DNA from: Escherichia phage ECML-10
Reading direction: 5' to 3' (one strand)
Sequence record: OL631479.1
DNA: 64,000 nucleotides
Shown here: piece after piece, positions 1 through 64,000 of the stretch
How the letters are laid out: each line of letters opens with the position of its first letter
How positions within the stretch are numbered: the stretch's first letter is position 1
Notes under the pieces: generated by a model
The model's database searches: none
What the model was told of the DNA's origin: nothing
What the model saw: only the letters and a program-made list of their open reading frames with translations
Position numbers and translations under genes: made by a program

Positions 1-15
1 CTAGGAGAACTAGAT

Positions 16-324
16 ATGCTTAAAATTTTTATTGTTGAAGATAAAGATATTGTCCAGTTGTATGCAAACGAGAATCATAAAGGTATGATTCTGAAGAAGG
101 CAAGCAACCTTCATGAAAACACAATTCAACCTGGCGATGTAATTAAGATCTGTGGTTATATGATACCAGACTCCTTGATGAAAATAACCCACCACTGGGG
201 GTCTAATCCGTTCCTTTTTGAAAAGTATTGGGATGTTGAGTCACTTATTGCAGAGAGTGATGATGCATTCCATTACAGCATCCAACCATCTTGCAGAATA
301 ACTAACAGGAGGGTCTTTGAGTAG
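16..324 (+). CDS. hypothetical protein
   Basis: ATG preceded by AGGAG RBS; 102 aa ORF, no recognisable motif. Confidence 0.45.
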   Translation: MLKIFIVEDKDIVQLYANENHKGMILKKASNLHENTIQPGDVIKICGYMIPDSLMKITHHWGSNPFLFEKYWDVESLIAESDDAFHYSIQPSCRITNRRVFE

Positions 325-1456
325 AGAATATCCACTTATTGAGTCCATAGATTGTCTGGCTGATCTTCTTGAACCTGACGCTATAGTTTATTATGACTTC
401 GATCAGGTTGCATATCAAGCTGCAGCAAGTTGTGAAAAAAGGACAATTGAGGTAACACACAAAGCCTCCGGACGTAAGAAGATGTTTAAAACACGAACAG
501 AGTTCTGGGGGCGGCAGAAGAACACAGTTGGTGGTTGGTTAAAAGCTGAGAATACCAACCGTGAAGCTGCATGTAAAAAGGCTGGCAAGGAGTTTATTCC
601 GTGGACACGAGAAGATTTCGATGTCTTGGATATCCAAACCCCTGATCCTGTAGAGAACTGCTTGCACACAATTAAGTGTAAAGCGAATGCAGTCCTTAAT
701 TATCTCGGTATTCCGGAAGATCGGTGCGTGGGGGTACTTGGAGGCACAGGTAATTTCAGACTAGATCTTCCCATGCCGGAAAGATATAAAGCCAACCGTA
801 ACAATACTCTTCGACCACTGCTGCTTGGAGATGCAAGACAGTATCTCCAAAAGCAGTATAATGCTCAAGTGATCAACGGTATCGAGGCTGACGACTGGTT
901 AGCTATCCAGCAATTTGAAGGTTGGAACCACTACCAAAAAACAGGTAAGTTCAACAAGTTTATTATCTCTATTGATAAGGACCAAAGAACACTGCCGGGG
1001 CTTGTGTTCGATCCCATGCGAAACGATAAGGGAGATTTTGTAAGGGAAACCCCTATGCTGATCGATAACGGTATGGGGAACATCTTCATGAAGCCTAATG
1101 GAGAGGTTGGTGGTTACGGAATGCTGTTCTTCGGATACCAAATGCTGTGTGGTGACTCTGCCGACAATATCAAGCCGTATCAAGGACTTATCGGTAAGGG
1201 TAAGTTCGGGGATGCCTCAGCATTCTACCTACTGTCTCAGTGCAGCACTCCAAAGGAGATGTGGGTGGCTATTATTGATCAGTACAAGAAGTGGTTCCCG
1301 AAAGGTGTTGTTAAGTATACTGACTTCAATGGTGTTGATCGTAGAATTTCCGTAGGTCAATGGATGAGTATAATTTTTGACTGTTTGTATATGAAGCGAA
1401 CATTCAATGATCAAACAAAACTTGTTAACGTTCTTAGAAATGTTGGAGCAATTTGA
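317..1456 (+). CDS. 5'-3' exonuclease / flap endonuclease (FEN, T4 RNase H / T5 D15-like)
   Basis: TTG start 5 nt after AGGAGG; motifs YKANR and GIEADDWLA typical of the 5'-3' exonuclease/FEN family. Confidence 0.75.
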   Translation: MSREYPLIESIDCLADLLEPDAIVYYDFDQVAYQAAASCEKRTIEVTHKASGRKKMFKTRTEFWGRQKNTVGGWLKAENTNREAACKKAGKEFIPWTREDFDVLDIQTPDPVENCLHTIKCKANAVLNYLGIPEDRCVGVLGGTGNFRLDLPMPERYKANRNNTLRPLLLGDARQYLQKQYNAQVINGIEADDWLAIQQFEGWNHYQKTGKFNKFIISIDKDQRTLPGLVFDPMRNDKGDFVRETPMLIDNGMGNIFMKPNGEVGGYGMLFFGYQMLCGDSADNIKPYQGLIGKGKFGDASAFYLLSQCSTPKEMWVAIIDQYKKWFPKGVVKYTDFNGVDRRISVGQWMSIIFDCLYMKRTFNDQTKLVNVLRNVGAI

Positions 1457-1788
1457 TGACTAAAAATTCTGTAGATAGTGCAATTATGGAAGCTGTTTTT
1501 GAGGATGATCATACAACAGGGACACTTAAAACAAAAAATACATTCGTTGTTGCCACAGGTATGTGGCGGTTGTATGAAGATGACACCATTTCATACATCC
1601 TGTACACTGATGATTACGCAGATGACCGTGTATGGTCTGCTGTTTTAAAAGAGGATTGTGAACTGATTGAGGGCGAGCGGTTATGCATGTTCCCCAGTGT
1701 GGAAACAGATGTTAAGCTTTGCTCTCTCGTCTTGTTCAAAGATAAGGCTTATGCTCCTGATGAAGGAGAGGAGGATGAGGAAGTATGA
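1456..1788 (+). CDS. hypothetical acidic protein
   Basis: ATG overlaps upstream stop (TGATG); acidic C-terminus EGEEDEEV. Confidence 0.45.
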   Translation: MTKNSVDSAIMEAVFEDDHTTGTLKTKNTFVVATGMWRLYEDDTISYILYTDDYADDRVWSAVLKEDCELIEGERLCMFPSVETDVKLCSLVLFKDKAYAPDEGEEDEEV

Positions 1789-2414
1789 GAGAGCGTCTAT
1801 TATCCATAGACCAGTCGTTGACACACACAGCTTGCGTTGTATGGGACGATGGAAAGCCTGTTCATAAGGTTGTGTTACGAACTCAAAGCTCATCTGCAAA
1901 AGAGAAGAAACCAGGGACGGTTTCTTTTGCAACAGCTGCTGAGCGTATTGACTGGATCTGCAAACAGGTCAGATATTATATCCACACGCACGGAGTTGAC
2001 ACCGTGGTTATGGAAGGACTTTCCTTCGGATCTCGCGGGGATGCCACACGTGAACTGGCTGGGTTGTTTTACGGTCTCGAAGTTATGCTTTGGGATGCTT
2101 TAGCTGATTGTGAAAATGACGGCCTGTTTAAGGTTCACACAGTGACACCAACAACTGCCAAAAAGTTTGCTCGTAGTCATCTTCCTGAAGAACTTGCTTT
2201 TGAGGAGAAGAAAAAGCTTGACAAAAAGACAGGTAAAGAGCATACTGTGAAGAAACCTGTTACGATGGATAAAAAGTTGATGGTTAAGGCCTGCGAAGTA
2301 TCTGAACCAGGGTTCCTAGATGGGATCAATTTGGTACAAGGTAAGGCCGATCTCGCAGATGCTTATTGGATAGGCAGGGCGCATCTGGAGGGGTTATCGC
2401 AAAGCGTAAAATAA
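1785..2414 (+). CDS. RuvC-like Holliday junction resolvase (putative)
   Basis: ATG overlaps upstream stop; N-terminal LLSIDQS, central VVMEG, C-terminal GKADLADAYWIG resemble the RuvC acidic catalytic residues. Confidence 0.5.
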   Translation: MRERLLSIDQSLTHTACVVWDDGKPVHKVVLRTQSSSAKEKKPGTVSFATAAERIDWICKQVRYYIHTHGVDTVVMEGLSFGSRGDATRELAGLFYGLEVMLWDALADCENDGLFKVHTVTPTTAKKFARSHLPEELAFEEKKKLDKKTGKEHTVKKPVTMDKKLMVKACEVSEPGFLDGINLVQGKADLADAYWIGRAHLEGLSQSVK

Positions 2415-2971
2415 GAAAGAAAGCTGTCAAAGCCCCCGTTCATAGCGGGTGGCTAAAAGATTCTAAGGACATAGCCAACTTTCGAAAAGAATTGTCAGAG
2501 GAGCAGGATGGTCTTGATCCGATCTTGTGCGAGCCACTTCGTAAGCCTTGTTTAGATCATGATCATCTGACTGGTCGTTGCAGGGGTGTTTTGTCTCAGT
2601 GCACTAATACCTTTGAGGGGTATGTGCTTAAATACTGGATGAAATACTGTAACGAGTATACAGATTGCAGTTTATCAGAGGCGTTGCGCCGGATGGCTGA
2701 CTATCTGGAGAAAGACTACAGCGACTTCCCGCTCCACAAAAACTACAGAGATGATATGACAAAGTTCTTGAGGAGATGCTCTAAAGCTACGATTATTGCA
2801 CGAGCAGAATCAGATCTCAATCTTGTCATTAATCCAGAGTGCACCAAGCATGAGGCTATTGAGTCCTACATGCAGGAGTTTATAAAGAAAACTGAGGAGA
2901 GAGATTTCTATGGGGATGAAAAAGGTATTCAATCCTTGCGACTCAGTCCTGATCAGGATGAAATACCGTAA
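2366..2971 (+). CDS. recombination endonuclease VII-like (T4 gp49 family)
   Basis: motif CLDHDHLTGRCRGVLSQCTN matches the EndoVII DHDH-TG-RG-C-N signature; start uncertain (TTG in track, overlaps upstream gene). Confidence 0.65.
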   Translation: MDRQGASGGVIAKRKIRKKAVKAPVHSGWLKDSKDIANFRKELSEEQDGLDPILCEPLRKPCLDHDHLTGRCRGVLSQCTNTFEGYVLKYWMKYCNEYTDCSLSEALRRMADYLEKDYSDFPLHKNYRDDMTKFLRRCSKATIIARAESDLNLVINPECTKHEAIESYMQEFIKKTEERDFYGDEKGIQSLRLSPDQDEIP

Positions 2972-3131
2972 CTGGAAAGGTGTTGTTGCAGATCGCTGCG
3001 TTACTGAGCCTAATTTATGGTTTGGCTCTACAGAGTATCATAAAGAAGAGCAGTGGTTGATGCATGCCTTTGATGTAGACAAGGGCGAATATCGTGACTT
3101 CGCTTTAAAAGACATTCTTCAGTTTTACTAA
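2910..3131 (+). CDS. hypothetical protein
   Basis: 73 aa ORF overlapping the 3' end of the endonuclease VII gene in another frame. Confidence 0.3.
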   Translation: MGMKKVFNPCDSVLIRMKYRNWKGVVADRCVTEPNLWFGSTEYHKEEQWLMHAFDVDKGEYRDFALKDILQFY

Positions 3132-3137
3132 GGAATT

Positions 3138-4127
3138 TTGACGATGATGGCAAAGTTAACTCTTGAGCAAATTTTAACACTAAAGCAGCAGGGATACACT
3201 AATAGACAAATTGCTCGTGAATTTTTAGGCCGTGAGTCACGTGAGAGTTGGATCCGACTACAGCTTAAACGTGCACAAGAGAATATGTCAGAGATTGTAG
3301 GAGAAGCAACGGAGCGCTTCCTTGAAGAACACAAAGGAGCTAAAGTTTGGGTGTATGATACAGAAACATCACCAACAAACGGCTGGTTCTTTGGGCACTA
3401 TAAGACCAACATTCAAACCTGCGGTATTGAAATTATGCCCTATATGCTAACTTTCGCAGGTAAGTGGTTAGACAGTCCTAGTGTGGTTGACTGCGCTCTT
3501 CCCGATTACAAAATGTGGGATGAGGATATTCACAATGACCTCGAATTGATTCAGGACTTGTGGTATTATCTGGATAAATGTGATGTCGCAGTAGCCCACA
3601 ATTCAGGTTTTGACTGTGGGTGGGCAAACCAACGATTTGCATTTCACGGGTTGCCTCCAACAAGCCCATACAAAGAGGTTGACACCCTTAAAATGATCAA
3701 GAAGGCATTCCGTTTGAATGCAAACACTTTGGAGTATGCATGCAAATACTTCCAACTTGCCAGACAGAAACTGATTGACCACACATTTGAAATGTGGATC
3801 AAGTGTGTTCATGGTGATCTTGAGGCGTTTAAACAGATGCGGGAGTACAATGTTGGTGATATCCTATCTCTGGAAGGCCTGTATTTGCTGGCACGCCCGT
3901 TTGCTAAGCAGCACCCCAACATGTCATTGTACTACCAGGATGAGGAGCCAAAAGTTCGTTGCCCACGCTGCGGTGGAGAACACCTTCACGAGGAAGAAGC
4001 TTTGGCGTATACTCAACTGAGTGCATTTAAAACATATCGCTGCGAAGGTTGTGGATCTGTTGTTCGTGACCGTAACAACATCCGTACCAGAGAAGAAATG
4101 AAAAACACCCTGATTCAGATAATCTAA
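3138..4127 (+). CDS. DnaQ-like 3'-5' exonuclease with N-terminal HTH-like segment and C-terminal CxxC zinc ribbon (putative)
   Basis: AAGGA RBS; exo-like motifs VYDTET, AVAHNSGFDCGW, YNVGD; C-terminal CPRCGG...CEGCG. Confidence 0.5.
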   Translation: MTMMAKLTLEQILTLKQQGYTNRQIAREFLGRESRESWIRLQLKRAQENMSEIVGEATERFLEEHKGAKVWVYDTETSPTNGWFFGHYKTNIQTCGIEIMPYMLTFAGKWLDSPSVVDCALPDYKMWDEDIHNDLELIQDLWYYLDKCDVAVAHNSGFDCGWANQRFAFHGLPPTSPYKEVDTLKMIKKAFRLNANTLEYACKYFQLARQKLIDHTFEMWIKCVHGDLEAFKQMREYNVGDILSLEGLYLLARPFAKQHPNMSLYYQDEEPKVRCPRCGGEHLHEEEALAYTQLSAFKTYRCEGCGSVVRDRNNIRTREEMKNTLIQII

Positions 4128-4136
4128 TCAAGTATA

Positions 4137-4165
4137 GGGAGGCTTGCGCCTCCCTTTTCCTTTTG
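4137..4165 (+). terminator. intrinsic terminator
   Basis: GGGAGGC-ttgc-GCCTCCC hairpin followed by TTTTCCTTTT. Confidence 0.6.
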
Positions 4166-4173
4166 GAGGCACT

Positions 4174-4992
4174 TTGAGCAAGAAAGAGTCCAACGACAAA
4201 TATTACACAAACCCTGAGTATGCAGAATATCTTGTTGGTAAAGTAAAAGATAAGTATGGAAATTGTGCATACGTTGAGCCTTCTGCTGGAAGGGGTTCTT
4301 TTTCAAAACTATTTTCAGAGATACTGTCTTACGATCTAGTACCAGATCCTGAATTTGAAGGACCAACACCGTGCATTCAGGCAAACTTCTTGGAGGTGCA
4401 TCCCAAGGCAGATGTCTTCATAGGTAACCCACCATTTGGCAAGAATTCATCTTTAGCTTGCAAATTCTTTAACCATTGTGCATCATTGCTAGAGCTTGGA
4501 GGGGCTATAGCCTTCATCTTGCCACGGACATTTGAAAAAATATTTTTTGCAAACAAACTGGACATGTCGATGCACCTTGTCTACAGTGAAAGGTGCCCTA
4601 AGAACTCGTTTCTACTTAATGGCAAACCTTATGACGTGCCGTGTGTTTTCCAAATTTGGGAGAAAAAGGCGTGCAACAGGGATCCTGTAGAGATTGGGGA
4701 GAATAAGTTATTTTCTTTTAGCACTCCAGATGACTACGACTTCTGTGTAAGACGTGTTGGGTATAATGCTGGAAAAGTATTGGGGGAGGATGACCCAAAA
4801 TCTGAAGAATCAACATATTTCATAAAATCTTTAGTTGACGGTGTTGACAGAGTGTTTGCTGAATGCTATTCTTCTTTTCAAGAAGAAGCAGGTAAGACTG
4901 CCGGAATGAAGAGTATAGGTAAGAAAGAACTACAATACATTTTGGAGACTAGGTATGATCAAAAGCATAGACTTGACCAAAGAACTTACTGA
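4174..4992 (+). CDS. DNA N6-adenine methyltransferase (putative)
   Basis: motifs DKYYTNP, EPSAGRGSF and NPPFG; start placed at in-frame TTG after the terminator, uncertain. Confidence 0.6.
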   Translation: MSKKESNDKYYTNPEYAEYLVGKVKDKYGNCAYVEPSAGRGSFSKLFSEILSYDLVPDPEFEGPTPCIQANFLEVHPKADVFIGNPPFGKNSSLACKFFNHCASLLELGGAIAFILPRTFEKIFFANKLDMSMHLVYSERCPKNSFLLNGKPYDVPCVFQIWEKKACNRDPVEIGENKLFSFSTPDDYDFCVRRVGYNAGKVLGEDDPKSEESTYFIKSLVDGVDRVFAECYSSFQEEAGKTAGMKSIGKKELQYILETRYDQKHRLDQRTY

Positions 4993-5413
4993 TGCAAAAG
5001 CTTTTGGTGAGACAGCGGTACAAAGGGGGCAGGCGATGGGACTGGCACTACCTTTCGTATTAAAAGAGCACTTTACAGATTTTCAACTTATCAAGGGTGA
5101 TAAGGGAATGCTTATCCTGGAGCATAAGTTGAGTAAGAAACGCTATAAAGTTGTTTTTAATTCTAAAGCTCCAACAAAACTGGGATTCAGAACTTACAAT
5201 CTTAACCCATCCTACACTAAGGGTGTTGGAAGGGTAGAACAACAGCATTTCAGTGCCAGAGCTTCTTTAGCCCCTTTGATGCTAAATTTCTCAGGGGTGG
5301 CTTTAGGATACCTTGATAAGAAAAGAGTTCTTCATGTCCGTTTCACAGACTTTGTAACGCTTCTAGCCAACAACGAGGTTGATGAAAAGGGACGTGTAAA
5401 AACAAACTTCTAA
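4955..5413 (+). CDS. hypothetical protein
   Basis: 152 aa ORF, GGAGA-like RBS. Confidence 0.45.
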   Translation: MIKSIDLTKELTDAKAFGETAVQRGQAMGLALPFVLKEHFTDFQLIKGDKGMLILEHKLSKKRYKVVFNSKAPTKLGFRTYNLNPSYTKGVGRVEQQHFSARASLAPLMLNFSGVALGYLDKKRVLHVRFTDFVTLLANNEVDEKGRVKTNF

Positions 5414-5440
5414 TAACGCATAGTATGATTGGAGAACGCA

Positions 5441-5632
5441 ATGACACTAAAGTTAACAATTCCAGACAGCTTTTCAGAAGACTTTATCCCAGAAATGATG
5501 GGTAAGATGCGATCATTGCTTGATCAGATCGAGGAAGCTGTTTGGGAAGACGATGCTGTAGTGGCTAACGAGCTGGTAGATAAGTGTAAAAGTATTATTG
5601 ATGCAGTTGAAGAATACCACGGAGGTTTTTGA
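5441..5632 (+). CDS. hypothetical small acidic protein
   Basis: ATG after TTGGAGA; 63 aa. Confidence 0.4.
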   Translation: MTLKLTIPDSFSEDFIPEMMGKMRSLLDQIEEAVWEDDAVVANELVDKCKSIIDAVEEYHGGF

Positions 5633-6246
5633 TGGATATTATTGTTCTTAACGCCCCACCCAGCAGTGGTAAGGATCACATTGCAGATCTCTTGTTGGAA
5701 GCTATTCCTAACTCACACCACCGTGAGGTTAAGGAGATGCTCTTCAGTGTGGCAATTAAGGCAGCTGGTGTAACTCCTCAACTCTGGAATGCACTTTATG
5801 ACCGCCACTACAAAGAAGAGCCTTGCCCTTTCTTAATGATAGACGGCAAGCATGTTTCTCCGCGAGAATGGATGATCCATTGTAGTGAAAATCTGATTAA
5901 ACCTATCTTTGGTGAAGATGCTTTCGGTAAAGCCGCAGTCGCATCTTTGAAGAAAGATTTCCCTAAAGGTAAAGGGGTTGTTGTTTACTCCGATGGTGGA
6001 TTCAAAGAGGAGCTGGCATGCCTTAGCGAGTACGCGTACAGCACAGGTGGAGATCTGTTGTTGTTCCGTATTCACCGTGTCGGATATGACTGGGGAAATG
6101 ATTCCAGAACCTATCTAAGTCTGGAAAAGAACGGAATAAAAGGAATTGAGTTCGATGTTGTAAACCCTGAAGGTGCACCTTGGGAATGTGCATCGGAGAT
6201 TGTGTGCAAGTATATTGATGCTAAAGAGGCCCAAGAAGAATGTTAA
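5632..6246 (+). CDS. deoxynucleoside monophosphate kinase (T4 gp1-like)
   Basis: N-terminal P-loop-like IVLNAPPSSGKDHIADLL resembling T4 dNMP kinase; GGAGG RBS. Confidence 0.6.
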   Translation: MDIIVLNAPPSSGKDHIADLLLEAIPNSHHREVKEMLFSVAIKAAGVTPQLWNALYDRHYKEEPCPFLMIDGKHVSPREWMIHCSENLIKPIFGEDAFGKAAVASLKKDFPKGKGVVVYSDGGFKEELACLSEYAYSTGGDLLLFRIHRVGYDWGNDSRTYLSLEKNGIKGIEFDVVNPEGAPWECASEIVCKYIDAKEAQEEC

Positions 6247-6833
6247 TCGGTATTGATGTAGATTTGACACTGGTAGATTCAGGAACAGCATGGTGGGAGT
6301 GGTTGGAGCGTTTATATGGTCCAGCCAGTAAGACAGTCACTAAACCTTCTAATGGGTTAATGTATTACGATCTGTCAAAGTATTGGCCTGATCGCCCCAA
6401 AGAAAACATCATAGGGCCTTTTGATTTCTGGAGTGACCCGTTCCTCTACGACTTTCTTAAGCCTGAAGAGGGGGCTATTGAGGTTATGAAAGATTTGGTG
6501 GCTCGTGGTCACAAGCTTGCATTTATCTCGGTATGCAAGAAAGGTCACCTTGCATCTAAATCAAGGTTCTTAAAGCGTTGGACTAGTGATTTTATGGATC
6601 TGGACGATCACACCCAGGGTCACGGCTTCTACGCCACGCATTTCAAGGGAAATGTGGCTGTAGATGTTATAATTGACGACAGGCATGAATACCTGAACCA
6701 ATTCGCTTCACGCCCTGAAGTTATTAAAATCCTAAAAGATACGCCTTATGAGCAATTTGAGGAGTTAAAGGTTAGTGTTGACTATACCGCTAATAGCTGG
6801 TATAAAATAGGAAAGTTTTTAGAAGGTATTTGA
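6240..6833 (+). CDS. HAD-superfamily phosphatase, putative 5'-deoxynucleotidase
   Basis: N-terminal HAD motif I GIDVDLTLVDSG; start overlaps upstream stop (ATGTTAA). Confidence 0.55.
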   Translation: MLIGIDVDLTLVDSGTAWWEWLERLYGPASKTVTKPSNGLMYYDLSKYWPDRPKENIIGPFDFWSDPFLYDFLKPEEGAIEVMKDLVARGHKLAFISVCKKGHLASKSRFLKRWTSDFMDLDDHTQGHGFYATHFKGNVAVDVIIDDRHEYLNQFASRPEVIKILKDTPYEQFEELKVSVDYTANSWYKIGKFLEGI

Positions 6834-6834
6834 A

Positions 6835-7035
6835 ATGGGCAGATGTTCTAAAGGTGGCGATCCTGTAGTCAGATACGGTGACTGGCTAGAGGTGTATGAT
6901 CTGGGAGGTAAGCTGGTGTATGCCTCCAGGATCACCCAAGACATGTGCTCCGATATGTTCAACAGATACCTTGCATTTAAGGCCAACATAAACCCAGACG
7001 AAATTTCCAAAATTAAAACAAGGAGAGCTAAATAA
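6835..7035 (+). CDS. hypothetical protein
   Basis: 66 aa ORF tightly packed between neighbours. Confidence 0.4.
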   Translation: MGRCSKGGDPVVRYGDWLEVYDLGGKLVYASRITQDMCSDMFNRYLAFKANINPDEISKIKTRRAK

Positions 7036-8018
7036 TGCTAAAACTGTGCACTGCAAAGATCATTGCTGACAGCATTTCCGAGAAAGGTAAGCGCATCACA
7101 ACTTTTGAGCTAGAGTATCCTCGAATTATTCACTCAGAGCTTATGACGCACCGAGTGTTCAGCCGAAACGCCATGTCTTCCCGTGCAGTGCCTGTCGGAA
7201 AGATGCTGCAACAGATTGTGGAGAATCCGGCAATGCCAGTTCGCTTCGGTGTAAATAAGCGAGGAATGGAAGATGGTGGGGAACACGATCAAAAGATCCG
7301 TGTAGAGTACACTGATATGGAGCTAACTCCGGAAGAGTTTTGGAAAGAAGCTGCAAAAAACGCCGCTTGGCATGCAGAGAAGTTTGCCCTTGCTGGTTAC
7401 CATAAGCAAGTATGTAACCGCTTAGTGGAGCCTTTTCAGCGCATGAAAACAGTTGTAACAAGCACCGAGTGGAATAATTTTTTCCACCTCCGTTGCTGGC
7501 ACGATGCGGATCCTACGATTCAGATGTTAGCTAATTGTATGTGGGAGGCTCTTGTGAATAGCACTCCTGAAATCCTTAAACCGGGTCAATGGCACACTCC
7601 ATATGTAGAGCACGTTTATTTGGACGGGGAGTTTAACTACGCTGTACGTGACACAGAAGGAAAGCTCTGCATTCTCGATACTAAAGAAGCTCTGTCTATC
7701 AGTGCTAGTTGCTGTGCACAAGTATCTTATCGAAATATTGACAGCACGTTTGAAAAGGCAGACAGTGTGGCTAAAAAATTGATTGGTGGGGATCGTATTC
7801 ATGCAAGCCCTTACGAGCACCAGGCAACACCTATGGATCACGATAACGCAATGGAACGTTTAAACTACTACCTGTCTTCATGTGAAATCACACAAGACAT
7901 CAGTACTTGGCAGGAAGGTGTAACCCATCAAGACCGTGATGGTAAATTCTGGTCTGCCAACTTTTGTGGGTGGGTTCAGCACAGACAACTGCTTAATAAC
8001 CACTTCGTGAAAGGTTAA
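7035..8018 (+). CDS. thyX: ThyX-like FAD-dependent thymidylate synthase (atypical)
   Basis: AAGGAGAG RBS; segment LMTHRVFSRNAMSSRAV resembles the ThyX RHR-x7-S signature but with T in place of the first R; 327 aa is longer than typical ThyX. Confidence 0.55.
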   Translation: MLKLCTAKIIADSISEKGKRITTFELEYPRIIHSELMTHRVFSRNAMSSRAVPVGKMLQQIVENPAMPVRFGVNKRGMEDGGEHDQKIRVEYTDMELTPEEFWKEAAKNAAWHAEKFALAGYHKQVCNRLVEPFQRMKTVVTSTEWNNFFHLRCWHDADPTIQMLANCMWEALVNSTPEILKPGQWHTPYVEHVYLDGEFNYAVRDTEGKLCILDTKEALSISASCCAQVSYRNIDSTFEKADSVAKKLIGGDRIHASPYEHQATPMDHDNAMERLNYYLSSCEITQDISTWQEGVTHQDRDGKFWSANFCGWVQHRQLLNNHFVKG

Positions 8019-8047
8019 TCCTATCACAGCGATAGGTAACTTTTGTG

Positions 8048-8076
8048 TTGACTAATAGTATTAGATAATCTATAAT
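8048..8076 (+). promoter_or_regulatory. sigma70-like promoter
   Basis: TTGACT-17 nt-TATAAT. Confidence 0.55.
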
Positions 8077-8103
8077 AATGGCTCACTTTGTTGGTGAGCC
8101 AGA

Positions 8104-8578
8104 AATGGAGACAGATATGAGTAATGTTATGATTCCTAAAAAGACATTTATTTCAGTTACTTTGGATTTCCTATCTACCGTTCCCGGGTTTAACGTTCGC
8201 ACACGAAACGGTCTCCGAGCTGCACTCTTTGCCGTAGGGTTTGATTTAAAAAGTATTGATGTTCTTCGTGGAAAAAACGTTCGATGCAAAAATAAGCCAA
8301 CACATTATCGAAAGGCAGATGTATTTGCTGGTGTCATGCGTGCAGACTTTAGATACCCGCAAATGTATAACGGTGTAGATATTTTAGATGTGGATAAAGC
8401 ACCTGGTGAGGCAATGCTTGTTCAAGATCTTCCGTATGATATTCCTGTAGAGGATCGTGTTAATGTAAGAAAGTATACAAAACAATCTGAAAAGGCTGAA
8501 GATATTCATATTGTTGATGAACCTTTCAATTTTGAAGATCTGCATCGCCTGGAAAAATTATTCGGTATTGAAAGCTAA
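8104..8578 (+). CDS. hypothetical protein
   Basis: ORF downstream of promoter; start uncertain (ATG at 8104 or 8116). Confidence 0.45.
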
Positions 8579-8588
8579 GGTGGTGAAG

Positions 8589-8819
8589 ATGAGTCATAAC
8601 TCCAAGTGGAAGGATCTTGGTTTTGCAAGTCGGTCAGAGTATGTTGGTTGGCTTTGGTTCAACGGCCTGACAAATGATATTAAAATGTATGATGATGTTT
8701 ATTATGACGAGTATACAGGCAAAATTATAAATATCTCTGTAGAAGAGGATACCTTTATCCAGCAAGATACTGATACCTGCCTTGATAAATACGTTGATGA
8801 AGTGGAGGAAGCAAATTGA
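8589..8819 (+). CDS. hypothetical acidic protein
   Basis: ATG after AAGGTGG RBS. Confidence 0.4.
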   Translation: MSHNSKWKDLGFASRSEYVGWLWFNGLTNDIKMYDDVYYDEYTGKIINISVEEDTFIQQDTDTCLDKYVDEVEEAN

Positions 8820-11131
8820 TCACCAAGGTAATTAAAAGCAACGGATGTGAAGTGGCATTCGATCCAGAACGTTTAAATAAGGCAGCTATTTTCGGTGACG
8901 ACGGTAACGGCAATTGGTCACATATTGCACTGGATGCATACAAACGACTGTATGATGGATGTACAACCAAAGAAGTTAACCAAGCTATCATAGACTCCTG
9001 TGTTAGCCGTAAAGACGAAGCACATTCCTGTATGGCTGGTCGTGTTCTTATTGGTCAGATTTATAAAGAGGCTTTTGGAGGGTTTACAAAGATCCCTTCC
9101 TTACCATCATTTTACAACGACATGGTTGAGAAAGGGTATTGGGAGGATATGGGATATAGCTTTACCGAGCTAAACACTTTAGACGCTGTTATTGACCACA
9201 GTAAAGATCTCGGTTATGGCTATGCAGTCCTTAAACAGTTTCGCGACAAATACGGGATCAAGGATACTCTTAAAGACACCTTGTTTGAATCTCCCCAGAT
9301 GATGTTTATGGGGATAGCAATGGCTGTCATGAAGAATATGCCGAAAGAACGTCGTATCAACGATGTTGTAAAATTATACACTTATCTGTCCGACTTAAAG
9401 ATCAATGCCCCGACACCGTACTTAAACGGGCTGCGCACAGGTAAGACAGGGTATGCATCTTGTTGTGTAATAAAAGCTGACGATACAGCAAAATCTATTG
9501 GTGTGGCACGTGAAGTTGCGTACACAATGACGGTTAACCAAGCAGGTATCGGCTACTATTTATCATCAAGATCTGCAGGTGATGGTGTTCGCGGTAACAC
9601 TATTAAACACATGGGTAAGATTCCATATTATCGAGGTATTGACGCTGGGGTTAAGGAGAACAGGCAACAATCACGTGGCGGTTCTGCAACAGTATCATTC
9701 CTTGCACTAGACCCGCAGATTGATGAGCTAATCCGCTTGAGAAACCCTATGACTGTTGCTTCAAAAAGAATCAACACCATGGACTACTCCATCGGTATTA
9801 ATAGGTCGTTTATCAACCGTGTGGCTAAGAATTTAGATTGGATGCTTGTTTCTTATAAGCACGCTCCTCAACTGCATGAGGGTATCTTCACCATGTCTAT
9901 GGAGGAGTTTGATGCAGAGGTTGATCGTATTGCTAAAGATGACAGTATCCCTAAAACATGGATCCGAGCCAGAGATCTTGCTGTTGAACTGATCACGCAG
10001 CGTACTGAGGTGGGAAGGCTGTATGTATACTGGACAGATGAGATGAATAGACATACACCTTTTAAAGATGTGATCTATTCAAGTAACCTGTGTGCAGAAA
10101 TAGCCCTCCCTACAAAAGGCTATTCAGATATGCGTAATATCTTCAAGTACGATGCTGATGATGGAGAGGTTGCATTGTGCTTCCTGTCATCTCTTGTAGC
10201 TGGAAGGGTTACTCCAGAGGAGTATGAGGATGTTGCATACTACACGGTGCTTATGATTGACAATGTTATGGAAATCATGACATATCCGTATGAAAATATG
10301 GAAAGCACAGTTAAAAAACGCAGATCCATCGGGGTTGGCCTTACCAATGTTGCACATTTTATTGCCAGCCACAAGGTTACTTACGGATCTCCTGAAAGTA
10401 AACAGCTTGTTCACGATCTTGCAGAACTTCACAGCTACAGCTTGCATAAGGCAAGTTTACGGTTGGCAAAAGAGCGTGGTGTCTGCGAGTGGATGCATAA
10501 AACAAAATATCCAGAAGGTTGGTTACCAATCGACACCTATAACAAAGAGGTCGATAGCGTGGTGAAAGATCCTTCTCTTAAACAGGATTGGGAAGGGTTA
10601 CGTAAAGAAATTATTGAAAATGGTGGGCTACGTAATAGCGTTCTTGAAGCATATATGCCTAATGAAAGCTCTTCGCTGGCAACAAACACCACTAACGGGG
10701 TTTATCCTGTCCGTGAGCACATTATCTTTAAAAAGTCGCCACAAGGGCAGGTGCTGTTTATCGTTCCTGACTATGATGAGTTGAAAGAGTATTACACCTC
10801 GGCTTGGGACGTTGATACTAACGACATGATCGATATGTATGCTGTGATTCAAAAATTTACAGGTCAGGCAATCAGCGCGGATTTATACATAGACTACACC
10901 AAGTTGAAAGATGGTAAAATTTCAATGAAGGAGCAGCTAGGGTACCTTATCCGTGCCACTAAATTCGGGATGAAGACATGGTATTATTTAAACTCCAGGG
11001 TTGGTGCTGGTGACTCATTGGCAGAGGAACTTCATGCCAAGAAACAGGCTGAAGATGAAACCAGAAAGAACTACCCTTTGATTGCAGATAGTTCGGTTGA
11101 AGATCCGTATTGCGAAAGTTGTGCACTATAA
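8816..11131 (+). CDS. nrdA: ribonucleotide reductase class Ia large subunit
   Basis: N-terminal ATP-cone (VIKSNGCEVAFDPERL), active-site NLCAEIALPT, 771 aa. Confidence 0.9.
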   Translation: MITKVIKSNGCEVAFDPERLNKAAIFGDDGNGNWSHIALDAYKRLYDGCTTKEVNQAIIDSCVSRKDEAHSCMAGRVLIGQIYKEAFGGFTKIPSLPSFYNDMVEKGYWEDMGYSFTELNTLDAVIDHSKDLGYGYAVLKQFRDKYGIKDTLKDTLFESPQMMFMGIAMAVMKNMPKERRINDVVKLYTYLSDLKINAPTPYLNGLRTGKTGYASCCVIKADDTAKSIGVAREVAYTMTVNQAGIGYYLSSRSAGDGVRGNTIKHMGKIPYYRGIDAGVKENRQQSRGGSATVSFLALDPQIDELIRLRNPMTVASKRINTMDYSIGINRSFINRVAKNLDWMLVSYKHAPQLHEGIFTMSMEEFDAEVDRIAKDDSIPKTWIRARDLAVELITQRTEVGRLYVYWTDEMNRHTPFKDVIYSSNLCAEIALPTKGYSDMRNIFKYDADDGEVALCFLSSLVAGRVTPEEYEDVAYYTVLMIDNVMEIMTYPYENMESTVKKRRSIGVGLTNVAHFIASHKVTYGSPESKQLVHDLAELHSYSLHKASLRLAKERGVCEWMHKTKYPEGWLPIDTYNKEVDSVVKDPSLKQDWEGLRKEIIENGGLRNSVLEAYMPNESSSLATNTTNGVYPVREHIIFKKSPQGQVLFIVPDYDELKEYYTSAWDVDTNDMIDMYAVIQKFTGQAISADLYIDYTKLKDGKISMKEQLGYLIRATKFGMKTWYYLNSRVGAGDSLAEELHAKKQAEDETRKNYPLIADSSVEDPYCESCAL

Positions 11132-11135
11132 TTTT

Positions 11136-11157
11136 AAAGGGGCTTCGGCCCCATTTT
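11136..11157 (+). terminator. intrinsic terminator
   Basis: GGGGC-ttcg-GCCCC hairpin followed by ATTTT. Confidence 0.55.
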
Positions 11158-11170
11158 AGAGGTTAGAATA

Positions 11171-12259
11171 ATGGCTGTATTTAATGCTGAGAACACCGCT
11201 CATAAAACTGGTGACTATCCGCTGTTTCTAGGACAGCAAATGGGTATGTATGACTCTATCAACAAAAAATATCCACAACTGTTTGAACTATACAAAAAAC
11301 AAAAAGAGCAAGATTGGGCAGAGGATGAAGTGGATTTGTCGCAATCTATTTCAGATTTTGTAACATGCTCCAAGTCAACTTATGACGTGATGGTGCAGAC
11401 CTTGATGTGGCAATGGGAGGCTGATAGCGTTGCGGCAAGATCGATCATCTGCCTCTTTTCACCATTCATCACTAATAGTGAGCTTTTCACTCTATTGATG
11501 AAACAGTCAGAGATTGAAGTTCTTCACGCACTAACTTACTCAGAGATTGTTAGACAATGCCTCCCCAATGCCCGTGAGATTATAGAAGAGATTCAGGAAA
11601 ACCAAAACGTTCTGAGCAGATCTGGCGTTATTGTCAAATACATGCAAGAGCTCGAGGTTATTGGTGCAAAATACCGACTGGATCCTTCTAGTGTTGAAGA
11701 AGATGTTGTGCGGAAATGCATTCTTAGAGCGCTTTTTGCACTTTTAGCCCTGGAAAGTATTGAGTTTATTGCAAGTTTTGCATGCACTTTCGCAGTAGCT
11801 GAACAGGGTATCTTTGTTCAGGTGGCGCAGCTTGTTCAAAAAATCATGCTTGACGAAATGCTACATTCGAAAGGTGATTTTGCCATCATTGATATCCTGC
11901 TTAATGATCCCACATGGGAGAAAAGCTTCCTTGAGATAAAGGGGGAGTTAAAAGAGATTCTTGATGAAGTACGAACCAAAGAGTACGGTTGGAGTGACTA
12001 TATTTTCAGCGAAGGAAGGGCGATTATAGGTCTTAACTCACCGTTGCTTAAAGAATGGGTTGACTATAACTGCTCACCGATTTATGATTACTACGACATC
12101 GACAAAGACTTTGTGCCGCCAACAAAGGACCCGCTACCGTTTATGCAGGTGTGGATGAAACCTTCATTGCAACAGACGGCGAACCAAGAAATGTCGAACA
12201 CTGACTACCGCGTCAACACAACTGTTAACGACGCTGAAGAAGAAATTTGGGAGTTTTAA
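11171..12259 (+). CDS. nrdB: ribonucleotide reductase class Ia small subunit
   Basis: 362 aa directly after nrdA; diiron-ligand-like E..H segments (LDEMLHSKGDF). Confidence 0.85.
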   Translation: MAVFNAENTAHKTGDYPLFLGQQMGMYDSINKKYPQLFELYKKQKEQDWAEDEVDLSQSISDFVTCSKSTYDVMVQTLMWQWEADSVAARSIICLFSPFITNSELFTLLMKQSEIEVLHALTYSEIVRQCLPNAREIIEEIQENQNVLSRSGVIVKYMQELEVIGAKYRLDPSSVEEDVVRKCILRALFALLALESIEFIASFACTFAVAEQGIFVQVAQLVQKIMLDEMLHSKGDFAIIDILLNDPTWEKSFLEIKGELKEILDEVRTKEYGWSDYIFSEGRAIIGLNSPLLKEWVDYNCSPIYDYYDIDKDFVPPTKDPLPFMQVWMKPSLQQTANQEMSNTDYRVNTTVNDAEEEIWEF

Positions 12260-12262
12260 TAT

Positions 12263-12541
12263 ATGAGCTGCGAAAAATCTTTTTTCATCATCATTTACGG
12301 TAAGGATAACTGCCCACATTGTGTCAGAGCAAAAGAATTTGCAATCAGCAAAGGTCTGCCTTTTGTATATAAGACACTTGGCGAGGGCTACACAAAAGAA
12401 GAGCTTATTGAGAAGTGTAGTCCAATCGTCCCCCGAACGTTGCCGCAGATCTTCTTAGAAAGCGATCTTGACAGTATCCATATAGGCGGTGCCGACGATT
12501 TCATCTCTTTTGTTAAGAATGGTTTTGGAGAGAAAAAGTGA
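12263..12541 (+). CDS. glutaredoxin/thioredoxin-like redoxin (NrdH/NrdC-like)
   Basis: CPHC active-site motif near N-terminus, 92 aa, between nrdB and nrdD. Confidence 0.6.
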   Translation: MSCEKSFFIIIYGKDNCPHCVRAKEFAISKGLPFVYKTLGEGYTKEELIEKCSPIVPRTLPQIFLESDLDSIHIGGADDFISFVKNGFGEKK

Positions 12542-13398
12542 AAGTTGTAAAACGGGACGGTAGAGAAGAGTTCTATAACGGAATTAAGGTGATCAAGGCG
12601 GCAGAGTCCGCCTTATTTGAGTCTGGACATACTGAAGAAGAAGCTTACCGGATCGCCTGCGAGGTTAATGAAGTTGTTGCTAACAATCTACCAACCGACC
12701 AGTGCACGATCTCTGTAAAAAATATCCATATCCTTGTTGAAGACGCTCTTATGGATATGGGTTTAAAATGTGCAGCCAGAGAATACATCCAGTATAGGCA
12801 GACAAGAGATAATAACAGAGAGGCAGGTGGAAAACTGCTCGCAGATATTAGTGGCTTCTTGGATCGCACTTGTGATGAATTTACAAAAGAAAACGCAAAT
12901 AAGCCTACCAATCATGTACACACTCATCGTGACCTGCTTGCAGGCATCCTTAGCAAACACCTTGCATCAACACAGATCCTGCCAGACCGTGTCTCAGAAG
13001 AGCACAATAAAGGCTTCATCCATGTGCATGATCTTGACTACTTGATCAGTCCGTTAACAAACTGTTGTTTGGTAAATTATCCAGATATGTTGGAAAACGG
13101 ATTCAACATTGGTAACGCCCATGTCAGTAAGCCGAAGTCAATAGGGGTTGCAACAACAATCCTTAGCCAAATCTCTAGTGCGGTAGCTAGTGCTCAATAT
13201 GGGGGTCAGACTATGAGCCATATTGATCATTATCTGGCACAGTATGCTGAAGCGACCTATGAGAAGAACCTTAAATTTTGCCAGGAACATTGGTTGCCAG
13301 ATGCTGAGACTGTTGCAATGCAAATGACAGATAAAGACGTATTTGACAGTATGCAGACATTACTTTATCAAATCAACACGTTAACCTCTGTCAACGGT
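12538..13398 (+). CDS. nrdD: anaerobic ribonucleotide reductase, exon 1
   Basis: GTG start overlapping upstream stop; ATP-cone N-terminus; ORF closes with a stop immediately after ...TSVNG, which continues in frame after the intron. Confidence 0.8.
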
Positions 13399-14195
13399 TA
13401 ACAAACTGGCCGTTGTAAAACTCTCCTAACCTCATAAGAGGGGTCGGTAAATCCGGCTAACGGGGAACGCTAAGGCGAAAGCTATGCCAATCCCGTGACT
13501 AGTTCTTACAGGAGTTGGAACGGTTGTAACGACTAACGAAAGGCAGAGATGCTTGACAAACATTTCTGAACCAAGTAGTGTAGGGGTTAGTTGAAATACT
13601 AACTTCGAAATGGAGAGGCTCTATGAAAAAGATCATTCTTAATGGTGAAGAATCAAACTATGTGATTGATGAGGTTGGAAACGTATACGGAAAACGTGGA
13701 ATGCTACACCCAATATTGTGGGGAGGTTATGGAAAAGGTAACAAGCATGTTAAACGCCGTTATATGTACTCTTTCAACCACAAAGGTAAAAAGATTCGAA
13801 TCCAAACCTCAAGGATTGTTGCCTTGTATTGTTTGCCGGATGTCCCAGAAGACCCTGAAAACTGGGAAGTGAATCATAAAGATGGCAATACATTGAATGA
13901 TCATCCGTCTAACCTAGAGTGGGTTTTGCCGGAAGATAATAAGAGACATGCTTTCCGAACAGGACTTTGTCCAGGTAAGTGCTATAGGAAAGTGCAGGCA
14001 TACAAAGGGAAAACCTTGGTGGGTGAATATCCTTCACTCTATGCCTGTGCAAAAGCCTTAAATTTGAACGTAGGTAACGTTCATAGGGCTATCGAAGGAA
14101 ATGCCGAAGGTAAGCATCTCACAATAAAGGGTTATTATCTTATTGAAGTAGAGTAAGAGATAGTCTGGCCCTGTGGAAACACAGGGAGGAGACAG
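13399..14195 (+). mobile_element. group I intron in nrdD carrying an HNH homing endonuclease ORF
   Basis: about 800 nt between nrdD halves; exon 1 ends in U, intron ends in G; fused junction reads TSVNG|QTPFITLSLG; structured non-coding flanks around the endonuclease ORF; boundaries approximate. Confidence 0.6.
13623..14156 (+). CDS. HNH homing endonuclease (intron-encoded)
   Basis: GGAGAGG RBS; motif WEVNHKDGNTLNDHPSNLEWVLPEDN typical of HNH family. Confidence 0.8.
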   Translation: MKKIILNGEESNYVIDEVGNVYGKRGMLHPILWGGYGKGNKHVKRRYMYSFNHKGKKIRIQTSRIVALYCLPDVPEDPENWEVNHKDGNTLNDHPSNLEWVLPEDNKRHAFRTGLCPGKCYRKVQAYKGKTLVGEYPSLYACAKALNLNVGNVHRAIEGNAEGKHLTIKGYYLIEVE

Positions 14196-15458
14196 CAGAC
14201 TCCATTCATCACATTAAGTTTAGGACTGGATACCTCGGTCTTTGGTAGAATGATTACCAAAAACTACTTGAAAGTCCACAAAATGGGTCTTGGTGAAGAA
14301 CGTATCACACCTGTGTTCCCTAAAGTGCTGTTCTTCCTAGAAGAGGGTGTCAACATGAACCCTGGAGATCCTAACTATGATTTGAAACGATTAGCTCTGG
14401 AATGCTCTGCAGAGCGGATTTATCCTGACTTTGTTTCTGTTCCACTAAATCGTAAAGTGACAGGCTCGACAGATGGTAAAGTAACGAGCATGGGTTGCCG
14501 GAGTTTTCTTAGCAAATACAATGACTTGGAAACAGGCGAGGAGAAATACCTTGGTAGATTTAACTTAGGCGTTGTTAGCCTTAACCTGCCAATGATTGCG
14601 GCAAAAGCTAAGACGGAAGGTGTTGATTTCTTTGCCGTTCTTGACGAGTATCTGGATTTGGCATATGAAGCTCACCTTGTAAGGGTTAACCGTCTGAAAG
14701 GCACCAAAGCAGGGCAGAACCCTATCATGTGGTGTGAAGGCGCTCTTGCTCGCCTGGATCCTGAAGAGAGTATTGATAAACTCTTCTATGACGGGTACGC
14801 TTCCATCAGTATTGGGTATATTGGTGTGTATGAAACCTGTCAGATTTTGGGCAGGGAGGGTGACAAGGCTTTAGCTCTTGGAATACTTCAGCACATGAGA
14901 GATGCTTGTGAGCGATACAAGAAGGAAAGTAGACTAGCGTTTAGCTTGTACGGCACCCCTTCTGAGAGTCTATGCTATAAAGCTGCAACCTGTCTGGATC
15001 GTGAATATCCTGAAGTGTTGAAGCACGAGCATGAATATCTCACCAACAGTTTCCATCAGCCAGTATGGATCAATAGCTCTCCTTTTGATAAGTGGGAGTA
15101 TGAGGAAGGTTTTGCTATGATCTCCTCTGGTGGCAACATCGGATACGTAGAGACACCAAATCTGAAAAACAACTTAGATGCTTTGGAAGCTCTTGTTGAT
15201 TTCGGATATAAACACATTATGTATTTTGGTATCAACCAGCCTGTGGATAAATGTCTCAAGTGTGGTTTCTCTGGTGAGTTCAGTGCAACAGCTAAAGGCT
15301 TTGTATGCCCAGAGTGCGGAAACCATGAAGAGGGAACGATCAGCGTAATTCGACGTGTGTCTGGATACCTTTCCAGTCCTAACTCTCGTCCTTACAATAA
15401 AGGTAAGCAAGCGGAAGTTATCGAGCGAGTTAAGCACTACGGAAGTTGTGGTTGCTGA
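14196..15458 (+). CDS. nrdD: anaerobic ribonucleotide reductase, exon 2
   Basis: C-terminal zinc ribbon CLKCG...CPECG and glycyl-radical motif RRVSGY; exon start inferred from reading-frame continuity. Confidence 0.8.
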   Translation, partial: QTPFITLSLGLDTSVFGRMITKNYLKVHKMGLGEERITPVFPKVLFFLEEGVNMNPGDPNYDLKRLALECSAERIYPDFVSVPLNRKVTGSTDGKVTSMGCRSFLSKYNDLETGEEKYLGRFNLGVVSLNLPMIAAKAKTEGVDFFAVLDEYLDLAYEAHLVRVNRLKGTKAGQNPIMWCEGALARLDPEESIDKLFYDGYASISIGYIGVYETCQILGREGDKALALGILQHMRDACERYKKESRLAFSLYGTPSESLCYKAATCLDREYPEVLKHEHEYLTNSFHQPVWINSSPFDKWEYEEGFAMISSGGNIGYVETPNLKNNLDALEALVDFGYKHIMYFGINQPVDKCLKCGFSGEFSATAKGFVCPECGNHEEGTISVIRRVSGYLSSPNSRPYNKGKQAEVIERVKHYGSCGC

Positions 15459-15524
15459 TACTTGACAAAAGCCACAAGGATGTGGCACACTTAGTTCAAA
15501 GATTAGAGCTAAGAAGGTTCAGCA

Positions 15525-16652
15525 GTGTCCAGAAAACTTACAACAGATGAGTTTATAAAGAGGGCAAAAGCAGTTCATGGAGATAAGTATGATTACTCTA
15601 AGGTTGAGTATGTAAATGCCTGCACCAAGGTTATAATTATCTGCCCATATCATGGAGAATTTGAACAAGCTACCCACCAACACCTTGCAGGACGAGGCTG
15701 CCGGGAATGTGGAAAGCTAAAAATGGCACAAAGCCACATTATACCACATAAGGAGTGGTTGAATGTTATCCAAGAGGTCAATCCTTATGTCGAAGTGATT
15801 GGAGAAATAATAAGCTGCAGAACAAAAGTGCCGTGCCGCTGCAAAATTTGCAGTCATGAATGGTCAGCAATGCCTTATCTTCTTAAACAAGGACATGGGT
15901 GCCCTAGATGCGGCAAGCTAAAATTCGCACAAAGCAGAGCTATAGCCCATACCGAGTGGGTCGAGGACATAACGAAGAAAAATACATATATTGAAATAGT
16001 AGAAAGGGTTAAAAATAGCGATACACCAGTATTGGCACGATGCAAAATTTGTAGTCATGAATGGTTAGCAAGACCATCCCATCTTAAACGAGGGCATGGG
16101 TGCCCTAGATGTAAAGGCAATGCAAAGAGATCCCATGTGGAATGGGTAGGGCATATAAAGGTTGTCAATCCAAGTATTAAAGTGCTTGGAAAAATTAAAA
16201 ACGGCAGTGCAAAAGTATTATGTAGGTGTAAGATTTGTGATTATGAATGGTCTCCTGCTCCTATTAGGCTCAAGCAAGGACATGGGTGCCCTAGATGTGC
16301 TAACTACGGCTTTTTATCGTACAATCACGGCAAACTTTACATTATGGTTGATGACTTAGAAGTACCAACACTTATGAAGATCGGTATTAGCGTCAGTGTC
16401 GAAGAGAGAAAAGATAGGATATTGAAAAGTGCCAAAAGGGCAGGGGTAGGTATTTATGATCTCTACCTGGCGAAAACGTGGGAAGGATCAACTCAAAACA
16501 TGGCAGATTTAGAAAAATCTGTGCATAAGGCCTTCAGCAAGTATAAAATAAACTTCCCTGTAAAATTTGATGGTAGCACAGAATTCTTCTACTACAGGCC
16601 TGAAGTGTTTGACACGGTGGAAGAAGTATACAGGAAGATTTGTGGTAAATGA
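15525..16652 (+). CDS. zinc-ribbon repeat protein with C-terminal T5orf172/GIY-YIG-like domain (putative freestanding homing endonuclease)
   Basis: GTG start; four repeats of C-x-I-C-x-H/Y-EW...GHGCPRC; C-terminus YIMVDD...KIGIS...TEFFY. Confidence 0.5.
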   Translation: MSRKLTTDEFIKRAKAVHGDKYDYSKVEYVNACTKVIIICPYHGEFEQATHQHLAGRGCRECGKLKMAQSHIIPHKEWLNVIQEVNPYVEVIGEIISCRTKVPCRCKICSHEWSAMPYLLKQGHGCPRCGKLKFAQSRAIAHTEWVEDITKKNTYIEIVERVKNSDTPVLARCKICSHEWLARPSHLKRGHGCPRCKGNAKRSHVEWVGHIKVVNPSIKVLGKIKNGSAKVLCRCKICDYEWSPAPIRLKQGHGCPRCANYGFLSYNHGKLYIMVDDLEVPTLMKIGISVSVEERKDRILKSAKRAGVGIYDLYLAKTWEGSTQNMADLEKSVHKAFSKYKINFPVKFDGSTEFFYYRPEVFDTVEEVYRKICGK

Positions 16653-16704
16653 TCGTAGAAAGATATGCATATCTTAAATATGCTATTAACTAAGGAGGTT
16701 CAGT

Positions 16705-16821
16705 ATGTCATCGGGTATCTATAAAATCTGCAAGTGCGGTTGTCATTGTAATCTTCGTTGGTGCAAGGCACTGGACGATTTTATTTGGCATTGCCCTAAA
16801 TGTGATGCGGAGTATCTATGA
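16705..16821 (+). CDS. small Cys-rich protein (38 aa)
   Basis: strong AAGGAGG RBS; CKCGCHCN...HCPKCD; stop overlaps nrdG start (ATGA). Confidence 0.4.
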   Translation: MSSGIYKICKCGCHCNLRWCKALDDFIWHCPKCDAEYL

Positions 16822-17291
16822 ACATTGCCGGATACACAGAAATATCTTACACCGAAGGGCCAGGTATTAGAACTGCCTTATGGGTATCTGGGTGCCCACA
16901 CGCCTGCCCTGGTTGCTTTAATCAGGCATTTTGGTCAAAAGATAAAGGAAGAGAGTTCACTGAAGAAGACTTGCAAAAAATCTTGTCAGATTTAGATAAC
17001 CCGTCTGTGTGCGGTATCTCTCTGCTGGGTGGAGAACCCTTAGCATACTATAATGAGCCAGATATTATTAACCTGATGGAGAAAATTAAGGAAAAATTTG
17101 GTGACAAGAAAACTATTCTTGTATATACTGGGTTCACATTTGACCATATCTCTAGCGATGTTCTTAAACTGGCTGATATCATCATTGACGGTAAGTATGT
17201 AAAAGATTTACCAACCAAGAAACCGTTCCGAGGTAGCGATAACCAAAGAATGTTTAAAAAAGTATCAGGCGGTTGGGTTCAGGTAGACTAG
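16818..17291 (+). CDS. nrdG: anaerobic ribonucleotide reductase activating protein
   Basis: radical-SAM cluster motif CPHACPGC near N-terminus, 157 aa, adjacent to nrdD. Confidence 0.8.
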   Translation: MNIAGYTEISYTEGPGIRTALWVSGCPHACPGCFNQAFWSKDKGREFTEEDLQKILSDLDNPSVCGISLLGGEPLAYYNEPDIINLMEKIKEKFGDKKTILVYTGFTFDHISSDVLKLADIIIDGKYVKDLPTKKPFRGSDNQRMFKKVSGGWVQVD

Positions 17292-17294
17292 TTG

Positions 17295-17324
17295 TTGACA
17301 AAGCTTTGTTTAGATAGGTATAAT
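17295..17324 (+). promoter_or_regulatory. sigma70-like promoter
   Basis: TTGACA-18 nt-TATAAT. Confidence 0.55.
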
Positions 17325-17355
17325 TATCGTAAAATGAAAGCAGAGGAGGTGCCAA

Positions 17356-17469
17356 ATGGCTAAAAAAGCCTTGAAGAAGGCGTACAAGAAAGAGATTGCG
17401 CTTGAGCTTAAGAAAAAACACAAGCGTGAAAAGAAACATCATGAGGATGAAGAGGGGGTGCAACAGTGA
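17356..17469 (+). CDS. small Lys-rich basic protein (37 aa)
   Basis: GAGGAGG RBS; MAKKALKKAYKKEIALELKKKHKREKK; stop overlaps next start. Confidence 0.35.
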   Translation: MAKKALKKAYKKEIALELKKKHKREKKHHEDEEGVQQ

Positions 17470-17816
17470 CACAAGAACGTATCGATTTGGCTAATAAGTT
17501 TGTAGATCTCATTTTGCCACGGTTAGTTACTCAACATGCAGACGCTATTTCTACTAATCTTGATGGCTTACGTCTAATGCTAAATCGCACAGATGACCCT
17601 CGTATTCGGGCTGATTTAGAAGCCTCTGCCAACAAACTGGAAAAGTTCTTGCAAGTAGATACGCAAGAAGCCTTACACAAGATTATGGTGGAAGGTTTCT
17701 CTAAAGAATTTACCATTAAAGAGCTTAAGGAGCTGATCCACCAAGAAGAGATGAATATCCGAGTTCAGGCTGTTGCAAGCAGCATGGAGGCGGCTATTGA
17801 AAAACTGTTGCAGTAA
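17466..17816 (+). CDS. hypothetical protein
   Basis: 116 aa ORF, GTG start. Confidence 0.4.
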   Translation: MTQERIDLANKFVDLILPRLVTQHADAISTNLDGLRLMLNRTDDPRIRADLEASANKLEKFLQVDTQEALHKIMVEGFSKEFTIKELKELIHQEEMNIRVQAVASSMEAAIEKLLQ

Positions 17817-17854
17817 AAGTACTTGGCACATCTCAATCTGAAAGGAGTCCCAAC

Positions 17855-18643
17855 ATGGGTCGAGCTAAAGAAACAAAACGCATGCGTGATGAAGCTAGAG
17901 AGGCTCGCAAATCTGATCGCCTGCGTAAGGCTGCTGAGAAATTTGCTGACGAACGAGAGCACACCGCTCCAGCTCTCCGACCAATGAATAAAAAGCAGCA
18001 AAAGTATCTTGATTATCTAGGGTCACGTAAGATTATTATTGTAAACGGTGTGTTTGGATCCGGTAAGACATTCATGGCATCTGCATATGCAGGTGATCTT
18101 CTGCGTAAGAATGAGATTGATAAGATCATTGTTGCACGTCCTTATGTACAGACCGGAAAATCAAGCGGATACAAACCGGGAACGTCAATGCAGAAGCTTT
18201 GGCCTTACCTTCGTAGTATGATGGACACGATTTGTCGTCGTGTTGGCAAAGGTGCTTTTGCCGCAATGCTGGGAGACGGTCAGAACAGCCGTATCGAGAT
18301 TTGTGAAGTTGAAAGCATTCGTGGTCGTAGTTTCGATGAGCGATGCTTTGTCCTGATTGACGAGGCACAGCAAACTAACCCTGAAGAAATGTTGTCAATT
18401 ATCACAAGGATCTCTGATCAGGCCACCCTTGTAATTATGGGCGATAATAGCCAACGTGACATCCCTGGTAAATCTGGCCTTGCATGGGTGACGGATTTCT
18501 TTACTCGTCATCCAGATCCTGAGGTTGGAATGATCAGCTTTGATAGTCCAGACGATGTCGTTCGTTCCGGGTTGGGTCGTCAGATTGCACTCAATCTTAT
18601 TGAGGATCGTGCAAATCATATTTGGACCCCTGTTTCCGAGTAA
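17855..18643 (+). CDS. phoH: PhoH-like ATPase
   Basis: Walker A GVFGSGKTFMAS and overall PhoH-like layout; GGAG RBS. Confidence 0.85.
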   Translation: MGRAKETKRMRDEAREARKSDRLRKAAEKFADEREHTAPALRPMNKKQQKYLDYLGSRKIIIVNGVFGSGKTFMASAYAGDLLRKNEIDKIIVARPYVQTGKSSGYKPGTSMQKLWPYLRSMMDTICRRVGKGAFAAMLGDGQNSRIEICEVESIRGRSFDERCFVLIDEAQQTNPEEMLSIITRISDQATLVIMGDNSQRDIPGKSGLAWVTDFFTRHPDPEVGMISFDSPDDVVRSGLGRQIALNLIEDRANHIWTPVSE

Positions 18644-18687
18644 TACAGAAGGGTGGTTATTCCACCCTTAAATATCTAAAACAGTTG

Positions 18688-18716
18688 TTGACAAATAGGC
18701 AAGCTTTAGATATTAT
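18688..18716 (+). promoter_or_regulatory. sigma70-like promoter
   Basis: TTGACA-17 nt-TATTAT; spacer resembles that of the promoter at 17295. Confidence 0.5.
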
Positions 18717-18742
18717 TATCGGACAAAACAAGGAGAAGGACA

Positions 18743-19056
18743 GTATGGCCACAATACAAGAGAAACTGAATAAAATATACTGCCTGTTTGTCTATAACGG
18801 CGAGACAATTTTGGCATATAAAGGATCCAAGAATGTATGGATCAAGGACAGTGGTGGTAATATAATCAATTTAGCGTTGCTACGTGAGCGCCGACACAGA
18901 TTCTTTATCGAGTCTAGAATTATTGAAAGTAGTACCTGCTACAGAACAGGCGATAAAGTAATTGTTGACAATGATACGTGGTATGTGGTAGACTGGCAAT
19001 CATTGAGCTGTGATGCTTCTGACAATCGTAAGTACTCTATAGTGATTGCTAAATAA
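18743..19056 (+). CDS. hypothetical protein
   Basis: ATG after AAGGAGAAGG RBS downstream of promoter. Confidence 0.45.
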
Positions 19057-19116
19057 AGGTAAATGTGAATCAGGTTTAAATAAATAGCTTTCAACTTCCA
19101 ATATTAAGGATTTCTC

Positions 19117-20166
19117 ATGAATTTAACACCTCGCAGCACCATGGTACACGGCATGAAAGAAAAACAGAACGGTTTCGAACCTATGAGTAATAAAATGTTC
19201 GGTATGCCGGGTGGTATTATGGAAACATACAGCTACCCAACACCAGTTGTTGACCACGTTCTTTATATCGACGATTTGGAAGACTTACAAGATCATATGT
19301 CTCGTCTGCAGACGATCCGTATGGCTCAGCCGGAAGAAAGCATTCGGGTGATCATCAATAGCCCTGGGGGTTGCGTGCACATTGCAATGGCTTATCTGCA
19401 GGCATTCCGCGAGTCTCAGGCAAGCGTTGTTGCACATGCTGAAGGGATGTGTTGCTCTGCTGGAACAATCTTATGGCTTGGTTGCAAAGAACGTACTGTG
19501 GCTCCGGACACAGAATTTATGTTCCACTACTATCAAGGTGGCACTTATGGTAACGGTGTGAACATGAATACTCAGGTCAGCTACTGGAAAAAACGTTTTG
19601 AACGCCTGATCGAAAAATACTACGGTGAGGTGCTGACAGAAGATGAGATCGCATCCATCACAGCTGGTGGCGAAGTGTGGTTGGACGGAGAAGAGCTGGC
19701 AGCACGCACTGGAGCTATTATTCTGGATGAAGGCAACATACAACGCATCCAGAACGGACAAAAACCGAAAAAGCTTCTGGCAAAAGGTGATGAGGAAGGC
19801 GTGTTAGGTGAAGCAGGTCTTCCGGAGATTCACCAGTGCACATCTTTAGATGAGTTAGTTCATGCTGTTGAATCTGCAAAAGAGGGTGGTTCGAAAGGTG
19901 ATGTTCACACTGTGTTCCTGAATCTGCAGATGGAAAGTGGCGAGACCGTCCGAATTGCCCTGGGTGAGATTACTTCAGAAGATCTGCAGAGATTCTCTGT
20001 CGTTGAACTTCAGGATATTCTGTCTCAATTGAAGACCACTCTGAACGGCGGTGAAGAGGTTAAGGTGAAAGATAAGACTCGCAAGCGTCTTGTGGACAAT
20101 ATTATTAAAACAGCAAAAGAGCTCAATGAAAAAATCCTGGGTGCAGGAATTGTCGAAGAAGCTTAA
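19117..20166 (+). CDS. ClpP-like serine protease
   Basis: segments INSPGGCVHIAMA and GMCCSAGT resemble the ClpP nucleophile region; 349 aa with C-terminal extension. Confidence 0.6.
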   Translation: MNLTPRSTMVHGMKEKQNGFEPMSNKMFGMPGGIMETYSYPTPVVDHVLYIDDLEDLQDHMSRLQTIRMAQPEESIRVIINSPGGCVHIAMAYLQAFRESQASVVAHAEGMCCSAGTILWLGCKERTVAPDTEFMFHYYQGGTYGNGVNMNTQVSYWKKRFERLIEKYYGEVLTEDEIASITAGGEVWLDGEELAARTGAIILDEGNIQRIQNGQKPKKLLAKGDEEGVLGEAGLPEIHQCTSLDELVHAVESAKEGGSKGDVHTVFLNLQMESGETVRIALGEITSEDLQRFSVVELQDILSQLKTTLNGGEEVKVKDKTRKRLVDNIIKTAKELNEKILGAGIVEEA

Positions 20167-20177
20167 ACATTAATTCT

Positions 20178-20200
20178 AAAGCCCTCTTCGGAGGGCTTTT
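20178..20200 (+). terminator. intrinsic terminator
   Basis: AAGCCCTC-ttcg-GAGGGCTTTT. Confidence 0.65.
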
Positions 20201-20217
20201 ATGATCTGGAGATTTGC

Positions 20218-20751
20218 ATGACTTGTGCTAGAAAACCTGATGAACAACGTAACGCATACGATGAGTATGTGACACCGGAGTGGTGTGCAGAAGGGCTGTA
20301 TGACCTCATTCCGTTCCCAGAAGATTGGACCTATTTGGAGCCTTGCAGAAATAGCGCCTCAGGCGTGTTCTACTCCCGTATGCCGTTAGGATCTGCATGG
20401 GGAGAAATCCAAGAAGGTGTTGACTATCTGAATACAGAATACAACCATGTTGACTGTATTATCACCAACCCACCGTACAGCTTGGCTCGTGAGTTTGTAG
20501 ACAAGGCGTTGAAAGATGCTGACGTAGTTATTATGCTTTTGCGTCTTAATTTTCTGGAAAGCAAAGCCAGATTTGAATGGTGGCTTGATAATGCACCTAC
20601 CACTGTGATCACAATATCTAAGCGTCCATCATTCCAATCGAATGGCAGAACTGACGGGCAAGCATATGCATATTTTGTATGGGACAAGAAAAACCGTCTA
20701 GACTTGCCGCCATTTATGTGGTTGGCACCACCAGAGGCAGATTTGAAATGA
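20218..20751 (+). CDS. small DNA methyltransferase (N6-adenine/N4-cytosine type, NPPY)
   Basis: motif DCIITNPPYS; 177 aa. Confidence 0.55.
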   Translation: MTCARKPDEQRNAYDEYVTPEWCAEGLYDLIPFPEDWTYLEPCRNSASGVFYSRMPLGSAWGEIQEGVDYLNTEYNHVDCIITNPPYSLAREFVDKALKDADVVIMLLRLNFLESKARFEWWLDNAPTTVITISKRPSFQSNGRTDGQAYAYFVWDKKNRLDLPPFMWLAPPEADLK

Positions 20752-20753
20752 AA

Positions 20754-21032
20754 ATGAGTGCTAAGGACAAGTTGCACCAGTTAGCGCTAAAACGTCCTGT
20801 AACGCTCCCTGACGAGCTTAACTCCATTTATGATGCGATTGTAGGGGAGATACAAAATAAAGCGTTAGCAGGCTTTCTGGGATGCGGATTTTCGATAAAT
20901 CTACCCTCACATCTCTCAGATTACTTCCCGCATATTGTTGGGGATTTGAGGGCAGGAGGTCTGCAGGTAGATGTTGTTGGCATCTCTCCAGAGAAAAATA
21001 ACACGGTTGCCTACTTGACAGTAACCTGGTAG
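20754..21032 (+). CDS. hypothetical protein
   Basis: ATG just after methyltransferase stop. Confidence 0.4.
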   Translation: MSAKDKLHQLALKRPVTLPDELNSIYDAIVGEIQNKALAGFLGCGFSINLPSHLSDYFPHIVGDLRAGGLQVDVVGISPEKNNTVAYLTVTW

Positions 21033-21066
21033 TTGTGTATTGTTGTTATCAACAAGGGGGTCATTT

Positions 21067-21306
21067 ATGTACAAGTCATTTTCAATTTACTCAAGACAGG
21101 CGAAACACTACACAGAGATCCTGATTACTCAGAAAAAATCTGTAGAGGGTGAGTGGGAGTATCACCATAAAATGTTGCGTCCAGCTTGGGTTTTTGATAG
21201 ACTTATTGCTATGATCCCTCTTGGAGAAGTATACCCTCTGACAGGTCATAGGGATGCTTGGGATTTAATTGATTACATAGATTCATTTAAGGAGCCCAGT
21301 GTATGA
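21067..21306 (+). CDS. hypothetical protein
   Basis: ATG after AAGGGGG RBS. Confidence 0.4.
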   Translation: MYKSFSIYSRQAKHYTEILITQKKSVEGEWEYHHKMLRPAWVFDRLIAMIPLGEVYPLTGHRDAWDLIDYIDSFKEPSV

Positions 21307-21701
21307 AGATTGAGATCACTAAAGAAGGTAAGAAAGTGTCTGGAGACTATGCAACAGTAATTCGAGATTTAATGTTTGAAACCACCAAGTTCGGCACATC
21401 TAAAGTTGGTCAAACGGTGAGTGTGCAAGGTAATATCACCTCAGGAGAGAAGATAATCATCGTGATCAAAGGACAAGATCCTGTGGAAGGAACAGTGGGC
21501 CGAGGAGGCTACCTGTGCATTTCTGAAGAACCGCGCATGCTGGTTGCTGATGACTCCACAGGTAAAAAGCGGGTATGTAACACTGACGAGGTGATGATTA
21601 TCTATCCAGTCAACCCAGATGATCCTGCAACATGGATTGTGGGGAATGAAATCTTCTCTTTAGAAGAGTTATCCTTCCCAGCTCCGCGCTCTGTTCAGTA
21701 A
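21303..21701 (+). CDS. hypothetical protein
   Basis: 132 aa ORF, overlaps upstream stop. Confidence 0.45.
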   Translation: MKIEITKEGKKVSGDYATVIRDLMFETTKFGTSKVGQTVSVQGNITSGEKIIIVIKGQDPVEGTVGRGGYLCISEEPRMLVADDSTGKKRVCNTDEVMIIYPVNPDDPATWIVGNEIFSLEELSFPAPRSVQ

Positions 21702-21740
21702 TAATTTATCTTACCAGGGACGGTAGAAGTAGGAGGTAGC

Positions 21741-21974
21741 ATGAAAGTTAAATTTCTTACAGATTTAGGGTACCCTTCCTTGGTTGACTGCGTTGGTAAA
21801 ATTGTGGAAGCAAAACGACTATCTGCAAACGATAATGTTGTCATGGTTAAGGGAAAAGATTTACTATCTGCAGGTGCAGAGTCTGGCAGGATCTCTCCTG
21901 ACTATACGTATTACCTGTCTTTAAGTAATCTACCAGAACGAGGCGGCAAAGGCCTTGAAGTTGTGGAGGAGTGA
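21741..21974 (+). CDS. small acidic protein, paralog family member
   Basis: MKVKFL... start, K-G-K-D-L-L-S-A-G-A core, C-terminal EVVEE; AGGAGG RBS. Confidence 0.5.
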   Translation: MKVKFLTDLGYPSLVDCVGKIVEAKRLSANDNVVMVKGKDLLSAGAESGRISPDYTYYLSLSNLPERGGKGLEVVEE

Positions 21975-22498
21975 CAGGTATGCTACTGGTTGATTGGAAA
22001 GATTTTTATGGCGATAAAGACCCGAAAGCATTTATATATAAGCCTTGGAGATACTCAGAGAGTCAAATTGCTGCAATAAACCTTACAGCAAAGCGCCGAA
22101 AAATTATTGAAAGTAAATATAGATACGCCCAGCTAGTGGCTGGTGTTTCTCCACAGGTAGAGGGTTTTGTACTTAAACTGTACGAAAAGTTTATGAATTA
22201 CGATTTGTCATTCGTGAAGGTGGGCGAGGATTTATCCCCTGGTAACAACGTAACCCGTTGGAAAGTTTCGTGTGACAAAAAACTCCCGATCAGTATTGAG
22301 GTGTGTCGATACTGGGGGTATCATGATTGTGGATTGTATGACTACCATGATGTGGAAATAAAGCCACGCAATCATCTAAGCGACCCAGAAAAAGATTACT
22401 TGAAGCATGTGATTCTTTCCATGTTTGGAGGGTATATCACAGAGAAAAATAGCGAAGACAGAGTATCCTTTCTTAACAGTTTGAACCAGGAGATGTAA
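21971..22498 (+). CDS. hypothetical protein
   Basis: 175 aa ORF, overlapping stop/start. Confidence 0.45.
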   Translation: MTGMLLVDWKDFYGDKDPKAFIYKPWRYSESQIAAINLTAKRRKIIESKYRYAQLVAGVSPQVEGFVLKLYEKFMNYDLSFVKVGEDLSPGNNVTRWKVSCDKKLPISIEVCRYWGYHDCGLYDYHDVEIKPRNHLSDPEKDYLKHVILSMFGGYITEKNSEDRVSFLNSLNQEM

Positions 22499-22499
22499 T

Positions 22500-22736
22500 A
22501 TGGCCATAGATACTGTGTTGGTTTGGTATTGCGCATTGACCTTTCTGACAATGGTTGTTTTAGCAACTCTTTGCATCATATCTTGTAGAAAAATTAAGTT
22601 TGACGACTTTATAACTATAATCACTGCCGCACCTTTTTGGCCTGTCGTTCTCTTCATTGTTGTTATGTGCTTGGTAGATCACTGTAAAACCGTCAGAAAA
22701 ATGAAGGAGGCAGATAAGAATGGTAACAGTGACTGA
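22500..22736 (+). CDS. small membrane protein
   Basis: two hydrophobic helices (VLVWYCALTFLTMVVLATLCII; FWPVVLFIVVMCLV). Confidence 0.4.
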   Translation: MAIDTVLVWYCALTFLTMVVLATLCIISCRKIKFDDFITIITAAPFWPVVLFIVVMCLVDHCKTVRKMKEADKNGNSD

Positions 22737-22956
22737 AACTGTTTATACTGTTCTTAGGGAGATTGCATTCTATACAGACCTTAGTTCAGTATCTTCATGG
22801 GAAAAGAGTGTGTATTTAAAATGGTGCGTGAAATTAGAGGTGACCTTCTAATGTTTCAAGCCATGTTTATTGAAATGCTCTCCGGAGTATTACTGCTGGT
22901 AGCCATTTTGGGTGGTGCGGCACTAATGTATAATTATCTTGAAAAAGGGGACAGTA

Positions 22957-23142
22957 ATGACAAAAAATAAATCCTTAGAACAGGCTGAAAACCTTCTCCA
23001 CGAGCTGGTAAAGGAGTGGAAAGTTGAATACTCAGATTTTAATGCAAGAGAGGGGGAAGATTATTGGCCTACGGAGCGCTCAGAGGGAGAGTGGTATCAA
23101 GATTTCATAGAATGGTTATATCAGACGTGTGATGAGGGGTGA
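22957..23142 (+). CDS. hypothetical acidic protein
   Basis: ATG after AAAAGGGGA. Confidence 0.4.
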   Translation: MTKNKSLEQAENLLHELVKEWKVEYSDFNAREGEDYWPTERSEGEWYQDFIEWLYQTCDEG

Positions 23143-23145
23143 CGA

Positions 23146-23600
23146 TGTTTGTTAAATATGTAAAAACGTGCCTCAACAACCTTGGTAGAGAGCATTGGTA
23201 CACCTTGCTTGAAAAAGGAGAAATTTTAACAAAATCTGGAAAGATAACTTTGATACCCTTGGATGATAAAGACCCGTCACTACTTGTCATAGATGATTAC
23301 GTTACAGGTGTGTCGTACGAGGTCTCTGTGGAGAGGTTAATACGCAGATCTGGAGGGCCTTATGACCGAAGAGAGTATGTTTTCGATTCTGTTACAGAGA
23401 AGGAGGATCCGTCTCTAATGTTTAGGATGGTAATCAGGGATATGAAATCATCTATAAATAGGATCGTAAAGGACATTAAAGAGCCTTTTAGGGTAAAAGT
23501 TAAGAAGTTTTTTGATTCTAAGATTAACATACTCGCCGTTGTGCTAGGCGTAATTCAACTTCTGTTAATTTTGCACTATCTTGAACTGTTGTTCAAGTAG
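23146..23600 (+). CDS. hypothetical protein with C-terminal TM helix
   Basis: ATG overlapping upstream stop; C-terminal ILAVVLGVIQLLLILHYL. Confidence 0.4.
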
Positions 23601-23660
23601 TGTGCAACAAGGCACAAAGGATGTGCCATGATTAAATAAACTAAGAAAGAGGTAGAGAGA

Positions 23661-24008
23661 ATGCCAAAGATTAAGTCGGTATTAATGTGGGCAGCTGTTG
23701 TAGCTTTTGTAGGATACTGGACTTGGGAAACTGAATTAAAAGATATCGGATATACCAGTCTTGAGAGCAAGGCATGCATTGGCATAACCGATGCATTCAG
23801 GCAAAATGCTATGGATCACGAATGTGTTGATGCAGATATAGATGAGAAACTGTCTAAGGACAAGGATTTTTACCATGGTCATGCCTTGCTTGATAGTGGT
23901 GACACTGTGGAATTCTGGTCGTGGTTCCGTGAAGATGGAACAATAAAGACAGCAGTAAAGATTTCCAACAAAGAGTTAATGCTGTTGCAGCAGAAGGAGG
24001 TGCAATGA
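23661..24008 (+). CDS. hypothetical protein with N-terminal signal/anchor
   Basis: GAGGTAGAGAGA RBS; N-terminal VLMWAAVVAFVGYWTW. Confidence 0.45.
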   Translation: MPKIKSVLMWAAVVAFVGYWTWETELKDIGYTSLESKACIGITDAFRQNAMDHECVDADIDEKLSKDKDFYHGHALLDSGDTVEFWSWFREDGTIKTAVKISNKELMLLQQKEVQ

Positions 24009-24292
24009 TTTGGATATCCTACACTGATGGCACCATGCTGTATACCGCAGGTACTAGGTATGAAGTTCAGGAGGACGATAAAAAATTTATCGTAAAAACA
24101 TTTGACAAGGACGACAACCTTTTGCTAGAATTGACTTACAAGGTTGGAGAGGTATCCGATATCCAATTGGATTGTGGTCATAAAGATAATCCACTCAAAA
24201 AACCTGGAATAGGCAAGGCTTCAGAAGAACGTTTGTCTCGTATTGCAGAAAGCGTTTCTCCCCAAAAATCTAAGAAGAGGAGTAGAAAATGA
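24005..24292 (+). CDS. hypothetical protein
   Basis: 95 aa ORF overlapping upstream stop. Confidence 0.4.
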   Translation: MIWISYTDGTMLYTAGTRYEVQEDDKKFIVKTFDKDDNLLLELTYKVGEVSDIQLDCGHKDNPLKKPGIGKASEERLSRIAESVSPQKSKKRSRK

Positions 24293-24489
24293 GTGACAAA
24301 ATTCTTAAATTTAATACCTACTATGAGAATGATTTGAACGATCTGTATTATATAGTGCGTAGCGAAAACCCGAATGTAGTACTGTTTTGCCGAGAACCTT
24401 TCAAAGGAGAGGAGATTGAATCTACCATGAATGTGGATCAGATTTCACACCTGCTGCTCCTTGGATCATTAAAAGAGGCAGTATTCTAA
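24289..24489 (+). CDS. hypothetical protein
   Basis: 66 aa ORF. Confidence 0.35.
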   Translation: MSDKILKFNTYYENDLNDLYYIVRSENPNVVLFCREPFKGEEIESTMNVDQISHLLLLGSLKEAVF

Positions 24490-24508
24490 ACCAGGATGGA
24501 GGGTTTTT

Positions 24509-24694
24509 ATGAAGCACTATTGTCTGTCTGGCAGAATGGGTGCAGATTGTGATTGGGTTTTCTTAAAACTTGTCAGTATTCGAGAGTTCATTCCAGAGGA
24601 AGAGCAAGAAAGTGAGCTGATGTCATGGATCAACCATTACGGTAACACTTTTCGGCATGTTAAGGTGGAAGAGTTGCCAAGCGAGGCTGATTGA
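24509..24694 (+). CDS. hypothetical protein
   Basis: 61 aa ORF after GGATGGAGGG. Confidence 0.35.
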   Translation: MKHYCLSGRMGADCDWVFLKLVSIREFIPEEEQESELMSWINHYGNTFRHVKVEELPSEAD

Positions 24695-24789
24695 CTATGA
24701 TTGCATCAATATTAACGTTTATGGGTGGCGTGGCATTCGGATTCATTGTTTGCCTGTTTATAGTGATTATGTCTATGCGAGGCTGAATT

Positions 24790-25083
24790 ATGAAACTTTT
24801 TGAGTGGTTTAAAAAGTTTAAATATAAAGCTGTAGCCATCGTGCCGTGGTCCATTCAGTGGGTGGACGATGAGGGATTACCAATTCCAGGTGATAAAGAC
24901 ACGGGATACTGGATCATGCTTGAGAACGGGTTCGGTAAACGGAAATATTCCTGCACGGATACCTCAGGAGCATCTTTTAGGAGAATTCCTGGGTATAAAT
25001 GTATGATTGTGTGGAAGATGTCTGGTGTACCTCCGGCCAATGCACAATATCTTACTACCAATCCAACCACAGAAGAGGACTAG
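24790..25083 (+). CDS. hypothetical protein
   Basis: 97 aa ORF. Confidence 0.4.
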   Translation: MKLFEWFKKFKYKAVAIVPWSIQWVDDEGLPIPGDKDTGYWIMLENGFGKRKYSCTDTSGASFRRIPGYKCMIVWKMSGVPPANAQYLTTNPTTEED

Positions 25084-25085
25084 TA

Positions 25086-25367
25086 ATGAAAAAGATTTGC
25101 GATACAGATGTGGAGTTCAAGGTGTGTAGTAAGGAGACCTATTGGGAAGTGAGACAAAAGGTATATTTGTTTGGACTTATCCCATATTGGTCCAAATTCT
25201 ACTGGGGAGCAGATGAATTAGGGAGATATGCCACCAAAGCTATGGCGCTTATAGGTATAGCTGAATATATTGCTGCTAGGGACAGGGCTGGAAAAACCTG
25301 CTACTACACTGCTGACGAGATTCGTAACAGTGTTTACGTCCCCCAACCACCTGAAGGAGACCGTTGA
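25086..25367 (+). CDS. hypothetical protein
   Basis: ATG at 25086; 93 aa. Confidence 0.4.
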   Translation: MKKICDTDVEFKVCSKETYWEVRQKVYLFGLIPYWSKFYWGADELGRYATKAMALIGIAEYIAARDRAGKTCYYTADEIRNSVYVPQPPEGDR

Positions 25368-25591
25368 TGAAAGTTAAAGTTTTAGATTCAAGCTTCTATA
25401 TTGGTCAGGAGCCTTTAGTGGGTAAAGTGTTTACCGCTGTCCATAACGAAGATTATCCTGACCTTTTAAAAATAAAGGGTGCAGATCTTATTGCCGCTGG
25501 TGCATCTCAGGAATGCTTTGACAGTCAGTGGACCTACAACTTTGCCCTAGGTGAGGATGTAGAGATAGTGGAGGACGATCATGAAGGTTAA
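25364..25591 (+). CDS. small acidic protein, paralog family member
   Basis: MKVKVLDSSFYIGQ..., IKGADLIAAGA, C-terminal EIVEDDHEG. Confidence 0.5.
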   Translation: MMKVKVLDSSFYIGQEPLVGKVFTAVHNEDYPDLLKIKGADLIAAGASQECFDSQWTYNFALGEDVEIVEDDHEG

Positions 25592-25835
25592 AATTCTTGA
25601 TTCTAACGTCTACTTGGGGCAATCCTTCCTGAAAGGAAAGGTCGTACCTGCGGTATACTTTGAAGGGTTGCCGTGGGATGATCCTGTGCGGCAACATCAC
25701 AGTTATGTAGGCCACAACGTGGTGTTTATCTTGGGATCAGACCTGATCACCGCTGGTGCACCTGAATATTATTTCGGGGAAGAGTCCTATTATGCCTTTG
25801 GGGTAGGGTCAGATGCAGATATTGTAGAGCTGTGA
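25581..25835 (+). CDS. small acidic protein, paralog family member
   Basis: MKVKILDSNVYLGQ..., GSDLITAGA; close paralog of 25364-25591. Confidence 0.5.
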   Translation: MKVKILDSNVYLGQSFLKGKVVPAVYFEGLPWDDPVRQHHSYVGHNVVFILGSDLITAGAPEYYFGEESYYAFGVGSDADIVEL

Positions 25836-25847
25836 TGGGTAACCGTT

Positions 25848-26246
25848 GTGAAAAATAAACTGTTCAAAGTTACAATGAAAATTCGCGGAGCTTGGAGCGT
25901 AAAGCAAGGGCGTATCCCAGAATTTGAGAAAGATTTCTACGTAGTCTCCACCTCGGAGGAGGCTGCATGCTGGCAGGCTGGCTATGCCTATGCAAGAACC
26001 TGGTACGAAGGATACCAGACTGGGGGCTATGACGGAGAAATTGTCAGCAAGGGTGTAGAAGAAATTAATGTGTTGACAAGTGAAAAAGTTTTTGTTATAG
26101 TGCATCCAGATTCCAGAGTGAAGCATTACTGGAATGCCAGAACAAAAACTTGGACACCGTTTGCAGACTCTGCTACACCACTTTTAAACCAAAAAGCTCT
26201 TGACTCTGCCCCGAGCTATGGGGTTGTTGAAGAAAAGCTAAACTGA
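25848..26246 (+). CDS. hypothetical protein, paralog of 28057-28452
   Basis: shared segments VIVHPDS..HYWNARTKTWTP versus VMRHPHS..YYWDVLNNEWTP. Confidence 0.5.
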   Translation: MKNKLFKVTMKIRGAWSVKQGRIPEFEKDFYVVSTSEEAACWQAGYAYARTWYEGYQTGGYDGEIVSKGVEEINVLTSEKVFVIVHPDSRVKHYWNARTKTWTPFADSATPLLNQKALDSAPSYGVVEEKLN

Positions 26247-26263
26247 AACAGTGAGGTGTCACT

Positions 26264-26554
26264 ATGATGGATTTAATTCTAAATATTGATAACGCAGAAG
26301 AATTTAAAGACGATGGTGTAACAAGCATGGACAAACCCTGCTCTGCTAAGGTTGACTCAAAATGGACCTACAAGTTTGACGGAGAGATCTTTGCAAATGA
26401 TGAGAAGGTTGTAGATGCTGCAGCCATTTTAAACGCTCTAGGGTACGACCCTGTGAATTCTTTGATCAAGGATCCTGTTGAGTTTGCAGAGTATGTTCGA
26501 AAAATGGCAGATCTTGCTGCGGATATTTTAAAAACTATAGACAACAAGCTGTAA
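26264..26554 (+). CDS. hypothetical acidic protein
   Basis: 96 aa ORF. Confidence 0.4.
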   Translation: MMDLILNIDNAEEFKDDGVTSMDKPCSAKVDSKWTYKFDGEIFANDEKVVDAAAILNALGYDPVNSLIKDPVEFAEYVRKMADLAADILKTIDNKL

Positions 26555-26560
26555 AAACTG

Positions 26561-26589
26561 TTGACACAACGCTTCAGATTTAGTATCAT
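26561..26589 (+). promoter_or_regulatory. sigma70-like promoter followed by leader hairpin
   Basis: TTGACA-17 nt-TATCAT; hairpin AGAGGGTTTGGTTCCCTCT at about 26598-26620 before the RBS. Confidence 0.45.
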
Positions 26590-26636
26590 TGTTTTCAAAG
26601 AGGGTTTGGTTCCCTCTTCTTTAAAAGGAACACGTT

Positions 26637-26954
26637 ATGCAAATTGAAATCACTGGCAACGTAGAAATCACTGAAGGTATGGTGTCTTTCATTTCCCACA
26701 AAATGTCTAAGCTGGAGCGTTTGCACCCCTCTGCCAACTATACACGTGTGAGTGTAAAAGTTGAAAATGATCACCAGGAAGTCATGGCGTTCATTTTTGA
26801 CACTTCCGGAAAAGAAGTTATTGCCAAAGCTAAAGGCAGTGACGCTTACGAGGCAACTGACCGTATGGTAGATGTTGCAGCACGTCAGTTGGCTAAATGC
26901 GGTGGAAAGAAAGGTAAAGGGAAGGGCAAAGTAAAGATTGACTTTGGAGAATGA
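26637..26954 (+). CDS. hypothetical protein with Gly/Lys-rich C-terminus
   Basis: 105 aa; C-terminal GGKKGKGKGKVK. Confidence 0.45.
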   Translation: MQIEITGNVEITEGMVSFISHKMSKLERLHPSANYTRVSVKVENDHQEVMAFIFDTSGKEVIAKAKGSDAYEATDRMVDVAARQLAKCGGKKGKGKGKVKIDFGE

Positions 26955-27091
26955 GGTGCTACAATGGGCGTGATTAAGAAATTAGTACCAAATGTAGAGA
27001 TTGCATGCTTTGAAATTATGTTTGCAATCGCAGTTGTAGTTAATGTGTTAGGTTACGGCTATTAATATCAAATAATTGAGGAGACCTCTAA

Positions 27092-27361
27092 ATGAAAATT
27101 AAATTATTCAAAACTGAGCTGGCAGACAAAAACTGTGGACTGGTTGAAGGCATGATCGTTGAAGCACAACCAGTGGACTACATGAAGGTAGTTCGTGATG
27201 CCTTGGGTGAAGGCTTTGATCTGATGGAGCCAGCTCTGCGAGAAGATGTTATCGAGATGGCTAAAAAGCACACACCTGAAGGCTTGGTGGTGTTTGTTGC
27301 ACCGGGTAACGGAGAAGAGTTGATTGTAACTCCTGATGTGTATGAGATTGTAGAAGAGTAA
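27092..27361 (+). CDS. small acidic protein, paralog family member
   Basis: MKIKLFK..., C-terminal YEIVEE; GAGGAGA RBS. Confidence 0.5.
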   Translation: MKIKLFKTELADKNCGLVEGMIVEAQPVDYMKVVRDALGEGFDLMEPALREDVIEMAKKHTPEGLVVFVAPGNGEELIVTPDVYEIVEE

Positions 27362-27456
27362 TCCTGCTTGGATTAGCATACTTCTCTCAATAAAAAGAAA
27401 AGTTTGTAATTATTTGTGGGAAAGGAATCCCCATCTCTTGCCAGAGGTGATACTAT

Positions 27457-27720
27457 ATGATTGTTTATTTTAAAACTTCAGGTGGATACCCTGATTCTCA
27501 AAGCTTGATCGGAAAAACGTGCACAGCATACTCACCTCTTGATGAGGAGGTAAGCGATATTCTACGAGATATGTATCGGATTGATCCCCAAGAAGCTTTT
27601 GATCAAAACCTTGTATTTGTCAAGGGCTCAGACATGAAGTCTTTGGGAGCATTCCCTGAAGCAGATGATGATGCCGTTTATTCGTTCATGACTCCTTTTG
27701 AAGCTATGGTTGTTGGGTGA
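27457..27720 (+). CDS. small acidic protein, paralog family member
   Basis: VFVKGSDMKSLGA core. Confidence 0.45.
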   Translation: MIVYFKTSGGYPDSQSLIGKTCTAYSPLDEEVSDILRDMYRIDPQEAFDQNLVFVKGSDMKSLGAFPEADDDAVYSFMTPFEAMVVG

Positions 27721-27724
27721 GAAT

Positions 27725-28057
27725 ATGAAAGTACGATTTATTGGTGAAACAATTCCTGTGCATCTCCGGTCGCCTGAAGATTCTGCAGATCTTGCATCTC
27801 AGAAGGCGAGAGGTTATGATAAGAAAGTAATCTCAAACGATGTAGAACTTGAGGCTACTAGTTTACCTGACCCTGCTGCATTCTTTAATCATTATGGATA
27901 CTATTTCAGCAATCTGATGAATATCGGTGAGCTTGTGTTTATTAGTGGTGGAGAAATTGTTAGCAAGCTTGGCGGCGATCCGGATGTCTTTCATGAAACC
28001 TGTCCTTTTGCATTTGTGGTAGGTTCAGATGTGGAAGTTATTGAGGAGGTGCGGTAA
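27725..28057 (+). CDS. small acidic protein, paralog family member
   Basis: MKVRFIGE..., VFISGGEIVSKLGG, C-terminal VEVIEEVR. Confidence 0.5.
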   Translation: MKVRFIGETIPVHLRSPEDSADLASQKARGYDKKVISNDVELEATSLPDPAAFFNHYGYYFSNLMNIGELVFISGGEIVSKLGGDPDVFHETCPFAFVVGSDVEVIEEVR

Positions 28058-28452
28058 TGGTAAGACTATACCGTGTTGAGTATAGCTCAGATACTGTATA
28101 CAACGTAAGAAGCAAAGATCGCAGCGACAGAGTGCAAGAAATGTATGTTCTTGCCGACAGTCCGCTATCTGCAGCGTTCAAGGCAGGGGCTCTTGCATCT
28201 CGTTGGAAATTTGAAGGTGGATCTTTCTATGAAGAAACCCTTGAAGATTCTGTTGTTATTTCTTCTGTAGAGGTTTCAGATGACTACGAAGGGAAAAAGT
28301 TCGTAATGCGGCACCCACACAGCAACATTGCGTACTACTGGGATGTTCTGAACAACGAGTGGACCCCAGATCTTCAGAAGGCTACTGTGCTAACACCGTT
28401 TTTGGCAGATAAGTTTCCACCAGAAGGTAATTTATCCGCACTGTTTCAGTAA
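28057..28452 (+). CDS. hypothetical protein, paralog of 25848-26246
   Basis: see 25848-26246. Confidence 0.5.
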   Translation: MVRLYRVEYSSDTVYNVRSKDRSDRVQEMYVLADSPLSAAFKAGALASRWKFEGGSFYEETLEDSVVISSVEVSDDYEGKKFVMRHPHSNIAYYWDVLNNEWTPDLQKATVLTPFLADKFPPEGNLSALFQ

Positions 28453-28470
28453 TTTTCTTGCACACAGGTG

Positions 28471-28499
28471 TTGACAACGCCAACCCTGTGTGAAATAAT
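28471..28499 (+). promoter_or_regulatory. sigma70-like promoter with flanking 8-bp inverted repeat
   Basis: TTGACA-17 nt-AATAAT; CACACAGG ... CCTGTGTG brackets the -35 box. Confidence 0.45.
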
Positions 28500-28531
28500 A
28501 CCTTCATCTTAACAAGACAGGAGACCGATTG

Positions 28532-28789
28532 ATGAAGATTAAATTGAAAAACCTTGAAACGGCAGAGATTCAGGACGGTGTAGATTTCCGTTCTAAAGAT
28601 GGTGACATCTTAGAGGTAAATCTTCCAACCTACACGCTGATTAAAGGTTTTGGCAACGTTCCGGAAGAGGATATTCCAGAAATTCTTATGATGTTGATTC
28701 TTGACGGAACTGTGTTTGTAGGTGAAGGTGAGAACGCTATTGCAATCCCAAGCCATTTTTATGAAGTAGTCGACGAAGAGGTGCTGTAA
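28532..28789 (+). CDS. small acidic protein, paralog family member
   Basis: MKIKLKNLE..., C-terminal YEVVDEEVL. Confidence 0.5.
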   Translation: MKIKLKNLETAEIQDGVDFRSKDGDILEVNLPTYTLIKGFGNVPEEDIPEILMMLILDGTVFVGEGENAIAIPSHFYEVVDEEVL

Positions 28790-29140
28790 ATGAAAGTAGA
28801 AATTACCGGTTTTGATGTGAATGCGGTTCCGGAAGATATTTTATCTAAATTGCCGGAAGGTTTTGGTAACGGTGTTGTGGTGGATGCTGTTCCTCCTACC
28901 AAAGACATTCTGCTGCAGTATGGTGTAGCAGAGGAAGATGTTGATAAAGTTCTTACAATGATGGCAATCGATCGTGTTGTCGTTGTTAAAGGTCTCGATA
29001 ATTTTGAGAGTGATCCTCTGATTATTCGTGGAGATGACTACAAAATCATCGATAATGAAGGCCAAGAGTTCTATGAGCCTTGTGCAGAAGATATTCTTAA
29101 CTTATTACTGGAAGCAGGCACCGAAGAGGAGGACGAATAA
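28790..29140 (+). CDS. small acidic protein, paralog family member
   Basis: MKVEITGF..., VVVVKGLD, C-terminal TEEEDE; strongly acidic. Confidence 0.5.
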   Translation: MKVEITGFDVNAVPEDILSKLPEGFGNGVVVDAVPPTKDILLQYGVAEEDVDKVLTMMAIDRVVVVKGLDNFESDPLIIRGDDYKIIDNEGQEFYEPCAEDILNLLLEAGTEEEDE

Positions 29141-29469
29141 TGAAGATTGACCCGTTACTGAAGGCTCGTGCAGAAAAAGCGTACACCATTAAGCTGACCA
29201 ACCTGGTTCCTACTTGTCATCCAGATGTAGGTTGGCCCGAAGGTTTGGTGGAGGGAACTGTAACAGCTGCATACCTTCCTAACATCAAATACCTCATGGA
29301 GATCTTAGAGATGGATGAGGAAACTGCAGAACAGTTCCAGTTGGATATGAAACAGAGTGGGACTCTGGTTATTCACGGGTGGTATAATACTAAAGATGCA
29401 GAAGACCCTCTGGTAACTTCTAATCTGGCATATGAAATCTTAGGGCCTTTGAACCTGGAGGAAGACTAA
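29140..29469 (+). CDS. small acidic protein, paralog family member
   Basis: MKIDPLL..., C-terminal LNLEED. Confidence 0.45.
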   Translation: MKIDPLLKARAEKAYTIKLTNLVPTCHPDVGWPEGLVEGTVTAAYLPNIKYLMEILEMDEETAEQFQLDMKQSGTLVIHGWYNTKDAEDPLVTSNLAYEILGPLNLEED

Positions 29470-29756
29470 TGAAAGATCTGGTTAAGATTAAGATTAAAGA
29501 TACCAATGGGGAGCTCAGCCATTTTGGAATTAATGATGGTGACGAGCTGATCGCACACCTGCCTACCAAGGAGGTTGTAAGCAAAGCAGTTGCCGGAGAA
29601 GAAGCTGCAATGCAGGCTGCAGGTGTGGATGAAAACTATGTAGCTATGTGCATGTGCCGAGATCAGGTTGTTCTGTATAAAGCGTATCGACCAAACGGAG
29701 CCACGGAGTGGCTTGTATTCCGACCCGAAGGATATGAAATCTTAGAGGCACTATGA
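29469..29756 (+). CDS. small acidic protein
   Basis: MKDLVKIKIKD..., C-terminal YEILEAL. Confidence 0.45.
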   Translation: MKDLVKIKIKDTNGELSHFGINDGDELIAHLPTKEVVSKAVAGEEAAMQAAGVDENYVAMCMCRDQVVLYKAYRPNGATEWLVFRPEGYEILEAL

Positions 29757-29845
29757 TAAATCTTGCCAAGGTTGCAACGGCACTGTTAATTATTTGCTGG
29801 TCAGTAACCTTAACACTGTGTCTTGTATTTCAGTGAGGTGCTTGT

Positions 29846-30109
29846 ATGAACATCCTGATGTGGGTTATAGCAGTGGCGTTTGTTGCATGTTTTTGCTGCT
29901 GGGTTGCGGTGAGGATTTCTGTAGCTACCCTTCGGAAGTTGGGGTTCTCAGAATGGGATATTAATATCCTTTCTTTTCGCAATGAGACAATATCAGCCGC
30001 CCTGCTTTGTAAGAAATTCAAGTGGGAACCTTGTGAGGTCATGAACTATCTAAGAACGGGAGATATCCCTGAAAGATTTAAAAAAGTTCTTGACGGTAAG
30101 GATAAATGA
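29846..30109 (+). CDS. small membrane protein
   Basis: N-terminal TM helix WVIAVAFVACFCCWVAV. Confidence 0.4.
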   Translation: MNILMWVIAVAFVACFCCWVAVRISVATLRKLGFSEWDINILSFRNETISAALLCKKFKWEPCEVMNYLRTGDIPERFKKVLDGKDK

Positions 30110-30264
30110 TAGTATAGTGACTAACAAGAGGTGAGGAATGACAGATTTTACTGAAGCTTTAATGATGGCCTTGTCTGTTTTAGCGCTATCGGTGTGTTTT
30201 GGGGCGTTATTCACATCTCTGGTTAAAGTTTTACATACAGTATTATTACCCAAGGAGCGCAGTA

Positions 30265-30516
30265 ATGACGAAGATTGACTTGAATGCTGGCGACCATGTT
30301 GTTGTCAAATGCATCGGAGATTATCTTGGATTCACAATCGGCAATACTTACGAGGCGGTAGTGGCGAAGGTTTATCATGATAAAGTCCTCAGTCTTGTAT
30401 TTGACTGCGATGATGATGGGGATGACCGATACGTCTGTGAGGTGCTGGCACGAGACGATAGTGAAGACCAGAAATTCCTGGTTATTGAACTGAACGGTAT
30501 TTTTGTAGAACGTTAA
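30265..30516 (+). CDS. hypothetical acidic protein
   Basis: ATG at 30265; 83 aa. Confidence 0.4.
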   Translation: MTKIDLNAGDHVVVKCIGDYLGFTIGNTYEAVVAKVYHDKVLSLVFDCDDDGDDRYVCEVLARDDSEDQKFLVIELNGIFVER

Positions 30517-30544
30517 TTTAAAACAACATAAGGAGACTCTTACT

Positions 30545-30850
30545 ATGGCTAAATCTAAAGTTGAACTGTTCACCTCTCTTCCTTCTGACACTGCAGAGCG
30601 TGATCGCCTTCGCAAAACAATCGAAGAACTGGTGGAACTCCAACTTCAGATTAAAGATCTGAAAGATGCCATCAAGGATATCATTCTTGTTGAGAAGCAG
30701 GATCATCTGTATTCTCCTAAATTCATCAAATCTCTGGTGGCTACCGAGTTCGATATTCGATATGAGGCTGAAAAACGTCGAGCTAAAATCGAAGAAGAGG
30801 TTGAGCACATGTCCGAGGCAGACATTCTGTTCAAACGCTCTGTAGAATAA
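30545..30850 (+). CDS. hypothetical coiled-coil protein
   Basis: AAGGAGA RBS; heptad-like charged sequence. Confidence 0.45.
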   Translation: MAKSKVELFTSLPSDTAERDRLRKTIEELVELQLQIKDLKDAIKDIILVEKQDHLYSPKFIKSLVATEFDIRYEAEKRRAKIEEEVEHMSEADILFKRSVE

Positions 30851-30856
30851 TGACAA

Positions 30857-30882
30857 AGAGAGGGGCTTGGGCCCCTCTTTTT
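30857..30882 (+). terminator. intrinsic terminator
   Basis: AGAGGGGC-ttgg-GCCCCTCT followed by TTTTT. Confidence 0.7.
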
Positions 30883-30905
30883 ACTATCTATGAAGGAGAT
30901 TTGAG

Positions 30906-31232
30906 ATGGGTATACCGATCACTGTAAAAGAATTGAATGAACGTGATGCAGGTGGTCTATGGCCTGCACGAAAAATACGCTGCGTCTACATGAAAGAGAA
31001 CCTTGAACATCTTGATCAACAGATCAAGGTCGGTGATATTTTCGAGGTCTTCTATTCCAATCGTCGCAACTGGGAAACCATTCAGCCTTCTGGTTTTGTT
31101 CTTGCCAAACTTGACACTGGAGAAGTGATTATCCCAGGGTTGGATATTGTCTTCGAAATTATCCAGGAGTGGGATCCGGATAAGATTAGATATGAAGAGT
31201 TATTCGGTGAAGGTATTATCAAACCTGTGTGA
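30906..31232 (+). CDS. hypothetical protein
   Basis: 108 aa ORF after GAAGGAGA RBS. Confidence 0.45.
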   Translation: MGIPITVKELNERDAGGLWPARKIRCVYMKENLEHLDQQIKVGDIFEVFYSNRRNWETIQPSGFVLAKLDTGEVIIPGLDIVFEIIQEWDPDKIRYEELFGEGIIKPV

Positions 31233-31240
31233 GGTGGATT

Positions 31241-31540
31241 ATGTCTACAAAGACGGCTAAATACTCCTACATGCCATCAACCTCTGCAGAGGTAGATTTT
31301 AGTTTCGATGTGTTTCCACTGTTTGAGGTGGTTCTGGCATACCCAACAATACTATCTACTCCGGAATCACTTGTGCCTGTTAAGTTGCAGAACGCCATGC
31401 ATTCTATGCACTACAACAATAAATGCAGGCACAGATGGTGTCAGGACGAGGAAAAAGATCTGGATAGTTTGAGAGATTTTGACAGTCACCTTTTGACACC
31501 TTTCAGCTACTCCAACCTTGATAAGCCATCATGGGTATAG
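31241..31540 (+). CDS. hypothetical protein
   Basis: ATG after GAGGTGG. Confidence 0.4.
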   Translation: MSTKTAKYSYMPSTSAEVDFSFDVFPLFEVVLAYPTILSTPESLVPVKLQNAMHSMHYNNKCRHRWCQDEEKDLDSLRDFDSHLLTPFSYSNLDKPSWV

Positions 31541-31565
31541 CAAAATATCAAATTTAAGACACCTA

Positions 31566-31592
31566 GGACGCTCTGTGGCGTCCTTTTCTTTA
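31566..31592 (+). terminator. intrinsic terminator
   Basis: GGACGC-tctgtg-GCGTCC followed by TTTTCTTT. Confidence 0.7.
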
Positions 31593-31753
31593 TCTGGTGC
31601 ACGATTGCATACCTTGGACAGATAATCTCCTTACAGAGCGTTTAAGAGCTTCCTACAAACAACTCTCTTTTTCGAGCGTAGCGAGAACGCACGTCCGTTT
31701 TGACCCAAATCCCCATACGCTCGGATTTTAACCAAACCCTCGCGGCGTTTCTA

Positions 31754-31782
31754 TTGACACATTACCGCTCCAGTGATAGTAT
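31754..31782 (+). promoter_or_regulatory. sigma70-like promoter
   Basis: TTGACA-17 nt-TAGTAT. Confidence 0.5.
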
Positions 31783-31900
31783 CCACACATAGTTTGTAGA
31801 ATATGGAATACACAATGAGAACATTGTCCGAAGTTTTAGTAGTGATCCTGATGATCATTACGTCCATAGCGGCTGTTGCCGGAATACTCACGGGTGGAAC

Positions 31901-32113
31901 ATGATCAACACGCATGCACCTGAAGAGACATCCGAAGGAGTGACCATATGTCCATTGTCTGAGCCAGTGAAAGAGGAAAACTTCGATTCTGAAGATTCTC
32001 CATCTTCGCTCCAGGTAGATCCTGAGGCTGATGACCTAACGTGGGAAGACATCGTAGACATCTGGTTCTCCATTATGCCTGAGCACGAAGAGTTCAGAGG
32101 TGGTAGACTATGA
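31901..32113 (+). CDS. hypothetical acidic protein
   Basis: 70 aa ORF; a possible 29-aa hydrophobic peptide ORF lies just upstream (about 31816-31905). Confidence 0.35.
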   Translation: MINTHAPEETSEGVTICPLSEPVKEENFDSEDSPSSLQVDPEADDLTWEDIVDIWFSIMPEHEEFRGGRL

Positions 32114-32234
32114 AGCACCGAGCCCACACAGGTTCCTCATGCTAAAGCATGGCCTGAAGAGGCAAACGTGTATAATTCCAGTGCATTGGAACGTATAAAA
32201 CCCTGTTCACACTCTCATTTCCAGAGGAGATTTC

Positions 32235-32450
32235 ATGAAGATAGAAATATTTGGTGGAGCTGACAACACTCGTGGCCTGATTTACCTTGAATTCGATGAA
32301 ACATACCTGCCAGAGGTGTTAAATATAGACTCTGTTGCTGAGGCTTTGGGAGTAAACCCTAAAGAACTCCACTCTTGTGCTGAGATCGATGGTTGGGAAG
32401 AGACCATGAACATTGATTTCAGTGAAGTAGAGGATGAACCGCTGGACTGA
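32235..32450 (+). CDS. small acidic protein, paralog family member
   Basis: MKIEIFGG..., C-terminal EVEDEPLD; last plus-strand gene. Confidence 0.45.
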   Translation: MKIEIFGGADNTRGLIYLEFDETYLPEVLNIDSVAEALGVNPKELHSCAEIDGWEETMNIDFSEVEDEPLD

Positions 32451-32577
32451 CACACAATTAGCTGCCCGGCTAAAGTGCTGGAAGCACCTATAACACATCT
32501 TTCAACTAAATTTCCCACCACCACAATCACTTACCTCCCACACATGACTGTTTGCTTGTTTAGTGAGCAGTCATGCC

Positions 32578-32605
32578 TTGACATTCTTGCCTATCCTGAT
32601 AAAAT
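32578..32605 (+). promoter_or_regulatory. sigma70-like promoter facing into ORF-poor region
   Basis: TTGACA-16 nt-TAAAAT; no credible ORF downstream. Confidence 0.4.
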
Positions 32606-34030
32606 TAAGTTCTTCTCTTTTCTTTTACCGAGTAATTCGGGTTTTCTGTTCTCTTCGGTTTGAAGGGGTATGGAGATACACCTGAGTGAACAGGGTGAAC
32701 AACCGAACATTTGGCTATGGCATTAGCATGGCGAAGCGGACGGGTGACGAAAGAGGGGCCGGAGGACACCAGTCACTGCCATATGATATATGGGTGATAA
32801 CCTGAAGAGTCTGAATAAGTGTTTAAGTACCAGTCAGAGGAAAAGGTGAATGGTAGCCGAAGGGGGAGGGGGTTTCTTGTATCTTTAATTTGTATATTAT
32901 GTATACATTCGTAAACCAATCTCATCTGAATCTGTTTACCACACAAAGTGGATAGAGACAAATATTACCTATTAAACTTGAATTATTTATAGAAAATACT
33001 ACAACACTACTTAAGTATTTGATTTTACACACAAATCCTGCAGATATTCACCCCCCATATTTAACATACTTGTAACATATTCCATACTCTACCTGACCGA
33101 TCAACTCACCCAACTACATCCTCCATATTTCCCCTGTCTGTACTACCCCTGCCCAGCCGGGAGTCCCGTCATATCTGGCTTTCCAGCAAATATCACACCC
33201 ACAAATATCATTGCCTGAAGAGGGTTTCATCCCATAATACATGCCTTACCTGAAGAGCGCTTCATATACCCCGTAAATTTTTTAATTGACACCCTCCCCG
33301 CCGCCGGAGGGGGTTGGCTTTTCCCACACAGACCCGAAGAGCCAGCCAGAAATATCTGAACAGGTCCAGCTATGCCACGATTTTGACCTGACCTACAGGA
33401 GTGCTTCCCTGTCAGGAGCCGGTAGCGACTGGAGTGCTGCCAGGCGGACGAAATGGGAATACTTCTCATTCTTATAATAATTCTCAAATATCGAGGCAGT
33501 GAGGCAAATTAATAGGTGAGGCCGTTCACACAGTGGCACAACATTTGCAACCTATCTTGTGTGGGGGAATGAGAATACCTATCATTGTGAGAATAGTTAT
33601 CATTACGGGCAATTTAACATAATACCCATTATGCGCACCACTGGCGATCCATACAGGGATTGATAACATGAGTTACTGTTTATGCATATAACAATTATAT
33701 TTCTTACTATTTGTGTGGGATATAGTTAGCAGCCAATAGATTAGATATTGACCTGTAGACTTCTGACCGTCCAGACGTCTAAACGCCCACACAACAAGGC
33801 TTATACATACATCGCTGAATGTAAACAGGGCCGCAAAAATGCTACCATACCAGATTGTAAATTTTTCATACAGCACTTGACAAAGAGGAGAAAAACTTGT
33901 CTGACACTTTAGACACAATAGTGACATAATGGTGACACACTGGGCATACTCAACACACTGGATACAATAACAGTTGTTACTATTGCATGCTTCACTGTTC
34001 ACGTATAGATTGTTTACACAGAGATGATAA

Positions 34031-34311
34031 GCCATGCCATTCGTTTGCATGACAATAATTAACTTGTTTACAATCTTTCACTGGCTATGCCAGGTGACCT
34101 TTGGTCACCCCTTCGGGTGTTTCTATGACATAATATAAAAGCAGGGCAACTATTAGAAGATCTATAGTTGCCTTGCTTGTTATGTCACGATTAACTAAAT
34201 ACAAGGCAACTATGATCTGATTAATAGTTTGCAGACAAACTATCACGGGGGTGATGGTTACTGCTTTTATATTATGTCGCGACTCCGTCGCGCCATGCCA
34301 TTCGTTTGCAT
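34031..34311. repeat. composite palindrome/iteron locus bounded by 20-bp direct repeats
   Basis: direct repeats GCCATGCCATTCGTTTGCAT at 34031 and 34292; perfect 18-bp inverted repeat GACATAATATAAAAGCAG (34127) / CTGCTTTTATATTATGTC (34261); GGCAACTAT / ATAGTTGCC palindrome at 34145-34172 with more copies at 34205 and 34310; GGTGACC..GGTCACC at 34093. Confidence 0.7.
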
Positions 34312-34924
34312 AGTTGCCTTATTGTTACGAATAAAACAATTGCATTGTTAATGATTTCTTATCTTTCTCTTAGTCATCTAATGATTCCAGTCAGTATAGT
34401 AATGTACAGTAAACATTAGACGACTAAAGATTTCTCTGTTTATTATAACTCACCGTTATAATTTCGAGCTGTTTACGAAAAATGTTGACATCCTAGCCGA
34501 TTTATGTTATGCAGTTTACACGAATAATTATTTTATGCAGGTATTGACTATTCCGTTATTCTATGGTTGGAATAAATACTTAGCAGGCTATAGACTGGTG
34601 AGCGTACGTAAATTCTGAGATCTGGCGGCTATAGTTATACTCGATTTTTCACGTAGAACACGCTTTTGTGGTTATGTAAGTGCATGAATTATAAGAATTT
34701 TTATTTGTTGACAAGATATTGAAGATATGCATCAGGTTAAAATTTATGCAATAGCGGCATTACGTGCAATTTTGGAAGGAAAAGCGTGTAAAAATGGCCC
34801 TGCTACCACACAATGAAAGGTTATGCAATAGCTATTTTACATGTATATTTGTACAGTGTGTGGGATTGATGGCTCGTCAATTATTCCACTTGCCAGGTAG
34901 GGCCGTTTGTGGTAGGAAAAGAGA

Positions 34925-34951
34925 AGACAAAAAGAAAGGGGCTTTAAGCCC
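34925..34951 (-). terminator. intrinsic terminator for the leftward gene block
   Basis: minus-strand GGGGC-uuaaa-GCCCC followed by UUUCUUUUU. Confidence 0.65.
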
Positions 34952-34972
34952 CTGACCGTTCATCTTGTTGTA

Positions 34973-35236
34973 TTATTTGTTGCTCATCCAGTTTTCCCAA
35001 GCTGCCTGATAATCTGCCTCACTACGGCGGATCTCTTCTTGTTCTTCAAGTCGGATCTCTTCTTCCAGGTACCCCAAGATGTCAGCCTTTTTGGTCTGGC
35101 GTAGCATCCAGTCATCTTTTTTGCGGGTAAAGATCTTATAAGCTTTCTCGCAAACCTCTTTTTTGCTACCTTTCTGGACTTCCAGAACACGATAAGCCAT
35201 ATATTGAACTAGTTTGAGCTGGTCAAGACGTTTCAT
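34973..35236 (-). CDS. hypothetical protein
   Basis: AAAGAGGAAAAA RBS; 87 aa. Confidence 0.5.
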   Translation of the reverse strand: MKRLDQLKLVQYMAYRVLEVQKGSKKEVCEKAYKIFTRKKDDWMLRQTKKADILGYLEEEIRLEEQEEIRRSEADYQAAWENWMSNK

Positions 35237-35298
35237 GATGTTTTTCCTCTTTATGTGGTTTTTGTTCAGTGGGCCTTTTGGCCCGTGTCATTATCTTA

Positions 35299-35571
35299 TT
35301 ACTTACGGCGGCAGAATTCAAGCGTTTTTAATTGATAATCTTCCTCAGCCTGGAGTACAACCGCCTCGATCATTTCGTTGGCATTGTTGAAGCCATACCC
35401 TTTAGCGAACTCATCCGCACCACCTTCGTGATCATGTTCTGCGTTCATCGCTTCCACGAAATGGAATTCAAGATTATTGAGATAAGGGCTTGATGTTCCG
35501 TCCTCTTTTTCGATGAGATCCCAAATAGCATTAAAACGTGATTCGACTTCTTGATTAATCCAGCTTGACAT
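35299..35571 (-). CDS. hypothetical acidic protein
   Basis: AGAGAGGAAAA RBS; 90 aa. Confidence 0.5.
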   Translation of the reverse strand: MSSWINQEVESRFNAIWDLIEKEDGTSSPYLNNLEFHFVEAMNAEHDHEGGADEFAKGYGFNNANEMIEAVVLQAEEDYQLKTLEFCRRK

Positions 35572-35782
35572 AATGTTTTCCTCTCTTCTGGTTGTTGTGT
35601 GGGCACTTTTGCCCCTTCAAGATAAATGTTACCCCACCACCTGGCAGATGTCAACGGTTTTTATAGTTCTTATATGACAGGCAGGCCCGGTGATTGTCTC
35701 CCCCCGTCGCCAGGTGCCTGCCGTGTAATAAGTATAACAAAAAACAGGACCATTGCAAGCCCTGTTTTCTAGTTAATAAGGA

Positions 35783-35974
35783 TTATATTTTTTCGCCTAT
35801 GTAGTCCGGTCGGTTTTTCTCTGTCATGCGCTTTAGCAATTCTTGCATGTTACTTATGGCTTGTAGTGTATCCTCTTCCAGACTTGAATCAACATAATCA
35901 GGATCGTCTATGACCTTTCTATGATTATGATAACGCAGTACCGCCAATACCTTTCTAACTTGTTCAACATTCAT
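35783..35974 (-). CDS. hypothetical protein
   Basis: 63 aa ORF; weak RBS. Confidence 0.35.
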   Translation of the reverse strand: MNVEQVRKVLAVLRYHNHRKVIDDPDYVDSSLEEDTLQAISNMQELLKRMTEKNRPDYIGEKI

Positions 35975-36123
35975 TTTTATCGCTCTTTAAAACAAGGTGC
36001 CAACCGTTTCTAGTAGATCACTGACCACCAGGACAATACTGATCAGCACATATCTAACCATAAGGGGAAAGAGCGCCAGCGATCCCGCCACAATCCCCAA
36101 GGTAATGATTATCTTTTTCACGG

Positions 36124-36408
36124 TTAACGGTTAACGTAAGCTTTACCGTTCACGGTTATGGGTAGATCCTCCAGGTCTGGATCTTCCTTAAGGTCGCGAG
36201 CAAGCTCACCGCACCGGATACCCTCGAATCCGTAGTACTCTGTTGTACCGTCATTAAAAGTTTTAGCGGCAAGGCATAAGCGATAAGTAACCCCGATTTG
36301 ATTGACGGCATGGATATCCGTTAGATCAACCTCTTTTGCCAGCTCTTTAGCCATTACAGGCGCATTAAGTCCAACAACCAGGGCAACTACTGCGATCATC
36401 TTTTTCAT
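36124..36408 (-). CDS. secreted/periplasmic small protein
   Basis: AAAGAGGATAG RBS; N-terminal signal-peptide-like MKKMIAVVALVVGLNAPVMA. Confidence 0.5.
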   Translation of the reverse strand: MKKMIAVVALVVGLNAPVMAKELAKEVDLTDIHAVNQIGVTYRLCLAAKTFNDGTTEYYGFEGIRCGELARDLKEDPDLEDLPITVNGKAYVNR

Positions 36409-36499
36409 TGTGTCTATCCTCTTTCTGCTACGTTTAAGGCGGCGGTAACCGCCTGTTTATGTTTTGTTGGTTAATTTTCGGGTATCGGTATAAATTAAA

Positions 36500-36715
36500 C
36501 TATGCTGTACGCTCAACTATAACAACGGCTTGAGGGATCTCACCTTCAACCACTATCAAGGCTTTTTTCTGCGTGATAGATATCTTTACCCGCTTCAGTG
36601 TGGCGGTAAAATCTTTCATTTCGTCACGTGGTGTTTTAGTGCAATGCCAGATCTCGGGCTTGCCGATCTGTAAGCTGCGCAAGAATTCCGTTTTACCTGT
36701 TTTATTCGTGATCAT
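36500..36715 (-). CDS. hypothetical protein
   Basis: ATG after AAGGTGA; 71 aa. Confidence 0.4.
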   Translation of the reverse strand: MITNKTGKTEFLRSLQIGKPEIWHCTKTPRDEMKDFTATLKRVKISITQKKALIVVEGEIPQAVVIVERTA

Positions 36716-36917
36716 TTGATTCACCTTATCCAATACCGTGGGAAGATAGGATCATGTTAGCCATAGTTGCAACCACTCCAACCGATAATGCCAGGCCAAC
36801 TACTACAACCGTGAAAATTTTATCTAACATGATTCTACCCTCATTAATGGGCGTTGCCTTATTGCCCCGCCCTACGAAATACATTCTACCTGATTTACAA
36901 TTGTTGTCAAACTATTT

Positions 36918-37096
36918 TAACGATAATCATCATATGCTTTATTGACCTGGCGAATATAACATTCAAAAGCTAGATCAATAGATTTATATTCACGGATATA
37001 TTCACCATAGGAAACCACATACATTTCTATAGCTTCCTCATATGCGAGGAGAATAGAATCTAAGCCTACGATCTCAGTCTTTGCAATAATAGCCAT
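36918..37096 (-). CDS. hypothetical small protein (59 aa)
   Basis: ATG after AAAGAGGATAAAAA preceded by GC hairpin; not in the 60-aa ORF track. Confidence 0.4.
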
Positions 37097-37172
37097 GATT
37101 TTTATCCTCTTTGTGGTTGGTGGGGCTTGTTGCCCCCATTTGATTTATATATTACAGTCTTATATGGTCATG

Positions 37173-37406
37173 TCAACTATTTTCAAAAAATTTTTCTGCT
37201 GTGATATTTTTCCCGGTAGGGTTCGCTACTTTTAAAATTCTATCATGCACCGGACGCCCGAAAGAATAAGATCCGTATACAGTAAACCAATAATTGCCGT
37301 CAGGCTGTACTATTACCGTCGCATATGGTACGCCTTTTTCGTTTTTGCTGACAAAATAGATCACATTGCCATTAATAGCCTCGGCGCGTTTAATTTGTTC
37401 CATCAT
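37173..37406 (-). CDS. hypothetical protein
   Basis: AGGTGA RBS; 77 aa. Confidence 0.45.
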   Translation of the reverse strand: MMEQIKRAEAINGNVIYFVSKNEKGVPYATVIVQPDGNYWFTVYGSYSFGRPVHDRILKVANPTGKNITAEKFFENS

Positions 37407-37469
37407 GATGATTCACCTATCTTTATTTTTTCATAGTTTCAGGAGGGGGCCTTTTCGGCCCCGCCAGGT

Positions 37470-37754
37470 TTATTTATTGATAGCGTGCAGCGGGAAAGGT
37501 ACGCCAGGTTGATAGATAACCTTTACAACCTCATCAGGACAAAAGAAATTGCAGAACTCACCGCAATAGGCCTCATCCTCTTTCAACTCTTCATCAACAT
37601 ACTCAAAAAAGTAGTCGATGCTTGGATAATCTTGACCAGGGTTATAATCAACCATAGTGAGGACCAGTTCAAGATCATTGCGGATGATATGCATACCAGC
37701 TTTTAAATACTTCGCTTCCATTTTTACTACATCGCCAGCGGTAACAATAGCCAT
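37470..37754 (-). CDS. hypothetical acidic protein
   Basis: start placed at internal ATG (MAIVTAGDVV) with RBS. Confidence 0.45.
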   Translation of the reverse strand: MAIVTAGDVVKMEAKYLKAGMHIIRNDLELVLTMVDYNPGQDYPSIDYFFEYVDEELKEDEAYCGEFCNFFCPDEVVKVIYQPGVPFPLHAINK

Positions 37755-37979
37755 GGTTTTAACTCCTGTTTCTGTTAATGATTGGAGGCATAACCCCCCT
37801 CGACAACTCTTATTATCCATATTGTAGGGCTTGATGCAAGTACTTCTTTAAAAAATTTTTAAGTGCCTTGGAGGCCGCTGTAACGCCAAAATAATAAAGG
37901 CCATGCAACCGCATAGCCTTTATGTGATTATATCGCTGCAGGCCCTGCTAGGGGCCTTATTTTGCATCATTTGCCGGAA

Positions 37980-38279
37980 CTATACAGAGAAAACATCGTT
38001 CACAATAGCGATCACAATGCCGCCCACCTTGTCACGGTCAACAATGCACAAATCACCATAGATCATGTGGTAGTCTGGATGATCTTTCACGGAATAGTCA
38101 ATGAGCGTTTTCTTGTCGTCCAGCTTTGTAACTTCCATTCTCATAACGATATGAGAATCATCAAAGGCATTATTCCGAAAAGTCATAGCCTGACCACCAT
38201 GGCACCCAGTGATCTCCACTTCCACACCGTCTACGATCTGACCATTAAAGAAATAAAGATTATTAGCCAGGATAAACAT
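37980..38279 (-). CDS. hypothetical protein
   Basis: ATG after AAGGAGTG RBS. Confidence 0.45.
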   Translation of the reverse strand: MFILANNLYFFNGQIVDGVEVEITGCHGGQAMTFRNNAFDDSHIVMRMEVTKLDDKKTLIDYSVKDHPDYHMIYGDLCIVDRDKVGGIVIAIVNDVFSV

Positions 38280-38324
38280 GTTTATCACTCCTTGTTAACT
38301 GCGTGTTATTTTTACCACGATTAA

Positions 38325-38376
38325 AATTTACTTTACTGATGGCCCTGGCGTCAAGGCCATCTAAAAATAAATTTAC
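38325..38376. repeat. conserved ~50-bp intergenic stem-loop element, copy 1
   Basis: TTTACTTTACTGATGGCCCTGGCGTCAAGGCCATCTAAAAATAAATTTAC; 7-bp stem GATGGCC/GGCCATC. Confidence 0.7.
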
Positions 38377-38573
38377 AGGCCTACAATCTCTTTGATTCGT
38401 TTAACTGCTGCCTCAGCGCCTTGGGGGTAGAAATTATGGTAACCGATCACGCGAGTGATACTAATTGCAGTTTGATGATCTTCATAATAGCCCTTGAAGA
38501 TTTCTTGACCGTCAATCAGCACGGCAATTTTTTCTTCTTTTTTGAAGTTAATAACGCGGATATTGTTGCTCAT
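38373..38573 (-). CDS. hypothetical protein
   Basis: AAAGGAGAAACAAA RBS; 66 aa. Confidence 0.5.
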   Translation of the reverse strand: MSNNIRVINFKKEEKIAVLIDGQEIFKGYYEDHQTAISITRVIGYHNFYPQGAEAAVKRIKEIVGL

Positions 38574-38830
38574 TTTGTTTCTCCTTTCTGGTTTTTGTGT
38601 TGGTGGGGATTAGCTCCCCGTTGATTATTATTATCCATATTTCGGACCGGATTGCAACACCCCGGAAGAAAAATTTTTTGAAAAAGTTAGGCCCCCAGGG
38701 ATCGGGGGCCGTTATCAGTTACTTACAGCGATAAAATACATCCCTACGCCTAACAATATTTCAAGGGCGATGATCTCAAGCCATACCATAACCCGGCGCA
38801 CCTTATCGGTGCGGGGCTTATCCTTGGTTG

Positions 38831-39078
38831 TCATCGTCTCCCCCTTTCATCCTGGTAGTAGTGACGTGGTTTACAATGGCCCCCAGGAGTACCATCACCA
38901 CGCACATCACAAGAAAAATTATCTCTGTCGTTGTTCGATCCATTGTTATAAAATTCCTTAAGATCAGGCCTGAAAATAAAGCGTTCGTTATTGAATCCAT
39001 CACGCCAGGCGGCTGGCTTCAAATCTTCATCAAAGGGATTAATTAACGTGGTATTATTTAAACGGCTGGCCCACATAT
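38831..39078 (-). CDS. hypothetical protein (frame choice uncertain)
   Basis: two overlapping minus-strand ORFs here (38831-39094 and 38818-39003); neither can be preferred with confidence. Confidence 0.3.
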
Positions 39079-39425
39079 TTTCTATTCCTCTCAAATAGGC
39101 GATCCGCCTCAGTTAAACAAATCTCATGGGCGTGATCTCTGGTTTTAGCTTCATCGAAAACCTGTTGTGCAAGGCTGCAGCGTAGGGAGACTGGAAGATC
39201 ACTATAATAGGCGTTGACAAATGTTTGCGCGTCATACAGGTCGGAAAATACTTTACCCTTTCTATTATCGCCTTTGTCAACAATTGCAAGGATAACAAGT
39301 ACAATAGTTGCAACCACCCCCAGGAAAATAGATATAATAAACCATAAAAAGGCGGATCTACCCATCTTGCCAGCGATCCAGGCGTTAAACAAGGCAACTA
39401 ATACGGCCAAAATAATAAATTCCAT
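39054..39425 (-). CDS. membrane protein (two predicted TM helices)
   Basis: start at MEFIILAV after AAAGAGG; hydrophobic helices FIILAVLVALFNAWIAG and FLWFIISIFLGVVATIVLVILAIV. Confidence 0.5.
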   Translation of the reverse strand: MEFIILAVLVALFNAWIAGKMGRSAFLWFIISIFLGVVATIVLVILAIVDKGDNRKGKVFSDLYDAQTFVNAYYSDLPVSLRCSLAQQVFDEAKTRDHAHEICLTEADRLFERNRKYVGQPFK

Positions 39426-39489
39426 TCTATGTACCTCTTTTGCAGTTCTGTTTAACAATAAGGCGGCAAATATGCCGCCTGTTACCTGA

Positions 39490-39870
39490 TTAAAAATTAT
39501 CGCCGTAAATCTTTCCGCTTTCTGCCCACACCACCACGCGGGGCATACTATCCCACACGTCTTGTTTTAGATTGAGCGCGTGCAATTCTTCGGTGGTGCC
39601 CATACCAGGCACGGGCTGATTGTATACTGCAAAACGACCACCTGCATAATCATAGGCCAGGGTTAAATCACACTGAATCATCTTTTTGATCATGGCGTTG
39701 AGCATAGCGTTAGCCGCATACTGGTCACGTTTTAAAGGCAACTCTTTGATTAGTTTGCGATAGTTTTCAATGTGATCGCACACTGTTTCACGTGGAAGAT
39801 CTTTCATATCCTCGCGAAAGGTAACCAGGTTAAACATAACGGTGTCAATAGCTTTAGTAGTGTTTTTCAT
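39490..39870 (-). CDS. hypothetical protein
   Basis: AAAGAGGAAAACATT RBS; 126 aa. Confidence 0.5.
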   Translation of the reverse strand: MKNTTKAIDTVMFNLVTFREDMKDLPRETVCDHIENYRKLIKELPLKRDQYAANAMLNAMIKKMIQCDLTLAYDYAGGRFAVYNQPVPGMGTTEELHALNLKQDVWDSMPRVVVWAESGKIYGDNF

Positions 39871-39960
39871 AATGTTTTCCTCTTTGTTTTGTGTGGGGCA
39901 AACGTCTTGCCCCCCTTGAGTTTTAATATAGCAAGTTTTTAGATTATTGCAACACTTTAT

Positions 39961-40137
39961 TTATGAAAAACTCATCTCTCCATATTCATCCACATCAAAC
40001 CGCCAATCATTGGCCTCAATAAGGCCGATCAGGTTTTCGGTAGTGAACTGTTCTAGATAGGCCTCCTCCAGGTCTACGTAAACCTTGCGGGATAGCTCCC
40101 GTACCGTCTCGGTGATCAGCTCTTCCAGGTCTTCCAC
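39961..40137 (-). CDS. hypothetical small acidic protein (58 aa, GTG start)
   Basis: first ORF downstream of the minus-strand promoter at 40185-40212; weak RBS. Confidence 0.3.
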   Translation of the reverse strand: MEDLEELITETVRELSRKVYVDLEEAYLEQFTTENLIGLIEANDWRFDVDEYGEMSFS

Positions 40138-40158
40138 TTTGTTTTCTTTGTTAGTGGC

Positions 40159-40212
40159 GGGAAGTTTTCCCGTTTACATGCTTAAGTATACTTATCGAGA
40201 TTTACTTGTCAA
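40159..40212 (-). promoter_or_regulatory. sigma70-like promoter with palindromic operator-like leader
   Basis: minus strand TTGACA-16 nt-TATACT followed by GTAAACGGGAAAACTTCCC (palindrome GGGAA-aac-TTCCC). Confidence 0.55.
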
Positions 40213-40462
40213 CACTATTTTTTAAATTATTGTGGCGCAAAATGTTTAAAATCTCTTCAACGTCATCAACACGGCGGCAATTTTTAAACGCTACCAATTG
40301 CCCCAAGATTTTGATCACTGGGCGGCCTTGCCAGTGCCCCTGGAGAAAGCGCGCTTTAACTTTATCGGTGGAACTATCACGCCACCAAACTGCTTTATTA
40401 TTGCAGTAGTAAAAATTATTCAGGACAACATCAACTTTATCAAAATTTTTTAATTTACGCAT
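40202..40462 (-). CDS. hypothetical protein
   Basis: GAAGGAAGGAG RBS; 86 aa. Confidence 0.5.
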   Translation of the reverse strand: MRKLKNFDKVDVVLNNFYYCNNKAVWWRDSSTDKVKARFLQGHWQGRPVIKILGQLVAFKNCRRVDDVEEILNILRHNNLKNSVDK

Positions 40463-40707
40463 GGCGTTTACTCCTTCCTTCTTGCTTTGATGTGGTTAGT
40501 ATATCCGGACTGTTCCAAGGTGTCAATCTTTAAATAAAATCACTGTTAATGATATTTTTAACACCATAAAACGGCCCTAGGTGATGTTTTCAGGTCAATA
40601 AAGGGGATTGCATAGGTAGGGGCTTTTGTGGCGTTTGTGGGGCCAACCAGGGGCGCTATTCGTAGGATAGAAATAAAAAGCCCCGCACAATGGCGGGGCG
40701 TTGGTTG

Positions 40708-40905
40708 CTATTTGTCTTTATGGCGGTACCGTTCCGCCTGTCGTTCACGTTCCAAAAGCAGGCCCGGCAGTTTACGATCATAATGATTCCGCCAGATCTT
40801 CCCAAATCTTTTTGGCTTATTTAGTTTATTGTTACGCTGGCGGCGTTCCGGCAGCTCTTCGGAATCATGAGATCGCTTTACAATCTTTTCAAAATTAATC
40901 TTCAT
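40708..40905 (-). CDS. small highly basic protein
   Basis: ATG after AAGGGGGG; Arg/Lys-rich (RRQRNNKLNKPKRFGKIWRNHYDRK). Confidence 0.45.
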   Translation of the reverse strand: MKINFEKIVKRSHDSEELPERRQRNNKLNKPKRFGKIWRNHYDRKLPGLLLERERQAERYRHKDK

Positions 40906-41243
40906 ATATTCCCCCCTTGCTAACTTCAATATTGGCCTGAATAGCCCGGATACGGCGCTTTATAACTTCCTGATCTGTGTGATCGTATCCCCAAAAGTCT
41001 ACAATTTTTGCGCCCCCCGCTTCCAGGCGGTACAGTGTTTCCTGCATTTTGTAAGCCGGGATCGGTCGCGGTGTTACTTGGTCACCTTCTTTATTTTTAT
41101 ACTTTATAATATAATCTTCATTATCGTTGAATGTCCAAAATGGATATTCTGCAAGGGCGGTACTTTCCTTTTTATCCTGGATCTTGTTTACAATTAAAGC
41201 CGTAGCAATAGCGCCAATAATAAAACTAGCCCCGCTGATCATG
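40895..41243 (-). CDS. membrane-anchored protein
   Basis: ATG after AAAGGAGAAAG; N-terminal TM helix ISGASFIIGAIATALIV. Confidence 0.5.
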
Positions 41244-41317
41244 TACTTTCTCCTTTCATTGTGTTGATAAACTATCTTTATAGATGGCCCTGCTACCAGG
41301 ACCACCGAAAAACCAGC

Positions 41318-41563
41318 TTATTTGACGATACCGACAAAACAGATCCCGCCTTCCCCTATATAGGCAATATCGGTAATTTGATAATTTGTCAAGATCCGCG
41401 TGTTCAGATCATTAATAAAATCGGTCATCGCGTTGGTGTAGTTGTCTTCCGTGTCTAAGGCATAATCCCAGGTGTAAACCTTTTTACGTCCGAAGCCTTT
41501 TACCATGATACGGGCGCTTTTGGTGTTGGTAGGGGCATAATATTTGGTGATTAGTGCTGCCAT
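41318..41563 (-). CDS. hypothetical protein
   Basis: ATAGGAG RBS; 81 aa. Confidence 0.45.
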   Translation of the reverse strand: MAALITKYYAPTNTKSARIMVKGFGRKKVYTWDYALDTEDNYTNAMTDFINDLNTRILTNYQITDIAYIGEGGICFVGIVK

Positions 41564-41604
41564 GGTTTTAACTCCTATGCATTAGTTCAGTGTTAACAGT
41601 ATAA

Positions 41605-41656
41605 CGTTTACTTTATTGATGGCCCTGGAGTCAAGGCCATCTAAAAATAAATTTAC
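41605..41656. repeat. conserved ~50-bp intergenic stem-loop element, copy 2
   Basis: TTTACTTTATTGATGGCCCTGGAGTCAAGGCCATCTAAAAATAAATTTAC. Confidence 0.7.
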
Positions 41657-41994
41657 TCGTTTTCTTCCAGTTCTGCAAGCTCTTCTTTCACTTCTTCAAG
41701 CTCTGTATGCAATTCCTGGTATTCTTCATCGTCCTCAATATCCAGGCTGTCGATGTAGTCGCTAAATCCGCAGCGGTAAGCGATAGGATCTAGCTCCTTG
41801 AGGATACGCGACGGAAGAAAAGAAATGTTTCCGATCATAATTTCGCCGTAGATCTCGTCTAACCATTCATCATAGTTTTCGTCGTACTTGTCCTCGTCGA
41901 TTTCAAAGTTATCGATCTTGTTCTCAAGGTCTGCGATCTGTTTTTTCAGCGCGGCGATCTGCATAGCTTTTTCTGCGGCGGTCATAGTAGTCAT
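41653..41994 (-). CDS. hypothetical acidic coiled-coil protein
   Basis: AAAGGAGAAAACACT RBS; 113 aa, Glu/Asp-rich. Confidence 0.5.
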   Translation of the reverse strand: MTTMTAAEKAMQIAALKKQIADLENKIDNFEIDEDKYDENYDEWLDEIYGEIMIGNISFLPSRILKELDPIAYRCGFSDYIDSLDIEDDEEYQELHTELEEVKEELAELEENE

Positions 41995-42019
41995 AGTGTT
42001 TTCTCCTTTTGTGTGCTCT

Positions 42020-42073
42020 GGGAAGTTTTCCCGTTTACGTGTTTAAGTATATCGATCTAAGTTAGTTTGTCAA
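42020..42073 (-). promoter_or_regulatory. sigma70-like promoter with palindromic operator-like leader (paralog of 40159-40212)
   Basis: minus strand TTGACA-16 nt-TATACT followed by GTAAACGGGAAAACTTCCC. Confidence 0.55.
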
Positions 42074-42193
42074 TTAAAAATTTAAGAAAAATTTTGCAAA
42101 ACTGTTAGCGCTACTCATTAACATTTGCGCCAGGATGTAACCGACAACGCAAACGATAATAGTTATCTTTGTGTATTGGCGTGTAGTGCTCAT
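42074..42193 (-). CDS. small hydrophobic peptide (39 aa)
   Basis: ATG after AAAAAGGGGG; TM-like ITIIVCVVGYILAQMLM; not in the 60-aa ORF track. Confidence 0.35.
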   Translation of the reverse strand: MSTTRQYTKITIIVCVVGYILAQMLMSSANSFAKFFLNF

Positions 42194-42225
42194 CTTAAAG
42201 CCCCCTTTTTCGCTTAGTTGAGATT

Positions 42226-42276
42226 AGTTTACTTTATTGAAGGCCCTGGAGTCAAGGCCATCTAAAAATAAACTTA
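42226..42276. repeat. conserved ~50-bp intergenic stem-loop element, copy 3
   Basis: TTTACTTTATTGAAGGCCCTGGAGTCAAGGCCATCTAAAAATAAACTTAG. Confidence 0.7.
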
Positions 42277-42678
42277 GTAAGTTTTCAGTACTTTACCGTC
42301 CAACCTGTCAAGCTGGATCTCGATAGCTGCAGAAAACCTATTGTAAACCACATCGCCCATAGAATCCAACCAGTCTATGACATTATACACTTGCTCTTTG
42401 TTCTTGCAGGTCCGGATCCGTTTCATGATGTAAGCCGGATCAATATTGGTACTCTCGTTGGTGTTCCCCTGTACCTGGTTTGCCGTATTAGTTACATCTT
42501 TAATGGCCTTTACCACCACCTGGAATGGCTTTAAGGTGCCTTTTGCGTTCATCTCACGCGCTTTTGCGGCGCGGTTGTTATATGTTACACAACGGCGGCA
42601 AATGTTGACCAAATGCATGTCAATAATTTTTTCATCGTTTGCCAGTTCGTTCATGATGCGGCGTACGTTCTTATTCAT
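42274..42678 (-). CDS. hypothetical protein
   Basis: CAGAGGAAAAGCT RBS; 134 aa. Confidence 0.5.
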   Translation of the reverse strand: MNKNVRRIMNELANDEKIIDMHLVNICRRCVTYNNRAAKAREMNAKGTLKPFQVVVKAIKDVTNTANQVQGNTNESTNIDPAYIMKRIRTCKNKEQVYNVIDWLDSMGDVVYNRFSAAIEIQLDRLDGKVLKTY

Positions 42679-42757
42679 AGCTTTTCCTCTGTGTTGGCGG
42701 GATGTTCCCCGCCTTTTGTGTCTAGTTTACTTAAATTTTGCAGCGTGTCAATGATTT

Positions 42758-43156
42758 TTATTCGTGGGCGCATGTTACAATGTGCTTTTTATAGCCTAGG
42801 TGGTCAGCAAGTGCCGACAAAAACTCTTCTTCGTAGATCCAGCCGTCGGCAGTGATCCCCATAGCATTTAATGCGCTCTCAAGTGCTGCGTTAGCTTTAT
42901 CATAACCGTGACCGCCCGCCTTGCCGCCAGTATAGCCGTACTTATTGTTCTTGTTGTCGTGTATCCAAAAAACGCAGTAGTGAGTGTTCCCGCTGGCGGC
43001 GGCATAATACCGGATCTCAGCTACTTCGTGCAAATTATTGTCATCGTCCAGGCCCACCAGATTATAAGCCTTGTAAAATCCACGATCACGGCGGCAGTTC
43101 TTGACATCAGAAAAAGAAAAGTCCGCATTATCAAAATTAAAGGTAGTGGTTTTCAT
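42758..43156 (-). CDS. hypothetical protein
   Basis: AAGAGGATAAAATC RBS; 132 aa. Confidence 0.5.
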   Translation of the reverse strand: MKTTTFNFDNADFSFSDVKNCRRDRGFYKAYNLVGLDDDNNLHEVAEIRYYAAASGNTHYCVFWIHDNKNNKYGYTGGKAGGHGYDKANAALESALNAMGITADGWIYEEEFLSALADHLGYKKHIVTCAHE

Positions 43157-43220
43157 GATTTTATCCTCTTAGTGTCTTTTGTGCTTTTAGTGTATTTTGT
43201 GTCAGGCCATATGTCAATAC

Positions 43221-43418
43221 TTATTTTTTATTAAACCAGTGGTTGATCTGGCCTTTTGTCAGGGCGCAACGATTAAGTTGGTGCCGGGTATAGCTCTGAC
43301 CGCGACGGAATTTATAAAGGCCTTGCCCGTTGTTGATGGTTACGTCCACCTGGCAAACCATTTGATCGGTGACCACCTGGCGAGTGCTGCGACGTACTTT
43401 GATTCCGTAGGCGTTCAT
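43221..43418 (-). CDS. small basic protein
   Basis: ATG after AGAGAGGATAAAAAAATC; 65 aa. Confidence 0.45.
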   Translation of the reverse strand: MNAYGIKVRRSTRQVVTDQMVCQVDVTINNGQGLYKFRRGQSYTRHQLNRCALTKGQINHWFNKK

Positions 43419-43497
43419 GATTTTTTTATCCTCTCTGTTAATTAGTGTGGTGTTGTTCACCTTGCGAGGATAAGAATAACAAGAACTGTCCGAGCTG

Positions 43498-43657
43498 TCA
43501 ACCATTAGTTAAAATTATTTTTGCCCCTGCCAGGTTAACCATCATTTTTTCGTACTCTTCTTTATGTTCCAACGCTCCCGCCATAGCCTTTTCAACCAGG
43601 GCGATAGCCTCAGCGTCATTAATAGCTACATTTTCCAGGGGGATTATATTACCTTTC
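43498..43657 (-). CDS. hypothetical small protein (53 aa)
   Basis: ATG after GGAGGTACAAAA; not in the 60-aa ORF track. Confidence 0.4.
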
Positions 43658-43818
43658 ATTTTTGTACCTCCCCTTCAATTGTTACCTATCCTATAGCATA
43701 GGCCCACCAGGTTTACAAGCCTTCATTCTCTCCTGCCTGGTCAGTTAGGTCCTGCCAGGCTGGCCCCGCCAGGTTGCAGCGGTTAGCGCATCAGGTTAGA
43801 AAAATTTTTTGAAAAGTG

Positions 43819-43950
43819 TTGACAGCGGCCCCGCCAGGTGGCACAATATACCTATCGAAAGGACGGCAGGCACCGGTGACGGGGGAGACAACCACCGGGG
43901 ATGGGCGCTGCATAAAATGAGAACGGTTATCATTATCATTTAAAAATTTA
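43819..43950 (+). ncRNA. candidate small RNA unit 1 (promoter plus ~90-nt structured transcript)
   Basis: AT-rich UP-like tract, TTGACA-17 nt-CACAAT, then CCGGUG stem with loop containing GGGAGACAAC, ending GAGAACGGTTATCATTATCATTT; no ORF. Confidence 0.35.
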
Positions 43951-43961
43951 TGCAAAAAATC

Positions 43962-44075
43962 CTTGCTTTCTTTGTCCTGTGTGATACTATAATAACAAGC
44001 CGGGGCAACAGGGGCCGGGAGACAATCACCGGGCCTGCCCGTTATTCTGCAAACGAGAATGATTATCATTCAAAA
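43962..44075 (+). ncRNA. candidate small RNA unit 2 (paralog of unit 1)
   Basis: TATAAT at 43988, then GGGAGACAATCACCGGG and GAGAATGATTATCATT, homologous to unit 1. Confidence 0.35.
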
Positions 44076-44179
44076 TTCTAAATGAGAACTCCTCGCATTT
44101 AATAAATTTAATTAGCATGCTAATTACCCTCCGTAACAATTTCCTATAAAACAGTATCCCATAAAATATTCCCATATAG

Positions 44180-44640
44180 AAATTTTAAAAATCCATTTCT
44201 GAAAACGAAAAATCGATTTCGTCCCCAAAAATTTCAGGTCGAGATCCGGAACGATTTCCAGAAAATCCGATTCAGAAAACGAAAAACAGATCGAGTACTG
44301 AGAAATTTATCGAGAAAAATTTTCAGAAAATCCAAGCCATGAAATGAAAAGTAGATCGAGTACTTGGAAAGCTGCACCGCAACTTCAAGATAGTGGTTAG
44401 ATTGTTACCATAGAAGGTTAAGGGCAAGTGGAGGAAGTTCTAGTAGAGGGAGGTTAGCATGTGTGGGAAATCTATAATGGTGGCCTGGAATATGGTGCAA
44501 ACGATAGGATGAGTTATTCAGCTTGTCGCGCCTACTCTGAAAAATCCATTTTAGTTTTCGATCCATTTTCTGATTTTCTAAGAATTTTAAAATATCCAGC
44601 CCGGTGAAATATCAAAAGGAGGAAATCCATTTTAGAAATC
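44180..44640. repeat. iteron-like degenerate direct-repeat region
   Basis: repeated CAGAAAATCC(R)ATT, GAAAACGAAAAA and AGATCGAGTACT motifs in an AT-rich ORF-free stretch. Confidence 0.6.
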
Positions 44641-44675
44641 CCCCTTACACTTGATATGCCAGGAATTTTCAAGTA

Positions 44676-45005
44676 TCAGCTGTCTTTGTTTTTAGGTTTG
44701 TACATGCGTAAAGGTATGGTCTTTGTAACATTCCATTTCCTCAATCCTTCCCAGCTCCAGTTGTGGGCGTGGTATCCGGTTATGCATGCACTACTGGAGT
44801 GATCGTAAGCATAAGAGAACGCTAAGCGCACCAGGTGGGGCCAGTCCTTCCATGGTTGTGGACCGTAAGCTTTTCTCCAACACCGACACAAACTAAATGT
44901 CTCAAGGATAGGAAGGATAACAAACCCATACACTGTCACCAAAATAGTCAGTGCAATGATTGTCAGGAACACATACCCTGCAGTTGAAATGATGATCTCT
45001 GTCAT
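44676..45005 (-). CDS. membrane protein
   Basis: AAAGGGGA RBS; N-terminal TM helices. Confidence 0.5.
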   Translation of the reverse strand: MTEIIISTAGYVFLTIIALTILVTVYGFVILPILETFSLCRCWRKAYGPQPWKDWPHLVRLAFSYAYDHSSSACITGYHAHNWSWEGLRKWNVTKTIPLRMYKPKNKDS

Positions 45006-45199
45006 TTGTCGTCCCCTTTCTTACGGATATAAATGTGAGAACCTGCCTGTATATAAATTTCTCGACCATCTTCTGCGAAGATGTGGAATACACGGTCACC
45101 TTCGTACTCAATACGAGATATCTTCATAATGGTCTTTCCACCTGGGATACGGATCTCGTCCCCCACAGCGATGTTCCATGCAGATTTAAGCTTAAACAT
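45002..45199 (-). CDS. hypothetical protein
   Basis: ATG after GGAGGGTGCAG; 65 aa. Confidence 0.45.
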   Translation of the reverse strand: MFKLKSAWNIAVGDEIRIPGGKTIMKISRIEYEGDRVFHIFAEDGREIYIQAGSHIYIRKKGDDK

Positions 45200-45437
45200 C
45201 TGCACCCTCCTTTGGGAACTTGAACTCTGGCATAGCCATATACGCTACAACAGGGTTGTGATCAAAGTAGAACTGACCGTTAATTATCCCGGTTTTACTC
45301 ACATAGTTACCAGATCCTGCAAGAACAACCTCGCAAGCTCCGAAATCTACATTGCCATCCTCATCAGCCATGGCTACGATATACTTTCCTAGAGGCATGT
45401 TTTTAACGCCGTCTACAAATGTCCACCCTTTGTTCAT
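45192..45437 (-). CDS. hypothetical protein
   Basis: CAGGAGATAAAGT RBS; 81 aa. Confidence 0.45.
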   Translation of the reverse strand: MNKGWTFVDGVKNMPLGKYIVAMADEDGNVDFGACEVVLAGSGNYVSKTGIINGQFYFDHNPVVAYMAMPEFKFPKEGADV

Positions 45438-45457
45438 ACTTTATCTCCTGCACTTTC

Positions 45458-45790
45458 TTAAGGTAACCAGTAAACAATCTCGCCTTTCAGCTTCATGTCG
45501 TTTCCAACATAAATTTCCCAGCCATCCATCTTAGCAACTGTAGGCCCAAAGTCATCCGCACCCCTTACCTCTTTCCAGGCTCCGTAGTCAGGTTGCCAGA
45601 TATAGAATCCACCTTCTTTGTCCCATGCTCCGTACACTACGTTTAACAGGTTTCCCATTGCAACAATGGTGGGCCGTGGGAATAATACATCTACAGATGC
45701 GCCACAATTTCGGGTATCTTTTAAGTTGCAATCCCAAAAGATGTCTGCCAGTGTGGCGGCGATAGCTTTACGTCTTTCTAATGTTACCAT
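45458..45790 (-). CDS. hypothetical protein
   Basis: 110 aa ORF. Confidence 0.45.
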   Translation of the reverse strand: MVTLERRKAIAATLADIFWDCNLKDTRNCGASVDVLFPRPTIVAMGNLLNVVYGAWDKEGGFYIWQPDYGAWKEVRGADDFGPTVAKMDGWEIYVGNDMKLKGEIVYWLP

Positions 45791-45799
45791 GTATCATAC

Positions 45800-45991
45800 T
45801 CACTTGTTGTTAATAAGTTCTAAAACTTTCTGTCTTACTTTGTCAAGGTCTGTTGATTCAAAAACTGTGCGATATCCCCAACTTTGCCCATAGGAGTGAC
45901 TGCAATCTCCGTAGCACCATTGCTCAATTTGATAGTATTCAAGGAAGGGGTGCTGTCTAACTATGATGCCATCCCGGTTAAAAATTACCAT
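45800..45991 (-). CDS. hypothetical protein
   Basis: 63 aa ORF. Confidence 0.4.
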   Translation of the reverse strand: MVIFNRDGIIVRQHPFLEYYQIEQWCYGDCSHSYGQSWGYRTVFESTDLDKVRQKVLELINNK

Positions 45992-46054
45992 AATACGTCG
46001 CTCTCTGTTAGTCTGTGCGTATATTATACACTGTAGTTTTCAGATGTCAATCTT

Positions 46055-46306
46055 TTACAGGTTACTCCAGTATGCTCGGCATTTACATTTCGGGCAATGA
46101 GGCTCTTTTATGTAATAACCATCAGTCTTTGGAACACTTTTTGGTGCAGTTTTAAGATTGTACCGAGTAAAACACCGGAAGCAGGTTACCTCTCCAACCT
46201 GTTGATCGTTTATCCACTCGCCAGAGTAAAGCTCTCTCTTGTTTCTCATAATTCTCTCCCAAATCCTCTGCAATCTTATACCAAAATCTCCAGCCAGAAA
46301 GCACAC
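46055..46306 (-). CDS. small Cys-rich (zinc-ribbon-like) protein
   Basis: CFRCF...CPKCKC; start uncertain. Confidence 0.4.
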   Translation of the reverse strand: MCFLAGDFGIRLQRIWERIMRNKRELYSGEWINDQQVGEVTCFRCFTRYNLKTAPKSVPKTDGYYIKEPHCPKCKCRAYWSNL

Positions 46307-46499
46307 GGGAACACTTTGATGATTGAATCTTTACCTGGTTCAGCAGTTCTTTTTCCGTAGGGTAGGTAGAAATACCCTCCTGCAGATTCGAACACAGCCC
46401 CTTCGGTTGTATCTATCACAGCCAGAATTAAGATTTTAGTCTCCATAGTGCTCCCTCTCTCAATCGTTGTGGTGACTATACCATCTCAAAAACCAGCTG

Positions 46500-46958
46500 T
46501 CAACACTTTTTGTACTCCACCACGATAATATTCATATCAAAAGTGGCAAGGTTAATAACGTCCTCTACGTGCTCCCACTTCAAACCGCCTATGCCGCACC
46601 CGATCTTAGGGATGTAGAATGGTAAAGTCGATCCACTGAATACCTCATTGACTAGCTCAAAGCCTTTCAGGATTGAGAAATATTCAGCATTAGGCCCTGG
46701 GTAGAACTGAGTATACAGATTGATTCCGTAGACAATACCTCTCGGAGATAAGTGCTCCCATCGGGAGAACGCACCCAGTTTACTTAGGCAACCATATCTA
46801 GTCTCTTTGTCAGCTGCCAATGCTTGAGGGAACTCACGGGAAATCTGTTTTGCTATCCCCTTGCCCATTGTGTGGAAGCAGTTACAACCGTGGATCAGGT
46901 GACCAGCACCGCTCTTAAAAAGGGAGATTAAATCTCCCTCTACAGTATCAATAATCAC
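46500..46958 (-). CDS. macrodomain protein, DarG/TARG1-type (putative ADP-ribosyl hydrolase)
   Basis: GTG start overlapping upstream stop gives MIIDTVEGDL...; motifs HGCNCFHTMGKGIAKQISREFP and PKIGCGIGGLKWEHVED closely match recalled DarG macrodomain segments. Confidence 0.7.
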   Translation of the reverse strand: MIIDTVEGDLISLFKSGAGHLIHGCNCFHTMGKGIAKQISREFPQALAADKETRYGCLSKLGAFSRWEHLSPRGIVYGINLYTQFYPGPNAEYFSILKGFELVNEVFSGSTLPFYIPKIGCGIGGLKWEHVEDVINLATFDMNIIVVEYKKC

Positions 46959-47373
46959 GGTATGCCAGCTCCTCTTCCGCAATTTCAAAAAACTCAGTCC
47001 AGCACTGTGGCATATTGGAGTTACCGAAGTGGCTTTCATAGTAAAGGTTCTCACCACTTGGAAGATAGAAATCTGTTACCTCATAGAATCCACAATCGTC
47101 GCACTCGCCTTCTTCAAACTTAGCCTCAACCTTAATACCGAGGAAGGTGAAAAGTTTATGGATATCTTCAGTTTCGAACTCCCAGTGAATGTTGTTTTCC
47201 GCATCGGTGTAGAACTGGATCAGCAGACCATTGTCCAGTTTACCAAAATACTCTGTGAAGTAACTTCCTTCCCAGAAATCTTTATGACAAATAATATCCA
47301 TGCGTTTGCCCATAATAATGGTGTGAGCGTTTTGGGCATCGTCACGAATCAGTTTTGGCATTTCATAGATCAT
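46948..47373 (-). CDS. hypothetical acidic protein
   Basis: CCGGAGAACTAAG RBS; 141 aa. Confidence 0.45.
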   Translation of the reverse strand: MIYEMPKLIRDDAQNAHTIIMGKRMDIICHKDFWEGSYFTEYFGKLDNGLLIQFYTDAENNIHWEFETEDIHKLFTFLGIKVEAKFEEGECDDCGFYEVTDFYLPSGENLYYESHFGNSNMPQCWTEFFEIAEEELAYRDY

Positions 47374-47441
47374 CTTAGTTCTCCGGGTTCAACAGGTGGT
47401 GGTGCTACAGGAAGATCATAAAACATGGCTATCACAGTCTC

Positions 47442-47639
47442 TTACACAGGAATTGCTTCAAATAGACCGTTATCTATACCGTCCTTCAGATAGAGATTAT
47501 ATTCTATGTCGGTATCTGTATAAAGGGCAGCATCCAGCATTCTATCCGTGAGTCCATCCATCGGGTGGAGAAACCACCACCCACGCCAGTCAAAGTAACA
47601 GCCTGGTGCATCTTCTCTTACACGGATTCGATAAATCAT
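47442..47639 (-). CDS. hypothetical protein
   Basis: ACAGGAGG RBS; 65 aa. Confidence 0.45.
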   Translation of the reverse strand: MIYRIRVREDAPGCYFDWRGWWFLHPMDGLTDRMLDAALYTDTDIEYNLYLKDGIDNGLFEAIPV

Positions 47640-47735
47640 GGGCAGTGGCCTCCTGTTAGCTATACATCCCAGTTTTCTTCGTTCATCACGTCCTCCCGTT
47701 CTATGAAGTTATAATTGCACACCTTTCAACCTGTG

Positions 47736-48152
47736 TCAACAGAAAACTTCAACAAATTCTTCCACAGTTTTAATGTCGTGGGAAAAAGGTTTACGGCTAT
47801 AGCGGGCAATAGCACTATCAACCACCGCCCGGTACTCCAAATCTTCAGAATATTTCATGAAGCATTGCAGCGTCTCTGGGCAGATAGCTAAATAGCTCCA
47901 CCACCCCTCTTCAGATTGGTAGTCGAATCCCATACTCTCCAACCATGAAGCATATACTCCTGCACCCTCTAGCCAGTGGGTATTTTCATCAAGAAATTTA
48001 TTCACCGACATGTGTGCTTCCAGGCACTCGTCAAGCTCTTTTCCGTTAACCAGCCATGCACTGACTGTGGCGCATCCGAGGTCTACAGATTGAGTTGGCA
48101 GGTTGTATTGGTCATAGTTCTCAGGTTTAACAATGATATCTTCTAATGTCAT
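47736..48152 (-). CDS. hypothetical acidic protein
   Basis: GGAGATCTGAAAA RBS; 138 aa. Confidence 0.45.
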   Translation of the reverse strand: MTLEDIIVKPENYDQYNLPTQSVDLGCATVSAWLVNGKELDECLEAHMSVNKFLDENTHWLEGAGVYASWLESMGFDYQSEEGWWSYLAICPETLQCFMKYSEDLEYRAVVDSAIARYSRKPFSHDIKTVEEFVEVFC

Positions 48153-48214
48153 TTTTCAGATCTCCTTATACAAAAATGCCCCACCCTTTCGGGCAGGGCT
48201 ATGTTAGTTAGGTG

Positions 48215-48838
48215 CTAAAAGTATTCATAGAGGTATCCATCTGGGGCTGGAATTTTTTCATGAATGTAGTAATCAACACATATTCCGGTTTCTCTTCTGC
48301 AAGAATTGTGGGATACCCATTCTTTGAGAACGTTGCCATTCATGTCCAGCCTCCTTACATTTTTACACCGTCTACCGCTGGTGCTTCTATGCAACAGAAT
48401 ATCCTCTGTCTGCTTGTCTTTATTTTCTCCCCAAGTCGTTAAACGGATATTATCAAAAGAGTACCCTTTGAAATCATCTATCCTGTCACAAGAAGGCTTT
48501 TTCCTTTTGTCGTATCCGCTGGCTACCCACTGGTCATACAACTCTTTGTAACCGTTTAGGTATAGCCACTCCTTAAACTCTTTTTTGGTGTAAGTCGGAG
48601 GTGGGTGACCTCTCTTCTTACTGTTGCACTTTTGAGTCTTGTACAACACGCGGATCACACCTTTTTCTGAAGAGTCGTGGGAAAATTGGTCAGCCTCCCT
48701 GCTGGCCTTCTTGCAACACTCTTTGCACTTATTAAGATGACCGTCAGACATCTTTGGGTGTTTGTAGAACTCGGAGAGGTTTTTCACCTCTCCGCACTTG
48801 ATGCACCTCTTACAATGCGTGGATTCTACTTTTGCCAT
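48215..48838 (-). CDS. zinc-finger protein, possible nuclease or DNA-binding protein
   Basis: start at [16 protein letters not shown] after GGTGGG; CxxC...CxxCC cluster; function not recognisable. Confidence 0.4.
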
Positions 48839-50081
48839 ATTGCAAACCCACCGGAGCGAAAGGTATGTCATCACAGAAGTCGTACTGTGCTGGATTCTGA
48901 TCCATCGGGTCATCTTCCTCATCATTTACAGGAGGGGCGTCTACAGTGTTTTGCTGTGGAGCTGCTTCCTGTTTGGCAGCCTGAGGTTCTTGATGGTCAG
49001 TTGACCCAGCACCGTTCTTGATCCAATCGTACAACGGCTCAGCCAGATTAGTCAAGACATCTTTTGCTTCTACAGTAATTGCCGCTGCAAAATCATCAAC
49101 TTTCGTTTTCTTGTCAATACGGCGACAAGCGTTCAACACTGCATTACCGACACTGGCACCTACTTCATCTTCAGTTCGGTTGGTGGCTTGAGCATACTCT
49201 TTCTTAAGCTCAATGGTGACTACGTGCAGTGTTTTAGCCACGCCCAGTGGGTCGTCTACCTTAAACCCGCGATCCAGGATGATCTGCAACGCATTGATGC
49301 TATGCCCCGTTTCCACACCGATAGGGTCGTAAGAGGATTTACGCTTGCCACCGGAGCCTTGAGTGCCGTTCTCTGCCTTAGGAGGATAGGCCTTGAAACC
49401 ACTGATAATGTTTCCAGTGTCTTTGTCAACAATGGCTGCAACACGACCACCTACCACCAGGTCTTTAAGCTGCTCATCAGTGACAACCATAGCACCTTCG
49501 CCAATCTTGTGGTCATTAACAGTAACCACGTTGCCAACAATCTGAGTCACATCACCATAGATGCGTAAAACGTCCTGATTGGCATTCTGCTGAGGTTTCT
49601 GCTTCTGGCCTTGTGATTGTGCACCTTGTTGCTGTTTTTGCTGCTGAGTCGCTGCTGGAGCCTCTCCTGCACCCAGCTTGACCATCTTAGCCAGTGAGCC
49701 TTTGTAATAGGTCTTACCGTTATGCTCGTTTGCCTTCAAAGGGATATTTACGATCCATCCTGGCGTTACGGTTTCCCACTTGTCATCAATCTTAACAGAG
49801 ACAGAGTCTTGATGCCCCGGTTTAAGCAGCTTATCACCCATGCTGATCCAGACTTCTTCACCGCCTTGAAGCAGGTTATCAGAGGAATCCAGTTCAGAAA
49901 TCAGTAAAGAGATAGTGTGGCTGGATTCAATTTTCTTACCTTGCCACACGGTGGTTTTAATACCTGTTGCAGGATCAGCCCCTTTAATAGGTTTAATGCT
50001 AACACGCTTGATCATGCCGTGAGCCAGTAAAACAGTTTCACGCGGATTCATCGGGTTAGCGAATTGTTGAATAACGCTCAT
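48810..50081 (-). CDS. putative ssDNA-binding protein (SSB-like acidic tail)
   Basis: AAGGAGA RBS; Gln-rich linker; acidic C-terminal region ...[23 protein letters not shown] resembling the bacterial SSB DDDIPF tip, followed by a 15-aa extension. Confidence 0.45.
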
Positions 50082-50446
50082 TATTTGTCTCCTTGTTCTT
50101 CGTTAGTGTTTGCCGTGTGTGCAAACCCTGCTTGAATTAATTTGTCCTGAACTTGAGCCAACAGGCCCATTGCAAAACTTGTGGTCCCAGAGAGGGCCAT
50201 CAACATATCTCGTTGTTGAGCTACCCAACCTAAGGCATAGTCCAAACGACGATATTTTTCTTCTTCACGCAGAGCCTGAAATAATTGTTCAGCCTCCGGT
50301 TGTTGTGTGAGCTCCTGAAGTCTTCCCATGAAAGAAGAAAGCACTAGCAAAAGAGACACTTGATCTTTACTTAACCCTAAGAAAAATTCTTGAGGTTGTT
50401 CTTGCTCGTTCATCGCAACCGACTCTTGATCGTTCATTTGTTCCAT
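50081..50446 (-). CDS. hypothetical protein
   Basis: GGAGATTCCATA RBS; 121 aa. Confidence 0.45.
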   Translation of the reverse strand: MEQMNDQESVAMNEQEQPQEFFLGLSKDQVSLLLVLSSFMGRLQELTQQPEAEQLFQALREEEKYRRLDYALGWVAQQRDMLMALSGTTSFAMGLLAQVQDKLIQAGFAHTANTNEEQGDK

Positions 50447-50529
50447 TATGGAATCTCCGATTTTATTTGAACAACATAGAAGGAGACACTATTTTAGCAT
50501 CCCCTTCTGTAAATTACAATAGGTATTTG

Positions 50530-50775
50530 TTAGCCAATCACTTCGAAAGTTCCCCAATTCCCGTCCAGCAGGCAGGTGATCGGATCCCCATCGTCGTCAA
50601 AGATTTCAAAGTTTTCAGCATCCAGGATGTGGCCCTCGAACACAATACTTTCGTCGCCACCACCAGAGATAACAGCGTATTCCTTACCTTGTGTCAAGTT
50701 TTGACACCCTTTGCCACCAAAACCTACTTCAACACAACGTACTTTCTGTCCTGCGCGAGCAACTACTTCAGCCAT
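50530..50775 (-). CDS. hypothetical protein
   Basis: CAGGAGACC RBS; 81 aa. Confidence 0.45.
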   Translation of the reverse strand: MAEVVARAGQKVRCVEVGFGGKGCQNLTQGKEYAVISGGGDESIVFEGHILDAENFEIFDDDGDPITCLLDGNWGTFEVIG

Positions 50776-50792
50776 CTTAAGGTCTCCTGATA

Positions 50793-51095
50793 TTAATCGT
50801 CAAGTTCAAAATAGATTTTAACAGCTTCATCAAAGATTGGAATCCCGATGTTGTTGATAAGCTGCCAAACTACCATATCTTTACCGGGGTCTGGGAGAAT
50901 GTCAACCTTTCTCCATGCGCTGTATATCCAGTTCGGACCACCTTCTGCACTAACTGGCAGATTTTCACCAGCCTCCTGCAGATACTTATACAGCAAAAGA
51001 TATTCTGGATACTCTAGAACACTGTCCTCTGTAGTGTATAGCAGTTCACGGTATACTTTTAAGAACCCTGCGGGGGTGATGTTTTCAGTCTTCAT
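50793..51095 (-). CDS. hypothetical protein
   Basis: start at MKTENITP after AGGAGAGG. Confidence 0.45.
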   Translation of the reverse strand: MKTENITPAGFLKVYRELLYTTEDSVLEYPEYLLLYKYLQEAGENLPVSAEGGPNWIYSAWRKVDILPDPGKDMVVWQLINNIGIPIFDEAVKIYFELDD

Positions 51096-51477
51096 TTGCT
51101 GCCTCTCCTGCATTCATCAGATCTGCCATAGCGTCACCAACGAAGAGAACAACCACATCGTTGACAGCGTCAGTATCATCTTTGTTGACGTTGCTGAATT
51201 TAGGACACACAGCAATGATCATATAGACACCGTTACCCACCTGAACTGTCCGTGTGGTGCACATCATGGCGGTATTTGTGCCTTCTTTGAAGGCGAAGCC
51301 TTGAAGACGCTCCTCTAAAGTGTTACCGGTAGATTTCAGAAGCGCCAGCTCGTCCAAGGCATAGATGATATCTCCGGAAGTTAGTGTTGCCTTGCCATCA
51401 GACACCATAATCACTCCATCAGCACCGTCAAGCTTAGAGGCTTCAAAGATATCAATATCCCAAATATTTTTCATCAC
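51085..51477 (-). CDS. hypothetical protein
   Basis: GAGGAAG RBS; 130 aa. Confidence 0.45.
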   Translation of the reverse strand: MMKNIWDIDIFEASKLDGADGVIMVSDGKATLTSGDIIYALDELALLKSTGNTLEERLQGFAFKEGTNTAMMCTTRTVQVGNGVYMIIAVCPKFSNVNKDDTDAVNDVVVLFVGDAMADLMNAGEAANED

Positions 51478-51734
51478 GCTTCCTCGTCGTCTAAGGAGTT
51501 GAAGATTTCACCGAAGTATTCTAAGACTTCTAGCTCCCGTGTGGTGCAGAAAACACAGTCACCGTTGTCATCCTCGATAACGGCCTCTTTACCCAGCACA
51601 TCTACTTCAAGTTTATCGTTCAACAGGACAGCCCCTGTGTAAACTTTGTCGGCTGTGCAGTCCCGAAAAGCAGAGTCCTTCTCCAGATAGTCTGGCTTAA
51701 CCTTGGCTTTAATTCGTTGATATTGTTTGGTCAT
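51474..51734 (-). CDS. small Cys-containing protein, paralog of 51798-52052
   Basis: start at MTKQYQ after AAAGGGGA; KPDYLEKDSAFRDCTADKVY / DDNGDCVFCTTRELEV mirrors the neighbour. Confidence 0.45.
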   Translation of the reverse strand: MTKQYQRIKAKVKPDYLEKDSAFRDCTADKVYTGAVLLNDKLEVDVLGKEAVIEDDNGDCVFCTTRELEVLEYFGEIFNSLDDEEA

Positions 51735-51797
51735 TACTGTGGTCCCCTTTCGTTTGGATAGGGCCATTATAATAGGTCCTATCACTGTTGTCAAGTA

Positions 51798-52052
51798 TTA
51801 ATGTTCAGGTTTTACAAAAACTACCTCGTTAACAGTGCACCAGACAGAGTCCCCTTCATCATCTTTAAAGGTAAGGCACTGTGCTGAGTTTTCCAGCTCA
51901 TCAATCTCTTCTTGTGATAAAGGAGCCCCTTCTTCCAGAAGGGCTTTTACCAAAGGGTTCTCACAAAACTCTGCTTCATAAATTGCACCGACTGTGCAAT
52001 CTTTAAAAGCTCGGTCATTTGCAACGCATTCTGGCTTCAAAGTAATTTTCAT
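51798..52052 (-). CDS. small Cys-containing protein, paralog of 51474-51734
   Basis: GAGGAGA RBS; KPECVANDRAFKDCTVGAIY / DDEGDSVWCTVNEVV. Confidence 0.45.
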   Translation of the reverse strand: MKITLKPECVANDRAFKDCTVGAIYEAEFCENPLVKALLEEGAPLSQEEIDELENSAQCLTFKDDEGDSVWCTVNEVVFVKPEH

Positions 52053-52128
52053 CTTGGCAGTCTCCTCAGTTATTTAAAAATCAACGCTCTGTTTGTGTGA
52101 AGCATCTTATATCTAATCTTACTTCTTG

Positions 52129-52500
52129 TCAATGGCTATTTTCAATCAGCCACGCAGGGTCGAGGTAAATTTGTTGGCGTGTTGCCCAATGACAAACTTC
52201 ATTGTACATCTGAATCTCTTTGTCTGTCAATTCACGAATAGGCTCATCTATACCCTCATTTTTGTGGTAATCCCAGTCGGCATCGATTTCCCACAGCCAT
52301 GACTTGTTGTCACCACGCTTACGCACACAAAAGTCACCCGGACGGCCTGCCAATGCATTTAAGAACTCGTTCTCCGCTCGCTCTTGGAGAATACTAAGGA
52401 GCAAAACGTTAGAACATGACCGTAGAATATGCTTCAGCTCACAATCATCAATCTCAACTTCAATACGTTGTTTGACTGTGTGGGTACCTTTTACTAACAT
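52129..52500 (-). CDS. hypothetical protein
   Basis: start at MLVKGTH after AGAGGAGG. Confidence 0.45.
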   Translation of the reverse strand: MLVKGTHTVKQRIEVEIDDCELKHILRSCSNVLLLSILQERAENEFLNALAGRPGDFCVRKRGDNKSWLWEIDADWDYHKNEGIDEPIRELTDKEIQMYNEVCHWATRQQIYLDPAWLIENSH

Positions 52501-52510
52501 CCTACCTCCT

Positions 52511-52705
52511 CTAAACGAACTCTGCAAGGGTTGTGTTGTTCACTGCACCGCAGTAAATGGAGTATCCCAGCCCATTAGAGTGCAGAAACCACGGCGTTCC
52601 GAAATTATCTTTCACGTAGACATCGCCGTTGCTTGTAAAGGGCCAATATTCTTCGCCAAGGGTAAAATACCTACTCATACCTTCAGCAAGATACTTTACT
52701 TTCAT
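52511..52705 (-). CDS. small protein, W-F/Y-L paralog family
   Basis: GAAGAGGACC RBS; GTPWFLHSNGLGYSIY. Confidence 0.45.
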   Translation of the reverse strand: MKVKYLAEGMSRYFTLGEEYWPFTSNGDVYVKDNFGTPWFLHSNGLGYSIYCGAVNNTTLAEFV

Positions 52706-52929
52706 AGGTCCTCTTCTACAGCTACAAACTTGGCAAGCAGGGTGGTTCCGTAGATATGATACTCACCGTTTGCCAGATGGGAGATAAACCAGGCAATCCC
52801 TTCCTCGTCTTTAATCATCTTGTTTGCACGATTTTTATCGTAATAAACCTCGTAGGTCTTTCCTTCTTTAAAGAATGACAGGTCTGTCATCTTTTCTTCT
52901 ACAAAAGTAGCTTTAACCAAAGTTGTCAT
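52702..52929 (-). CDS. small protein, W-F/Y-L paralog family
   Basis: AAGGAGA RBS; EGIAWFISHLANGEYHIY. Confidence 0.45.
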   Translation of the reverse strand: MTTLVKATFVEEKMTDLSFFKEGKTYEVYYDKNRANKMIKDEEGIAWFISHLANGEYHIYGTTLLAKFVAVEEDL

Positions 52930-53210
52930 TGATCGGTCTCCTTCTTGTTAAGTCTGAATACTGCAATAATAACATTCCCAAGGTGCAGTGTCAAATCATT
53001 TCCAAGATACCACAACATTCCACGGTCATCTTTGATGAAAGGGTAACAATCTGGTGCCTTCCAGACATTGTACACTTTCCCAACCTGAAAGAAATCAGGC
53101 CCTGTTGGGATTTTGGTACCAGGCCACACTTGAGATACCTGAACACACTCCACCTGCATAATAACAGGGATAGTCATAGATGTAAATGTTTTTGTTGGTT
53201 CTACTACCAT
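52926..53210 (-). CDS. small protein, W-F/Y-L paralog family
   Basis: start at MVVEPTK after AAGAGGAG; RGMLWYLGNDLTLHLGNV. Confidence 0.45.
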   Translation of the reverse strand: MVVEPTKTFTSMTIPVIMQVECVQVSQVWPGTKIPTGPDFFQVGKVYNVWKAPDCYPFIKDDRGMLWYLGNDLTLHLGNVIIAVFRLNKKETDQ

Positions 53211-53259
53211 AAAAGTCTCCTCTTTGCTCAACAACACTTCCATGTGTTGATAGTTTACA

Positions 53260-53613
53260 TTAGTGACAATCACCCCAATTACGACCACACAAGTATTCAC
53301 CTGTGATCTGGAACGGGACTCCCATCATTTTAGAAGCTTGCCAGAAGCAATGTACCACCATTTCGCCCACAGGACTCCAGATAAGTTCAAGCTTTCCGTC
53401 ATCGTTCAGGATAGGATCGTACACCGTGTTTCCGTCTCTGTCAACCACTTCGTTTCCGTTTTCATCCTTGCGTGCCTTTTTGTACTTATGACCGTCAAAC
53501 ACATGAAGTTTGGCCTCCTGCTCTGCCTTAAATGCTTCCAATTCTTCAATTGTGTCGAAGGTGTACACAGTCTTATACTTAGGCGTGTCAGGAACCTGAA
53601 GTTGGTACTCATC
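53260..53613 (-). CDS. family A DNA polymerase, exon 2 (C-terminal segment)
   Basis: begins DEYQLQV and ends GRNWGDCH, matching the recalled T7 gp5 C-terminus after the HDE motif (HDEIQV ... ends in CH). Confidence 0.7.
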   Translation of the reverse strand, partial: DEYQLQVPDTPKYKTVYTFDTIEELEAFKAEQEAKLHVFDGHKYKKARKDENGNEVVDRDGNTVYDPILNDDGKLELIWSPVGEMVVHCFWQASKMMGVPFQITGEYLCGRNWGDCH

Positions 53614-54456
53614 CATCTGTTCAGGTAGGTCGTTAAGCTACCCCGCACCATTACGTGCATAGCCATACAGTTTCCTGTATGGATCGGACTACCTCACTGC
53701 CTTGGTAACAAGGCACCTCCCATTTCGACCGCACTTGCTGGCCTACTCTACTCGCTTCTTCACACCAACCTGTGTTGGAGCTATGCTTTCGATAGTCTCT
53801 GAACGTTACTACCAGGTGTAGTTTTTAGAGATATGTTTCCACTGTCTTCTTTGCTTTATAGCCCTGACGGTCTCATAAGGATATCCAAGATCCCTAATCT
53901 CGCATTGTCGTAGACCACTCTGCAACAGTTCGCAAATCTCTATTACCTCATCTTCTGTCAGCACAGCGTTGGCATTATACTCACCAACTGGCCTTACTCT
54001 GAGGTCATTATCATAGGCGTGCTTGATATTTCCACCAGGGGTGGTCCATTCCAGGTTCCAGTATGCATTGTTGTACTTATTCCCATCCTTATGGTTCACC
54101 CATGTGAGCCTTTCAGGATCTGGGTTTGATACAAAGCATTCAGCAACCAGGTGGTGGACACCTTTTGTGCACTGCTTCCCCTCGATTAGCATGGTTACGC
54201 AAAGGTAACCTCTACCATTATCAAAACAAAACATTGTTGTATGATCACGTTTCGATAAAGGTATTGTTCCATCATCAAACACGGTATACCCGTGATAATC
54301 AGCTGTTCTAGCCATTTTAACTACACCCCTTTAGTCTTCGCTGCGGATTAGCATATTGAGCTTTTACCATACTCAGGTGTAAAAGTCAACTTAGCTTTCC
54401 CGTCAATTAAAGAGGTTATTCGACATAGATCACTCTATGAAGCCACAATGTTATTT
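53614..54456 (-). mobile_element. group I intron in the DNA polymerase gene carrying an HNH homing endonuclease ORF
   Basis: exon 1 ends ...IIYYH then K-stop, exon 2 starts DE: the insertion sits inside the HDE motif; exon 1 ends in U and intron ends in G on the coding strand; about 840 nt. Confidence 0.65.
53809..54315 (-). CDS. HNH homing endonuclease (intron-encoded)
   Basis: motifs GVHHLVAECF and WVNHKDGNKYNNAYWNLEW typical of the HNH family. Confidence 0.8.
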   Translation of the reverse strand: MARTADYHGYTVFDDGTIPLSKRDHTTMFCFDNGRGYLCVTMLIEGKQCTKGVHHLVAECFVSNPDPERLTWVNHKDGNKYNNAYWNLEWTTPGGNIKHAYDNDLRVRPVGEYNANAVLTEDEVIEICELLQSGLRQCEIRDLGYPYETVRAIKQRRQWKHISKNYTW

Positions 54457-56880
54457 ATGGTAATAGATAATACGACGAACACCTTCATCGTACCACCCAC
54501 GCTTCACCATTTGGTGGTGCATAAGTATCCCAACCAAGTCACACAGCGATGCACCACCATTCTGTTGGTATGCATTAAGTAAAGAGTGTTTAGATCGGGT
54601 CCAGATGGCATGACCATCAAAAGAGTAGATAAACTTCTTACCCGTTGCTTCCCAGAATTTCTCCAGATCCTCTTTACGGCCCTTAAGACCAGGGTTGGCA
54701 TCCCAAAGCGCATCGATTACCCTTTGTCCCAACTCTGGAGAGATGTCCAGCATATCTGCAACTTTATCTTTTTGTGCCCCGTACATAACCCCATACGTGA
54801 TAGGTTTACCGTCGTTACGGGACACCTCTCTGCCTGCTACTTTTGTATATGCCTCAGCATTGTTTTGGTGTGCGTCTCCGTTACTTACAACATCGTAATA
54901 CAGGCCGTTGTCGAACTCAAAGGCACCCCAAGCCCCGATAAGCTGCTCTAAGTTGGACCCGTCGATACCGATCTCAAAGTATCCTGGAGGAACACCCCAC
55001 AAGCTACGCATCTCTTTACCCATAACCACTTTAGGAGAGGGTTTAGGCATGTTTGCACAAATACTGTGTTTCTGTCTGGAAGTGTTTGTTAATCCAGAGC
55101 TTTTAGCAGGAAGCTTATGGTCAATCTTCAAACGTGGGTGATTAAGAAGACCAGTGTCAACCTTATCCTCCTTGATTGGATCAAGTACCGATCTGCGGTT
55201 TCGCAATGATAACCATAAGACGATATCTTTAGCCATCTCTCCGTTCAATTTTTCAAGATTCGGACACAGGTGTCCAAACGTATCTTTCAGTTGCGGAGAA
55301 GTAATAAGTGCCCTAGCTTTTCTACGTATTTTCCCGAATACTTCCTTTTTAATCCTTTCGGAGTTAGGAAAGCTTCGGAACTTGTGCACGGTTGTCTGGA
55401 ACTTAGCATCAGTTTTGTTCCAGAAGTTGATAATTAGGTCACAATACTCTGACTCCAAAAGCTCGTCCATATATGCATATACTCGTGCATCAACATCTGC
55501 ATCAGGTAAAGCTTTCTTCTTGCTGTCTTTAGTTACATCCTTAGTTCTCCACATTGTCGGAAGCCAACCAGCACTGATCAGGTATCGCTTAATGTCGTCC
55601 TGATTGCTGATTTTCATAGGTATCTTGCAGTCCGGCATTCGCTTCTGCTGTAGATCACTTATTGCCTGATCCATTAGCTCTTTAGGTAAAGGTTGTGGTG
55701 TGGAGGTGCCCTTAATATAGCCTCTCAAGAAATCAGCCATCTTATCGTGGTCTTTGCAGCCCATCTCTTCACACCATTTTATCCCCATCTTACTGACATC
55801 TCCTGTAGAGGTAAATGCTCGCTTAGGTGGGGCTTTGAACTCTAAAGCACTCATGTCCACAGGATAGCCAAGCTTATCTTTTAACCATTTCCAACCATTA
55901 TTAGAGATTGTCCCATCTTGGTTAAACGGCTTTTCAGGGAACTTGGGCCGCTGAGACATTGACAGCTCTTTTAAAGGCAGTTGTGGTTCAACACGATCAG
56001 CGATTTCTTTCATCCACGCATCGCAACGGTCACGTAAAGCAATAGCTCCATCTATGTCGAAGTATACACCCTGACGGGCCTGCAGCTCCATCAGGAAGTG
56101 CTGCAACATGCCTCGACGTAATGCGTTCTTCCAGGTGATCTTCTTGAACCCTTTCGGCTTCTCTTTGGCAGGATCGTACATAAAGTTCTGCATGTCAGAT
56201 TTGCCGTAGAATACACCTTTTGATTCCGCTACCAGCTCTTTCCAGAGCAGCTCCTGGATGATAACGTCCTCAAATACACGATCCACATACTTCCATAACG
56301 GAAGATCGCGCCAGTCATCAATTTGAACTTTCTGGTTACCAAGGGCGTAGCCCCATGCCATAAGGCCGTGAGGACCAACAGGCTGCATTTTCTTAGTAAC
56401 CGGGTTGAATACAGAGTCCGGACAACCTTTTGGTAAAGGGCGATCAGGCCACAAGATTCGGCTCATCGCCAACGTATCAAACAGGTTAACCTGGTGATCG
56501 TTGATAGTCCCCATACATTTAGGATCACGGAACATATCAAAATGAATACCAGATAATCTTTCCATCAGCATAAAGTCATAACTGTAGCAGTTATGGCAGT
56601 TCAAAGCTGTTGGTGACCAGTCAGAATTTCCTGTAAGCCAACCTTCCAACTCTGAAAAATCTGCTATGCGAACTTCAAAATCTTTATAAAGAGTTTTCTT
56701 TGCCAGAATGAAGTTCTTAGCCTTTTCTATATCCTCCTCGGAGTAGTGTGTGCGGTCATTTAGAGGAAGGAACAGCATAAAACGGTTCTTATTCAGCTCT
56801 TTAAACAGGCCGCAGTGATAATAAAGATCTAGGTCTTCTAGTAAACCAGAGGCCTCAAGGTCGAAAGACCACATACTCAT
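54457..56880 (-). CDS. family A DNA polymerase, exon 1 (3'-5' exonuclease and most of the polymerase domain)
   Basis: AAGGAGAAC RBS; N-terminal exo motif FDLEASGL; motif-B-like RNDGKPITYGVMYGAQ; reading frame stops one codon after the H of HDE. Confidence 0.8.
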
Positions 56881-56938
56881 ATACAGTTCTCCTTAAAGGG
56901 GAGGCGGTTGTACTACCCCTCCCACTCTTGGTTAAACA

Positions 56939-59017
56939 TTAAAAAGGTGTTTCATCGTCTTCAAAACCGGGAACAGGGTCAGAGGACGGATCATCATACG
57001 GAAGGTCTTCTTGTGTGTCAACAGGGTTAACAGTAGGAGTTACAACCTTATCGGCCACAACCCTACCTACAGGTGTTTCTACAACTGCGTGCTCTTGATC
57101 CTCAAACATAGCTTGAGGTCTCCAAACAACCTCCCCACCTTCGCCGTCTGTGAACATCTGCATTTCTTTGTCCCAGTACCAGTTGCTGGCATCATGGAAC
57201 TTACCTGTGTGGGGATCCATAACTAAGGTATCCGCAATGCCTAACGTTTTTGCTGGGCGGTTTTTAAGACCTACCAGTCGGACACGTCCACGGGAACGAT
57301 CCACCATCTCTTCTGCCTCCACCCCAACAACTACCCAGCTAAGCTGCTCCAATCCGGCACTACCCCGAAGGTTCTCTTTTCGTACAGGGTACCAGAAAGG
57401 TAACGGATTCCCATCCTTGTCCTTTGGAGGCACAATCTCTGTGCGTTTCAGGTGAGCGATCACCAAGATAAATACATTAAACTGCTTACAGAACGCGGCT
57501 AGTTGCGTCATAGCCATGTCAAGTTCTTTGCGCTCATCCTTAACATTAAGCCCTGAAATTACCATGGACAGGTGATCCAGTACAATGTAACGGCAGTGAT
57601 ACAGACACACCATTTGTTTAAGCTTAGTGATCAACTCATCTACAGGAATAGACCCAAAATGCTTGAACACTTTGATTTTTCCAGCCTTGGCCCAAGATTG
57701 GTGAATCTCAGCATGCTCCTGATCAGTCAGGAACTGACTAGGGTCTTCAACAAACTCTTTAACATCAAACCCCAACTGGTTGGCGTATAGAGAGTTAATT
57801 GCTTCCTCAGGGTCCTCTTCAAGGTGAATCAGACACAGGCGATCATCCTCTTCATAATCATCGGCTTTAGGGCATGTCGGATCCATCAAGTATTTTGCAA
57901 TGCAGTGCTCTAGTTTCTTGGCTACAGTTGTTTTACCACCGCCAGATGGGCCTGTCAGCATCATCAAGGTGCCTTTGTGGAGTCCTTTCAGCATCTTCTG
58001 CAATTTAGGGAACTCCGCGCTGATATCTACGCCATTAGAAGTCTTCTTACGAAGAGATTCAATGGAGAAGTCTTCTAAATCAGATACAGCATCGGGCACA
58101 TATTTGACTGGGTGACGGAACATGTTGACAATATCTTCCAGCTTTTTAGCCTTCAGCATGTCACGGATATCTTTTACACCGTCAGGGTCGTTTACCTCGC
58201 TAGGGTATTCCACGTGGTAAACGTTATCAGCCATCAAAAATGCCGCGATATTATGTGTGGCTTCAACACCTTTGATAACGTGTTTTTGCTTCTCTACCTC
58301 GTTAGCTGCATCGTTGTCCATTGCAAGGACCACTGTTCCGTAGCTACGGATAAATTTCTCATTGTTTGCAAAAGTATCTACTGCGTTTGCACATCCACAG
58401 TTAATTCCAACAAAAGGCAGGCAGGGTTTTCCTGCCAGATCACCCCCGTTGATAACTGCATCGATCCCGTCCTGGACCTCTTTAGCCCACTGTTTCACCT
58501 TTGCCGGGGCTTTAGCGTTGGTGAGAATCCCTTTTACTTGTATCTGATATGCAGCCTGCCACGCTGCAATAACATCACCTTCCCCCTCACAAACGTTAAT
58601 TTGCTTACGGTTGTTGGAAGATGCACACAGCTTTTGCCCAAACATCTGGGAGTTAGCCTTTACTATGCCAACAACGGAGAAATGGCCCCTTTGCTCTTTA
58701 GGAATCGTCCAGTCACGCTTTTTGAAACCTGACAGATTTCCGTAGCGGTCGTAATATGGGAAATATGTTGCAGTGACTGTCACACCGTCTTCTTGGGACA
58801 ATGCTGATCGCACACCAAAATATTGTGCAGCCATCAGACCGATATTTTGTTGTGGGACAGGGACAATTTTAGTATTTTCTAAAACAGTCTCTACAGTTTC
58901 AACTTCTTTTTCATCACGATAGTCTCGTTTCACACTTCCCCCACTTTTATACTTAGTTGCTTTCGGGTTTGGCTCACCGAAACGGTTGTATGCAGATGCC
59001 ATAAATTTACTTCCCAT
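56939..59017 (-). CDS. bifunctional primase-helicase (T7 gp4-like)
   Basis: TOPRIM-like NVCEGEGDVIAAW in N-terminal half; Walker A MMLTGPSGGGKTT in C-terminal half; 692 aa. Confidence 0.75.
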   Translation of the reverse strand: MGSKFMASAYNRFGEPNPKATKYKSGGSVKRDYRDEKEVETVETVLENTKIVPVPQQNIGLMAAQYFGVRSALSQEDGVTVTATYFPYYDRYGNLSGFKKRDWTIPKEQRGHFSVVGIVKANSQMFGQKLCASSNNRKQINVCEGEGDVIAAWQAAYQIQVKGILTNAKAPAKVKQWAKEVQDGIDAVINGGDLAGKPCLPFVGINCGCANAVDTFANNEKFIRSYGTVVLAMDNDAANEVEKQKHVIKGVEATHNIAAFLMADNVYHVEYPSEVNDPDGVKDIRDMLKAKKLEDIVNMFRHPVKYVPDAVSDLEDFSIESLRKKTSNGVDISAEFPKLQKMLKGLHKGTLMMLTGPSGGGKTTVAKKLEHCIAKYLMDPTCPKADDYEEDDRLCLIHLEEDPEEAINSLYANQLGFDVKEFVEDPSQFLTDQEHAEIHQSWAKAGKIKVFKHFGSIPVDELITKLKQMVCLYHCRYIVLDHLSMVISGLNVKDERKELDMAMTQLAAFCKQFNVFILVIAHLKRTEIVPPKDKDGNPLPFWYPVRKENLRGSAGLEQLSWVVVGVEAEEMVDRSRGRVRLVGLKNRPAKTLGIADTLVMDPHTGKFHDASNWYWDKEMQMFTDGEGGEVVWRPQAMFEDQEHAVVETPVGRVVADKVVTPTVNPVDTQEDLPYDDPSSDPVPGFEDDETPF

Positions 59018-59801
59018 TAATTCTGCTCCTTACTGCAGGCTCGTTTGCTAAGAATACGGCTTTTGCCCAGCCACGTGGTGTGAGGCTTCGGATCATCTTC
59101 GTTCTTGCACTCTTTCCACCCAGCTTAGCGTGTTGCATGGAGTACCCACTAACCGCGTCAACTATTTGCGGGACAGGTTTTGTGTCCGGGATTATAAATC
59201 CATTACCTATCCAGCCGCAAGTTATTTTTGGATAGGCATCACGTGGAGCTATAAATTCAGGAAACCAGGGGTTTACATCATCCTCCGGTAAATACCCGCC
59301 ATAGTCAGAAGGGTGAAAACGGTAATCAGGTTTGCGCCACAGTGTGGACATAACACCCACAGGATTCTCTACATGCCACGGGCAATCGTAAATCTCTCCT
59401 AGCTCTTCCGCAACCCGAGCATCCTTTACAGCATTAATTTGGATCAAAGGATCCTTAGCCAGCTTTTTCTTAAAATGTGCAGCACCTGATACCGCTAAAT
59501 GCGTGCACGGAGGAAATGCAAGAATAAAGTCTGGAGCTGGATACATGCAAAAAGTTTCCTGAGGGAACCATGGGTCAATCCAATAATCCACATAGTGAAT
59601 GTTAGGATGATCGGTTATCACCTCTGCATAACTGCCGTGGTCAGCACCTTCTGCATTAAAGCACAGGTACAGGTACCCAGCTTTTGCCCAGTCAATAACT
59701 GCACCACCAGACCCGTCAAATAGACTCCACACAACACCTTTGTGGTAGTGTTCTTTGTAGATGAATTTCAATTTGCTGTCTCCTAATGCAAAAAGCCCCA
59801 C
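59007..59801 (-). CDS. compact DNA (cytosine-5)-methyltransferase-like protein
   Basis: motif I WSLFDGSGG, motif IV FPPCTH (catalytic Cys), motif VI ENPVG; only 264 aa. Confidence 0.5.
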   Translation of the reverse strand: MGLFALGDSKLKFIYKEHYHKGVVWSLFDGSGGAVIDWAKAGYLYLCFNAEGADHGSYAEVITDHPNIHYVDYWIDPWFPQETFCMYPAPDFILAFPPCTHLAVSGAAHFKKKLAKDPLIQINAVKDARVAEELGEIYDCPWHVENPVGVMSTLWRKPDYRFHPSDYGGYLPEDDVNPWFPEFIAPRDAYPKITCGWIGNGFIIPDTKPVPQIVDAVSGYSMQHAKLGGKSARTKMIRSLTPRGWAKAVFLANEPAVRSRINGK

Positions 59802-59822
59802 CCTTTCGGGCAGGGCCTAGTG

Positions 59823-60305
59823 TTAAACCCGGATACCTATTGTATACTCGGTGGATACCAATGTCAAATCTAAATTTAAAATTTCTTGCATCTCATAATA
59901 TGCGTCCAGGGTTAGATACATTTCCCCATCCTTTTCTACATACTTGTCCAAGTGCTTGAGGCATTTCGGATAACTATCAAGTGCAGCTTTCAGGCACTCA
60001 AACTCTGTGCTGTTGATGAATCCTTCCATCTTGGCTACCCGTTCTGGGGTAATGATAGCACTGTAGTGAGATTTAGCCTCCTGAATGCAATGGGTCCAAG
60101 CATCAACCTTCTCTTCGAAAAGTCCAAAGAACTTCTTTTTGGTAAGCTTCAGATTCTTTAAGTGCTTAAGCACTCGGTTGCCGATTACAGCCACATCACG
60201 AAACTTAAGAATCACTTTGTCGATATCTTCGCGACCTATTTTCACAAAACAGGCCTTACACATTTCAGGGGAGGAATAACCAACTTTCCACATAAAATCT
60301 GACAT
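59823..60305 (-). CDS. hypothetical protein
   Basis: 160 aa ORF. Confidence 0.45.
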   Translation of the reverse strand: MSDFMWKVGYSSPEMCKACFVKIGREDIDKVILKFRDVAVIGNRVLKHLKNLKLTKKKFFGLFEEKVDAWTHCIQEAKSHYSAIITPERVAKMEGFINSTEFECLKAALDSYPKCLKHLDKYVEKDGEMYLTLDAYYEMQEILNLDLTLVSTEYTIGIRV

Positions 60306-60317
60306 ACCACCTTCTCC

Positions 60318-60713
60318 TTATTCCTGAAAAGCAACGATATCATATGAACTTGCAGACGATCCTAGTGAAGAATGACTCCAGTCTAGGTTATCAGAGTAGT
60401 CAGCGTACTGTGCACCACTGCGTAGTTTATATTTTACCCACTTACCTGGTGCAGGGTTTTCACCACCTTCCCATACTTCCCAGTCTTCTGGCAGGCCGTC
60501 CTGAGGGTAGTCATCCACCTCACTAATAATCTTAGGGTTTGGCTCCAAGATCCATGCAGGCTCTTCCTTCCGGGTAAGTGTCCACACAGCGTAGGTATCT
60601 GAGCAGGCGCATGATAGCAAAGTATATCCACTATTCAGAACTTCTGCAAGCTCTTTTTCAGCATCTTCTAATTTGGTTAAGTGGTATTGGATAATCTTCA
60701 CACCTGTAATCAT
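60318..60713 (-). CDS. hypothetical protein
   Basis: 131 aa ORF. Confidence 0.45.
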   Translation of the reverse strand: MITGVKIIQYHLTKLEDAEKELAEVLNSGYTLLSCACSDTYAVWTLTRKEEPAWILEPNPKIISEVDDYPQDGLPEDWEVWEGGENPAPGKWVKYKLRSGAQYADYSDNLDWSHSSLGSSASSYDIVAFQE

Positions 60714-61015
60714 CAGAAACCTCCAACTTCTTCAGCAAATGCAGCTGCTGTCGTCGCTGCATCCAGATAGGACTCTAGTTCACGGGCTGCACGTTTGTAA
60801 ATTGAGTGGCGCATATCGTTTGGCAGTTGGTGGAAGTCCACCTCTTCACCGTTGTGGTAAACACGCACATCGGTAATTTGTCTAAATCCGTAATAGTCAA
60901 CATCAGAGTCACGGCACTCCGAGTCTGGCAACTGGACAACTGCTTGAGCTTCCACAGTAAACATATCGTCAAGTTCGAAATCGATTTCAAAAGTGTATGG
61001 TTTATAACGTTTCAT
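60713..61015 (-). CDS. hypothetical protein
   Basis: AAGGAAG RBS downstream of GGGGAGG hairpin; 100 aa. Confidence 0.45.
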   Translation of the reverse strand: MKRYKPYTFEIDFELDDMFTVEAQAVVQLPDSECRDSDVDYYGFRQITDVRVYHNGEEVDFHQLPNDMRHSIYKRAARELESYLDAATTAAAFAEEVGGF

Positions 61016-61075
61016 CGTTTAGTGCTTCCTTAGTTTTTGTGGGGAGGAGTGCCTCCCCTTTATACTTACATCTTA

Positions 61076-61417
61076 CTACTGGAGGTCTTCAGAGTCAAGC
61101 TCAAAAAGAATCAAACTGTGCATACCTGCAGAGAGATCAACACACCCTGCAACGATAAGGGTCTGATAGTAAGGTTCAGCACCCTCGATGTCTTCGTTAA
61201 AATCCACAACAAGATAGTCACCTTTGTTAAAGGTGTATTTGTCCGATGTAAACGCAAAACCTGCCCAGTCCCCTACTGCAGGATCTTTATCAGTCACCTT
61301 TGTTAGCAGTAGATCTTTTTCACGAGATCTTTTAGTAAAATCGTGAATCACAACATCCTTCTCTTCAGGAGTTGGATTGCCACACACGTAGTTAACGATA
61401 TTTCTCCACAAACTCAT
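61076..61417 (-). CDS. hypothetical protein
   Basis: 113 aa ORF overlapping helicase stop. Confidence 0.45.
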   Translation of the reverse strand: MSLWRNIVNYVCGNPTPEEKDVVIHDFTKRSREKDLLLTKVTDKDPAVGDWAGFAFTSDKYTFNKGDYLVVDFNEDIEGAEPYYQTLIVAGCVDLSAGMHSLILFELDSEDLQ

Positions 61418-62784
61418 ACGTCCCCCTCTTCTGCTCTGGTTTCAAAATCTTTCCTGACAATTTTGTCTAAGTCAGGGAATGTTGTATTGTAAAACTCTAC
61501 AACTCGCGGGTCAACAATAATGTCAACTTCTCTTAGTGGACGCAACAAGTTTATTCCTTGTATTGTCTTAACTCGACTCAAAGCAACATACGTCATCCCC
61601 GGAGAGAAAGCTCCGTTCTTTCCAAGGTCTAGGTTGTAACAATCTAGCGTAAGTCCTTGACTTTTATGAGATGTTACGGCGTACCCAGATTTCAGAGGAA
61701 GTTGCTTGTATGACCCAATCACTACCCTCTCTATAAACTTCTCCATCTTCCTTTCTGCAATGTTGTATCTCTGAGAGGGCTTATACTCGTTATTCTCCCA
61801 CAACCTCTGCTCTATGTCAACCTGTGTTCCATCTTCAAGCTCTACCACCACCGCCTTGTTCTTAAATTTAACAATTGTGGCACGTGTTCCGTTAACATAA
61901 TAAGGTACTTTGTGCGTCGGGTCAACATCGTTGGCGGTTATCATAACTTTCATGCCAATTTTCAACTTCATCTCCTGCTCAACCGGCAGGGTGGAGGGAA
62001 ACTTACCCTTCATTTCACCAGTGTATACCTTCTCTGGGGCGTTGATGGCATCATAGAACCTTCTGTTTACTTCCTCTGCTTGTTTGTTGGTGGCGCAAAT
62101 TGTGAGAGCATCTGTTGGTACACCACCTTTGTAACAGCGAGCATTAAGTTCTGCTACAACCTCTTTTATGCGACGACCCTCACGAACACAGTTGAGCATT
62201 GTGGCAAATCGAATAGACTCCTGTCGGAACTGATCTATTAGGGCTATGTTGTGGAGGTCAAGCTCTTTCCAAGATTCGGTATAGCAACATAGGTCCGTAT
62301 GGTAGAAGTTGAAGTAGGCTTCCTTCTCCATAGAAGAGACAACAGGGAGTGCCTGGTAAAAATCGCCAAACAATATGACCTGTATGCCTCCGAAAGGTTT
62401 GTCATTTTTTCGAAGGAAGCGAAGTTTCCTATCCATCTCTATAAACTTATCAGCACGGATCATAGAGATTTCATCGATAATTAGGATGGTAAATGCCTTG
62501 CTTTTCAAAGGCTTTGCTGTTTTTGCCCTTATTGCGGTCCAGTCTGACTCCATGCTCACACCTGCTGCAAGATCGAAGGTTCGGTGTGCTGTTGCTCCAT
62601 TAACGTTTAAAGCGGCTACCCCTGTCGGGGCAACCGTTATGCAAGAGTCTCCATACATTGACTGGATCATGTTGATGAGATACGTCTTCCCACAACCTGC
62701 AGGTCCTGAAACGAAGACATTCTCACCGCTCATGATTGCAACGAGGGCAGCATCTGTGCCTACATCATACTGCCCTTTTTCCAT
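61414..62784 (-). CDS. SF1B DNA helicase (Dda/RecD/Pif1-like)
   Basis: Walker A FVSGPAGCGKTY, Walker B IIDEISM, and TSHKSQGLT motif. Confidence 0.75.
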   Translation of the reverse strand: MEKGQYDVGTDAALVAIMSGENVFVSGPAGCGKTYLINMIQSMYGDSCITVAPTGVAALNVNGATAHRTFDLAAGVSMESDWTAIRAKTAKPLKSKAFTILIIDEISMIRADKFIEMDRKLRFLRKNDKPFGGIQVILFGDFYQALPVVSSMEKEAYFNFYHTDLCCYTESWKELDLHNIALIDQFRQESIRFATMLNCVREGRRIKEVVAELNARCYKGGVPTDALTICATNKQAEEVNRRFYDAINAPEKVYTGEMKGKFPSTLPVEQEMKLKIGMKVMITANDVDPTHKVPYYVNGTRATIVKFKNKAVVVELEDGTQVDIEQRLWENNEYKPSQRYNIAERKMEKFIERVVIGSYKQLPLKSGYAVTSHKSQGLTLDCYNLDLGKNGAFSPGMTYVALSRVKTIQGINLLRPLREVDIIVDPRVVEFYNTTFPDLDKIVRKDFETRAEEGDV

Positions 62785-63989
62785 TACGCCTCCTCGTAAA
62801 GAATGTCGATAGTGTTACCGTCACGATCAACTACATATTCAATAGGGTCTCCATCTTTGCGTGCTTCCGGAGCTACCACAATCTCATAGCGGCATGCACG
62901 GCACTTAGCGCTATTGTGTTGATATGGCACACTAACTACATCTGCAGGGTCAACCATGACAGTCATTACAGTGCCGTAGCTCTTTGCATACTCTTTGCTG
63001 GCGCAGTGTAAGCCATAGGAGCACGCAGCTTCAGGATCATCCTCTACAAAGTTACGAGGCATGGATACAAAAGCACCTTGGTATTGTGGGACTTTACCAC
63101 TGTGCCAATCCACCCACTTGCTGCCGTTAAACTGAACCCCTTTGTAGCAAATGATTCGACCATCTTCTGCAATCTGAATATCATTGGCCTGCATAAAATC
63201 GTAGAGCATGTTTACAGATTTTGCAGAAGGATTGCGTAGCAGGCGAACGAGGAATTTCACATAGCGGTCATCCAGCGTTCCGTCTGCATAATCTTTCTCA
63301 ATTTTCTTTGCAATGGTGGATCGCATCTCTACACCGTAGTAGTAGAGCTTACCATCTTTCATGATCAGGTTGTCTGCAAGTGTGGTGAACTCATTCTTGC
63401 GTTCCAGCCAGACAAGGATTTCACCAATTGCCTCATCATATTCCTGAACAGAGATATGGTCGAAGACTTTCTGGTAAATTTCCTCACTTTCGCTGCGGCG
63501 AATTTCAAAAATTCCTTCGTTGCAGGTGATCTGGAGGAGTTCCCCGCAAATAACTACCAAAGGCTCGATGCTTCGAGTCTGTTGCTGAGACACACTGCTC
63601 ACCACTTCCAGCACCGGATCTTTGACTTCTACTAAAGGTTCTTCTGACTTGATTGCTACCCCAGTAAACCCCACACCGTGAACAACACACAGTGGGTATA
63701 CCACGACCCAACGTTTAACGGAACCTTCGCCTAAGTCTAAGATCATGGCGTACTTACCGTTATCTTCCAGCCCATATCTAAATAAACGGGCCTCTTCACG
63801 GGTTTCAAAATCCTCACGGGTGTAGCAGACGCTGTCACGGTCAGGATCGAACAACTCTGGGGCACCAACTGCCAGTGTCCAGGTTGTGTCGCCTTTCTCA
63901 ATGGCACATGTGAAACCCTTCTTCTCAAGTTCTGCACGGCGGTCACGTGCTTCTTTACGAGTTTTGAAATGTTCGTAGATGAAAATCAT
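62784..63989 (-). CDS. hypothetical protein with tandem N-terminal repeats
   Basis: 401 aa; two similar ~45-aa N-terminal units (FKTRKEARDRRAELEKKGF... / FETREEARLFRYGLEDNGK...). Confidence 0.45.
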   Translation of the reverse strand: MIFIYEHFKTRKEARDRRAELEKKGFTCAIEKGDTTWTLAVGAPELFDPDRDSVCYTREDFETREEARLFRYGLEDNGKYAMILDLGEGSVKRWVVVYPLCVVHGVGFTGVAIKSEEPLVEVKDPVLEVVSSVSQQQTRSIEPLVVICGELLQITCNEGIFEIRRSESEEIYQKVFDHISVQEYDEAIGEILVWLERKNEFTTLADNLIMKDGKLYYYGVEMRSTIAKKIEKDYADGTLDDRYVKFLVRLLRNPSAKSVNMLYDFMQANDIQIAEDGRIICYKGVQFNGSKWVDWHSGKVPQYQGAFVSMPRNFVEDDPEAACSYGLHCASKEYAKSYGTVMTVMVDPADVVSVPYQHNSAKCRACRYEIVVAPEARKDGDPIEYVVDRDGNTIDILYEEA

Positions 63990-64000
63990 CTTGGTCTCCC

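What the first reader, a model, noticed from the sequence alone, without database searches (positions are those of the whole stretch)
21741..32450. Tandem array of small, strongly acidic paralogous proteins (at least 11 members)
Eleven or more plus-strand genes of roughly 70-120 aa share a layout: an MK(V/I)K(F/V/I)L-type start, a Gly-rich K-G-x-D-L-x-x-A-G-A core and an acidic C-terminus ending in patterns like EVVEE, IVEDD, YEIVEE or TEEEDE. Such expansion of small acidic proteins in one early-gene block recalls DNA-mimic anti-restriction proteins (Ocr-like), but the sequences match nothing I recognise. The array could be a diversified anti-defence or host-takeover family.
Basis: partly seen in the sequence, partly recalled or inferred. 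Interest (0 to 1): 0.8.

Follow-up and report, generated by a model that had tools for sequence, protein, structure and literature searches.

The report
Ten small SH3-like phage proteins
An rV5-like E. coli phage carries ten conserved genes for small, mildly acidic proteins in two families of five, both predicted to fold like SH3 domains; they are probably early binding proteins of unknown target, not the Ocr-like DNA mimics first suggested.

Summary
The window is a Vequintavirus (rV5-like) phage genome, 98% identical to Escherichia phage JES2013. Ten of the eleven flagged genes are real, conserved and paralogous, but they form two sequence families, not one.

Family A (five genes) carries the G-x-D-L-x-x-A-G-A motif. 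Family B (five genes) lacks it. The eleventh gene (32235-32450) is not supported as a member. Sequence profiles do not link A and B.

AlphaFold2 models of one member of each family (pLDDT 91 and 89) are both SH3-like five-stranded barrels. Each starts at Met1 and ends in an E-[IV]-[IV]-E-E strand. The main elaboration in both sits in the loop between strands 2 and 3.

Family A belongs to a wider uncharacterised phage family (phrog_5009 and relatives). Elsewhere it occurs as one or two copies among early, replication or accessory genes of unrelated phages and prophages.

All ten genes are under purifying selection, encode soluble proteins and sit behind host-type promoters.

Nothing supports an Ocr-like anti-restriction role. 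The fold is wrong, the charge is moderate in nine of ten, and published phenotyping finds these phages exceptionally sensitive to restriction.

Most likely they are non-enzymatic early binding modules for host takeover or counter-defence. Their targets are unknown. Modest interest.

The parts
21741..21974 (+). Family A member 1 (77 aa; rV5 ORF127). Least acidic member: net charge -1, pI 5.4.
   Evidence: phrog_5009 E = 8.5e-36. Leave-one-out HMM E = 4.9e-9. dN/dS 0.05.
25367..25591 (+). Family A member 2 (74 aa; rV5 ORF140). Minimal form of the fold; this is the modelled protein.
25581..25835 (+). Family A member 3 (84 aa; rV5 ORF141). Its start overlaps the end of member 2. Has an insertion in the loop between strands 2 and 3.
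   Evidence: 41% identical to member 2, E = 7e-16. phrog_5009 E = 3e-32. Leave-one-out E = 8.4e-16.
27457..27720 (+). Family A member 4 (87 aa; rV5 ORF147). Has a roughly 20-residue insertion in the loop between strands 2 and 3.
   Evidence: phrog_13920, plus a weak phrog_5009 hit at 1.2e-4. Leave-one-out E = 3.7e-6. dN/dS 0.04.
27725..28057 (+). Family A member 5 (110 aa; rV5 ORF148). Has insertions both after strand 1 and in the loop between strands 2 and 3.
   Evidence: phrog_13661. Leave-one-out E = 2e-6. Alignment. dN/dS 0.11.
27092..27361 (+). Family B member 1 (89 aa; rV5 ORF146). Ends in YEIVEE with no gene immediately downstream.
   Evidence: phrog_11868. Leave-one-out E = 1e-3, best decoy 2.9. 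dN/dS 0.06.
28532..28789 (+). Family B member 2 (85 aa; rV5 ORF150). First gene of the four-gene B block; this is the modelled protein.
28790..29140 (+). Family B member 3 (116 aa; rV5 ORF151). The only strongly acidic member: net charge -21, 25% D+E. Has a C-terminal extension ending in TEEEDE.
   Evidence: BLAST to member 2 E = 2e-5. Leave-one-out E = 2e-8. Charge. The terminal GAGGAGGA is the Shine-Dalgarno sequence of the next gene.
29140..29469 (+). Family B member 4 (109 aa; rV5 ORF152).
   Evidence: Leave-one-out E = 1.2e-4. dN/dS 0.05. The rV5 orthologue is listed as 'structural protein (MS evidence)' on two weak, singly charged, non-tryptic peptides.
29469..29756 (+). Family B member 5 (95 aa). 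Split into ORF153 and ORF154 in the rV5 record.
   Evidence: Leave-one-out E = 3.5e-4. dN/dS 0.06. Split annotation seen.
32235..32450 (+). The flagged eleventh gene (71 aa, net charge -16). Not supported as a member of either family.
   Evidence: Best HMM E = 3.7. hhalign probability 9.6% against B and 1.1% against A, covering only MKIEIF. It has its own PHROG, phrog_12108.
28471..28499 (+). Sigma-70-type promoter ahead of the four-gene B block (rV5 P150).
   Evidence: TTGACA-17-AATAAT with an extended -10 TG, 11 of 12 matches. Annotated as promoter P150 in the rV5 record.
26561..26589 (+). Sigma-70-type promoter ahead of the RaiA/HPF gene and the family genes downstream (rV5 P144).
   Evidence: TTGACA-17-TATCAT, 11 of 12 matches. 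Annotated as P144 in rV5.

Best explanation
Shown. The block belongs to an rV5-like lytic E. coli phage. It holds ten real, conserved genes for small soluble proteins in two sequence families of five.

Predicted. One modelled member of each family folds as an SH3-like five-stranded beta-barrel. The first strand is the MK[VI]K N-terminus and the last strand is [YF/x]-E-[IV]-[IV]-E-E.
- Family A adds a conserved short helix (G-x-[DE]-L-x-x-A-G-A) after strand 3. Its loop between strands 2 and 3 carries insertions of 0 to about 45 residues.
- Family B has a two-helix insertion in that same loop and a short connection after strand 3.

Inferred. The proteins have no conserved catalytic-looking residues, no membrane segments and an acidic surface. 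They lie behind host-type promoters in the early/DNA-metabolism transcription unit. They therefore most likely act stoichiometrically as binding modules. Each paralogue would use its own loop insertion, next to the usual SH3 ligand-binding face, to hold a different host (or phage) macromolecule during takeover or counter-defence.

The array probably grew by local duplication. An A-A-C three-gene unit occurs twice and four B genes are contiguous. Each copy is now held by purifying selection. They are not Ocr-type anti-restriction proteins.
For: - Identity of the phage.
- Paralogy.
- Real genes: dN/dS 0.04-0.22 against the most divergent genus member; Shine-Dalgarno sequences present and no transmembrane segments; the block is kept in 114 of 124 related genomes.
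- Conserved positions are mostly hydrophobic, Gly or aromatic, plus one helix acid and the last-strand Glu residues.
- Variable insertions map to the loop between strands 2 and 3.
- Promoters. The rV5 paper places genes 82-163 in one unit with the replication genes (PMC3606486).
- Mobility and accessory context of family A: 44 cluster representatives at E <= 1e-3. Copies lie between primase and helicase genes, next to RecT/NinX, or between the antiterminator and holin in unrelated phages and prophages. Two other phages also carry two copies.
Against: - No target, partner or phenotype is known for any member or homologue. Every database name is 'hypothetical' and every BFVD neighbour is uncharacterised.
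- A and B may not be homologous (hhalign probability 23%).
- Strong purifying selection and near-universal retention within the genus are not the usual signature of arms-race anti-defence genes.
- Expression timing is inferred from promoters and gene order. I found no transcriptome.
- One B member has weak virion mass-spectrometry evidence.
Confidence: 0.45

Rival explanations
1. Ocr-like anti-restriction. The proteins are DNA mimics that titrate type I or other restriction enzymes at the start of infection.
For: The proteins are acidic (pI 4.05-5.4) and lie behind host-type promoters. One member, 28790, reaches 25% D+E and net charge -21.
Against: - No sequence match to Ocr, ArdA or any Pfam family.
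- The predicted beta-barrel is unlike Ocr's elongated helical dimer.
- Nine of ten members have only 13-21% D+E. The wider family has a median net charge of -6.
- BASEL phenotyping found Vequintavirinae exceptionally susceptible to restriction-modification systems, with no effective protection (PMC8594841). Phages of that collection carry this block.
Confidence: 0.06
2. SH3-fold decoys of DNA-binding proteins other than classical restriction enzymes. They would work like the CarS antirepressor or like Ugi: an acidic face occupies the DNA-binding site of a host regulator, nucleoid protein, repair enzyme or defence nuclease.
For: There is precedent for an SH3-topology DNA mimic, CarS (PMC2926617). 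The family is acidic throughout. Glu residues are conserved on the last strand, as is an acid in the helix (94% D/E at position 40). The genes sit in an early accessory context.
Confidence: 0.12
3. Phage-internal role. The proteins are assembly chaperones, scaffolds or minor virion/ejected proteins rather than host-directed factors.
For: rV5 ORF152, the orthologue of 29140-29469, is listed as 'structural protein (MS evidence)'. Strong purifying selection and genus-wide retention fit core functions.
Against: - The mass-spectrometry evidence is two singly charged, non-tryptic peptides with XCorr 1.8-1.9.
- The other nine members are not flagged as structural in the rV5 gene table.
- The genes lie in the replication/nucleotide-metabolism unit, far from the morphogenesis genes.
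- Family A homologues sit in replication, recombination or nin-type regions of unrelated phages whose virions differ.
Confidence: 0.12
4. Auxiliary lysis or cell-wall-binding SH3 proteins, as proposed for the standalone SH3 (DUF7244) next to the lysis cassette of T1-like phages.
For: SH3-like fold. A DUF7244 protein appears among the weak BFVD neighbours (E = 0.14). In mEp021-like prophages the family A gene lies about 0.9 kb upstream of the holin. The T1 proposal is in PMC13164509.
Against: No member matches DUF7244 or any SH3b Pfam model. There is no signal peptide or membrane anchor to reach the periplasm. In this window the genes are not next to lysis genes: the rV5 lysin is ORF89, about 20 kb away.
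Confidence: 0.04

Closest known systems
phrog_5009 and relatives (phrog_13367, 7345, 15322): uncharacterised small phage proteins
   Same: Three window genes match phrog_5009 at E = 1e-32 to 1e-39 and a fourth matches weakly. Distant homologues found by the full HMMER search match the same PHROGs. They share the consensus MKVKLL..GGY.G...VGKVV.A...I.G.DLI.AGA....F.....Y.F..G.E.EIVEE.
   Different: The PHROG carries no function. Members 27457 and 27725 and all of family B are filed in seven other PHROGs, so the ten-gene grouping is not captured there. Elsewhere the family is present in one or two copies; here there are five.
SH3-like small beta-barrel domains (SH3, KOW/Spt5, PsaE)
CarS antirepressor of Myxococcus xanthus (SH3-topology DNA mimic; PMC2926617)
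   Same: A small, acidic, standalone SH3-topology protein that acts purely by binding. It shows that this fold can mimic DNA.
Ocr (T7 gp0.3) and other phage DNA-mimic anti-restriction proteins
   Same: Small, acidic, encoded among early genes.
   Different: Ocr is an all-helical elongated dimer with much higher charge density (from my own knowledge of the Ocr structure). Here the fold is a beta-barrel, the charge is moderate, and the phages carrying these genes are highly sensitive to restriction.
DUF7244 standalone SH3 of T1-like phages (PMC13164509)
   Same: A standalone SH3-fold protein of unknown function in coliphages, found by structure prediction.
   Different: It is a different sequence family, with no Pfam match in 36 members scanned. 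DUF7244 is tied to the lysis cassette, whereas these genes sit in the early block.

Membership tests
Ocr / DNA-mimic anti-restriction proteins | Sequence membership (Pfam Ocr or ArdA models) | tested here: not met
   No Pfam family at E <= 1 for eight members. The other two had only weak, unrelated hits below threshold.
Ocr / DNA-mimic anti-restriction proteins | Elongated all-helical dimer that mimics bent B-DNA | tested here: not met
   The AF2 models are five-stranded beta-barrels with SH3, KOW and PsaE neighbours. This rests on predicted structures of two representatives.
Ocr / DNA-mimic anti-restriction proteins | Very high density of surface carboxylates | tested here: inconclusive
   D+E is 13-21% in nine of ten members and 25% in 28790. 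The wider family has a median of 16.5% and net charge -6.
Ocr / DNA-mimic anti-restriction proteins | Protects the phage from restriction | not testable with these tools
   Indirect evidence is contrary. Vequintavirinae are 'exceptionally susceptible' to restriction-modification systems (PMC8594841).
SH3-like small beta-barrel fold | Five antiparallel strands forming a barrel, with long loops after strand 1 and strand 2 and a hairpin after strand 3 | tested here: met
SH3-like small beta-barrel fold | Match to a curated SH3-clan sequence family (SH3_1, SH3b, KOW, DUF7244) | tested here: not met
   None in the ten window proteins or in 36 family A members.
phrog_5009 | Significant full-length HMM match | tested here: met
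   Met for 21741, 25367 and 25581 (E = 1e-32 to 1e-39). Weak for 27457 (1.2e-4). Not met for 27725 or any family B gene.
One superfamily uniting A and B | Significant profile-profile or HMM similarity across the domain | tested here: inconclusive
   hhalign P = 9e-4, probability 23%, N-terminal 27 columns only. There were no cross-hits with HMMs and no bridging member. The models do share a fold, the N- and C-terminal strand motifs and the site of insertion.
CarS-type SH3 DNA mimic | Acidic face that binds the DNA-recognition helix of a target | not testable with these tools
   Only the shared topology is shown. The precedent is taken from PMC2926617.
Virion structural protein | Reproducible detection in purified virions | tested here: inconclusive
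   Only rV5 ORF152 is listed, on two weak peptides with 12.8% coverage. None of the other nine is flagged as structural in the rV5 gene table.

The most novel reading that the evidence does not exclude
The ten proteins are a diversified set of SH3-fold decoys. Each paralogue would use a different loop insertion on a common acidic barrel to neutralise a different host DNA-binding or immune protein. On this reading, family A is a widespread, so far unrecognised class of phage counter-defence or takeover modules, with Vequintavirus holding the largest known expansion.
Probability: 0.15. Interest if true: 0.7.

Novelty: new member of a known kind. Interest (0 to 1): 0.35.

Why it matters
rV5-like phages are among the most often isolated coliphages and are used in therapy and biocontrol cocktails, yet about a third of the genome is small unannotated genes. 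This work shows that 10 of the 37 genes in this block reduce to two predicted SH3-like families, and that one of them recurs across unrelated phages and prophages. That gives a compact, testable set for partner-finding experiments. If the proteins turn out to be target-specific inhibitors, the loop-insertion series would be a natural example of specificity diversification on a minimal scaffold. If they do not, the result still removes a false Ocr-like lead.

Tried and rejected
1. Linking families A and B by sequence. HMM searches in both directions, a broader family A HMM, hhalign with shallow and deep alignments, and tests of insertion-bearing A members as bridges all stayed non-significant.
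2. Membership of 32235-32450. Rejected.
3. Pfam scans of the ten window proteins, ten distant homologues and all 36 members of the family A alignment gave no consistent family. A single weak DUF7210 hit (E = 0.07, 1 of 36) was discarded.
4. A profile search of PDB sequences gave only local matches of the D-L-I-x-A-G-A stretch to designed repeat proteins (E = 0.01 to 9.6). I read this as a short-motif resemblance, not homology. The few very long or repeat-containing hits in the representative search (P0108, P0139, P0115, P0144) matched only short stretches of the profile and were left out without inspection.
5. Family members in the syntenic regions of a Seunavirus and a Mydovirus: none found.
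6. A BFVD fold search for an annotated viral neighbour returned only uncharacterised proteins.
7. Literature searches for paralogue descriptions, transcriptomes or functional screens in Vequintavirus found nothing specific.
8. An Rfam scan of the adjacent non-coding region found nothing.
9. Direct superposition of the two models and surface electrostatics could not be done, because model coordinates are not exposed to the scripting tool.


Full report
**Source and setting.** The 12 kb around the finding is 98.3% identical to Escherichia phage JES2013 and 92-96% identical to more than 100 other rV5-like phages (genus Vequintavirus). In 114 of 124 matching records the match covers at least 80% of the stretch. 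In JES2013 and rV5 every flagged gene is annotated 'hypothetical protein'. The block lies downstream of the PhoH-like, ClpP-like and DNA-methyltransferase genes. It sits at the end of the long + strand unit that also holds the nucleotide-metabolism genes. It ends at a roughly 2.5 kb ORF-free stretch where the coding strand and GC skew turn. The rV5 genome paper describes '88 mainly small ORFs' here and assigns genes 82-163 to one transcription unit. It does not mention paralogues (PMC3606486).

- Family A: 21741, 25367, 25581, 27457, 27725.
- Family B: 27092, 28532, 28790, 29140, 29469.
- An unrelated pair: 25848 and 28057 (27% identity, E = 4e-11; both phrog_7379).

I tested each family by leave-one-out. 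An HMM was built from four members plus their orthologues and searched against all 910 six-frame ORFs of the window. The omitted member was always the best non-training hit.
- Family A: E = 3e-19 to 4e-6. Best decoy E = 0.038 to 1.2.
- Family B: E = 2e-8 to 1.5e-3. Best decoy E = 0.87 to 2.9.

So ten genes are paralogous, in two families of five. PHROGs files three A members together (phrog_5009) and the other seven genes in seven separate families, all of unknown function. No Pfam family matches.

**Are they real genes?** Compared with the most divergent genus member available (EcoIv14a_Aya), nine of the ten give dN/dS of 0.04-0.22. The tenth aligns with gaps and was not scored. All have GGAG-type ribosome-binding sites 5-9 nt upstream and no hydrophobic segment long enough for a membrane helix. 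They are therefore conserved, soluble, cytoplasmic proteins.

**How acidic?** pI values run from 4.05 to 5.4. D+E is 13-21% and net charge -1 to -12 in nine of ten. Only 28790 is extreme, at 25% and -21. Twelve of the 27 non-family genes in the block also have pI below 5, so acidity does not set the families apart.

Part of the 'acidic C-terminus' has a mundane cause. In five members the last codons (for example GAG GAG GAC GAA in 28790, and GTG GAG GAC in 25367) are also the Shine-Dalgarno sequence of the tightly abutting next gene. The E-[IV]-[IV]-E-E strand itself is a protein feature, though. It is conserved in distant homologues (75% acidic at three positions), and 27092 keeps it with no gene close behind.

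**Structure.** AlphaFold2 with family alignments gave confident models.
- 25367 (family A): pLDDT 91.1, pTM 0.79. Strands at 2-5, 21-26, 33-37, 56-61 and 65-69, helix at 38-43.
- 28532 (family B): pLDDT 88.8, pTM 0.76. Strands at 2-5, 26-30, 61-63, 70-72 and 77-80, helices at 34-38 and 45-57.

They differ in their additions. Family A has the conserved helix motif and a long loop after strand 3, with insertions of 0 to about 45 residues in the loop between strands 2 and 3. Family B has a two-helix insertion in that same loop and a short hairpin after strand 3.

Sequence does not establish whether A and B share ancestry. hhalign gives P = 9e-4 and probability 23% over the first two strands only. 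HMMs give no cross-hits. The insertion-bearing A members do not act as bridges. I rate common origin as roughly even odds.

**Wider distribution.** The word-indexed searches returned almost only orthologues from rV5-like genomes. They also returned natural fusions between neighbouring paralogues: P0011 and P0017 join the N-terminus of 25367 to the C-terminus of 25581.

The full HMMER scan of 1.84 billion cluster representatives with the family A profile found 44 representatives at E <= 1e-3. Most are 63-87 aa proteins with a clear shared consensus. They hit the same unannotated PHROGs.

Their genomic contexts are early or accessory regions of unrelated phages.
- Between an antiterminator gene and the holin in mEp021-like E. 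coli prophages.
- Between primase and AAA_24/helicase genes in a 42 kb phage contig, which also carries a second copy.
- Next to RecT/YqaJ, NinX and a methyltransferase gene, near the integrase, in a Morganella prophage.
- In a run of small genes with an adjacent second copy in a 52 kb phage contig.

Syntenic regions of a Seunavirus and a Mydovirus lack both families. Family B was found only in Vequintavirus. So family A is a mobile, widespread phage gene that has expanded to five copies here, and B is a genus-restricted set with the same predicted fold.

**Function.** No member or homologue has a name, a Pfam domain, a solved relative or an annotated structural neighbour among viral models. 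Conserved positions are mainly hydrophobic, aromatic or glycine, plus one acidic residue in the helix and the Glu residues of the last strand. Nothing suggests catalysis.

Strong sigma-70-type promoters precede the RaiA gene and the B block (11 of 12 matches). They are annotated as P144 and P150 in rV5. This fits transcription by unmodified host polymerase, that is, early. I found no transcriptome to confirm it.

My best reading is that these are stoichiometric binding modules for host takeover or counter-defence, with paralogue-specific loop insertions conferring target specificity. This step is inference, and I give it 0.45.

**Against the Ocr-like idea.** The fold is wrong and the charge density is moderate. 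[quoted passage not shown] BASEL phages such as DrSchubert, MaxBurger and HeinrichReichert carry this block.

DNA mimicry in a broader sense is not excluded. The CarS antirepressor shows that an SH3-topology protein can mimic operator DNA (PMC2926617).

A structural role rests only on two weak peptides for rV5 ORF152. A lysis-auxiliary role like that proposed for the DUF7244 SH3 of T1-like phages (PMC13164509) does not fit the lack of an export signal or the genomic position.

**Verdict.** The specific Ocr analogy is not supported. The general idea of a diversified accessory family is plausible but untested. These genes are already deposited in more than 120 genomes as hypothetical proteins, and their fold is a common one. 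This is a new, uncharacterised member set of a known kind of protein, of modest interest until a partner or phenotype is found.

Noticed in passing
window 32450-34900: About 2.5 kb without convincing ORFs at the point where the coding strand and GC skew turn. It contains a cluster of GGCAACTAT/ATAGTTGCC direct and inverted repeats at 34127-34327 and an exact 20-nt repeat at 34031 and 34292. This could be an origin or a regulatory region. The rV5 paper also notes an ORF-free stretch here. No Rfam family matched.
   Followed up: partly
window 26637-26954 (+): A phage-encoded RaiA/HPF-like ribosome hibernation factor sits in the middle of the array behind its own strong promoter (phrog_8990 E = 2e-6; annotated RaiA in JES2013 and rV5).
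   Followed up: no
window 25367-26246 and 27457-28452 (+): A third paralogue pair (25848-26246 and 28057-28452; 27% identity, both phrog_7379) follows each A-A gene pair. The unit A-A-C therefore occurs twice, which suggests an old segmental duplication. The best cross-pair among the A genes is 25581 with 27725 (E = 5e-5).
   Followed up: partly
window 25560-25591, 28765-28789, 29115-29140, 29445-29469, 21950-21974: The acidic C-terminal codons of several members (GAG GAG GAC, GAA GAG GTG, CTG GAG GAA) double as the Shine-Dalgarno sequence of the abutting downstream gene. This partly explains the 'EE/ED' tails.
   Followed up: yes
proteins P0011, P0017, P0026 (metagenome relatives of window 25367-25835): Natural chimeras. 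P0011 and P0017 join the N-terminus of 25367 to the C-terminus of 25581, as a deletion by recombination between the tandem paralogues would. P0026 joins a prophage-type N-terminus to the 25367 C-terminus.
   Followed up: partly
L004-L007 (mEp021-like E. coli prophages) versus window 21741-21974 and 59010-59816: Temperate mEp021-like phages share two genes with this lytic phage: a family A homologue (49-51% identity) between the antiterminator gene and the holin, and a 264-aa protein (about 55% identity to window 59010-59816, minus strand).
   Followed up: partly
GenBank records MG0656xx (search results): Eighteen records named 'Campylobacter phage', with host Campylobacter jejuni, are about 95% identical to E. 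coli rV5-like phages across this block. The host assignment is probably wrong or the samples were contaminated.
   Followed up: no
L012 8505-8775 (rV5 ORF153/154) versus window 29469-29756: The rV5 reference record splits the orthologue of family B member 5 into two overlapping ORFs. This is either a frameshift or a sequencing error in rV5. The gene is intact in this window and in phage Aya.
   Followed up: no
window 51477-52073 (-), and about 38270-38620 versus 41585-41790: Further local duplications elsewhere in the window: an adjacent paralogue pair on the minus strand (29% identity, E = 2e-7) and a short repeated segment about 3.3 kb apart.
   Followed up: no
window 19117-20166 (+): The ClpP-like protease upstream of the block has relatives in Seunavirus, Mydovirus, phi92-like phages and Vibrio phage ICP1 (30-45% identity). 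It served as a synteny anchor. The small-gene block downstream of it differs entirely between these genera.
   Followed up: partly

Follow-up and report, generated by a model that had tools for sequence, protein, structure and literature searches.

Joined chromosome ends, a terminal repeat and a dif-like site in an ORF-free gap of Escherichia phage ECML-10

In Escherichia phage ECML-10, the 2.5-kb gap without conserved genes is where the assembly joins the two ends, right and left, of the linear virion chromosome, a direct terminal repeat (DTR) being collapsed there to one copy (Table 1). The repeat carries a 28-bp site that has the arms of E. coli dif around a different centre. We analyzed a stretch of 64,000 nucleotides from the record OL631479.1 (the 64-kb window), which comes from a Vequintavirus, that is, an rV5-like coliphage. 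The gap is 89–95% identical to ∼120 Vequintavirus records, and it was already drawn as a “non-coding” box in the rV5 genome paper (PMC3606486). The dif-like site in the DTR is the new result. Comparison of sequences shows the DTR, its exact edges, the edge motifs shared across genera, and the dif-armed site with its own centre. We consider it rather probable that the gap as a whole combines joined chromosome ends, the DTR, use of the dif-like site by the host Xer recombinases, and a non-coding RNA (ncRNA) made from a promoter.

An ORF-poor region had been reported here in the initial annotation, and this description stands: no ORF is conserved, and all motifs listed at the time are present. 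ORFs of at least 60 aa within the gap are intact in just one or two of 15 aligned relatives. The exception is 32475–32663 (62 aa), which is intact in 12 of the 15 and consists almost entirely of near-invariant DNA; since the surviving short ORFs sit in such DNA, their intactness is uninformative on coding. Pfam and PHROG searches with ten ORF translations from the gap gave no matches, no tRNA or tmRNA is present, and Rfam scans of 31500–36000, of the invariant block, and of 43600–44500 yielded nothing above chance. The comparison with related phages, suggested earlier as a check, showed that 32451–32874, the DTR and 34150–34650 are conserved as well as the flanking genes or better, and that two sub-segments are hypervariable.

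Table 1. Features of the gap and its flanks (window coordinates; a slash marks an edge of the repeat)
Feature	Position	Strand	Remarks
Last gene before the gap	32235–32450	+	Intact in 15/15 aligned relatives
ORF-free gap	32451–34972	.	No conserved ORF; homologous to the rV5 “non-coding” box
Right-end non-coding DNA, ∼1 kb	32451–33442		
8-bp inverted repeat CATGACTG-N17-CAGTCATG	32543–32575	+	Stops 2 bp short of the −35 hexamer
Sigma-70 promoter TTGACA-16-(TG)ATAAAAT	32578–32605	+	11/12 match, extended −10
Invariant 262-nt unit, candidate ncRNA	32612–32874	+	∼100% identical in 14 relatives
CCYGAAGAG boxes at 32801, 33214, 33249, 33333	32801–33341	all +	Kept in relatives, Y alone varying
C-rich, G-poor tract	33040–33340	+	∼32% C, 15% G
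Hypervariable hairpin-type short repeats (CWGG-AGYGCTK-CCWG)	33351–33430	.	Identity 0.73–0.81, 7–15% gaps
Left-terminus motif GGAGYGCTGCCA/GGCGGACGRAATGGGAAT	33431–33460	.	Conserved in all relatives
DTR, 459 bp	33443–33901	.	Single copy in this assembly
Two tandem operator-like boxes AATGAGAA-N3-YTATCATT	33571–33604	+	Inside the DTR
dif-like XerC/XerD site GGTGCGCATAA-TGGGTA-TTATGTTAAAT, 28 bp	33612–33639	−	Inside the DTR
Right-terminus motif TTGTAAATTT-N11-CTTGACAAAGAGGAGAAAAACTTGTC/	33855–33901	.	Homologous to the PhageTerm-mapped DTR end of KPP-1
Left-end non-coding DNA, ∼1.07 kb	33902–34972		
TGACAY short-repeat array, period 10–11 nt	33902–33938	+	Begins at the first base past the DTR
ACTGTTYACR repeat array, period ∼15 nt	33994–34019	+	2 copies here, ∼7 in rV5
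Module between 20-bp direct repeats GCCATGCCATTCGTTTGCAT (34031–34050, 34292–34311)	34031–34311	.	
Three-hairpin piece	34075–34126	+	Variably present among relatives
Conserved AT-rich segment, non-coding, holding TTATGCA repeats and TTGACAAGAT boxes	34312–34936	.	34–38% GC
Intrinsic terminator, leftward operon: AGGGGCTTAAAGCCCCT then T tract	34937–34953	−	
Last gene after the gap	34973–35236	−	Intact in 15/15 aligned relatives

Chromosome ends and the terminal repeat

The Gotham record carries identical annotated 459-bp repeats at both ends (bases 1–459 and 136567–137025), which align to 33443–33901 of the ECML-10 stretch. At least nine related GenBank records from different laboratories start at the equivalent of 33443 or end at that of 33901: EdH4, bov11CS3, bov25_3, ECP2309 and YN3 begin at the former, Gotham, ECP2303 and EcoIv14a_Aya finish at the latter, and the CM1 record restarts exactly at 33443. 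The DTR is carried at two places in ECP2309, YN3, and EdH4, and terminal redundancies of 458 bp have been given for EdH4 and HdK5 (Korf 2019). In the Klebsiella phage KPP-1, a Mydovirus with the same kind of convergent gap, PhageTerm mapped a T7-type DTR of 514 bp (“DTR short”), whose edges coincide with motifs homologous to the ECML-10 edge motifs. Taken together, the nine or more records, the CM1 junction and the KPP-1 termini show fixed, sequence-specific, non-permuted termini, and the close relatives have the same sequence at both virion DNA ends. The presumptive termini of ECML-10 itself are placed from the records of its relatives.

The left chromosome end is G33443. In other genera, G(A/G)CGGAC lies upstream, at a distance of 203–215 nt from the dif-like site, and it coincides with the PhageTerm terminus of KPP-1. 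The right-terminus motif doubles as a minus-strand promoter-like site, TTGTCA-18-TACAAT (33883–33854). In alignments of the relatives, hypervariability sets in exactly outside both edges of the DTR.

As to the initial annotation, the strand layout behind its “convergent region” is as described, but the convergence is an artefact of two chromosome ends joined in the assembly. Of the functions it had proposed, packaging holds, together with the termini whose mapping it had suggested, as the chromosome ends and the DTR lie in the gap, while a replication origin finds little support. It had also picked out the two GAGAATnnnTATCATT boxes, which are indeed there; missed were their position in the DTR beside the dif-like site and the start of the GACAC array at the right edge of the DTR. 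The chromosome ends account for the apparent convergent layout and for the missing terminators. The rV5-like phages, which are widely isolated, serve as agents against pathogenic E. coli, Salmonella, Klebsiella, and Cronobacter. In the majority of their genome records the first base is arbitrary, and the gap has been only “non-coding” since 2013; the located chromosome ends provide a natural zero point for these genomes.

The GAGAATnnnTATCATT copies at 33571–33586 and 33589–33604 flank the dif-like site on its XerD side, 7 bp away from that arm. With at most one mismatch, this sequence has four matches in the 64-kb window versus 0.19 expected, the other two being at 43919 and 44055. The end region of KPP-1 has a palindrome of the same type. 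A Fur site was considered for the boxes and rejected, as they match 12–13 of 19 consensus positions and the half-site spacing is different.

As in T7, an exact repeat of a few hundred base pairs lies at both ends, with fixed termini, in non-coding DNA. T7 has SRL/SRR short-repeat arrays at its repeat edges, and short-repeat arrays lie just outside each edge in ECML-10 too. The counterpart of T7 phiOR is the promoter on the right-end side, which points at the junction; T7 RNA polymerase pauses at the concatemer junction, initiating maturation (PMC3276506). Unlike T7, ECML-10 is a 137-kb myovirus relying on the host RNA polymerase, its genes on either side are directed at the ends, its termini come from relatives, and its repeat bears a dif-like site, which T7 is without.

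The dif-like site

E. coli dif is GGTGCGCATAA-TGTATA-TTATGTTAAAT (PMC3025954). Both 11-bp arms of the phage site match it (22/22 positions), and the 6-bp centre differs. The centre shares its outer two bases at either end (TG..TA) with dif. The pattern GGTGCGCATAA-N6-TTATGTTAAAT occurs once in the 64-kb window, at zero mismatches and with zero occurrences expected by chance, and the same query picked up the genuine dif in UTI89. In its arms, the sequence has the form of a putative Xer site, that is, two 11-bp arms 6–8 bp apart.

Every Vequintavirus copy has the site, with the centre TGGGTA (TAGGTA in rV5). At least five other genera have it too, and it is found in A73/A5-4, in KPP-1, and in 21 IMG/VR loci. 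Across all of the at least 40 copies, the XerD arm matches at 11/11 positions and the XerC arm at 9–11/11, and the centre is never TGTATA. Contigs of several genera keep the site even where their flanks cannot be aligned, and wherever the left-terminus motif was found, the site is in the same orientation at a distance of 169–215 nt from it. Judged by these copies, the dif-like site is conserved across genera of Vequintavirinae. In the unrelated phage L041, dif-like sites are flanked by perfect DnaA boxes.

Most likely, the site binds host XerC and XerD, as its arms suggest, and these could circularize or concatenate the phage genome. At dif, XerD normally requires FtsK at the septum. A search for a phage-encoded Xer activator, covering the 87-aa neighbour (Pfam and fold search) and four other flanking ORFs (Pfam alone), found none. 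The 87-aa neighbour is called “FtsK” in some records; its reading as FtsK-gamma was rejected, as it has no FtsK_gamma/DUF3653 match in Pfam and no fold match. The KOPS sequence GGGNAGGG has 11 copies versus 4.6 expected, and of these few copies, seven of the nine left of the dif-like site and neither of the two right of it point at the site. No accessory sequences for ArgR, ArcA, or PepA were identified. Homologous recombination or single-strand annealing could join the 459-bp repeat as well, which may make Xer redundant. Phages of the T7 type need no circle formation.

With its 28-bp 11-6-11 layout, the site is like the E. coli chromosome-dimer resolution site dif and the plasmid sites cer and psi, and the arms are identical to those of dif; copies of such sites in direct repeat on one molecule suit deletion or resolution. 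Unlike E. coli dif, the putative phage site has TGGGTA for TGTATA and sits in the terminal repeat of a lytic phage. In the 1980s, Sternberg and colleagues reportedly found that P1 Cre/loxP cyclizes terminally redundant DNA. ECML-10 would resemble P1 in having a recombination site within the terminal redundancy and in RecA-free circularization. P1 has a recombinase of its own and a redundancy that is long and permuted; ECML-10 would borrow the recombinase of the host and has a short, exact repeat. In the integrative elements exploiting Xer, CTX-phi, VGJ-phi, and TLC-phi, host XerCD acts on a dif-like site in the phage DNA (PMC3025954; see also PMC6744903 and PMC9226527). These phages are small, filamentous or satellite, and integrate at dif, often with degenerate arms. 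By contrast, ECML-10 is virulent, with perfect arms, a heterologous centre, and zero integrated copies.

If the Xer reading is true, a lytic phage relies on chromosome-dimer resolution of its host or at any rate makes use of it, which would be a new host dependency. Among large lytic phages, this would also be the first system to exploit Xer, and it would match P1 Cre/loxP as a recombinase-free counterpart. It could matter for phage engineering, for instance in-vivo circularization of rebooted genomes, and for resistance and host range.

The promoter, the invariant block and the repeat arrays

The promoter at 32578, given in the initial annotation as TTGACA-16-TAAAAT with no gene downstream, is the best site in 31500–36000. 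In the most divergent relative, L030, TTGACA and TGATAAAAT are kept, while the spacer has diverged and grown from 16 to 18 nt. Going by this conservation of the hexamers independently of the spacer, the “orphan promoter” is genuine. The inverted repeat next to it is nearly invariant among 22 sequences and could be an operator or a hairpin.

The 262-nt unit downstream has a pyrimidine-rich 5′ end, and its 3′ end is GAAGGGGGAGGGGG followed by a T-rich tract. It is 98.8% identical to its counterpart in L046, and no 260-nt stretch of the 11.1 kb compared (82% overall) is better conserved; in Mangalyan, divergence begins right after 32874. The plus strand folds at −83.8 kcal/mol (z −1.55), the minus strand at −52.1 (z −0.18). 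Among 22 sequences, there are just 13 variable positions, eight of them unpaired; the changes at paired positions comprise three that are wobble-compatible and two that break pairs, with zero compensatory double changes. Scanning metagenomes for a 22-mer of the block retrieved just five contigs, all vequintaviruses, so the variation is too small for covariation analysis. No Rfam family matched the unit better than E = 1.8. No significant homologue of the block came up when five sub-segments were run with nhmmer against KPP-1, A73, and A5-4, a promoter scan of A73 gave no counterpart to the promoter at 32578, and the block neither has a paralogue in the 64-kb window nor resembles E. coli DNA. 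For CUGAAGAG, a hammerhead-like reading was rejected, as the core does not continue and Rfam has no match.

These features make the promoter-driven invariant unit a plausible candidate for a new ncRNA, and a clean one for a phage RNA. The earlier suggestion of ncRNAs in the region is thus plausible for 32612–32874 alone, with neither an Rfam family nor compensatory changes behind it.

The three CCTGAAGAG repeats noted earlier are real, although two of the positions given for them, 32806 and 33216, were a few bases off: exact matches begin at 32801, 33214, and 33249. In addition, CCCGAAGAG is found at 33333, and further copies of CCTGAAGAG upstream at 31919 and 32153. In the 64-kb window, CCYGAAGAG occurs nine times versus 0.72 expected, eight times on the plus strand, and phage A73 has similar CC-N-AGAG repeats left of its repeat. 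The GC skew at 33000–33399 is −0.37, and the C-rich tract there may act as a Rho-utilisation-like terminator for rightward transcripts before the chromosome end. The rV5 paper reports finding no intrinsic terminator in this region (PMC3606486). The hairpin at 33292–33311 was rejected as a terminator: it is missing in most relatives and is therefore unreliable. The copy number of the short repeats at 33351–33430 differs among relatives by insertions and deletions.

Beyond the right edge of the DTR, the TGACAY array consists of TGACAC at 33902, GACAC at 33913, TGACAT at 33922, and TGACAC at 33933, and has from two to six copies among relatives. The GACAC/GACAT cluster of the initial annotation is thus borne out as a variable-copy array; TGACAY is not enriched over the whole 64-kb window (72 versus 81 expected). 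The module at 34031–34311 holds a large nested palindrome (34127–34278) with GGCAACTAT boxes. Fold z-scores of −10.6 and −10.0 were obtained for its two strands, and such near-equal strong folds indicate a DNA-level palindrome. The module is deleted in phage FV3 and has counterparts in KPP-1 and A73. The three-hairpin piece matches, at 90% identity, non-coding DNA on E. coli plasmids of 13.6 kb that bear phage structural genes. The TTGACAAGAT box is common to KPP-1 and A5-4, and the equivalent of the terminator at 34937–34953 is annotated in EdH4, Gotham, and Alma.

Explanations for the gap

In the explanation that we favour, terminase would cut concatemers at both edges of the DTR, in the manner of T7, and the variable short-repeat arrays just beyond each edge would be accessory DNA like the SRL/SRR arrays of T7. 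Host XerC and XerD would bind the dif-like site, of which each injected chromosome would have two in direct orientation. Recombination between them would yield a circular genome, or else the head-to-tail joining of genomes into the single-repeat junction needed for packaging, and the non-host centre would stop the phage from recombining with chromosomal dif. The sigma-70 promoter would produce a non-coding RNA of ∼262 nt from the invariant block, toward the chromosome end. We put forward tentatively the joint claim that virulent Vequintavirinae have, in each terminal repeat, a dif mimic used with host XerC/XerD to make circles or concatemers of their injected DNA, together with a genus-restricted new ncRNA acting in DNA maturation or host takeover.

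It is quite possible that the gap is mainly an ncRNA locus, with a structured RNA of ∼262 nt transcribed from 32578 as the main function and perhaps further RNAs. The conserved hexamers around a free spacer agree with this, as does the transcribed block, which surpasses every other 260 nt of the 11 kb in conservation (98.8% against 82% overall) and varies far less than expected at synonymous sites of coding DNA at the same divergence. The plus strand also folds far better than the minus strand, and of the 13 variable positions, eight are unpaired and three keep pairing via wobble. Still, the z-score is only −1.55, with zero compensatory double changes, no Rfam family match and no homologue found in other genera. 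Moreover, such a locus accounts for 262 of the 2,522 bases and leaves the DTR, the dif-like site, and the repeat arrays unexplained, and the palindromic module, absent in FV3, folds equally on both strands. The site could instead be taken for that of an integrative element exploiting Xer, similar to CTX-phi, with the phage inserting at host dif as a prophage or in a carrier state. The arms identical to host dif and the shared outer bases of the centre (TG..TA) fit such insertion, and filamentous phages use this route (PMC3025954). Yet the centre is unlike dif in every genus, and a strictly lytic lifestyle has been described for these phages. Among 5426 complete E. coli genomes, the 2.5-kb region is covered by at most 2% in any genome, and there are no integrated copies at host dif, as an IMEX would have, and zero vequintavirus prophages, which argues against integration and makes it very improbable.

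We regard it as unlikely that the gap is a replication origin, with iteron-like arrays, AT-rich DNA and a G-rich RNA from the promoter priming via an R-loop, as likened to ColE1, T7, and mitochondrial DNA. The variable TGACAY and TGTTYAC arrays, the 34–38% GC at 34200–34800, the transcript end G5AG5 followed by AT-rich DNA, and the DnaA boxes beside the dif-like sites of L041 could be read this way. However, the cumulative GC skew has its maximum here, as at a convergence point, and is confounded by the direction of transcription, a view of the skew also taken by the rV5 authors (PMC3606486). The region has a single relaxed DnaA box without enrichment, the copy number of the arrays varies freely, the whole palindromic module is absent in FV3, and the invariant block is restricted to the genus. 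The boxes or fixed iterons, AT-rich element and skew minimum of an iteron/DnaA-type origin were not found together in the gap. That the gap consists of unannotated small protein genes, or of decaying junk without function, is hardly credible. Small ORFs are annotated here in some records, and two sub-segments are hypervariable. Against small genes, the ORFs of at least 60 aa are broken in 13–14 of the 15 relatives, bar 32475–32663, which, though intact in 12, lies nearly all in near-invariant DNA, and the ORF translations have no family match. Against junk, the three blocks listed above are conserved like the flanking genes or better, and certain motifs of the gap are kept across genera.

Coding content and conservation of the gap

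About 120 records of Vequintavirus (rV5-like coliphages) match the gap over its full length with 89-95% identity. The gap had been recorded in the genus earlier without being explained: the rV5 paper marks it 'non-coding' and notes that none of the expected bidirectional terminators could be located between genes 163 and 164 (PMC3606486). The initial annotation described a region without credible ORFs and proposed ncRNAs or a cis-acting replication or packaging function; our analysis bears out the observation and supports part of the interpretation. ORFs of at least 60 aa in the gap are intact in just 1-2 of 15 aligned genomes, except for one of 62 aa (12 of 15), almost all of which lies within near-invariant DNA; both genes flanking the gap are intact in all 15. 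Ten ORF translations from the gap had no family match in Pfam or PHROG. Small proteins were rejected, as reading frames are not kept and such matches are lacking. The promoter-like site and all listed repeats are present, the latter within a few bases of their reported positions. The motif CCYGAAGAG occurs nine times in the window versus 0.72 expected, with eight copies on the plus strand and six within 31919-33341.

Features of the gap and its surroundings (percentages are identities among aligned relatives)
Feature	Position	Strand	Remarks
ORF of 62 aa	32475-32663		
Conserved left block	32451-32874		97-100%, vs 82-99% for flanking genes
Promoter	32578-32605	+	11/12 match, extended -10
Invariant unit	32612-32874	+	
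Left hypervariable block	33351-33442		short hairpin repeats inserted or deleted
Terminal repeat	33443-33901		459 bp; 92-98% in 50-nt blocks
GAGAATnnnTATCATT box copies	33571 and 33589		
dif-like site	33612-33639	-	11-6-11 layout
TGACAY cluster	33902-33938		
Right hypervariable block	33902-34150		TGACAY and ACTGTTYACR units
Palindrome module	34051-34291		between 20-bp direct repeats
AT-rich block	34312-34936		81-99%
87-aa gene	34973-35236	-	

For the conservation map, the window and 14 relatives were aligned with MAFFT. The gap is neither uniformly conserved nor a remnant, as conserved blocks stand beside hypervariable ones; a hypervariable remnant with no conserved blocks is thus contradicted, and we rejected junk DNA on the same map. 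Variability on the left stops ∼12 nt before the left terminus. On the right, the TGACAY units (period 10-11 nt) and ACTGTTYACR units (period ∼15 nt) vary from 2 to ∼8 copies among relatives. The module that follows contains a nested palindrome with an equally strong fold on both strands (z = -10.6 and -10.0), and is dispensable, since it is wholly missing from the viable phage FV3.

A 52-nt three-hairpin piece (34075-34126), variably present among vequintaviruses, shares 90% identity with non-coding DNA in NZ_CP035869.1 (10646-10697). The plasmids carrying it, such as pE275a_13, are circular E. coli replicons of 13.3-13.7 kb that encode major capsid, tape measure, baseplate and HTH proteins and have a 2.2-kb gene-free region of their own, and therefore look like phage satellites. 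In rV5 and many relatives, the non-coding region is separated from the 87-aa gene by an extra 139-aa gene (ORF164; 5605-6024 in the relative L002), which is absent from the window (34954-34972), EdH4, Gotham, nimi and FV3. Of the ∼120 matching records, 19 are 'UNVERIFIED Campylobacter phage' entries (MG0656xx; C2, D1, A141 and others); these are vequintaviruses ∼90-95% identical to the region, probably so labelled through contamination or mislabelling.

Chromosome ends and the terminal repeat

The record of phage Gotham (MT682716) has a 459-bp repeat_region annotated at both ends, and both copies align to 33443-33901, which is present once in the window. The records of EdH4, bov11CS3, bov25_3, ECP2309, YN3 and two more bov phages start exactly at the homologue of 33443, and 33901 corresponds precisely to the last base of those of Gotham, ECP2303 and EcoIv14a_Aya. 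In Shigella phage CM1 (MK962749.1, 2532-3513), the repeat occurs twice, 64 nt apart. The second copy restarts at 33443, a read-end pile-up signature; the doubled repeat is an artefact of assembly where the physical ends lie, and adds ∼520 bp to the genome length.

Klebsiella phage KPP-1 (Mydovirus) has a 514-bp T7-type repeat mapped by PhageTerm to 116316-116829 (PMC9862379), likewise in a convergent, nearly ORF-free gap. At the left edge, KPP-1 GACGGACAG is homologous to GGCGGACGA of the window, and at the right edge TTGTAAATTT...CTTGACAAGGAGAGAGAATTGTGT is homologous to TTGTAAATTT...CTTGACAAAGAGGAGAAAAACTTGTC. Therefore, two independent terminus determinations in two genera arrive at the same motifs. 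From these sequence comparisons we infer that the chromosome ends meet in the gap; its convergent layout is simply that of the genes of both ends reading outward. The short-repeat arrays just outside the repeat may be comparable to the SRL and SRR arrays of T7.

Of the functions initially proposed, packaging is supported by the presence of chromosome ends with a direct terminal repeat. There is little support for an origin of replication: the cumulative GC skew peaks here, the gap has a single relaxed DnaA box, and the arrays and palindrome are variable or dispensable. The identity of the ends could be recovered from GenBank records and one sentence on 458-bp terminal redundancies in EdH4 and HdK5 (Korf et al., 2019); the rV5 genome had been taken as circularly permuted (PMC3606486).

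A dif-like site in the terminal repeat

A 27-nt box in the repeat (33612-33638) was the sole stretch alignable to A73/A5-4 and KPP-1, the other genera tested, and 21 IMG/VR contigs of 22-262 kb, mostly 120-153 kb, contained it in an exact-pattern scan. The same stretch weakly matched E. coli UTI89 at a locus that adjoins a filamentous prophage and proved to be the chromosomal dif. The E. coli dif sequence is GGTGCGCATAATGTATATTATGTTAAAT (PMC3025954); the minus strand of the window reads GGTGCGCATAA-TGGGTA-TTATGTTAAAT, with both 11-bp arms identical to dif and four of six central positions shared. The site is unique in the window at up to three mismatches (0 expected by chance). All Vequintavirus copies examined have perfect arms and the centre TGGGTA (TAGGTA in rV5). 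In other genera, the XerD arm is exact, the XerC arm is (A/G)GTGCG(C/T)ATAA, and the centre is CGTGTT, CGTGTA, GGTGTA or GTTGTA; the host TGTATA was never found. In sequences with a recognised left-terminus motif, the site is 169-215 nt away and has the same orientation, and in some of the IMG/VR contigs it again falls within a convergent ORF-poor gap. The best-ranked literature contained no link between Xer or dif and these phages. It appears that neither this dif mimic nor the invariant promoter-driven unit has been described previously; both are directly testable.

Binding of XerC and XerD is set by the arms, while complete exchange requires identical centres; in P1, Cre/loxP in the terminal redundancy circularises injected DNA. 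As a site with exact XerC/XerD arms sits in the terminal repeat, each virion DNA has two directly oriented copies, which host XerCD might recombine. Intramolecular exchange would yield a circle with one repeat and a 459-bp fragment, and exchange between two genomes a head-to-tail single-repeat junction, which a T7-type terminase could then cut at 33443 and 33901. The heterologous centre would block crossover with chromosomal dif. An integrating lifestyle is unlikely, since no more than 2% of the region is present in any of 5426 complete E. coli genomes.

Activation is the weak point of the Xer proposal, as XerD at dif requires FtsK. The neighbouring 87-aa gene is named 'DNA translocase FtsK' in records of APCEc02 and Danish wastewater phages. 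Our searches do not support this name: there was no Pfam match to FtsK_gamma, and the all-helical AlphaFold model (pLDDT 67) had no match in PDB. Its homologues occur in Septuagintavirus (67-70% identity) and some Salmonella siphoviruses (42%). KOPS motifs number 11 versus 4.6 expected, with polarity on the left arm only. One copy (GGGGAGGG, 32863-32870) lies in the 3' G-run of the invariant unit, facing the dif-like site 740 nt downstream, and in A73 two overlapping copies (GGGGGAGGGGGAGGGGG) occupy the corresponding side of the putative repeat edge.

In four contigs of 149-153 kb (L031, L035, L038, L043), the XerC arm has a near-consensus Fur box, GATAATGATAATCATT or AATGATAATCATT, at a distance of 3-5 nt, and the window has related AATGAGAA-N3-TTATCATT boxes 7 nt from the XerD arm; accessory proteins of the Xer reaction may bind these Fur-like or operator-like boxes. 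The operator-like box has two further copies (43919 GAGAACGGTTATCATT and 44055 GAGAATGATTATCATT) in a second ORF-poor stretch, 43700-44400, which also contains G/C-rich, hairpin-prone transcribed segments, a TTTATGCAAAA motif resembling those at 34740-34830, a sigma-70 promoter (43819-43847) and, near 43975-43991, a TG-extended TATAAT. This stretch may be a regulatory hub or small-RNA locus, sharing a DNA-binding protein with the terminal repeat. In an unrelated phage (IMGVR_UViG_3300007609_000041; L041, also L027), a 1.3-kb non-coding region (3170-4480) has a dif-like site, GGTGCGCATAA-TGTGTA-TTATGTTAAAT, a second, degenerate one and an inverted partial copy, each flanked by perfect DnaA box pairs (TTATCCACA).

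The orphan promoter and the invariant unit

L030/L046, the alignable relative that diverges most (82% overall identity), retains the -35 hexamer and TGATAAAAT unaltered, with a different spacer, 18 nt long instead of 16, and altered bases around the start site. The unit itself has a handful of differences (98.8% identity) and is the most conserved 260 nt of 11.1 kb. In Mangalyan, similarity ends abruptly at 32874, after GAAGGGGGAGGGGG(G)TT. Judged from sequence conservation, this pattern fits a real promoter and a unit constrained at the nucleotide level, with little room left for the synonymous-site variation expected of protein-coding DNA at such divergence.

In the predicted fold of the plus-strand RNA (-83.8 kcal/mol, z -1.55), the G-rich 3' end, beyond which lies a U-rich tract, pairs with the pyrimidine 5' end; the minus strand folds poorly. 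Most of the few variable positions are in loops or still allow wobble pairing, and no compensatory changes were found among them. There was no match in Rfam and no homologue in the other genera searched. We tentatively consider the unit a candidate ncRNA, a plausible reading that falls somewhat short of an even chance. It is also possible that it acts in cis through transcription toward the junction, like T7 phiOR, where maturation begins with a pause of RNA polymerase (PMC3276506). The plus strand at 33000-33399 is ∼32% C and ∼15% G, and by inference this C-rich tract might be a Rho-type stop ahead of the chromosome end. The 12-nt tract TCTTCTCTTTTC at the unit start (32611-32622) has a perfect inverted copy at 34916-34927, just past the leftward terminator; the copies are roughly symmetric about the repeat edges (∼0.8 and 1.0 kb away), and the recurrence may be due to chance in low-complexity sequence.

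What the first reader, a model, noticed from the sequence alone, without database searches (positions are those of the whole stretch)
34031..34311. Highly symmetric palindrome/iteron locus bounded by 20-bp direct repeats
Two 20-bp direct repeats (GCCATGCCATTCGTTTGCAT) flank a perfect 18-bp inverted repeat (GACATAATATAAAAGCAG / CTGCTTTTATATTATGTC). Between the arms lie a perfect GGCAACTAT-N10-ATAGTTGCC palindrome and further GGCAACTAT/ATAGTTGCC copies; GGTGACC..GGTCACC and GTCGCGAC palindromes sit nearby. This layout suits an origin of replication, a packaging or partition site, or a miniature inverted-repeat element at the convergence point of the two transcription blocks.
Basis: seen in the sequence. 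Interest (0 to 1): 0.7.

Follow-up and report, generated by a model that had tools for sequence, protein, structure and literature searches.

The report
Conserved palindromic element beside phage terminal repeat
The repeats are real and form one copy of a structured, non-coding DNA element that a whole subfamily of rV5-like phages keeps a few hundred bases inside the left end of their linear genome, probably as a signal for copying or packaging the genome ends, although its function has never been tested.

Summary
The window is a Vequintavirus (rV5-like coliphage). The apparent "convergence point" is really the two ends of the linear genome joined by assembly: the 459-bp direct terminal repeat (DTR) determined for phages Gotham and EdH4 maps to window 33443-33901. 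The finding therefore lies about 130-410 bp inside the left genome end.

The 18-bp inverted repeat is the closing stem of an element I found at the same place in 11 lineages of 8 Vequintavirinae groups. The arm sequences differ between lineages but co-vary: 156 of 162 arm cells are Watson-Crick paired, and 15 of 18 positions show compensatory changes. Spacers of 33-213 nt hold lineage-specific hairpins that also co-vary. A GC-rich flank ending in CGCGCC and a short direct repeat follow the right arm. The GGCAACTAT sites are the Vequintavirus-specific interior.

It is not a mobile element, not coding, not a known RNA family, and not a DnaA/iteron-type origin. My best guess (about 0.4) is a cis-acting DNA signal for concatemer processing and packaging at the terminal repeat. 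Rivals are a structured RNA, a replication-priming site and a terminator/insulator. Strand specificity and function remain unproven, and I found no published description.

The parts
33443..33901 (.). Direct terminal repeat (459 bp), present once in this circularly joined assembly. The left end of the virion DNA is at 33443 and the right end at 33901.
   Evidence: Gotham's annotated repeat_region 1-459 / 136567-137025 maps here at 435/459 identity. The EdH4 record starts at 33443 and ends at 33901, with an exact 459-bp redundancy. The bov11CS3 record also starts at 33443. Sources: PMC7471380, PMC6563267.
33902..34030 (.). Hypervariable zone immediately after the DTR boundary. It holds arrays of short repeats: TGACAC/TGACAT at about 10-11 bp period, then TGTTTACA/TGTTCACG units.
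   Evidence: Alignment of 19 Vequintavirus loci. Copy number and sequence differ even between close relatives, while the flanks are conserved.
34031..34050 (+). Left copy of the 20-bp direct repeat GCCATGCCATTCGTTTGCAT.
   Evidence: Present in 18 of 19 relatives and absent in V18. A C>A variant at position 7 occurs in this copy only (3 phages) or in both copies (2 phages).
34051..34123 (.). Variable linker: (G/T)AACAAT / ACAAGTT-type short repeats, plus optional hairpins GGTGACC-TTT-GGTCACC (34093-34109) and CACCC-CTTC-GGGTG (34106-34119, followed by TTTCT; terminator-like on the + strand).
   Evidence: The hairpin block is absent in pangalan, Gotham, FFH2, B9-1, 10C2 and others.
34127..34144 (.). 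Left arm of the closing inverted repeat (GACATAATATAAAAGCAG).
   Evidence: Perfect 18/18 pairing with 34261-34278. Homologous, co-varying arms occur in 10 other lineages.
34145..34172 (.). Palindromic unit 1: GGCAACTAT-N10-ATAGTTGCC. With its flanks it forms a 15-bp hairpin (34139-34178). GATC lies in the spacer at 34159-62.
   Evidence: The 9-mers are invariant and the spacer varies among 19 relatives. Murica annotates a - strand terminator here.
34205..34232 (.). Palindromic unit 2: GGCAACTAT-N10-ATAGTTTGC (second half degenerate). GATC at 34214-17. It pairs with unit 1 in the nested fold.
   Evidence: (D3, I14).
34235..34262 (.). Degenerate unit 3 / hairpin AACTATCAC-GGGG-GTGATGGTT (34238-34259).
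34261..34278 (.). Right arm of the closing inverted repeat (CTGCTTTTATATTATGTC), preceded by the conserved TTAC.
34279..34294 (+). Conserved asymmetric flank: GC hairpin GCGAC-TCC-GTCGC (34279-91) overlapping CGCGCC (34289-94).
   Evidence: The same flank follows the right arm in all lineages. Examples: A73 GCTCCCTACGGTCGCGCCAC; KPP-1/PVP-SE1 GCTCGCTACGCTCGCGCCAC; CR3 GCGCC-TAC-GGCGC + GCC.
34292..34311 (+). Right copy of the 20-bp direct repeat. It starts inside the CGCGCC motif.
   Evidence: In other genera the 15-18 nt after CGCGCC(AC) is likewise repeated upstream: KPP-1 CCACGAT(A/T)ACGCGAACGA, A73 CCATACTCTGGCAAT.
34310..34318 (-). Fourth exact copy of the 9-mer (ATAGTTGCC on the + strand), outside the inverted repeat.
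34335..34349 (.). Small hairpin AACAAT-TGC-ATTGTT in the conserved right flank.
   Evidence: Among the 19 relatives it varies as AACAAT/ATTGTT, AATAAT/ATTATT and AATAAT/ATTGTT, that is, a compensatory change plus a T.G intermediate.

Best explanation
The locus is the Vequintavirus version of an ancient non-coding element that the whole subfamily Vequintavirinae keeps about 200-400 bp inside the left direct terminal repeat of its linear genome.

**Anatomy.** A 17-21 bp perfect inverted repeat closes a 33-213 nt interior made of lineage-specific hairpins. In this genus the interior consists of three GGCAACTAT-N10-ATAGTTGCC-type palindromes. A conserved GC-rich flank ending in CGCGCC follows the right arm, together with a 15-20 nt sequence that is repeated once more upstream.

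**Proposed function.** I propose it is a cis-acting DNA signal of the genome end. When replication has produced concatemers that carry one terminal repeat between genomes, the palindrome marks the left-end side of the junction. It would act either extruded as a hairpin or cruciform, or bound symmetrically by a phage protein. Its role would be in terminase recognition, or in the nicking and fold-back synthesis that duplicates the repeat before packaging.

**Shown:** position next to the terminal repeat; conservation; base-pair covariation; absence of coding potential.

**Inferred:** any role in packaging or end duplication; DNA rather than RNA as the active form; the identity of the binding partner.
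For: **Position**
- DTR boundaries determined experimentally by two groups for Gotham and EdH4 (PMC7471380, PMC6563267) map to 33443-33901, and the left arm starts 226 bp later.
- In KPP-1 the reported DTR (PMC9862379) ends about 312 bp before the homologous arm.
- Many GenBank records of Vequintavirus, Mydovirus and Seunavirus begin or end within about 0.1-1.2 kb of the element.

**Conservation**
- The core 34124-34330 is nearly invariant in 19 relatives, while the sequence between it and the DTR is hypervariable.
- The element occurs in Vequintavirus, Septuagintavirus A73, Mydovirus, Seunavirus, Certrevirus, Avunavirus, TH18 and Henunavirus.

**Pairing under selection**
- 156/162 arm cells are Watson-Crick across 9 lineages, and 15/18 positions show two or more pair types.
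- Slid registers give 31-72 paired cells. Partner permutation gives a mean of 112, with 0 of 5000 reaching 156.
- The stem ends at the same position in all lineages.
- Inner helices co-vary too: 12 pairs with double-sided changes over four helices. Insertions fall in loops.

**Pointers to the DNA level**
- There is no G.T among the 156 paired outer-stem cells.
- Both strands have equal z-scores.
- No conserved sigma-70 promoter lies upstream.
- Transcripts from both sides meet terminators before reaching the zone: 34953-34937 on the - strand and 32628-32640 on the + strand.

**Precedent**
- A hairpin intermediate at the T7 concatemer junction has been reported (cited in PMC4281155).
- T5 has a conserved repeat- and palindrome-rich untranslated zone at its terminal-repeat boundary (bioRxiv 10.1101/866236).
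Against: - There is no experimental link between this element and packaging or end formation in any phage.
- The DTR itself carries other conserved blocks, such as 33602-33639 and the boundary motifs, which could be the real terminase signals.
- Multi-helix covariation is the classic signature of a structured RNA. Several wobble pairs read as G.T on the + strand: an invariant T42.G179 in stem B, which is C-G in Henunavirus.
- Cruciform extrusion needs supercoiling, which linear concatemers may lack.
- One report infers headful packaging for a Vequintavirus from PhageTerm (PMC13211470), which conflicts with fixed DTR ends.
- DTR positions in PVP-SE1, CR3, A73, Av-05, TH18 and Henunavirus are inferred by homology only.
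Confidence: 0.4

Rival explanations
1. It is a gene for a structured non-coding RNA of about 150-270 nt. An 18-bp stem closes a multi-helix fold. The RNA would be transcribed on the + strand and act in trans, for example in regulation, anti-defence or, most speculatively, packaging.
For: - Compensatory changes occur in four separate helices, and insertions are confined to loops.
- There are wobble pairs as read on the + strand, and the + strand has lower fold energy in 10/10 lineages.
- T.G corresponds to C-G in Henunavirus stem B.
- A T.G intermediate occurs in hairpin 34335-49.
- In Mydovirus/Seunavirus and TH18/Av-05 a hairpin plus T-run follows the CGCGCC flank on the + strand.
Against: - The + strand advantage disappears when each strand is compared with its own shuffles.
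- None of the 156 paired outer-stem cells is G.U.
- No conserved sigma-70 promoter lies upstream. In Vequintavirus the upstream sequence is hypervariable and often contains a + strand terminator-like hairpin just before the left arm.
- No T-run follows the element in the window.
- No Rfam family matches.
- No expression data were found.
Confidence: 0.2
2. It is a replication origin or priming site. A fold-back structure near the left end would be where the phage's T7 gp4-like primase-helicase or polymerase starts synthesis.
For: - It lies in the largest non-coding zone of the genome, with an AT-rich stretch (67-70% AT) just to its right.
- No origin is known for these phages; the skew analysis in PMC3606486 was inconclusive.
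- rV5 encodes a T7-type primase-helicase (PMC3606486).
- In 10 of 11 lineages the arms end in GTGTC, TGGTC or ATGTC. From memory, the first two are preferred T7 primase sites. This is a lead only.
- Also from memory, T7 has secondary origins beside its terminal repeat.
Against: - The 9-mers alternate in orientation rather than forming direct iterons.
- No DnaA box or IHF site lies in the locus, and GATC is not enriched.
- The Henunavirus arms end in GGTGGC, not GTC.
- The cumulative GC-skew turn here coincides with the switch in gene strand (PMC3606486).
- No initiator gene lies adjacent.
Confidence: 0.2
3. It is a bidirectional transcription stop, or insulator, that keeps read-through from either gene block from running across the genome ends.
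For: - In the window, hairpin 34238-59 followed by the T-rich right arm scores as a + strand terminator.
- On the - strand, hairpin 34139-78 is followed by the T-rich complement of the left arm. Murica and Alma annotate a terminator there.
- The rV5 paper expected bidirectional terminators between genes 163 and 164 and did not find them (PMC3606486).
Against: - Good terminators already end both gene blocks well before the element.
- The hairpin-plus-T-run geometry is not kept in A73, CR3 or KPP-1.
- Termination does not explain selection for pairing between arms 33-213 nt apart, or the conserved CGCGCC flank and direct repeat.
Confidence: 0.12
4. It is a miniature inverted-repeat transposable element bounded by a 20-bp target-site duplication.
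For: Terminal-inverted-repeat-like arms and a flanking 20-bp direct repeat.
Against: - The direct repeats do not abut the arms; they lie 76 bp and 13 bp away.
- The element is single-copy in 64 kb.
- It is present at the same site in all relatives, with no empty site.
- Orthologous elements occupy the same genomic position in eight genus-level groups, with vertical-looking divergence.
- A 20-bp duplication would be unusually long (my own knowledge).
Confidence: 0.02

Closest known systems
Phage T7 concatemer-junction region (terminal repeat flanked by short-repeat arrays, replication promoters, and the hairpin end reported by Chung, Nardone and Hinkle 1990)
   Same: - A short direct terminal repeat and T7-type replication proteins.
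- Non-coding repeat arrays directly abutting the repeat, comparable to the TGACAC and TGTTTACA arrays at 33902-34030.
- A fold-back structure beside the junction, proposed to help duplicate the repeat (cited in PMC4281155). Details of the T7 arrays and origins are from my own memory.
   Different: - No sequence similarity.
- The T7 signals depend on T7 RNA polymerase promoters, which these phages lack.
- Here the palindrome is long, perfect and multi-branched, lies on the left-end side, and has no demonstrated hairpin intermediate.
Phage T5 injection-stop-signal region (Repeat Region 3 at the inner boundary of the left terminal repeat)
   Same: A large untranslated zone at the boundary between the terminal repeat and unique sequence. 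It is packed with nested direct repeats, inverted repeats with spacers, and palindromes. It is conserved across the group while neighbouring genes vary, and its function is still unresolved (bioRxiv 10.1101/866236).
   Different: - T5's repeat is about 10 kb, carries pre-early genes, and T5 injects in two steps. Here the repeat is 459 bp and gene-free, so a first-step transfer would deliver no genes.
- The T5 zone has ordered DnaA boxes; there are none here.
Lambda cosB (terminase small-subunit binding sites R3-I1-R2-R1 next to cosN)
   Same: A cluster of short repeated sites in both orientations, located within about 200 bp inside the left genome end (my own knowledge). This is the kind of layout that the GGCAACTAT sites resemble.
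   Different: - Lambda has cohesive ends, not terminal repeats.
- cosB has an IHF site, and none was found here.
- cosB has no closing long palindrome and no base-pair covariation.
- No small terminase subunit or binding data are known for these phages.
phi29 packaging RNA (pRNA) gene near the left genome end
   Same: A structured nucleic acid of about 170 nt encoded close to the left end of a linear phage genome (my own knowledge).
   Different: - phi29 has protein-primed ends.
- Its pRNA has a known promoter and a defined three-way-junction fold.
- There is no evidence of transcription here, no sequence or Rfam similarity, and the outer stem behaves as a strict DNA palindrome.

Membership tests
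Miniature inverted-repeat transposable element | Target-site duplication directly abutting the terminal inverted repeats | tested here: not met
   The left direct repeat ends 76 bp before the left arm, and the right direct repeat starts 13 bp after the right arm.
Miniature inverted-repeat transposable element | Multiple copies and presence/absence polymorphism between related genomes | tested here: not met
   The arms and direct repeat are unique in 64 kb. The element is present at the same site in 19 of 19 relatives and at the orthologous site in 8 genus-level groups.
Iteron/DnaA-type replication origin | Three or more directly repeated iterons in one orientation at regular spacing | tested here: not met
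   The GGCAACTAT copies alternate in orientation as 9-N10-9 palindromes.
Iteron/DnaA-type replication origin | DnaA boxes and/or IHF site with an adjacent AT-rich unwinding region | tested here: not met
   No TTWTNCACA or WATCAANNNNTTR in 34031-34330. AT is 55-63% in the element and 67-70% only to its right.
Iteron/DnaA-type replication origin | Initiation of DNA synthesis at the site | not testable with these tools
   Needs marker-frequency or 2D-gel mapping.
Intrinsic (bidirectional) transcription terminator | GC-rich hairpin immediately followed by a T-run on each strand, conserved among relatives | tested here: inconclusive
   Terminator-like on both strands in the window (Murica annotation). 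The geometry is not kept in A73, CR3 or KPP-1.
Known structured RNA families (Rfam 15) | Match to a curated covariance model | tested here: not met
   Only sub-threshold chance hits in the window zone and in four other lineages.
Structured non-coding RNA gene (generic) | Base-pair covariation in several helices | tested here: met
   Outer stem: 15 of 18 positions compensatory. Twelve double-sided pairs across four helices.
Structured non-coding RNA gene (generic) | Strand-specific signal (G.U pairs, better fold on one strand beyond composition) | tested here: inconclusive
   The + strand is more stable in 10 of 10 lineages, but z-scores against shuffles are equal for both strands. No G.U in the outer stem.
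Structured non-coding RNA gene (generic) | Conserved promoter and terminator; detectable transcript | tested here: inconclusive
   No conserved sigma-70 promoter. A hairpin plus T-run lies downstream in some genera only. No expression data.
Packaging / end-processing signal of terminal-repeat phages (T7 concatemer junction, T5 repeat region, cosB-like) | Location within a few hundred bp of the genome terminus or terminal-repeat boundary | tested here: met
   226 bp from the DTR boundary in the window. 200-404 bp in Gotham, EdH4, GAP31, KPP-1, Mydo and PVP-SE1.
Packaging / end-processing signal of terminal-repeat phages (T7 concatemer junction, T5 repeat region, cosB-like) | Conservation of a non-coding cis element across the phage group | tested here: met
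Packaging / end-processing signal of terminal-repeat phages (T7 concatemer junction, T5 repeat region, cosB-like) | Terminase binding, or requirement for end formation and packaging | not testable with these tools
   Needs mutants, gel shifts and end mapping.

The most novel reading that the evidence does not exclude
The element is a dedicated fold-back device that solves the terminal-repeat duplication problem in a large group of myoviruses that lack a phage RNA polymerase. Either a DNA hairpin or cruciform is cut and used to prime synthesis across the 459-bp repeat, or a structured RNA made from it works as a packaging cofactor comparable to the phi29 pRNA. Either reading would be a mechanism not described for any myovirus.
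Probability: 0.12. Interest if true: 0.85.

Novelty: new variant of a known kind. Interest (0 to 1): 0.55.

Why it matters
**An open question made testable.** How phages with short direct terminal repeats recognise the concatemer junction and regenerate a second copy of the repeat remains unsettled even for T7. It is essentially unstudied in myoviruses. A compact, single-copy element with clear base-pair covariation, sitting next to the repeat in a whole subfamily, gives a concrete and mutable target for that question.

**Practical value.**
- The subfamily includes therapy and biocontrol phages such as rV5, PVP-SE1 and KPP-1.
- The element is a landmark for orienting Vequintavirinae genome records, many of which are deposited circularly permuted with this zone labelled only "non-coding".
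- Genome engineers working on these phages should leave it intact.

If it instead proves to be an RNA gene, it would be a new phage RNA family.

Tried and rejected
- **Mobile element.** Rejected: single copy, no empty sites, and the direct repeats do not abut the arms.
- **125-aa ORF 33673..34050 (- strand), whose ATG lies in the left direct repeat.** Rejected as coding, because it crosses the hypervariable indel zone.
- **DnaA/IHF/Chi/Dam-site origin signals.** None in the locus, and GATC is not enriched.
- **Fur boxes.** Hairpin C in KPP-1 (AATGATAAGGATTATCATT) looks like a Fur box, but in relatives it co-varies to AATGCGA/TCGCATT. It is therefore a helix, not a conserved Fur site.
- **+ strand specificity.** Suggested by fold energies but not upheld against composition-matched shuffles.
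- **T7-type primase site (GTC) at the arm ends.** Fits 10 lineages but not Henunavirus. Kept only as a weak lead.
- **Contigs seeming to end inside the element (L155, L159).** The truncation came from stored-data limits, not contig ends.
- **Scan of viral contigs with TGTCGC-N7-9-TCGCGCCA.** Gave only chance matches, so it was a wasted scan.
- **Using the 101-aa conserved DNA-binding protein as a positional anchor.** Failed, because it lies 36 kb from the DTR in KPP-1.
- **MAFFT alignment of the arms (A1).** It shifted CR3 by one column, so I counted pairs on an ungapped, end-anchored alignment instead.
- **Covariation within Vequintavirus.** There is too little variation for any test.

Full report
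**1.

- The 20-bp direct repeat at 34031-50 and 34292-311.
- The perfect 18-bp inverted repeat at 34127-44 / 34261-78.
- GGCAACTAT-N10-ATAGTTGCC at 34145-72.
- Further exact copies of the 9-mer at 34205 (+) and 34310 (-).
- GGTGACC-TTT-GGTCACC at 34093-109.
- GTCGCGAC at 34276-83.

All four exact copies of the 9-mer in the 64-kb window fall within 174 bp. About 0.5 would be expected in the whole window by simple arithmetic. The arms and the 20-bp repeat occur nowhere else in the window.

The core folds far better than shuffles, with z = -12 as DNA and -10.7 as RNA. The fold also shows two more degenerate 9-N10-9 units and a nested long palindrome.

**2. Genomic context: these are the genome ends**

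The window is a Vequintavirus (rV5-like coliphage), 90-96% identical to more than 100 records. The locus lies in a gene-free zone of about 2.3 kb. The rV5 genome paper marked this zone "non-coding" and did not explain it, and it treated the genome as circularly permuted (PMC3606486).

Later work found fixed ends with a short terminal repeat: 459 bp in Gotham (PMC7471380) and 458 bp reported for EdH4 and HdK5 (PMC6563267).
- Gotham's annotated repeat maps to window 33443-33901 at 435/459 identity.
- The EdH4 record, from an independent laboratory, starts at 33443 and ends at 33901, with an exact 459-bp redundancy.
- The bov11CS3 record starts at the same base.

The window is therefore an assembly in which the two ends are joined through one copy of the repeat. 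The "convergent" gene blocks run toward the two physical ends. Both blocks meet good terminators before the zone, at 32628-40 (+) and 34953-37 (-). The finding starts 130 bp, and its inverted repeat 226 bp, inside the left-end repeat.

One dissenting report infers headful packaging for a Vequintavirus from PhageTerm (PMC13211470).

**3. Variation among close relatives**

I aligned 19 Vequintavirus loci.
- Sequence becomes hypervariable exactly at the repeat boundary (...AAAACTTGTC|TGACA). There are arrays of TGACAC-type and TGTTTACA-type short repeats that differ in number between close relatives.
- Both copies of the 20-bp direct repeat are present in 18 of 19 phages.
- The linker 34051-34123, including the GGTGACC hairpin, comes and goes.
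- The block 34124-34330 is nearly invariant. Within it the 9-mers never change while their 10-bp spacers do. Two phages carry a 33-bp insertion at the apex of the palindrome.
- There is no empty site, and the ORF that starts in the left repeat crosses the indel zone.

**4. The element is conserved across the subfamily, with co-varying arms**

KPP-1 (Mydovirus) has a reported DTR at 116,316-116,829 (PMC9862379). It has the same gene layout and a perfect 21-bp inverted repeat about 312 bp inside the repeat, with no nucleotide similarity to the window there.

The same design is present in the following lineages:
- A73 (Septuagintavirus)
- PVP-SE1, 4MG and GAP31 (Seunavirus)
- Mydo (Mydovirus)
- CR3 (Certrevirus)
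- Av-05 (Avunavirus)
- TH18 (unclassified)
- Erwinia phage pEp_SNUABM_01 (Henunavirus)
- Several metagenome contigs

The shared design is:
- Arms of 17-21 bp, mostly beginning GACA(C/T)(A/T)AT.
- Spacers of 33-213 nt.
- TTAC before the right arm.
- After the right arm, a GC-rich flank ending in CGCGCC(A/C)C. This is a small hairpin in the window (GCGAC-TCC-GTCGC) and in CR3 (GCGCC-TAC-GGCGC).
- A 15-20 nt sequence right after that flank which is repeated once upstream.

In the Mydovirus/Seunavirus set the DTR-end motif (TTGACA...TTGTGT) lies 235-404 bp upstream of the left arm. Many records of these genera also begin or end within about 1 kb of the element.

**5. Pairing is under selection**

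I counted pairs on an end-anchored, ungapped alignment of nine lineages.
- 156 of 162 arm cells are Watson-Crick.
- 15 of 18 positions show two or more pair types.
- Slid registers give 31-72 paired cells.
- Permuting partners gives a mean of 112 (sd 8), and 0 of 5000 permutations reach 156.
- Position 18 is unpaired in all nine lineages, so the stem has a fixed end.
- No paired cell is G.T.

For twelve Mydovirus/Seunavirus elements, RNAalifold finds 64 pairs. Twelve of them have double-sided changes, spread over the outer stem, hairpin A, hairpin C and a small inner hairpin. Large insertions in Mydo and L162 fall in loops. Stem B is invariant within that set, including one T.G, which is C-G in Henunavirus.

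**6. DNA or RNA, and which strand?**

The + strand folds more stably in 10 of 10 lineages. When each strand is compared with its own dinucleotide shuffles, the z-scores are the same. The asymmetry is therefore mainly G+T composition, and I do not claim strand specificity.

- No Rfam family matches.
- I found no conserved sigma-70 promoter upstream.
- Some genera have a hairpin plus T-run downstream, but the window does not.
- The strict Watson-Crick outer stem leans toward a DNA-level palindrome.
- The multi-helix covariation leans toward a folded single strand, either RNA or ssDNA.

This remains open.

**7. What it is not**

- Not a mobile element (see sections 3 and 4).
- Not a classical origin: the repeats alternate in orientation, there is no DnaA box, IHF site or Chi, and GATC is not enriched.
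- Not simply a terminator pair. That reading works in the window (Murica's annotation), but the geometry is not conserved, and it cannot explain long-range arm pairing or the conserved flank.

**8. Most likely function**

The only firm functional clue is position. The element is a single-copy, strongly constrained cis element beside the terminal repeat of phages that must recognise a concatemer junction and regenerate a second repeat copy.

I therefore commit, at about 0.4, to a DNA signal for concatemer processing or packaging. It would act as a palindrome that is either extruded or bound symmetrically. Within that model, the genus-specific interior sites (GGCAACTAT here, CAC(G/A)ATAAC in KPP-1) are either helices or protein contacts.

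Precedents:
- The hairpin intermediate at the T7 junction (cited in PMC4281155).
- The conserved palindrome-rich untranslated zone at the T5 repeat boundary (bioRxiv 10.1101/866236).
- Lambda cosB (from my own knowledge).

Rivals are a structured RNA (0.2), an origin or priming site (0.2), a terminator/insulator (0.12) and a mobile element (0.02).

**9. Novelty**

I found no description of this element in the searchable literature. It belongs to a known kind of thing, namely repeat-rich cis elements at phage genome ends. Its anatomy is distinctive, and the covariation evidence is unusually clear for a phage non-coding element. I rate it a new variant of a known kind, with interest 0.55.

Noticed in passing
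window 33443-33901: The window contains the collapsed 459-bp direct terminal repeat, so the deposited or assembled sequence is circularly permuted relative to the virion DNA. The repeat ends are conserved across genera: left G(G/A)CGGAC, right CTTGACAA(A/G)GAG...TTGT.
   Followed up: yes
window 33602-33639: A block of about 37 bp inside the terminal repeat (ATTACGGGCAATTTAACATAATACCCATTATGCGCACC) is the only stretch of the whole zone that BLAST still aligns to KPP-1 and A73. It may be the actual terminase recognition site.
   Followed up: partly
window 33566-33610: Tandem 18-bp repeat TGAGAATACCTATCATT / TGAGAATAGTTATCATT, annotated only as 'repeat_region' in phages navn and pangalan. It resembles the E. 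coli Fur box by my hand alignment (about 13 of 19 positions). KPP-1 has AATGAGAATCATTC twice in its terminal repeat.
   Followed up: partly
window 33902-34030: Arrays of TGACAC/TGACAT (about 10-11 bp period) and TGTTTACA/TGTTCACG units start at the first base after the terminal repeat. Their copy number varies between otherwise near-identical phages. The TGACAY unit repeats the outer end of the inverted-repeat arm (GACAT/GACAC).
   Followed up: partly
window about 34440-34973: The window lacks a gene of about 420 bp (139 aa; 'contains Rel homology domain' in Murica) that most relatives carry between the element and the 87-aa gene at 34973-35236. This accounts for the roughly 550-bp length difference in BLAST.
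   Followed up: partly
window 34335-34349: The small hairpin AACAAT-TGC-ATTGTT in the conserved right flank shows a compensatory C-G to T-A change plus a T.G intermediate among the 19 Vequintavirus sequences.
   Followed up: partly
GenBank MG0656xx records: About 18 records named 'Campylobacter phage' (marked UNVERIFIED, host C. jejuni) are 91-95% identical to E. coli vequintaviruses across this zone. They are probably mislabelled or contaminant coliphages.
   Followed up: no
L020 3198-3232 and 3590-3625 (KPP-1), and the whole Mydovirus/Seunavirus set: The motif pair TTGACA-N12-15-(C/T)ATGCTCAA occurs about 150 nt upstream of the left arm and again about 35 nt after CGCGCCAC. Its inverse, TTGAGCAT, sits about 30 nt past the DTR end. 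The spacing is too short for a sigma-70 promoter, and it resembles a T4 MotA box only loosely.
   Followed up: partly
window, whole: GATC is frequent across the window, with 352 sites in 64 kb against about 250 expected. It is rarer in the gene-free end zone, with 5 sites in 2.28 kb.
   Followed up: no
window 30545-30847 (+): A 101-aa protein is conserved across Vequintavirinae and annotated variously as transcriptional regulator, double-stranded DNA-binding protein, or (wrongly) RIIA. It lies 2.6 kb from the DTR here but 36 kb from it in KPP-1.
   Followed up: partly
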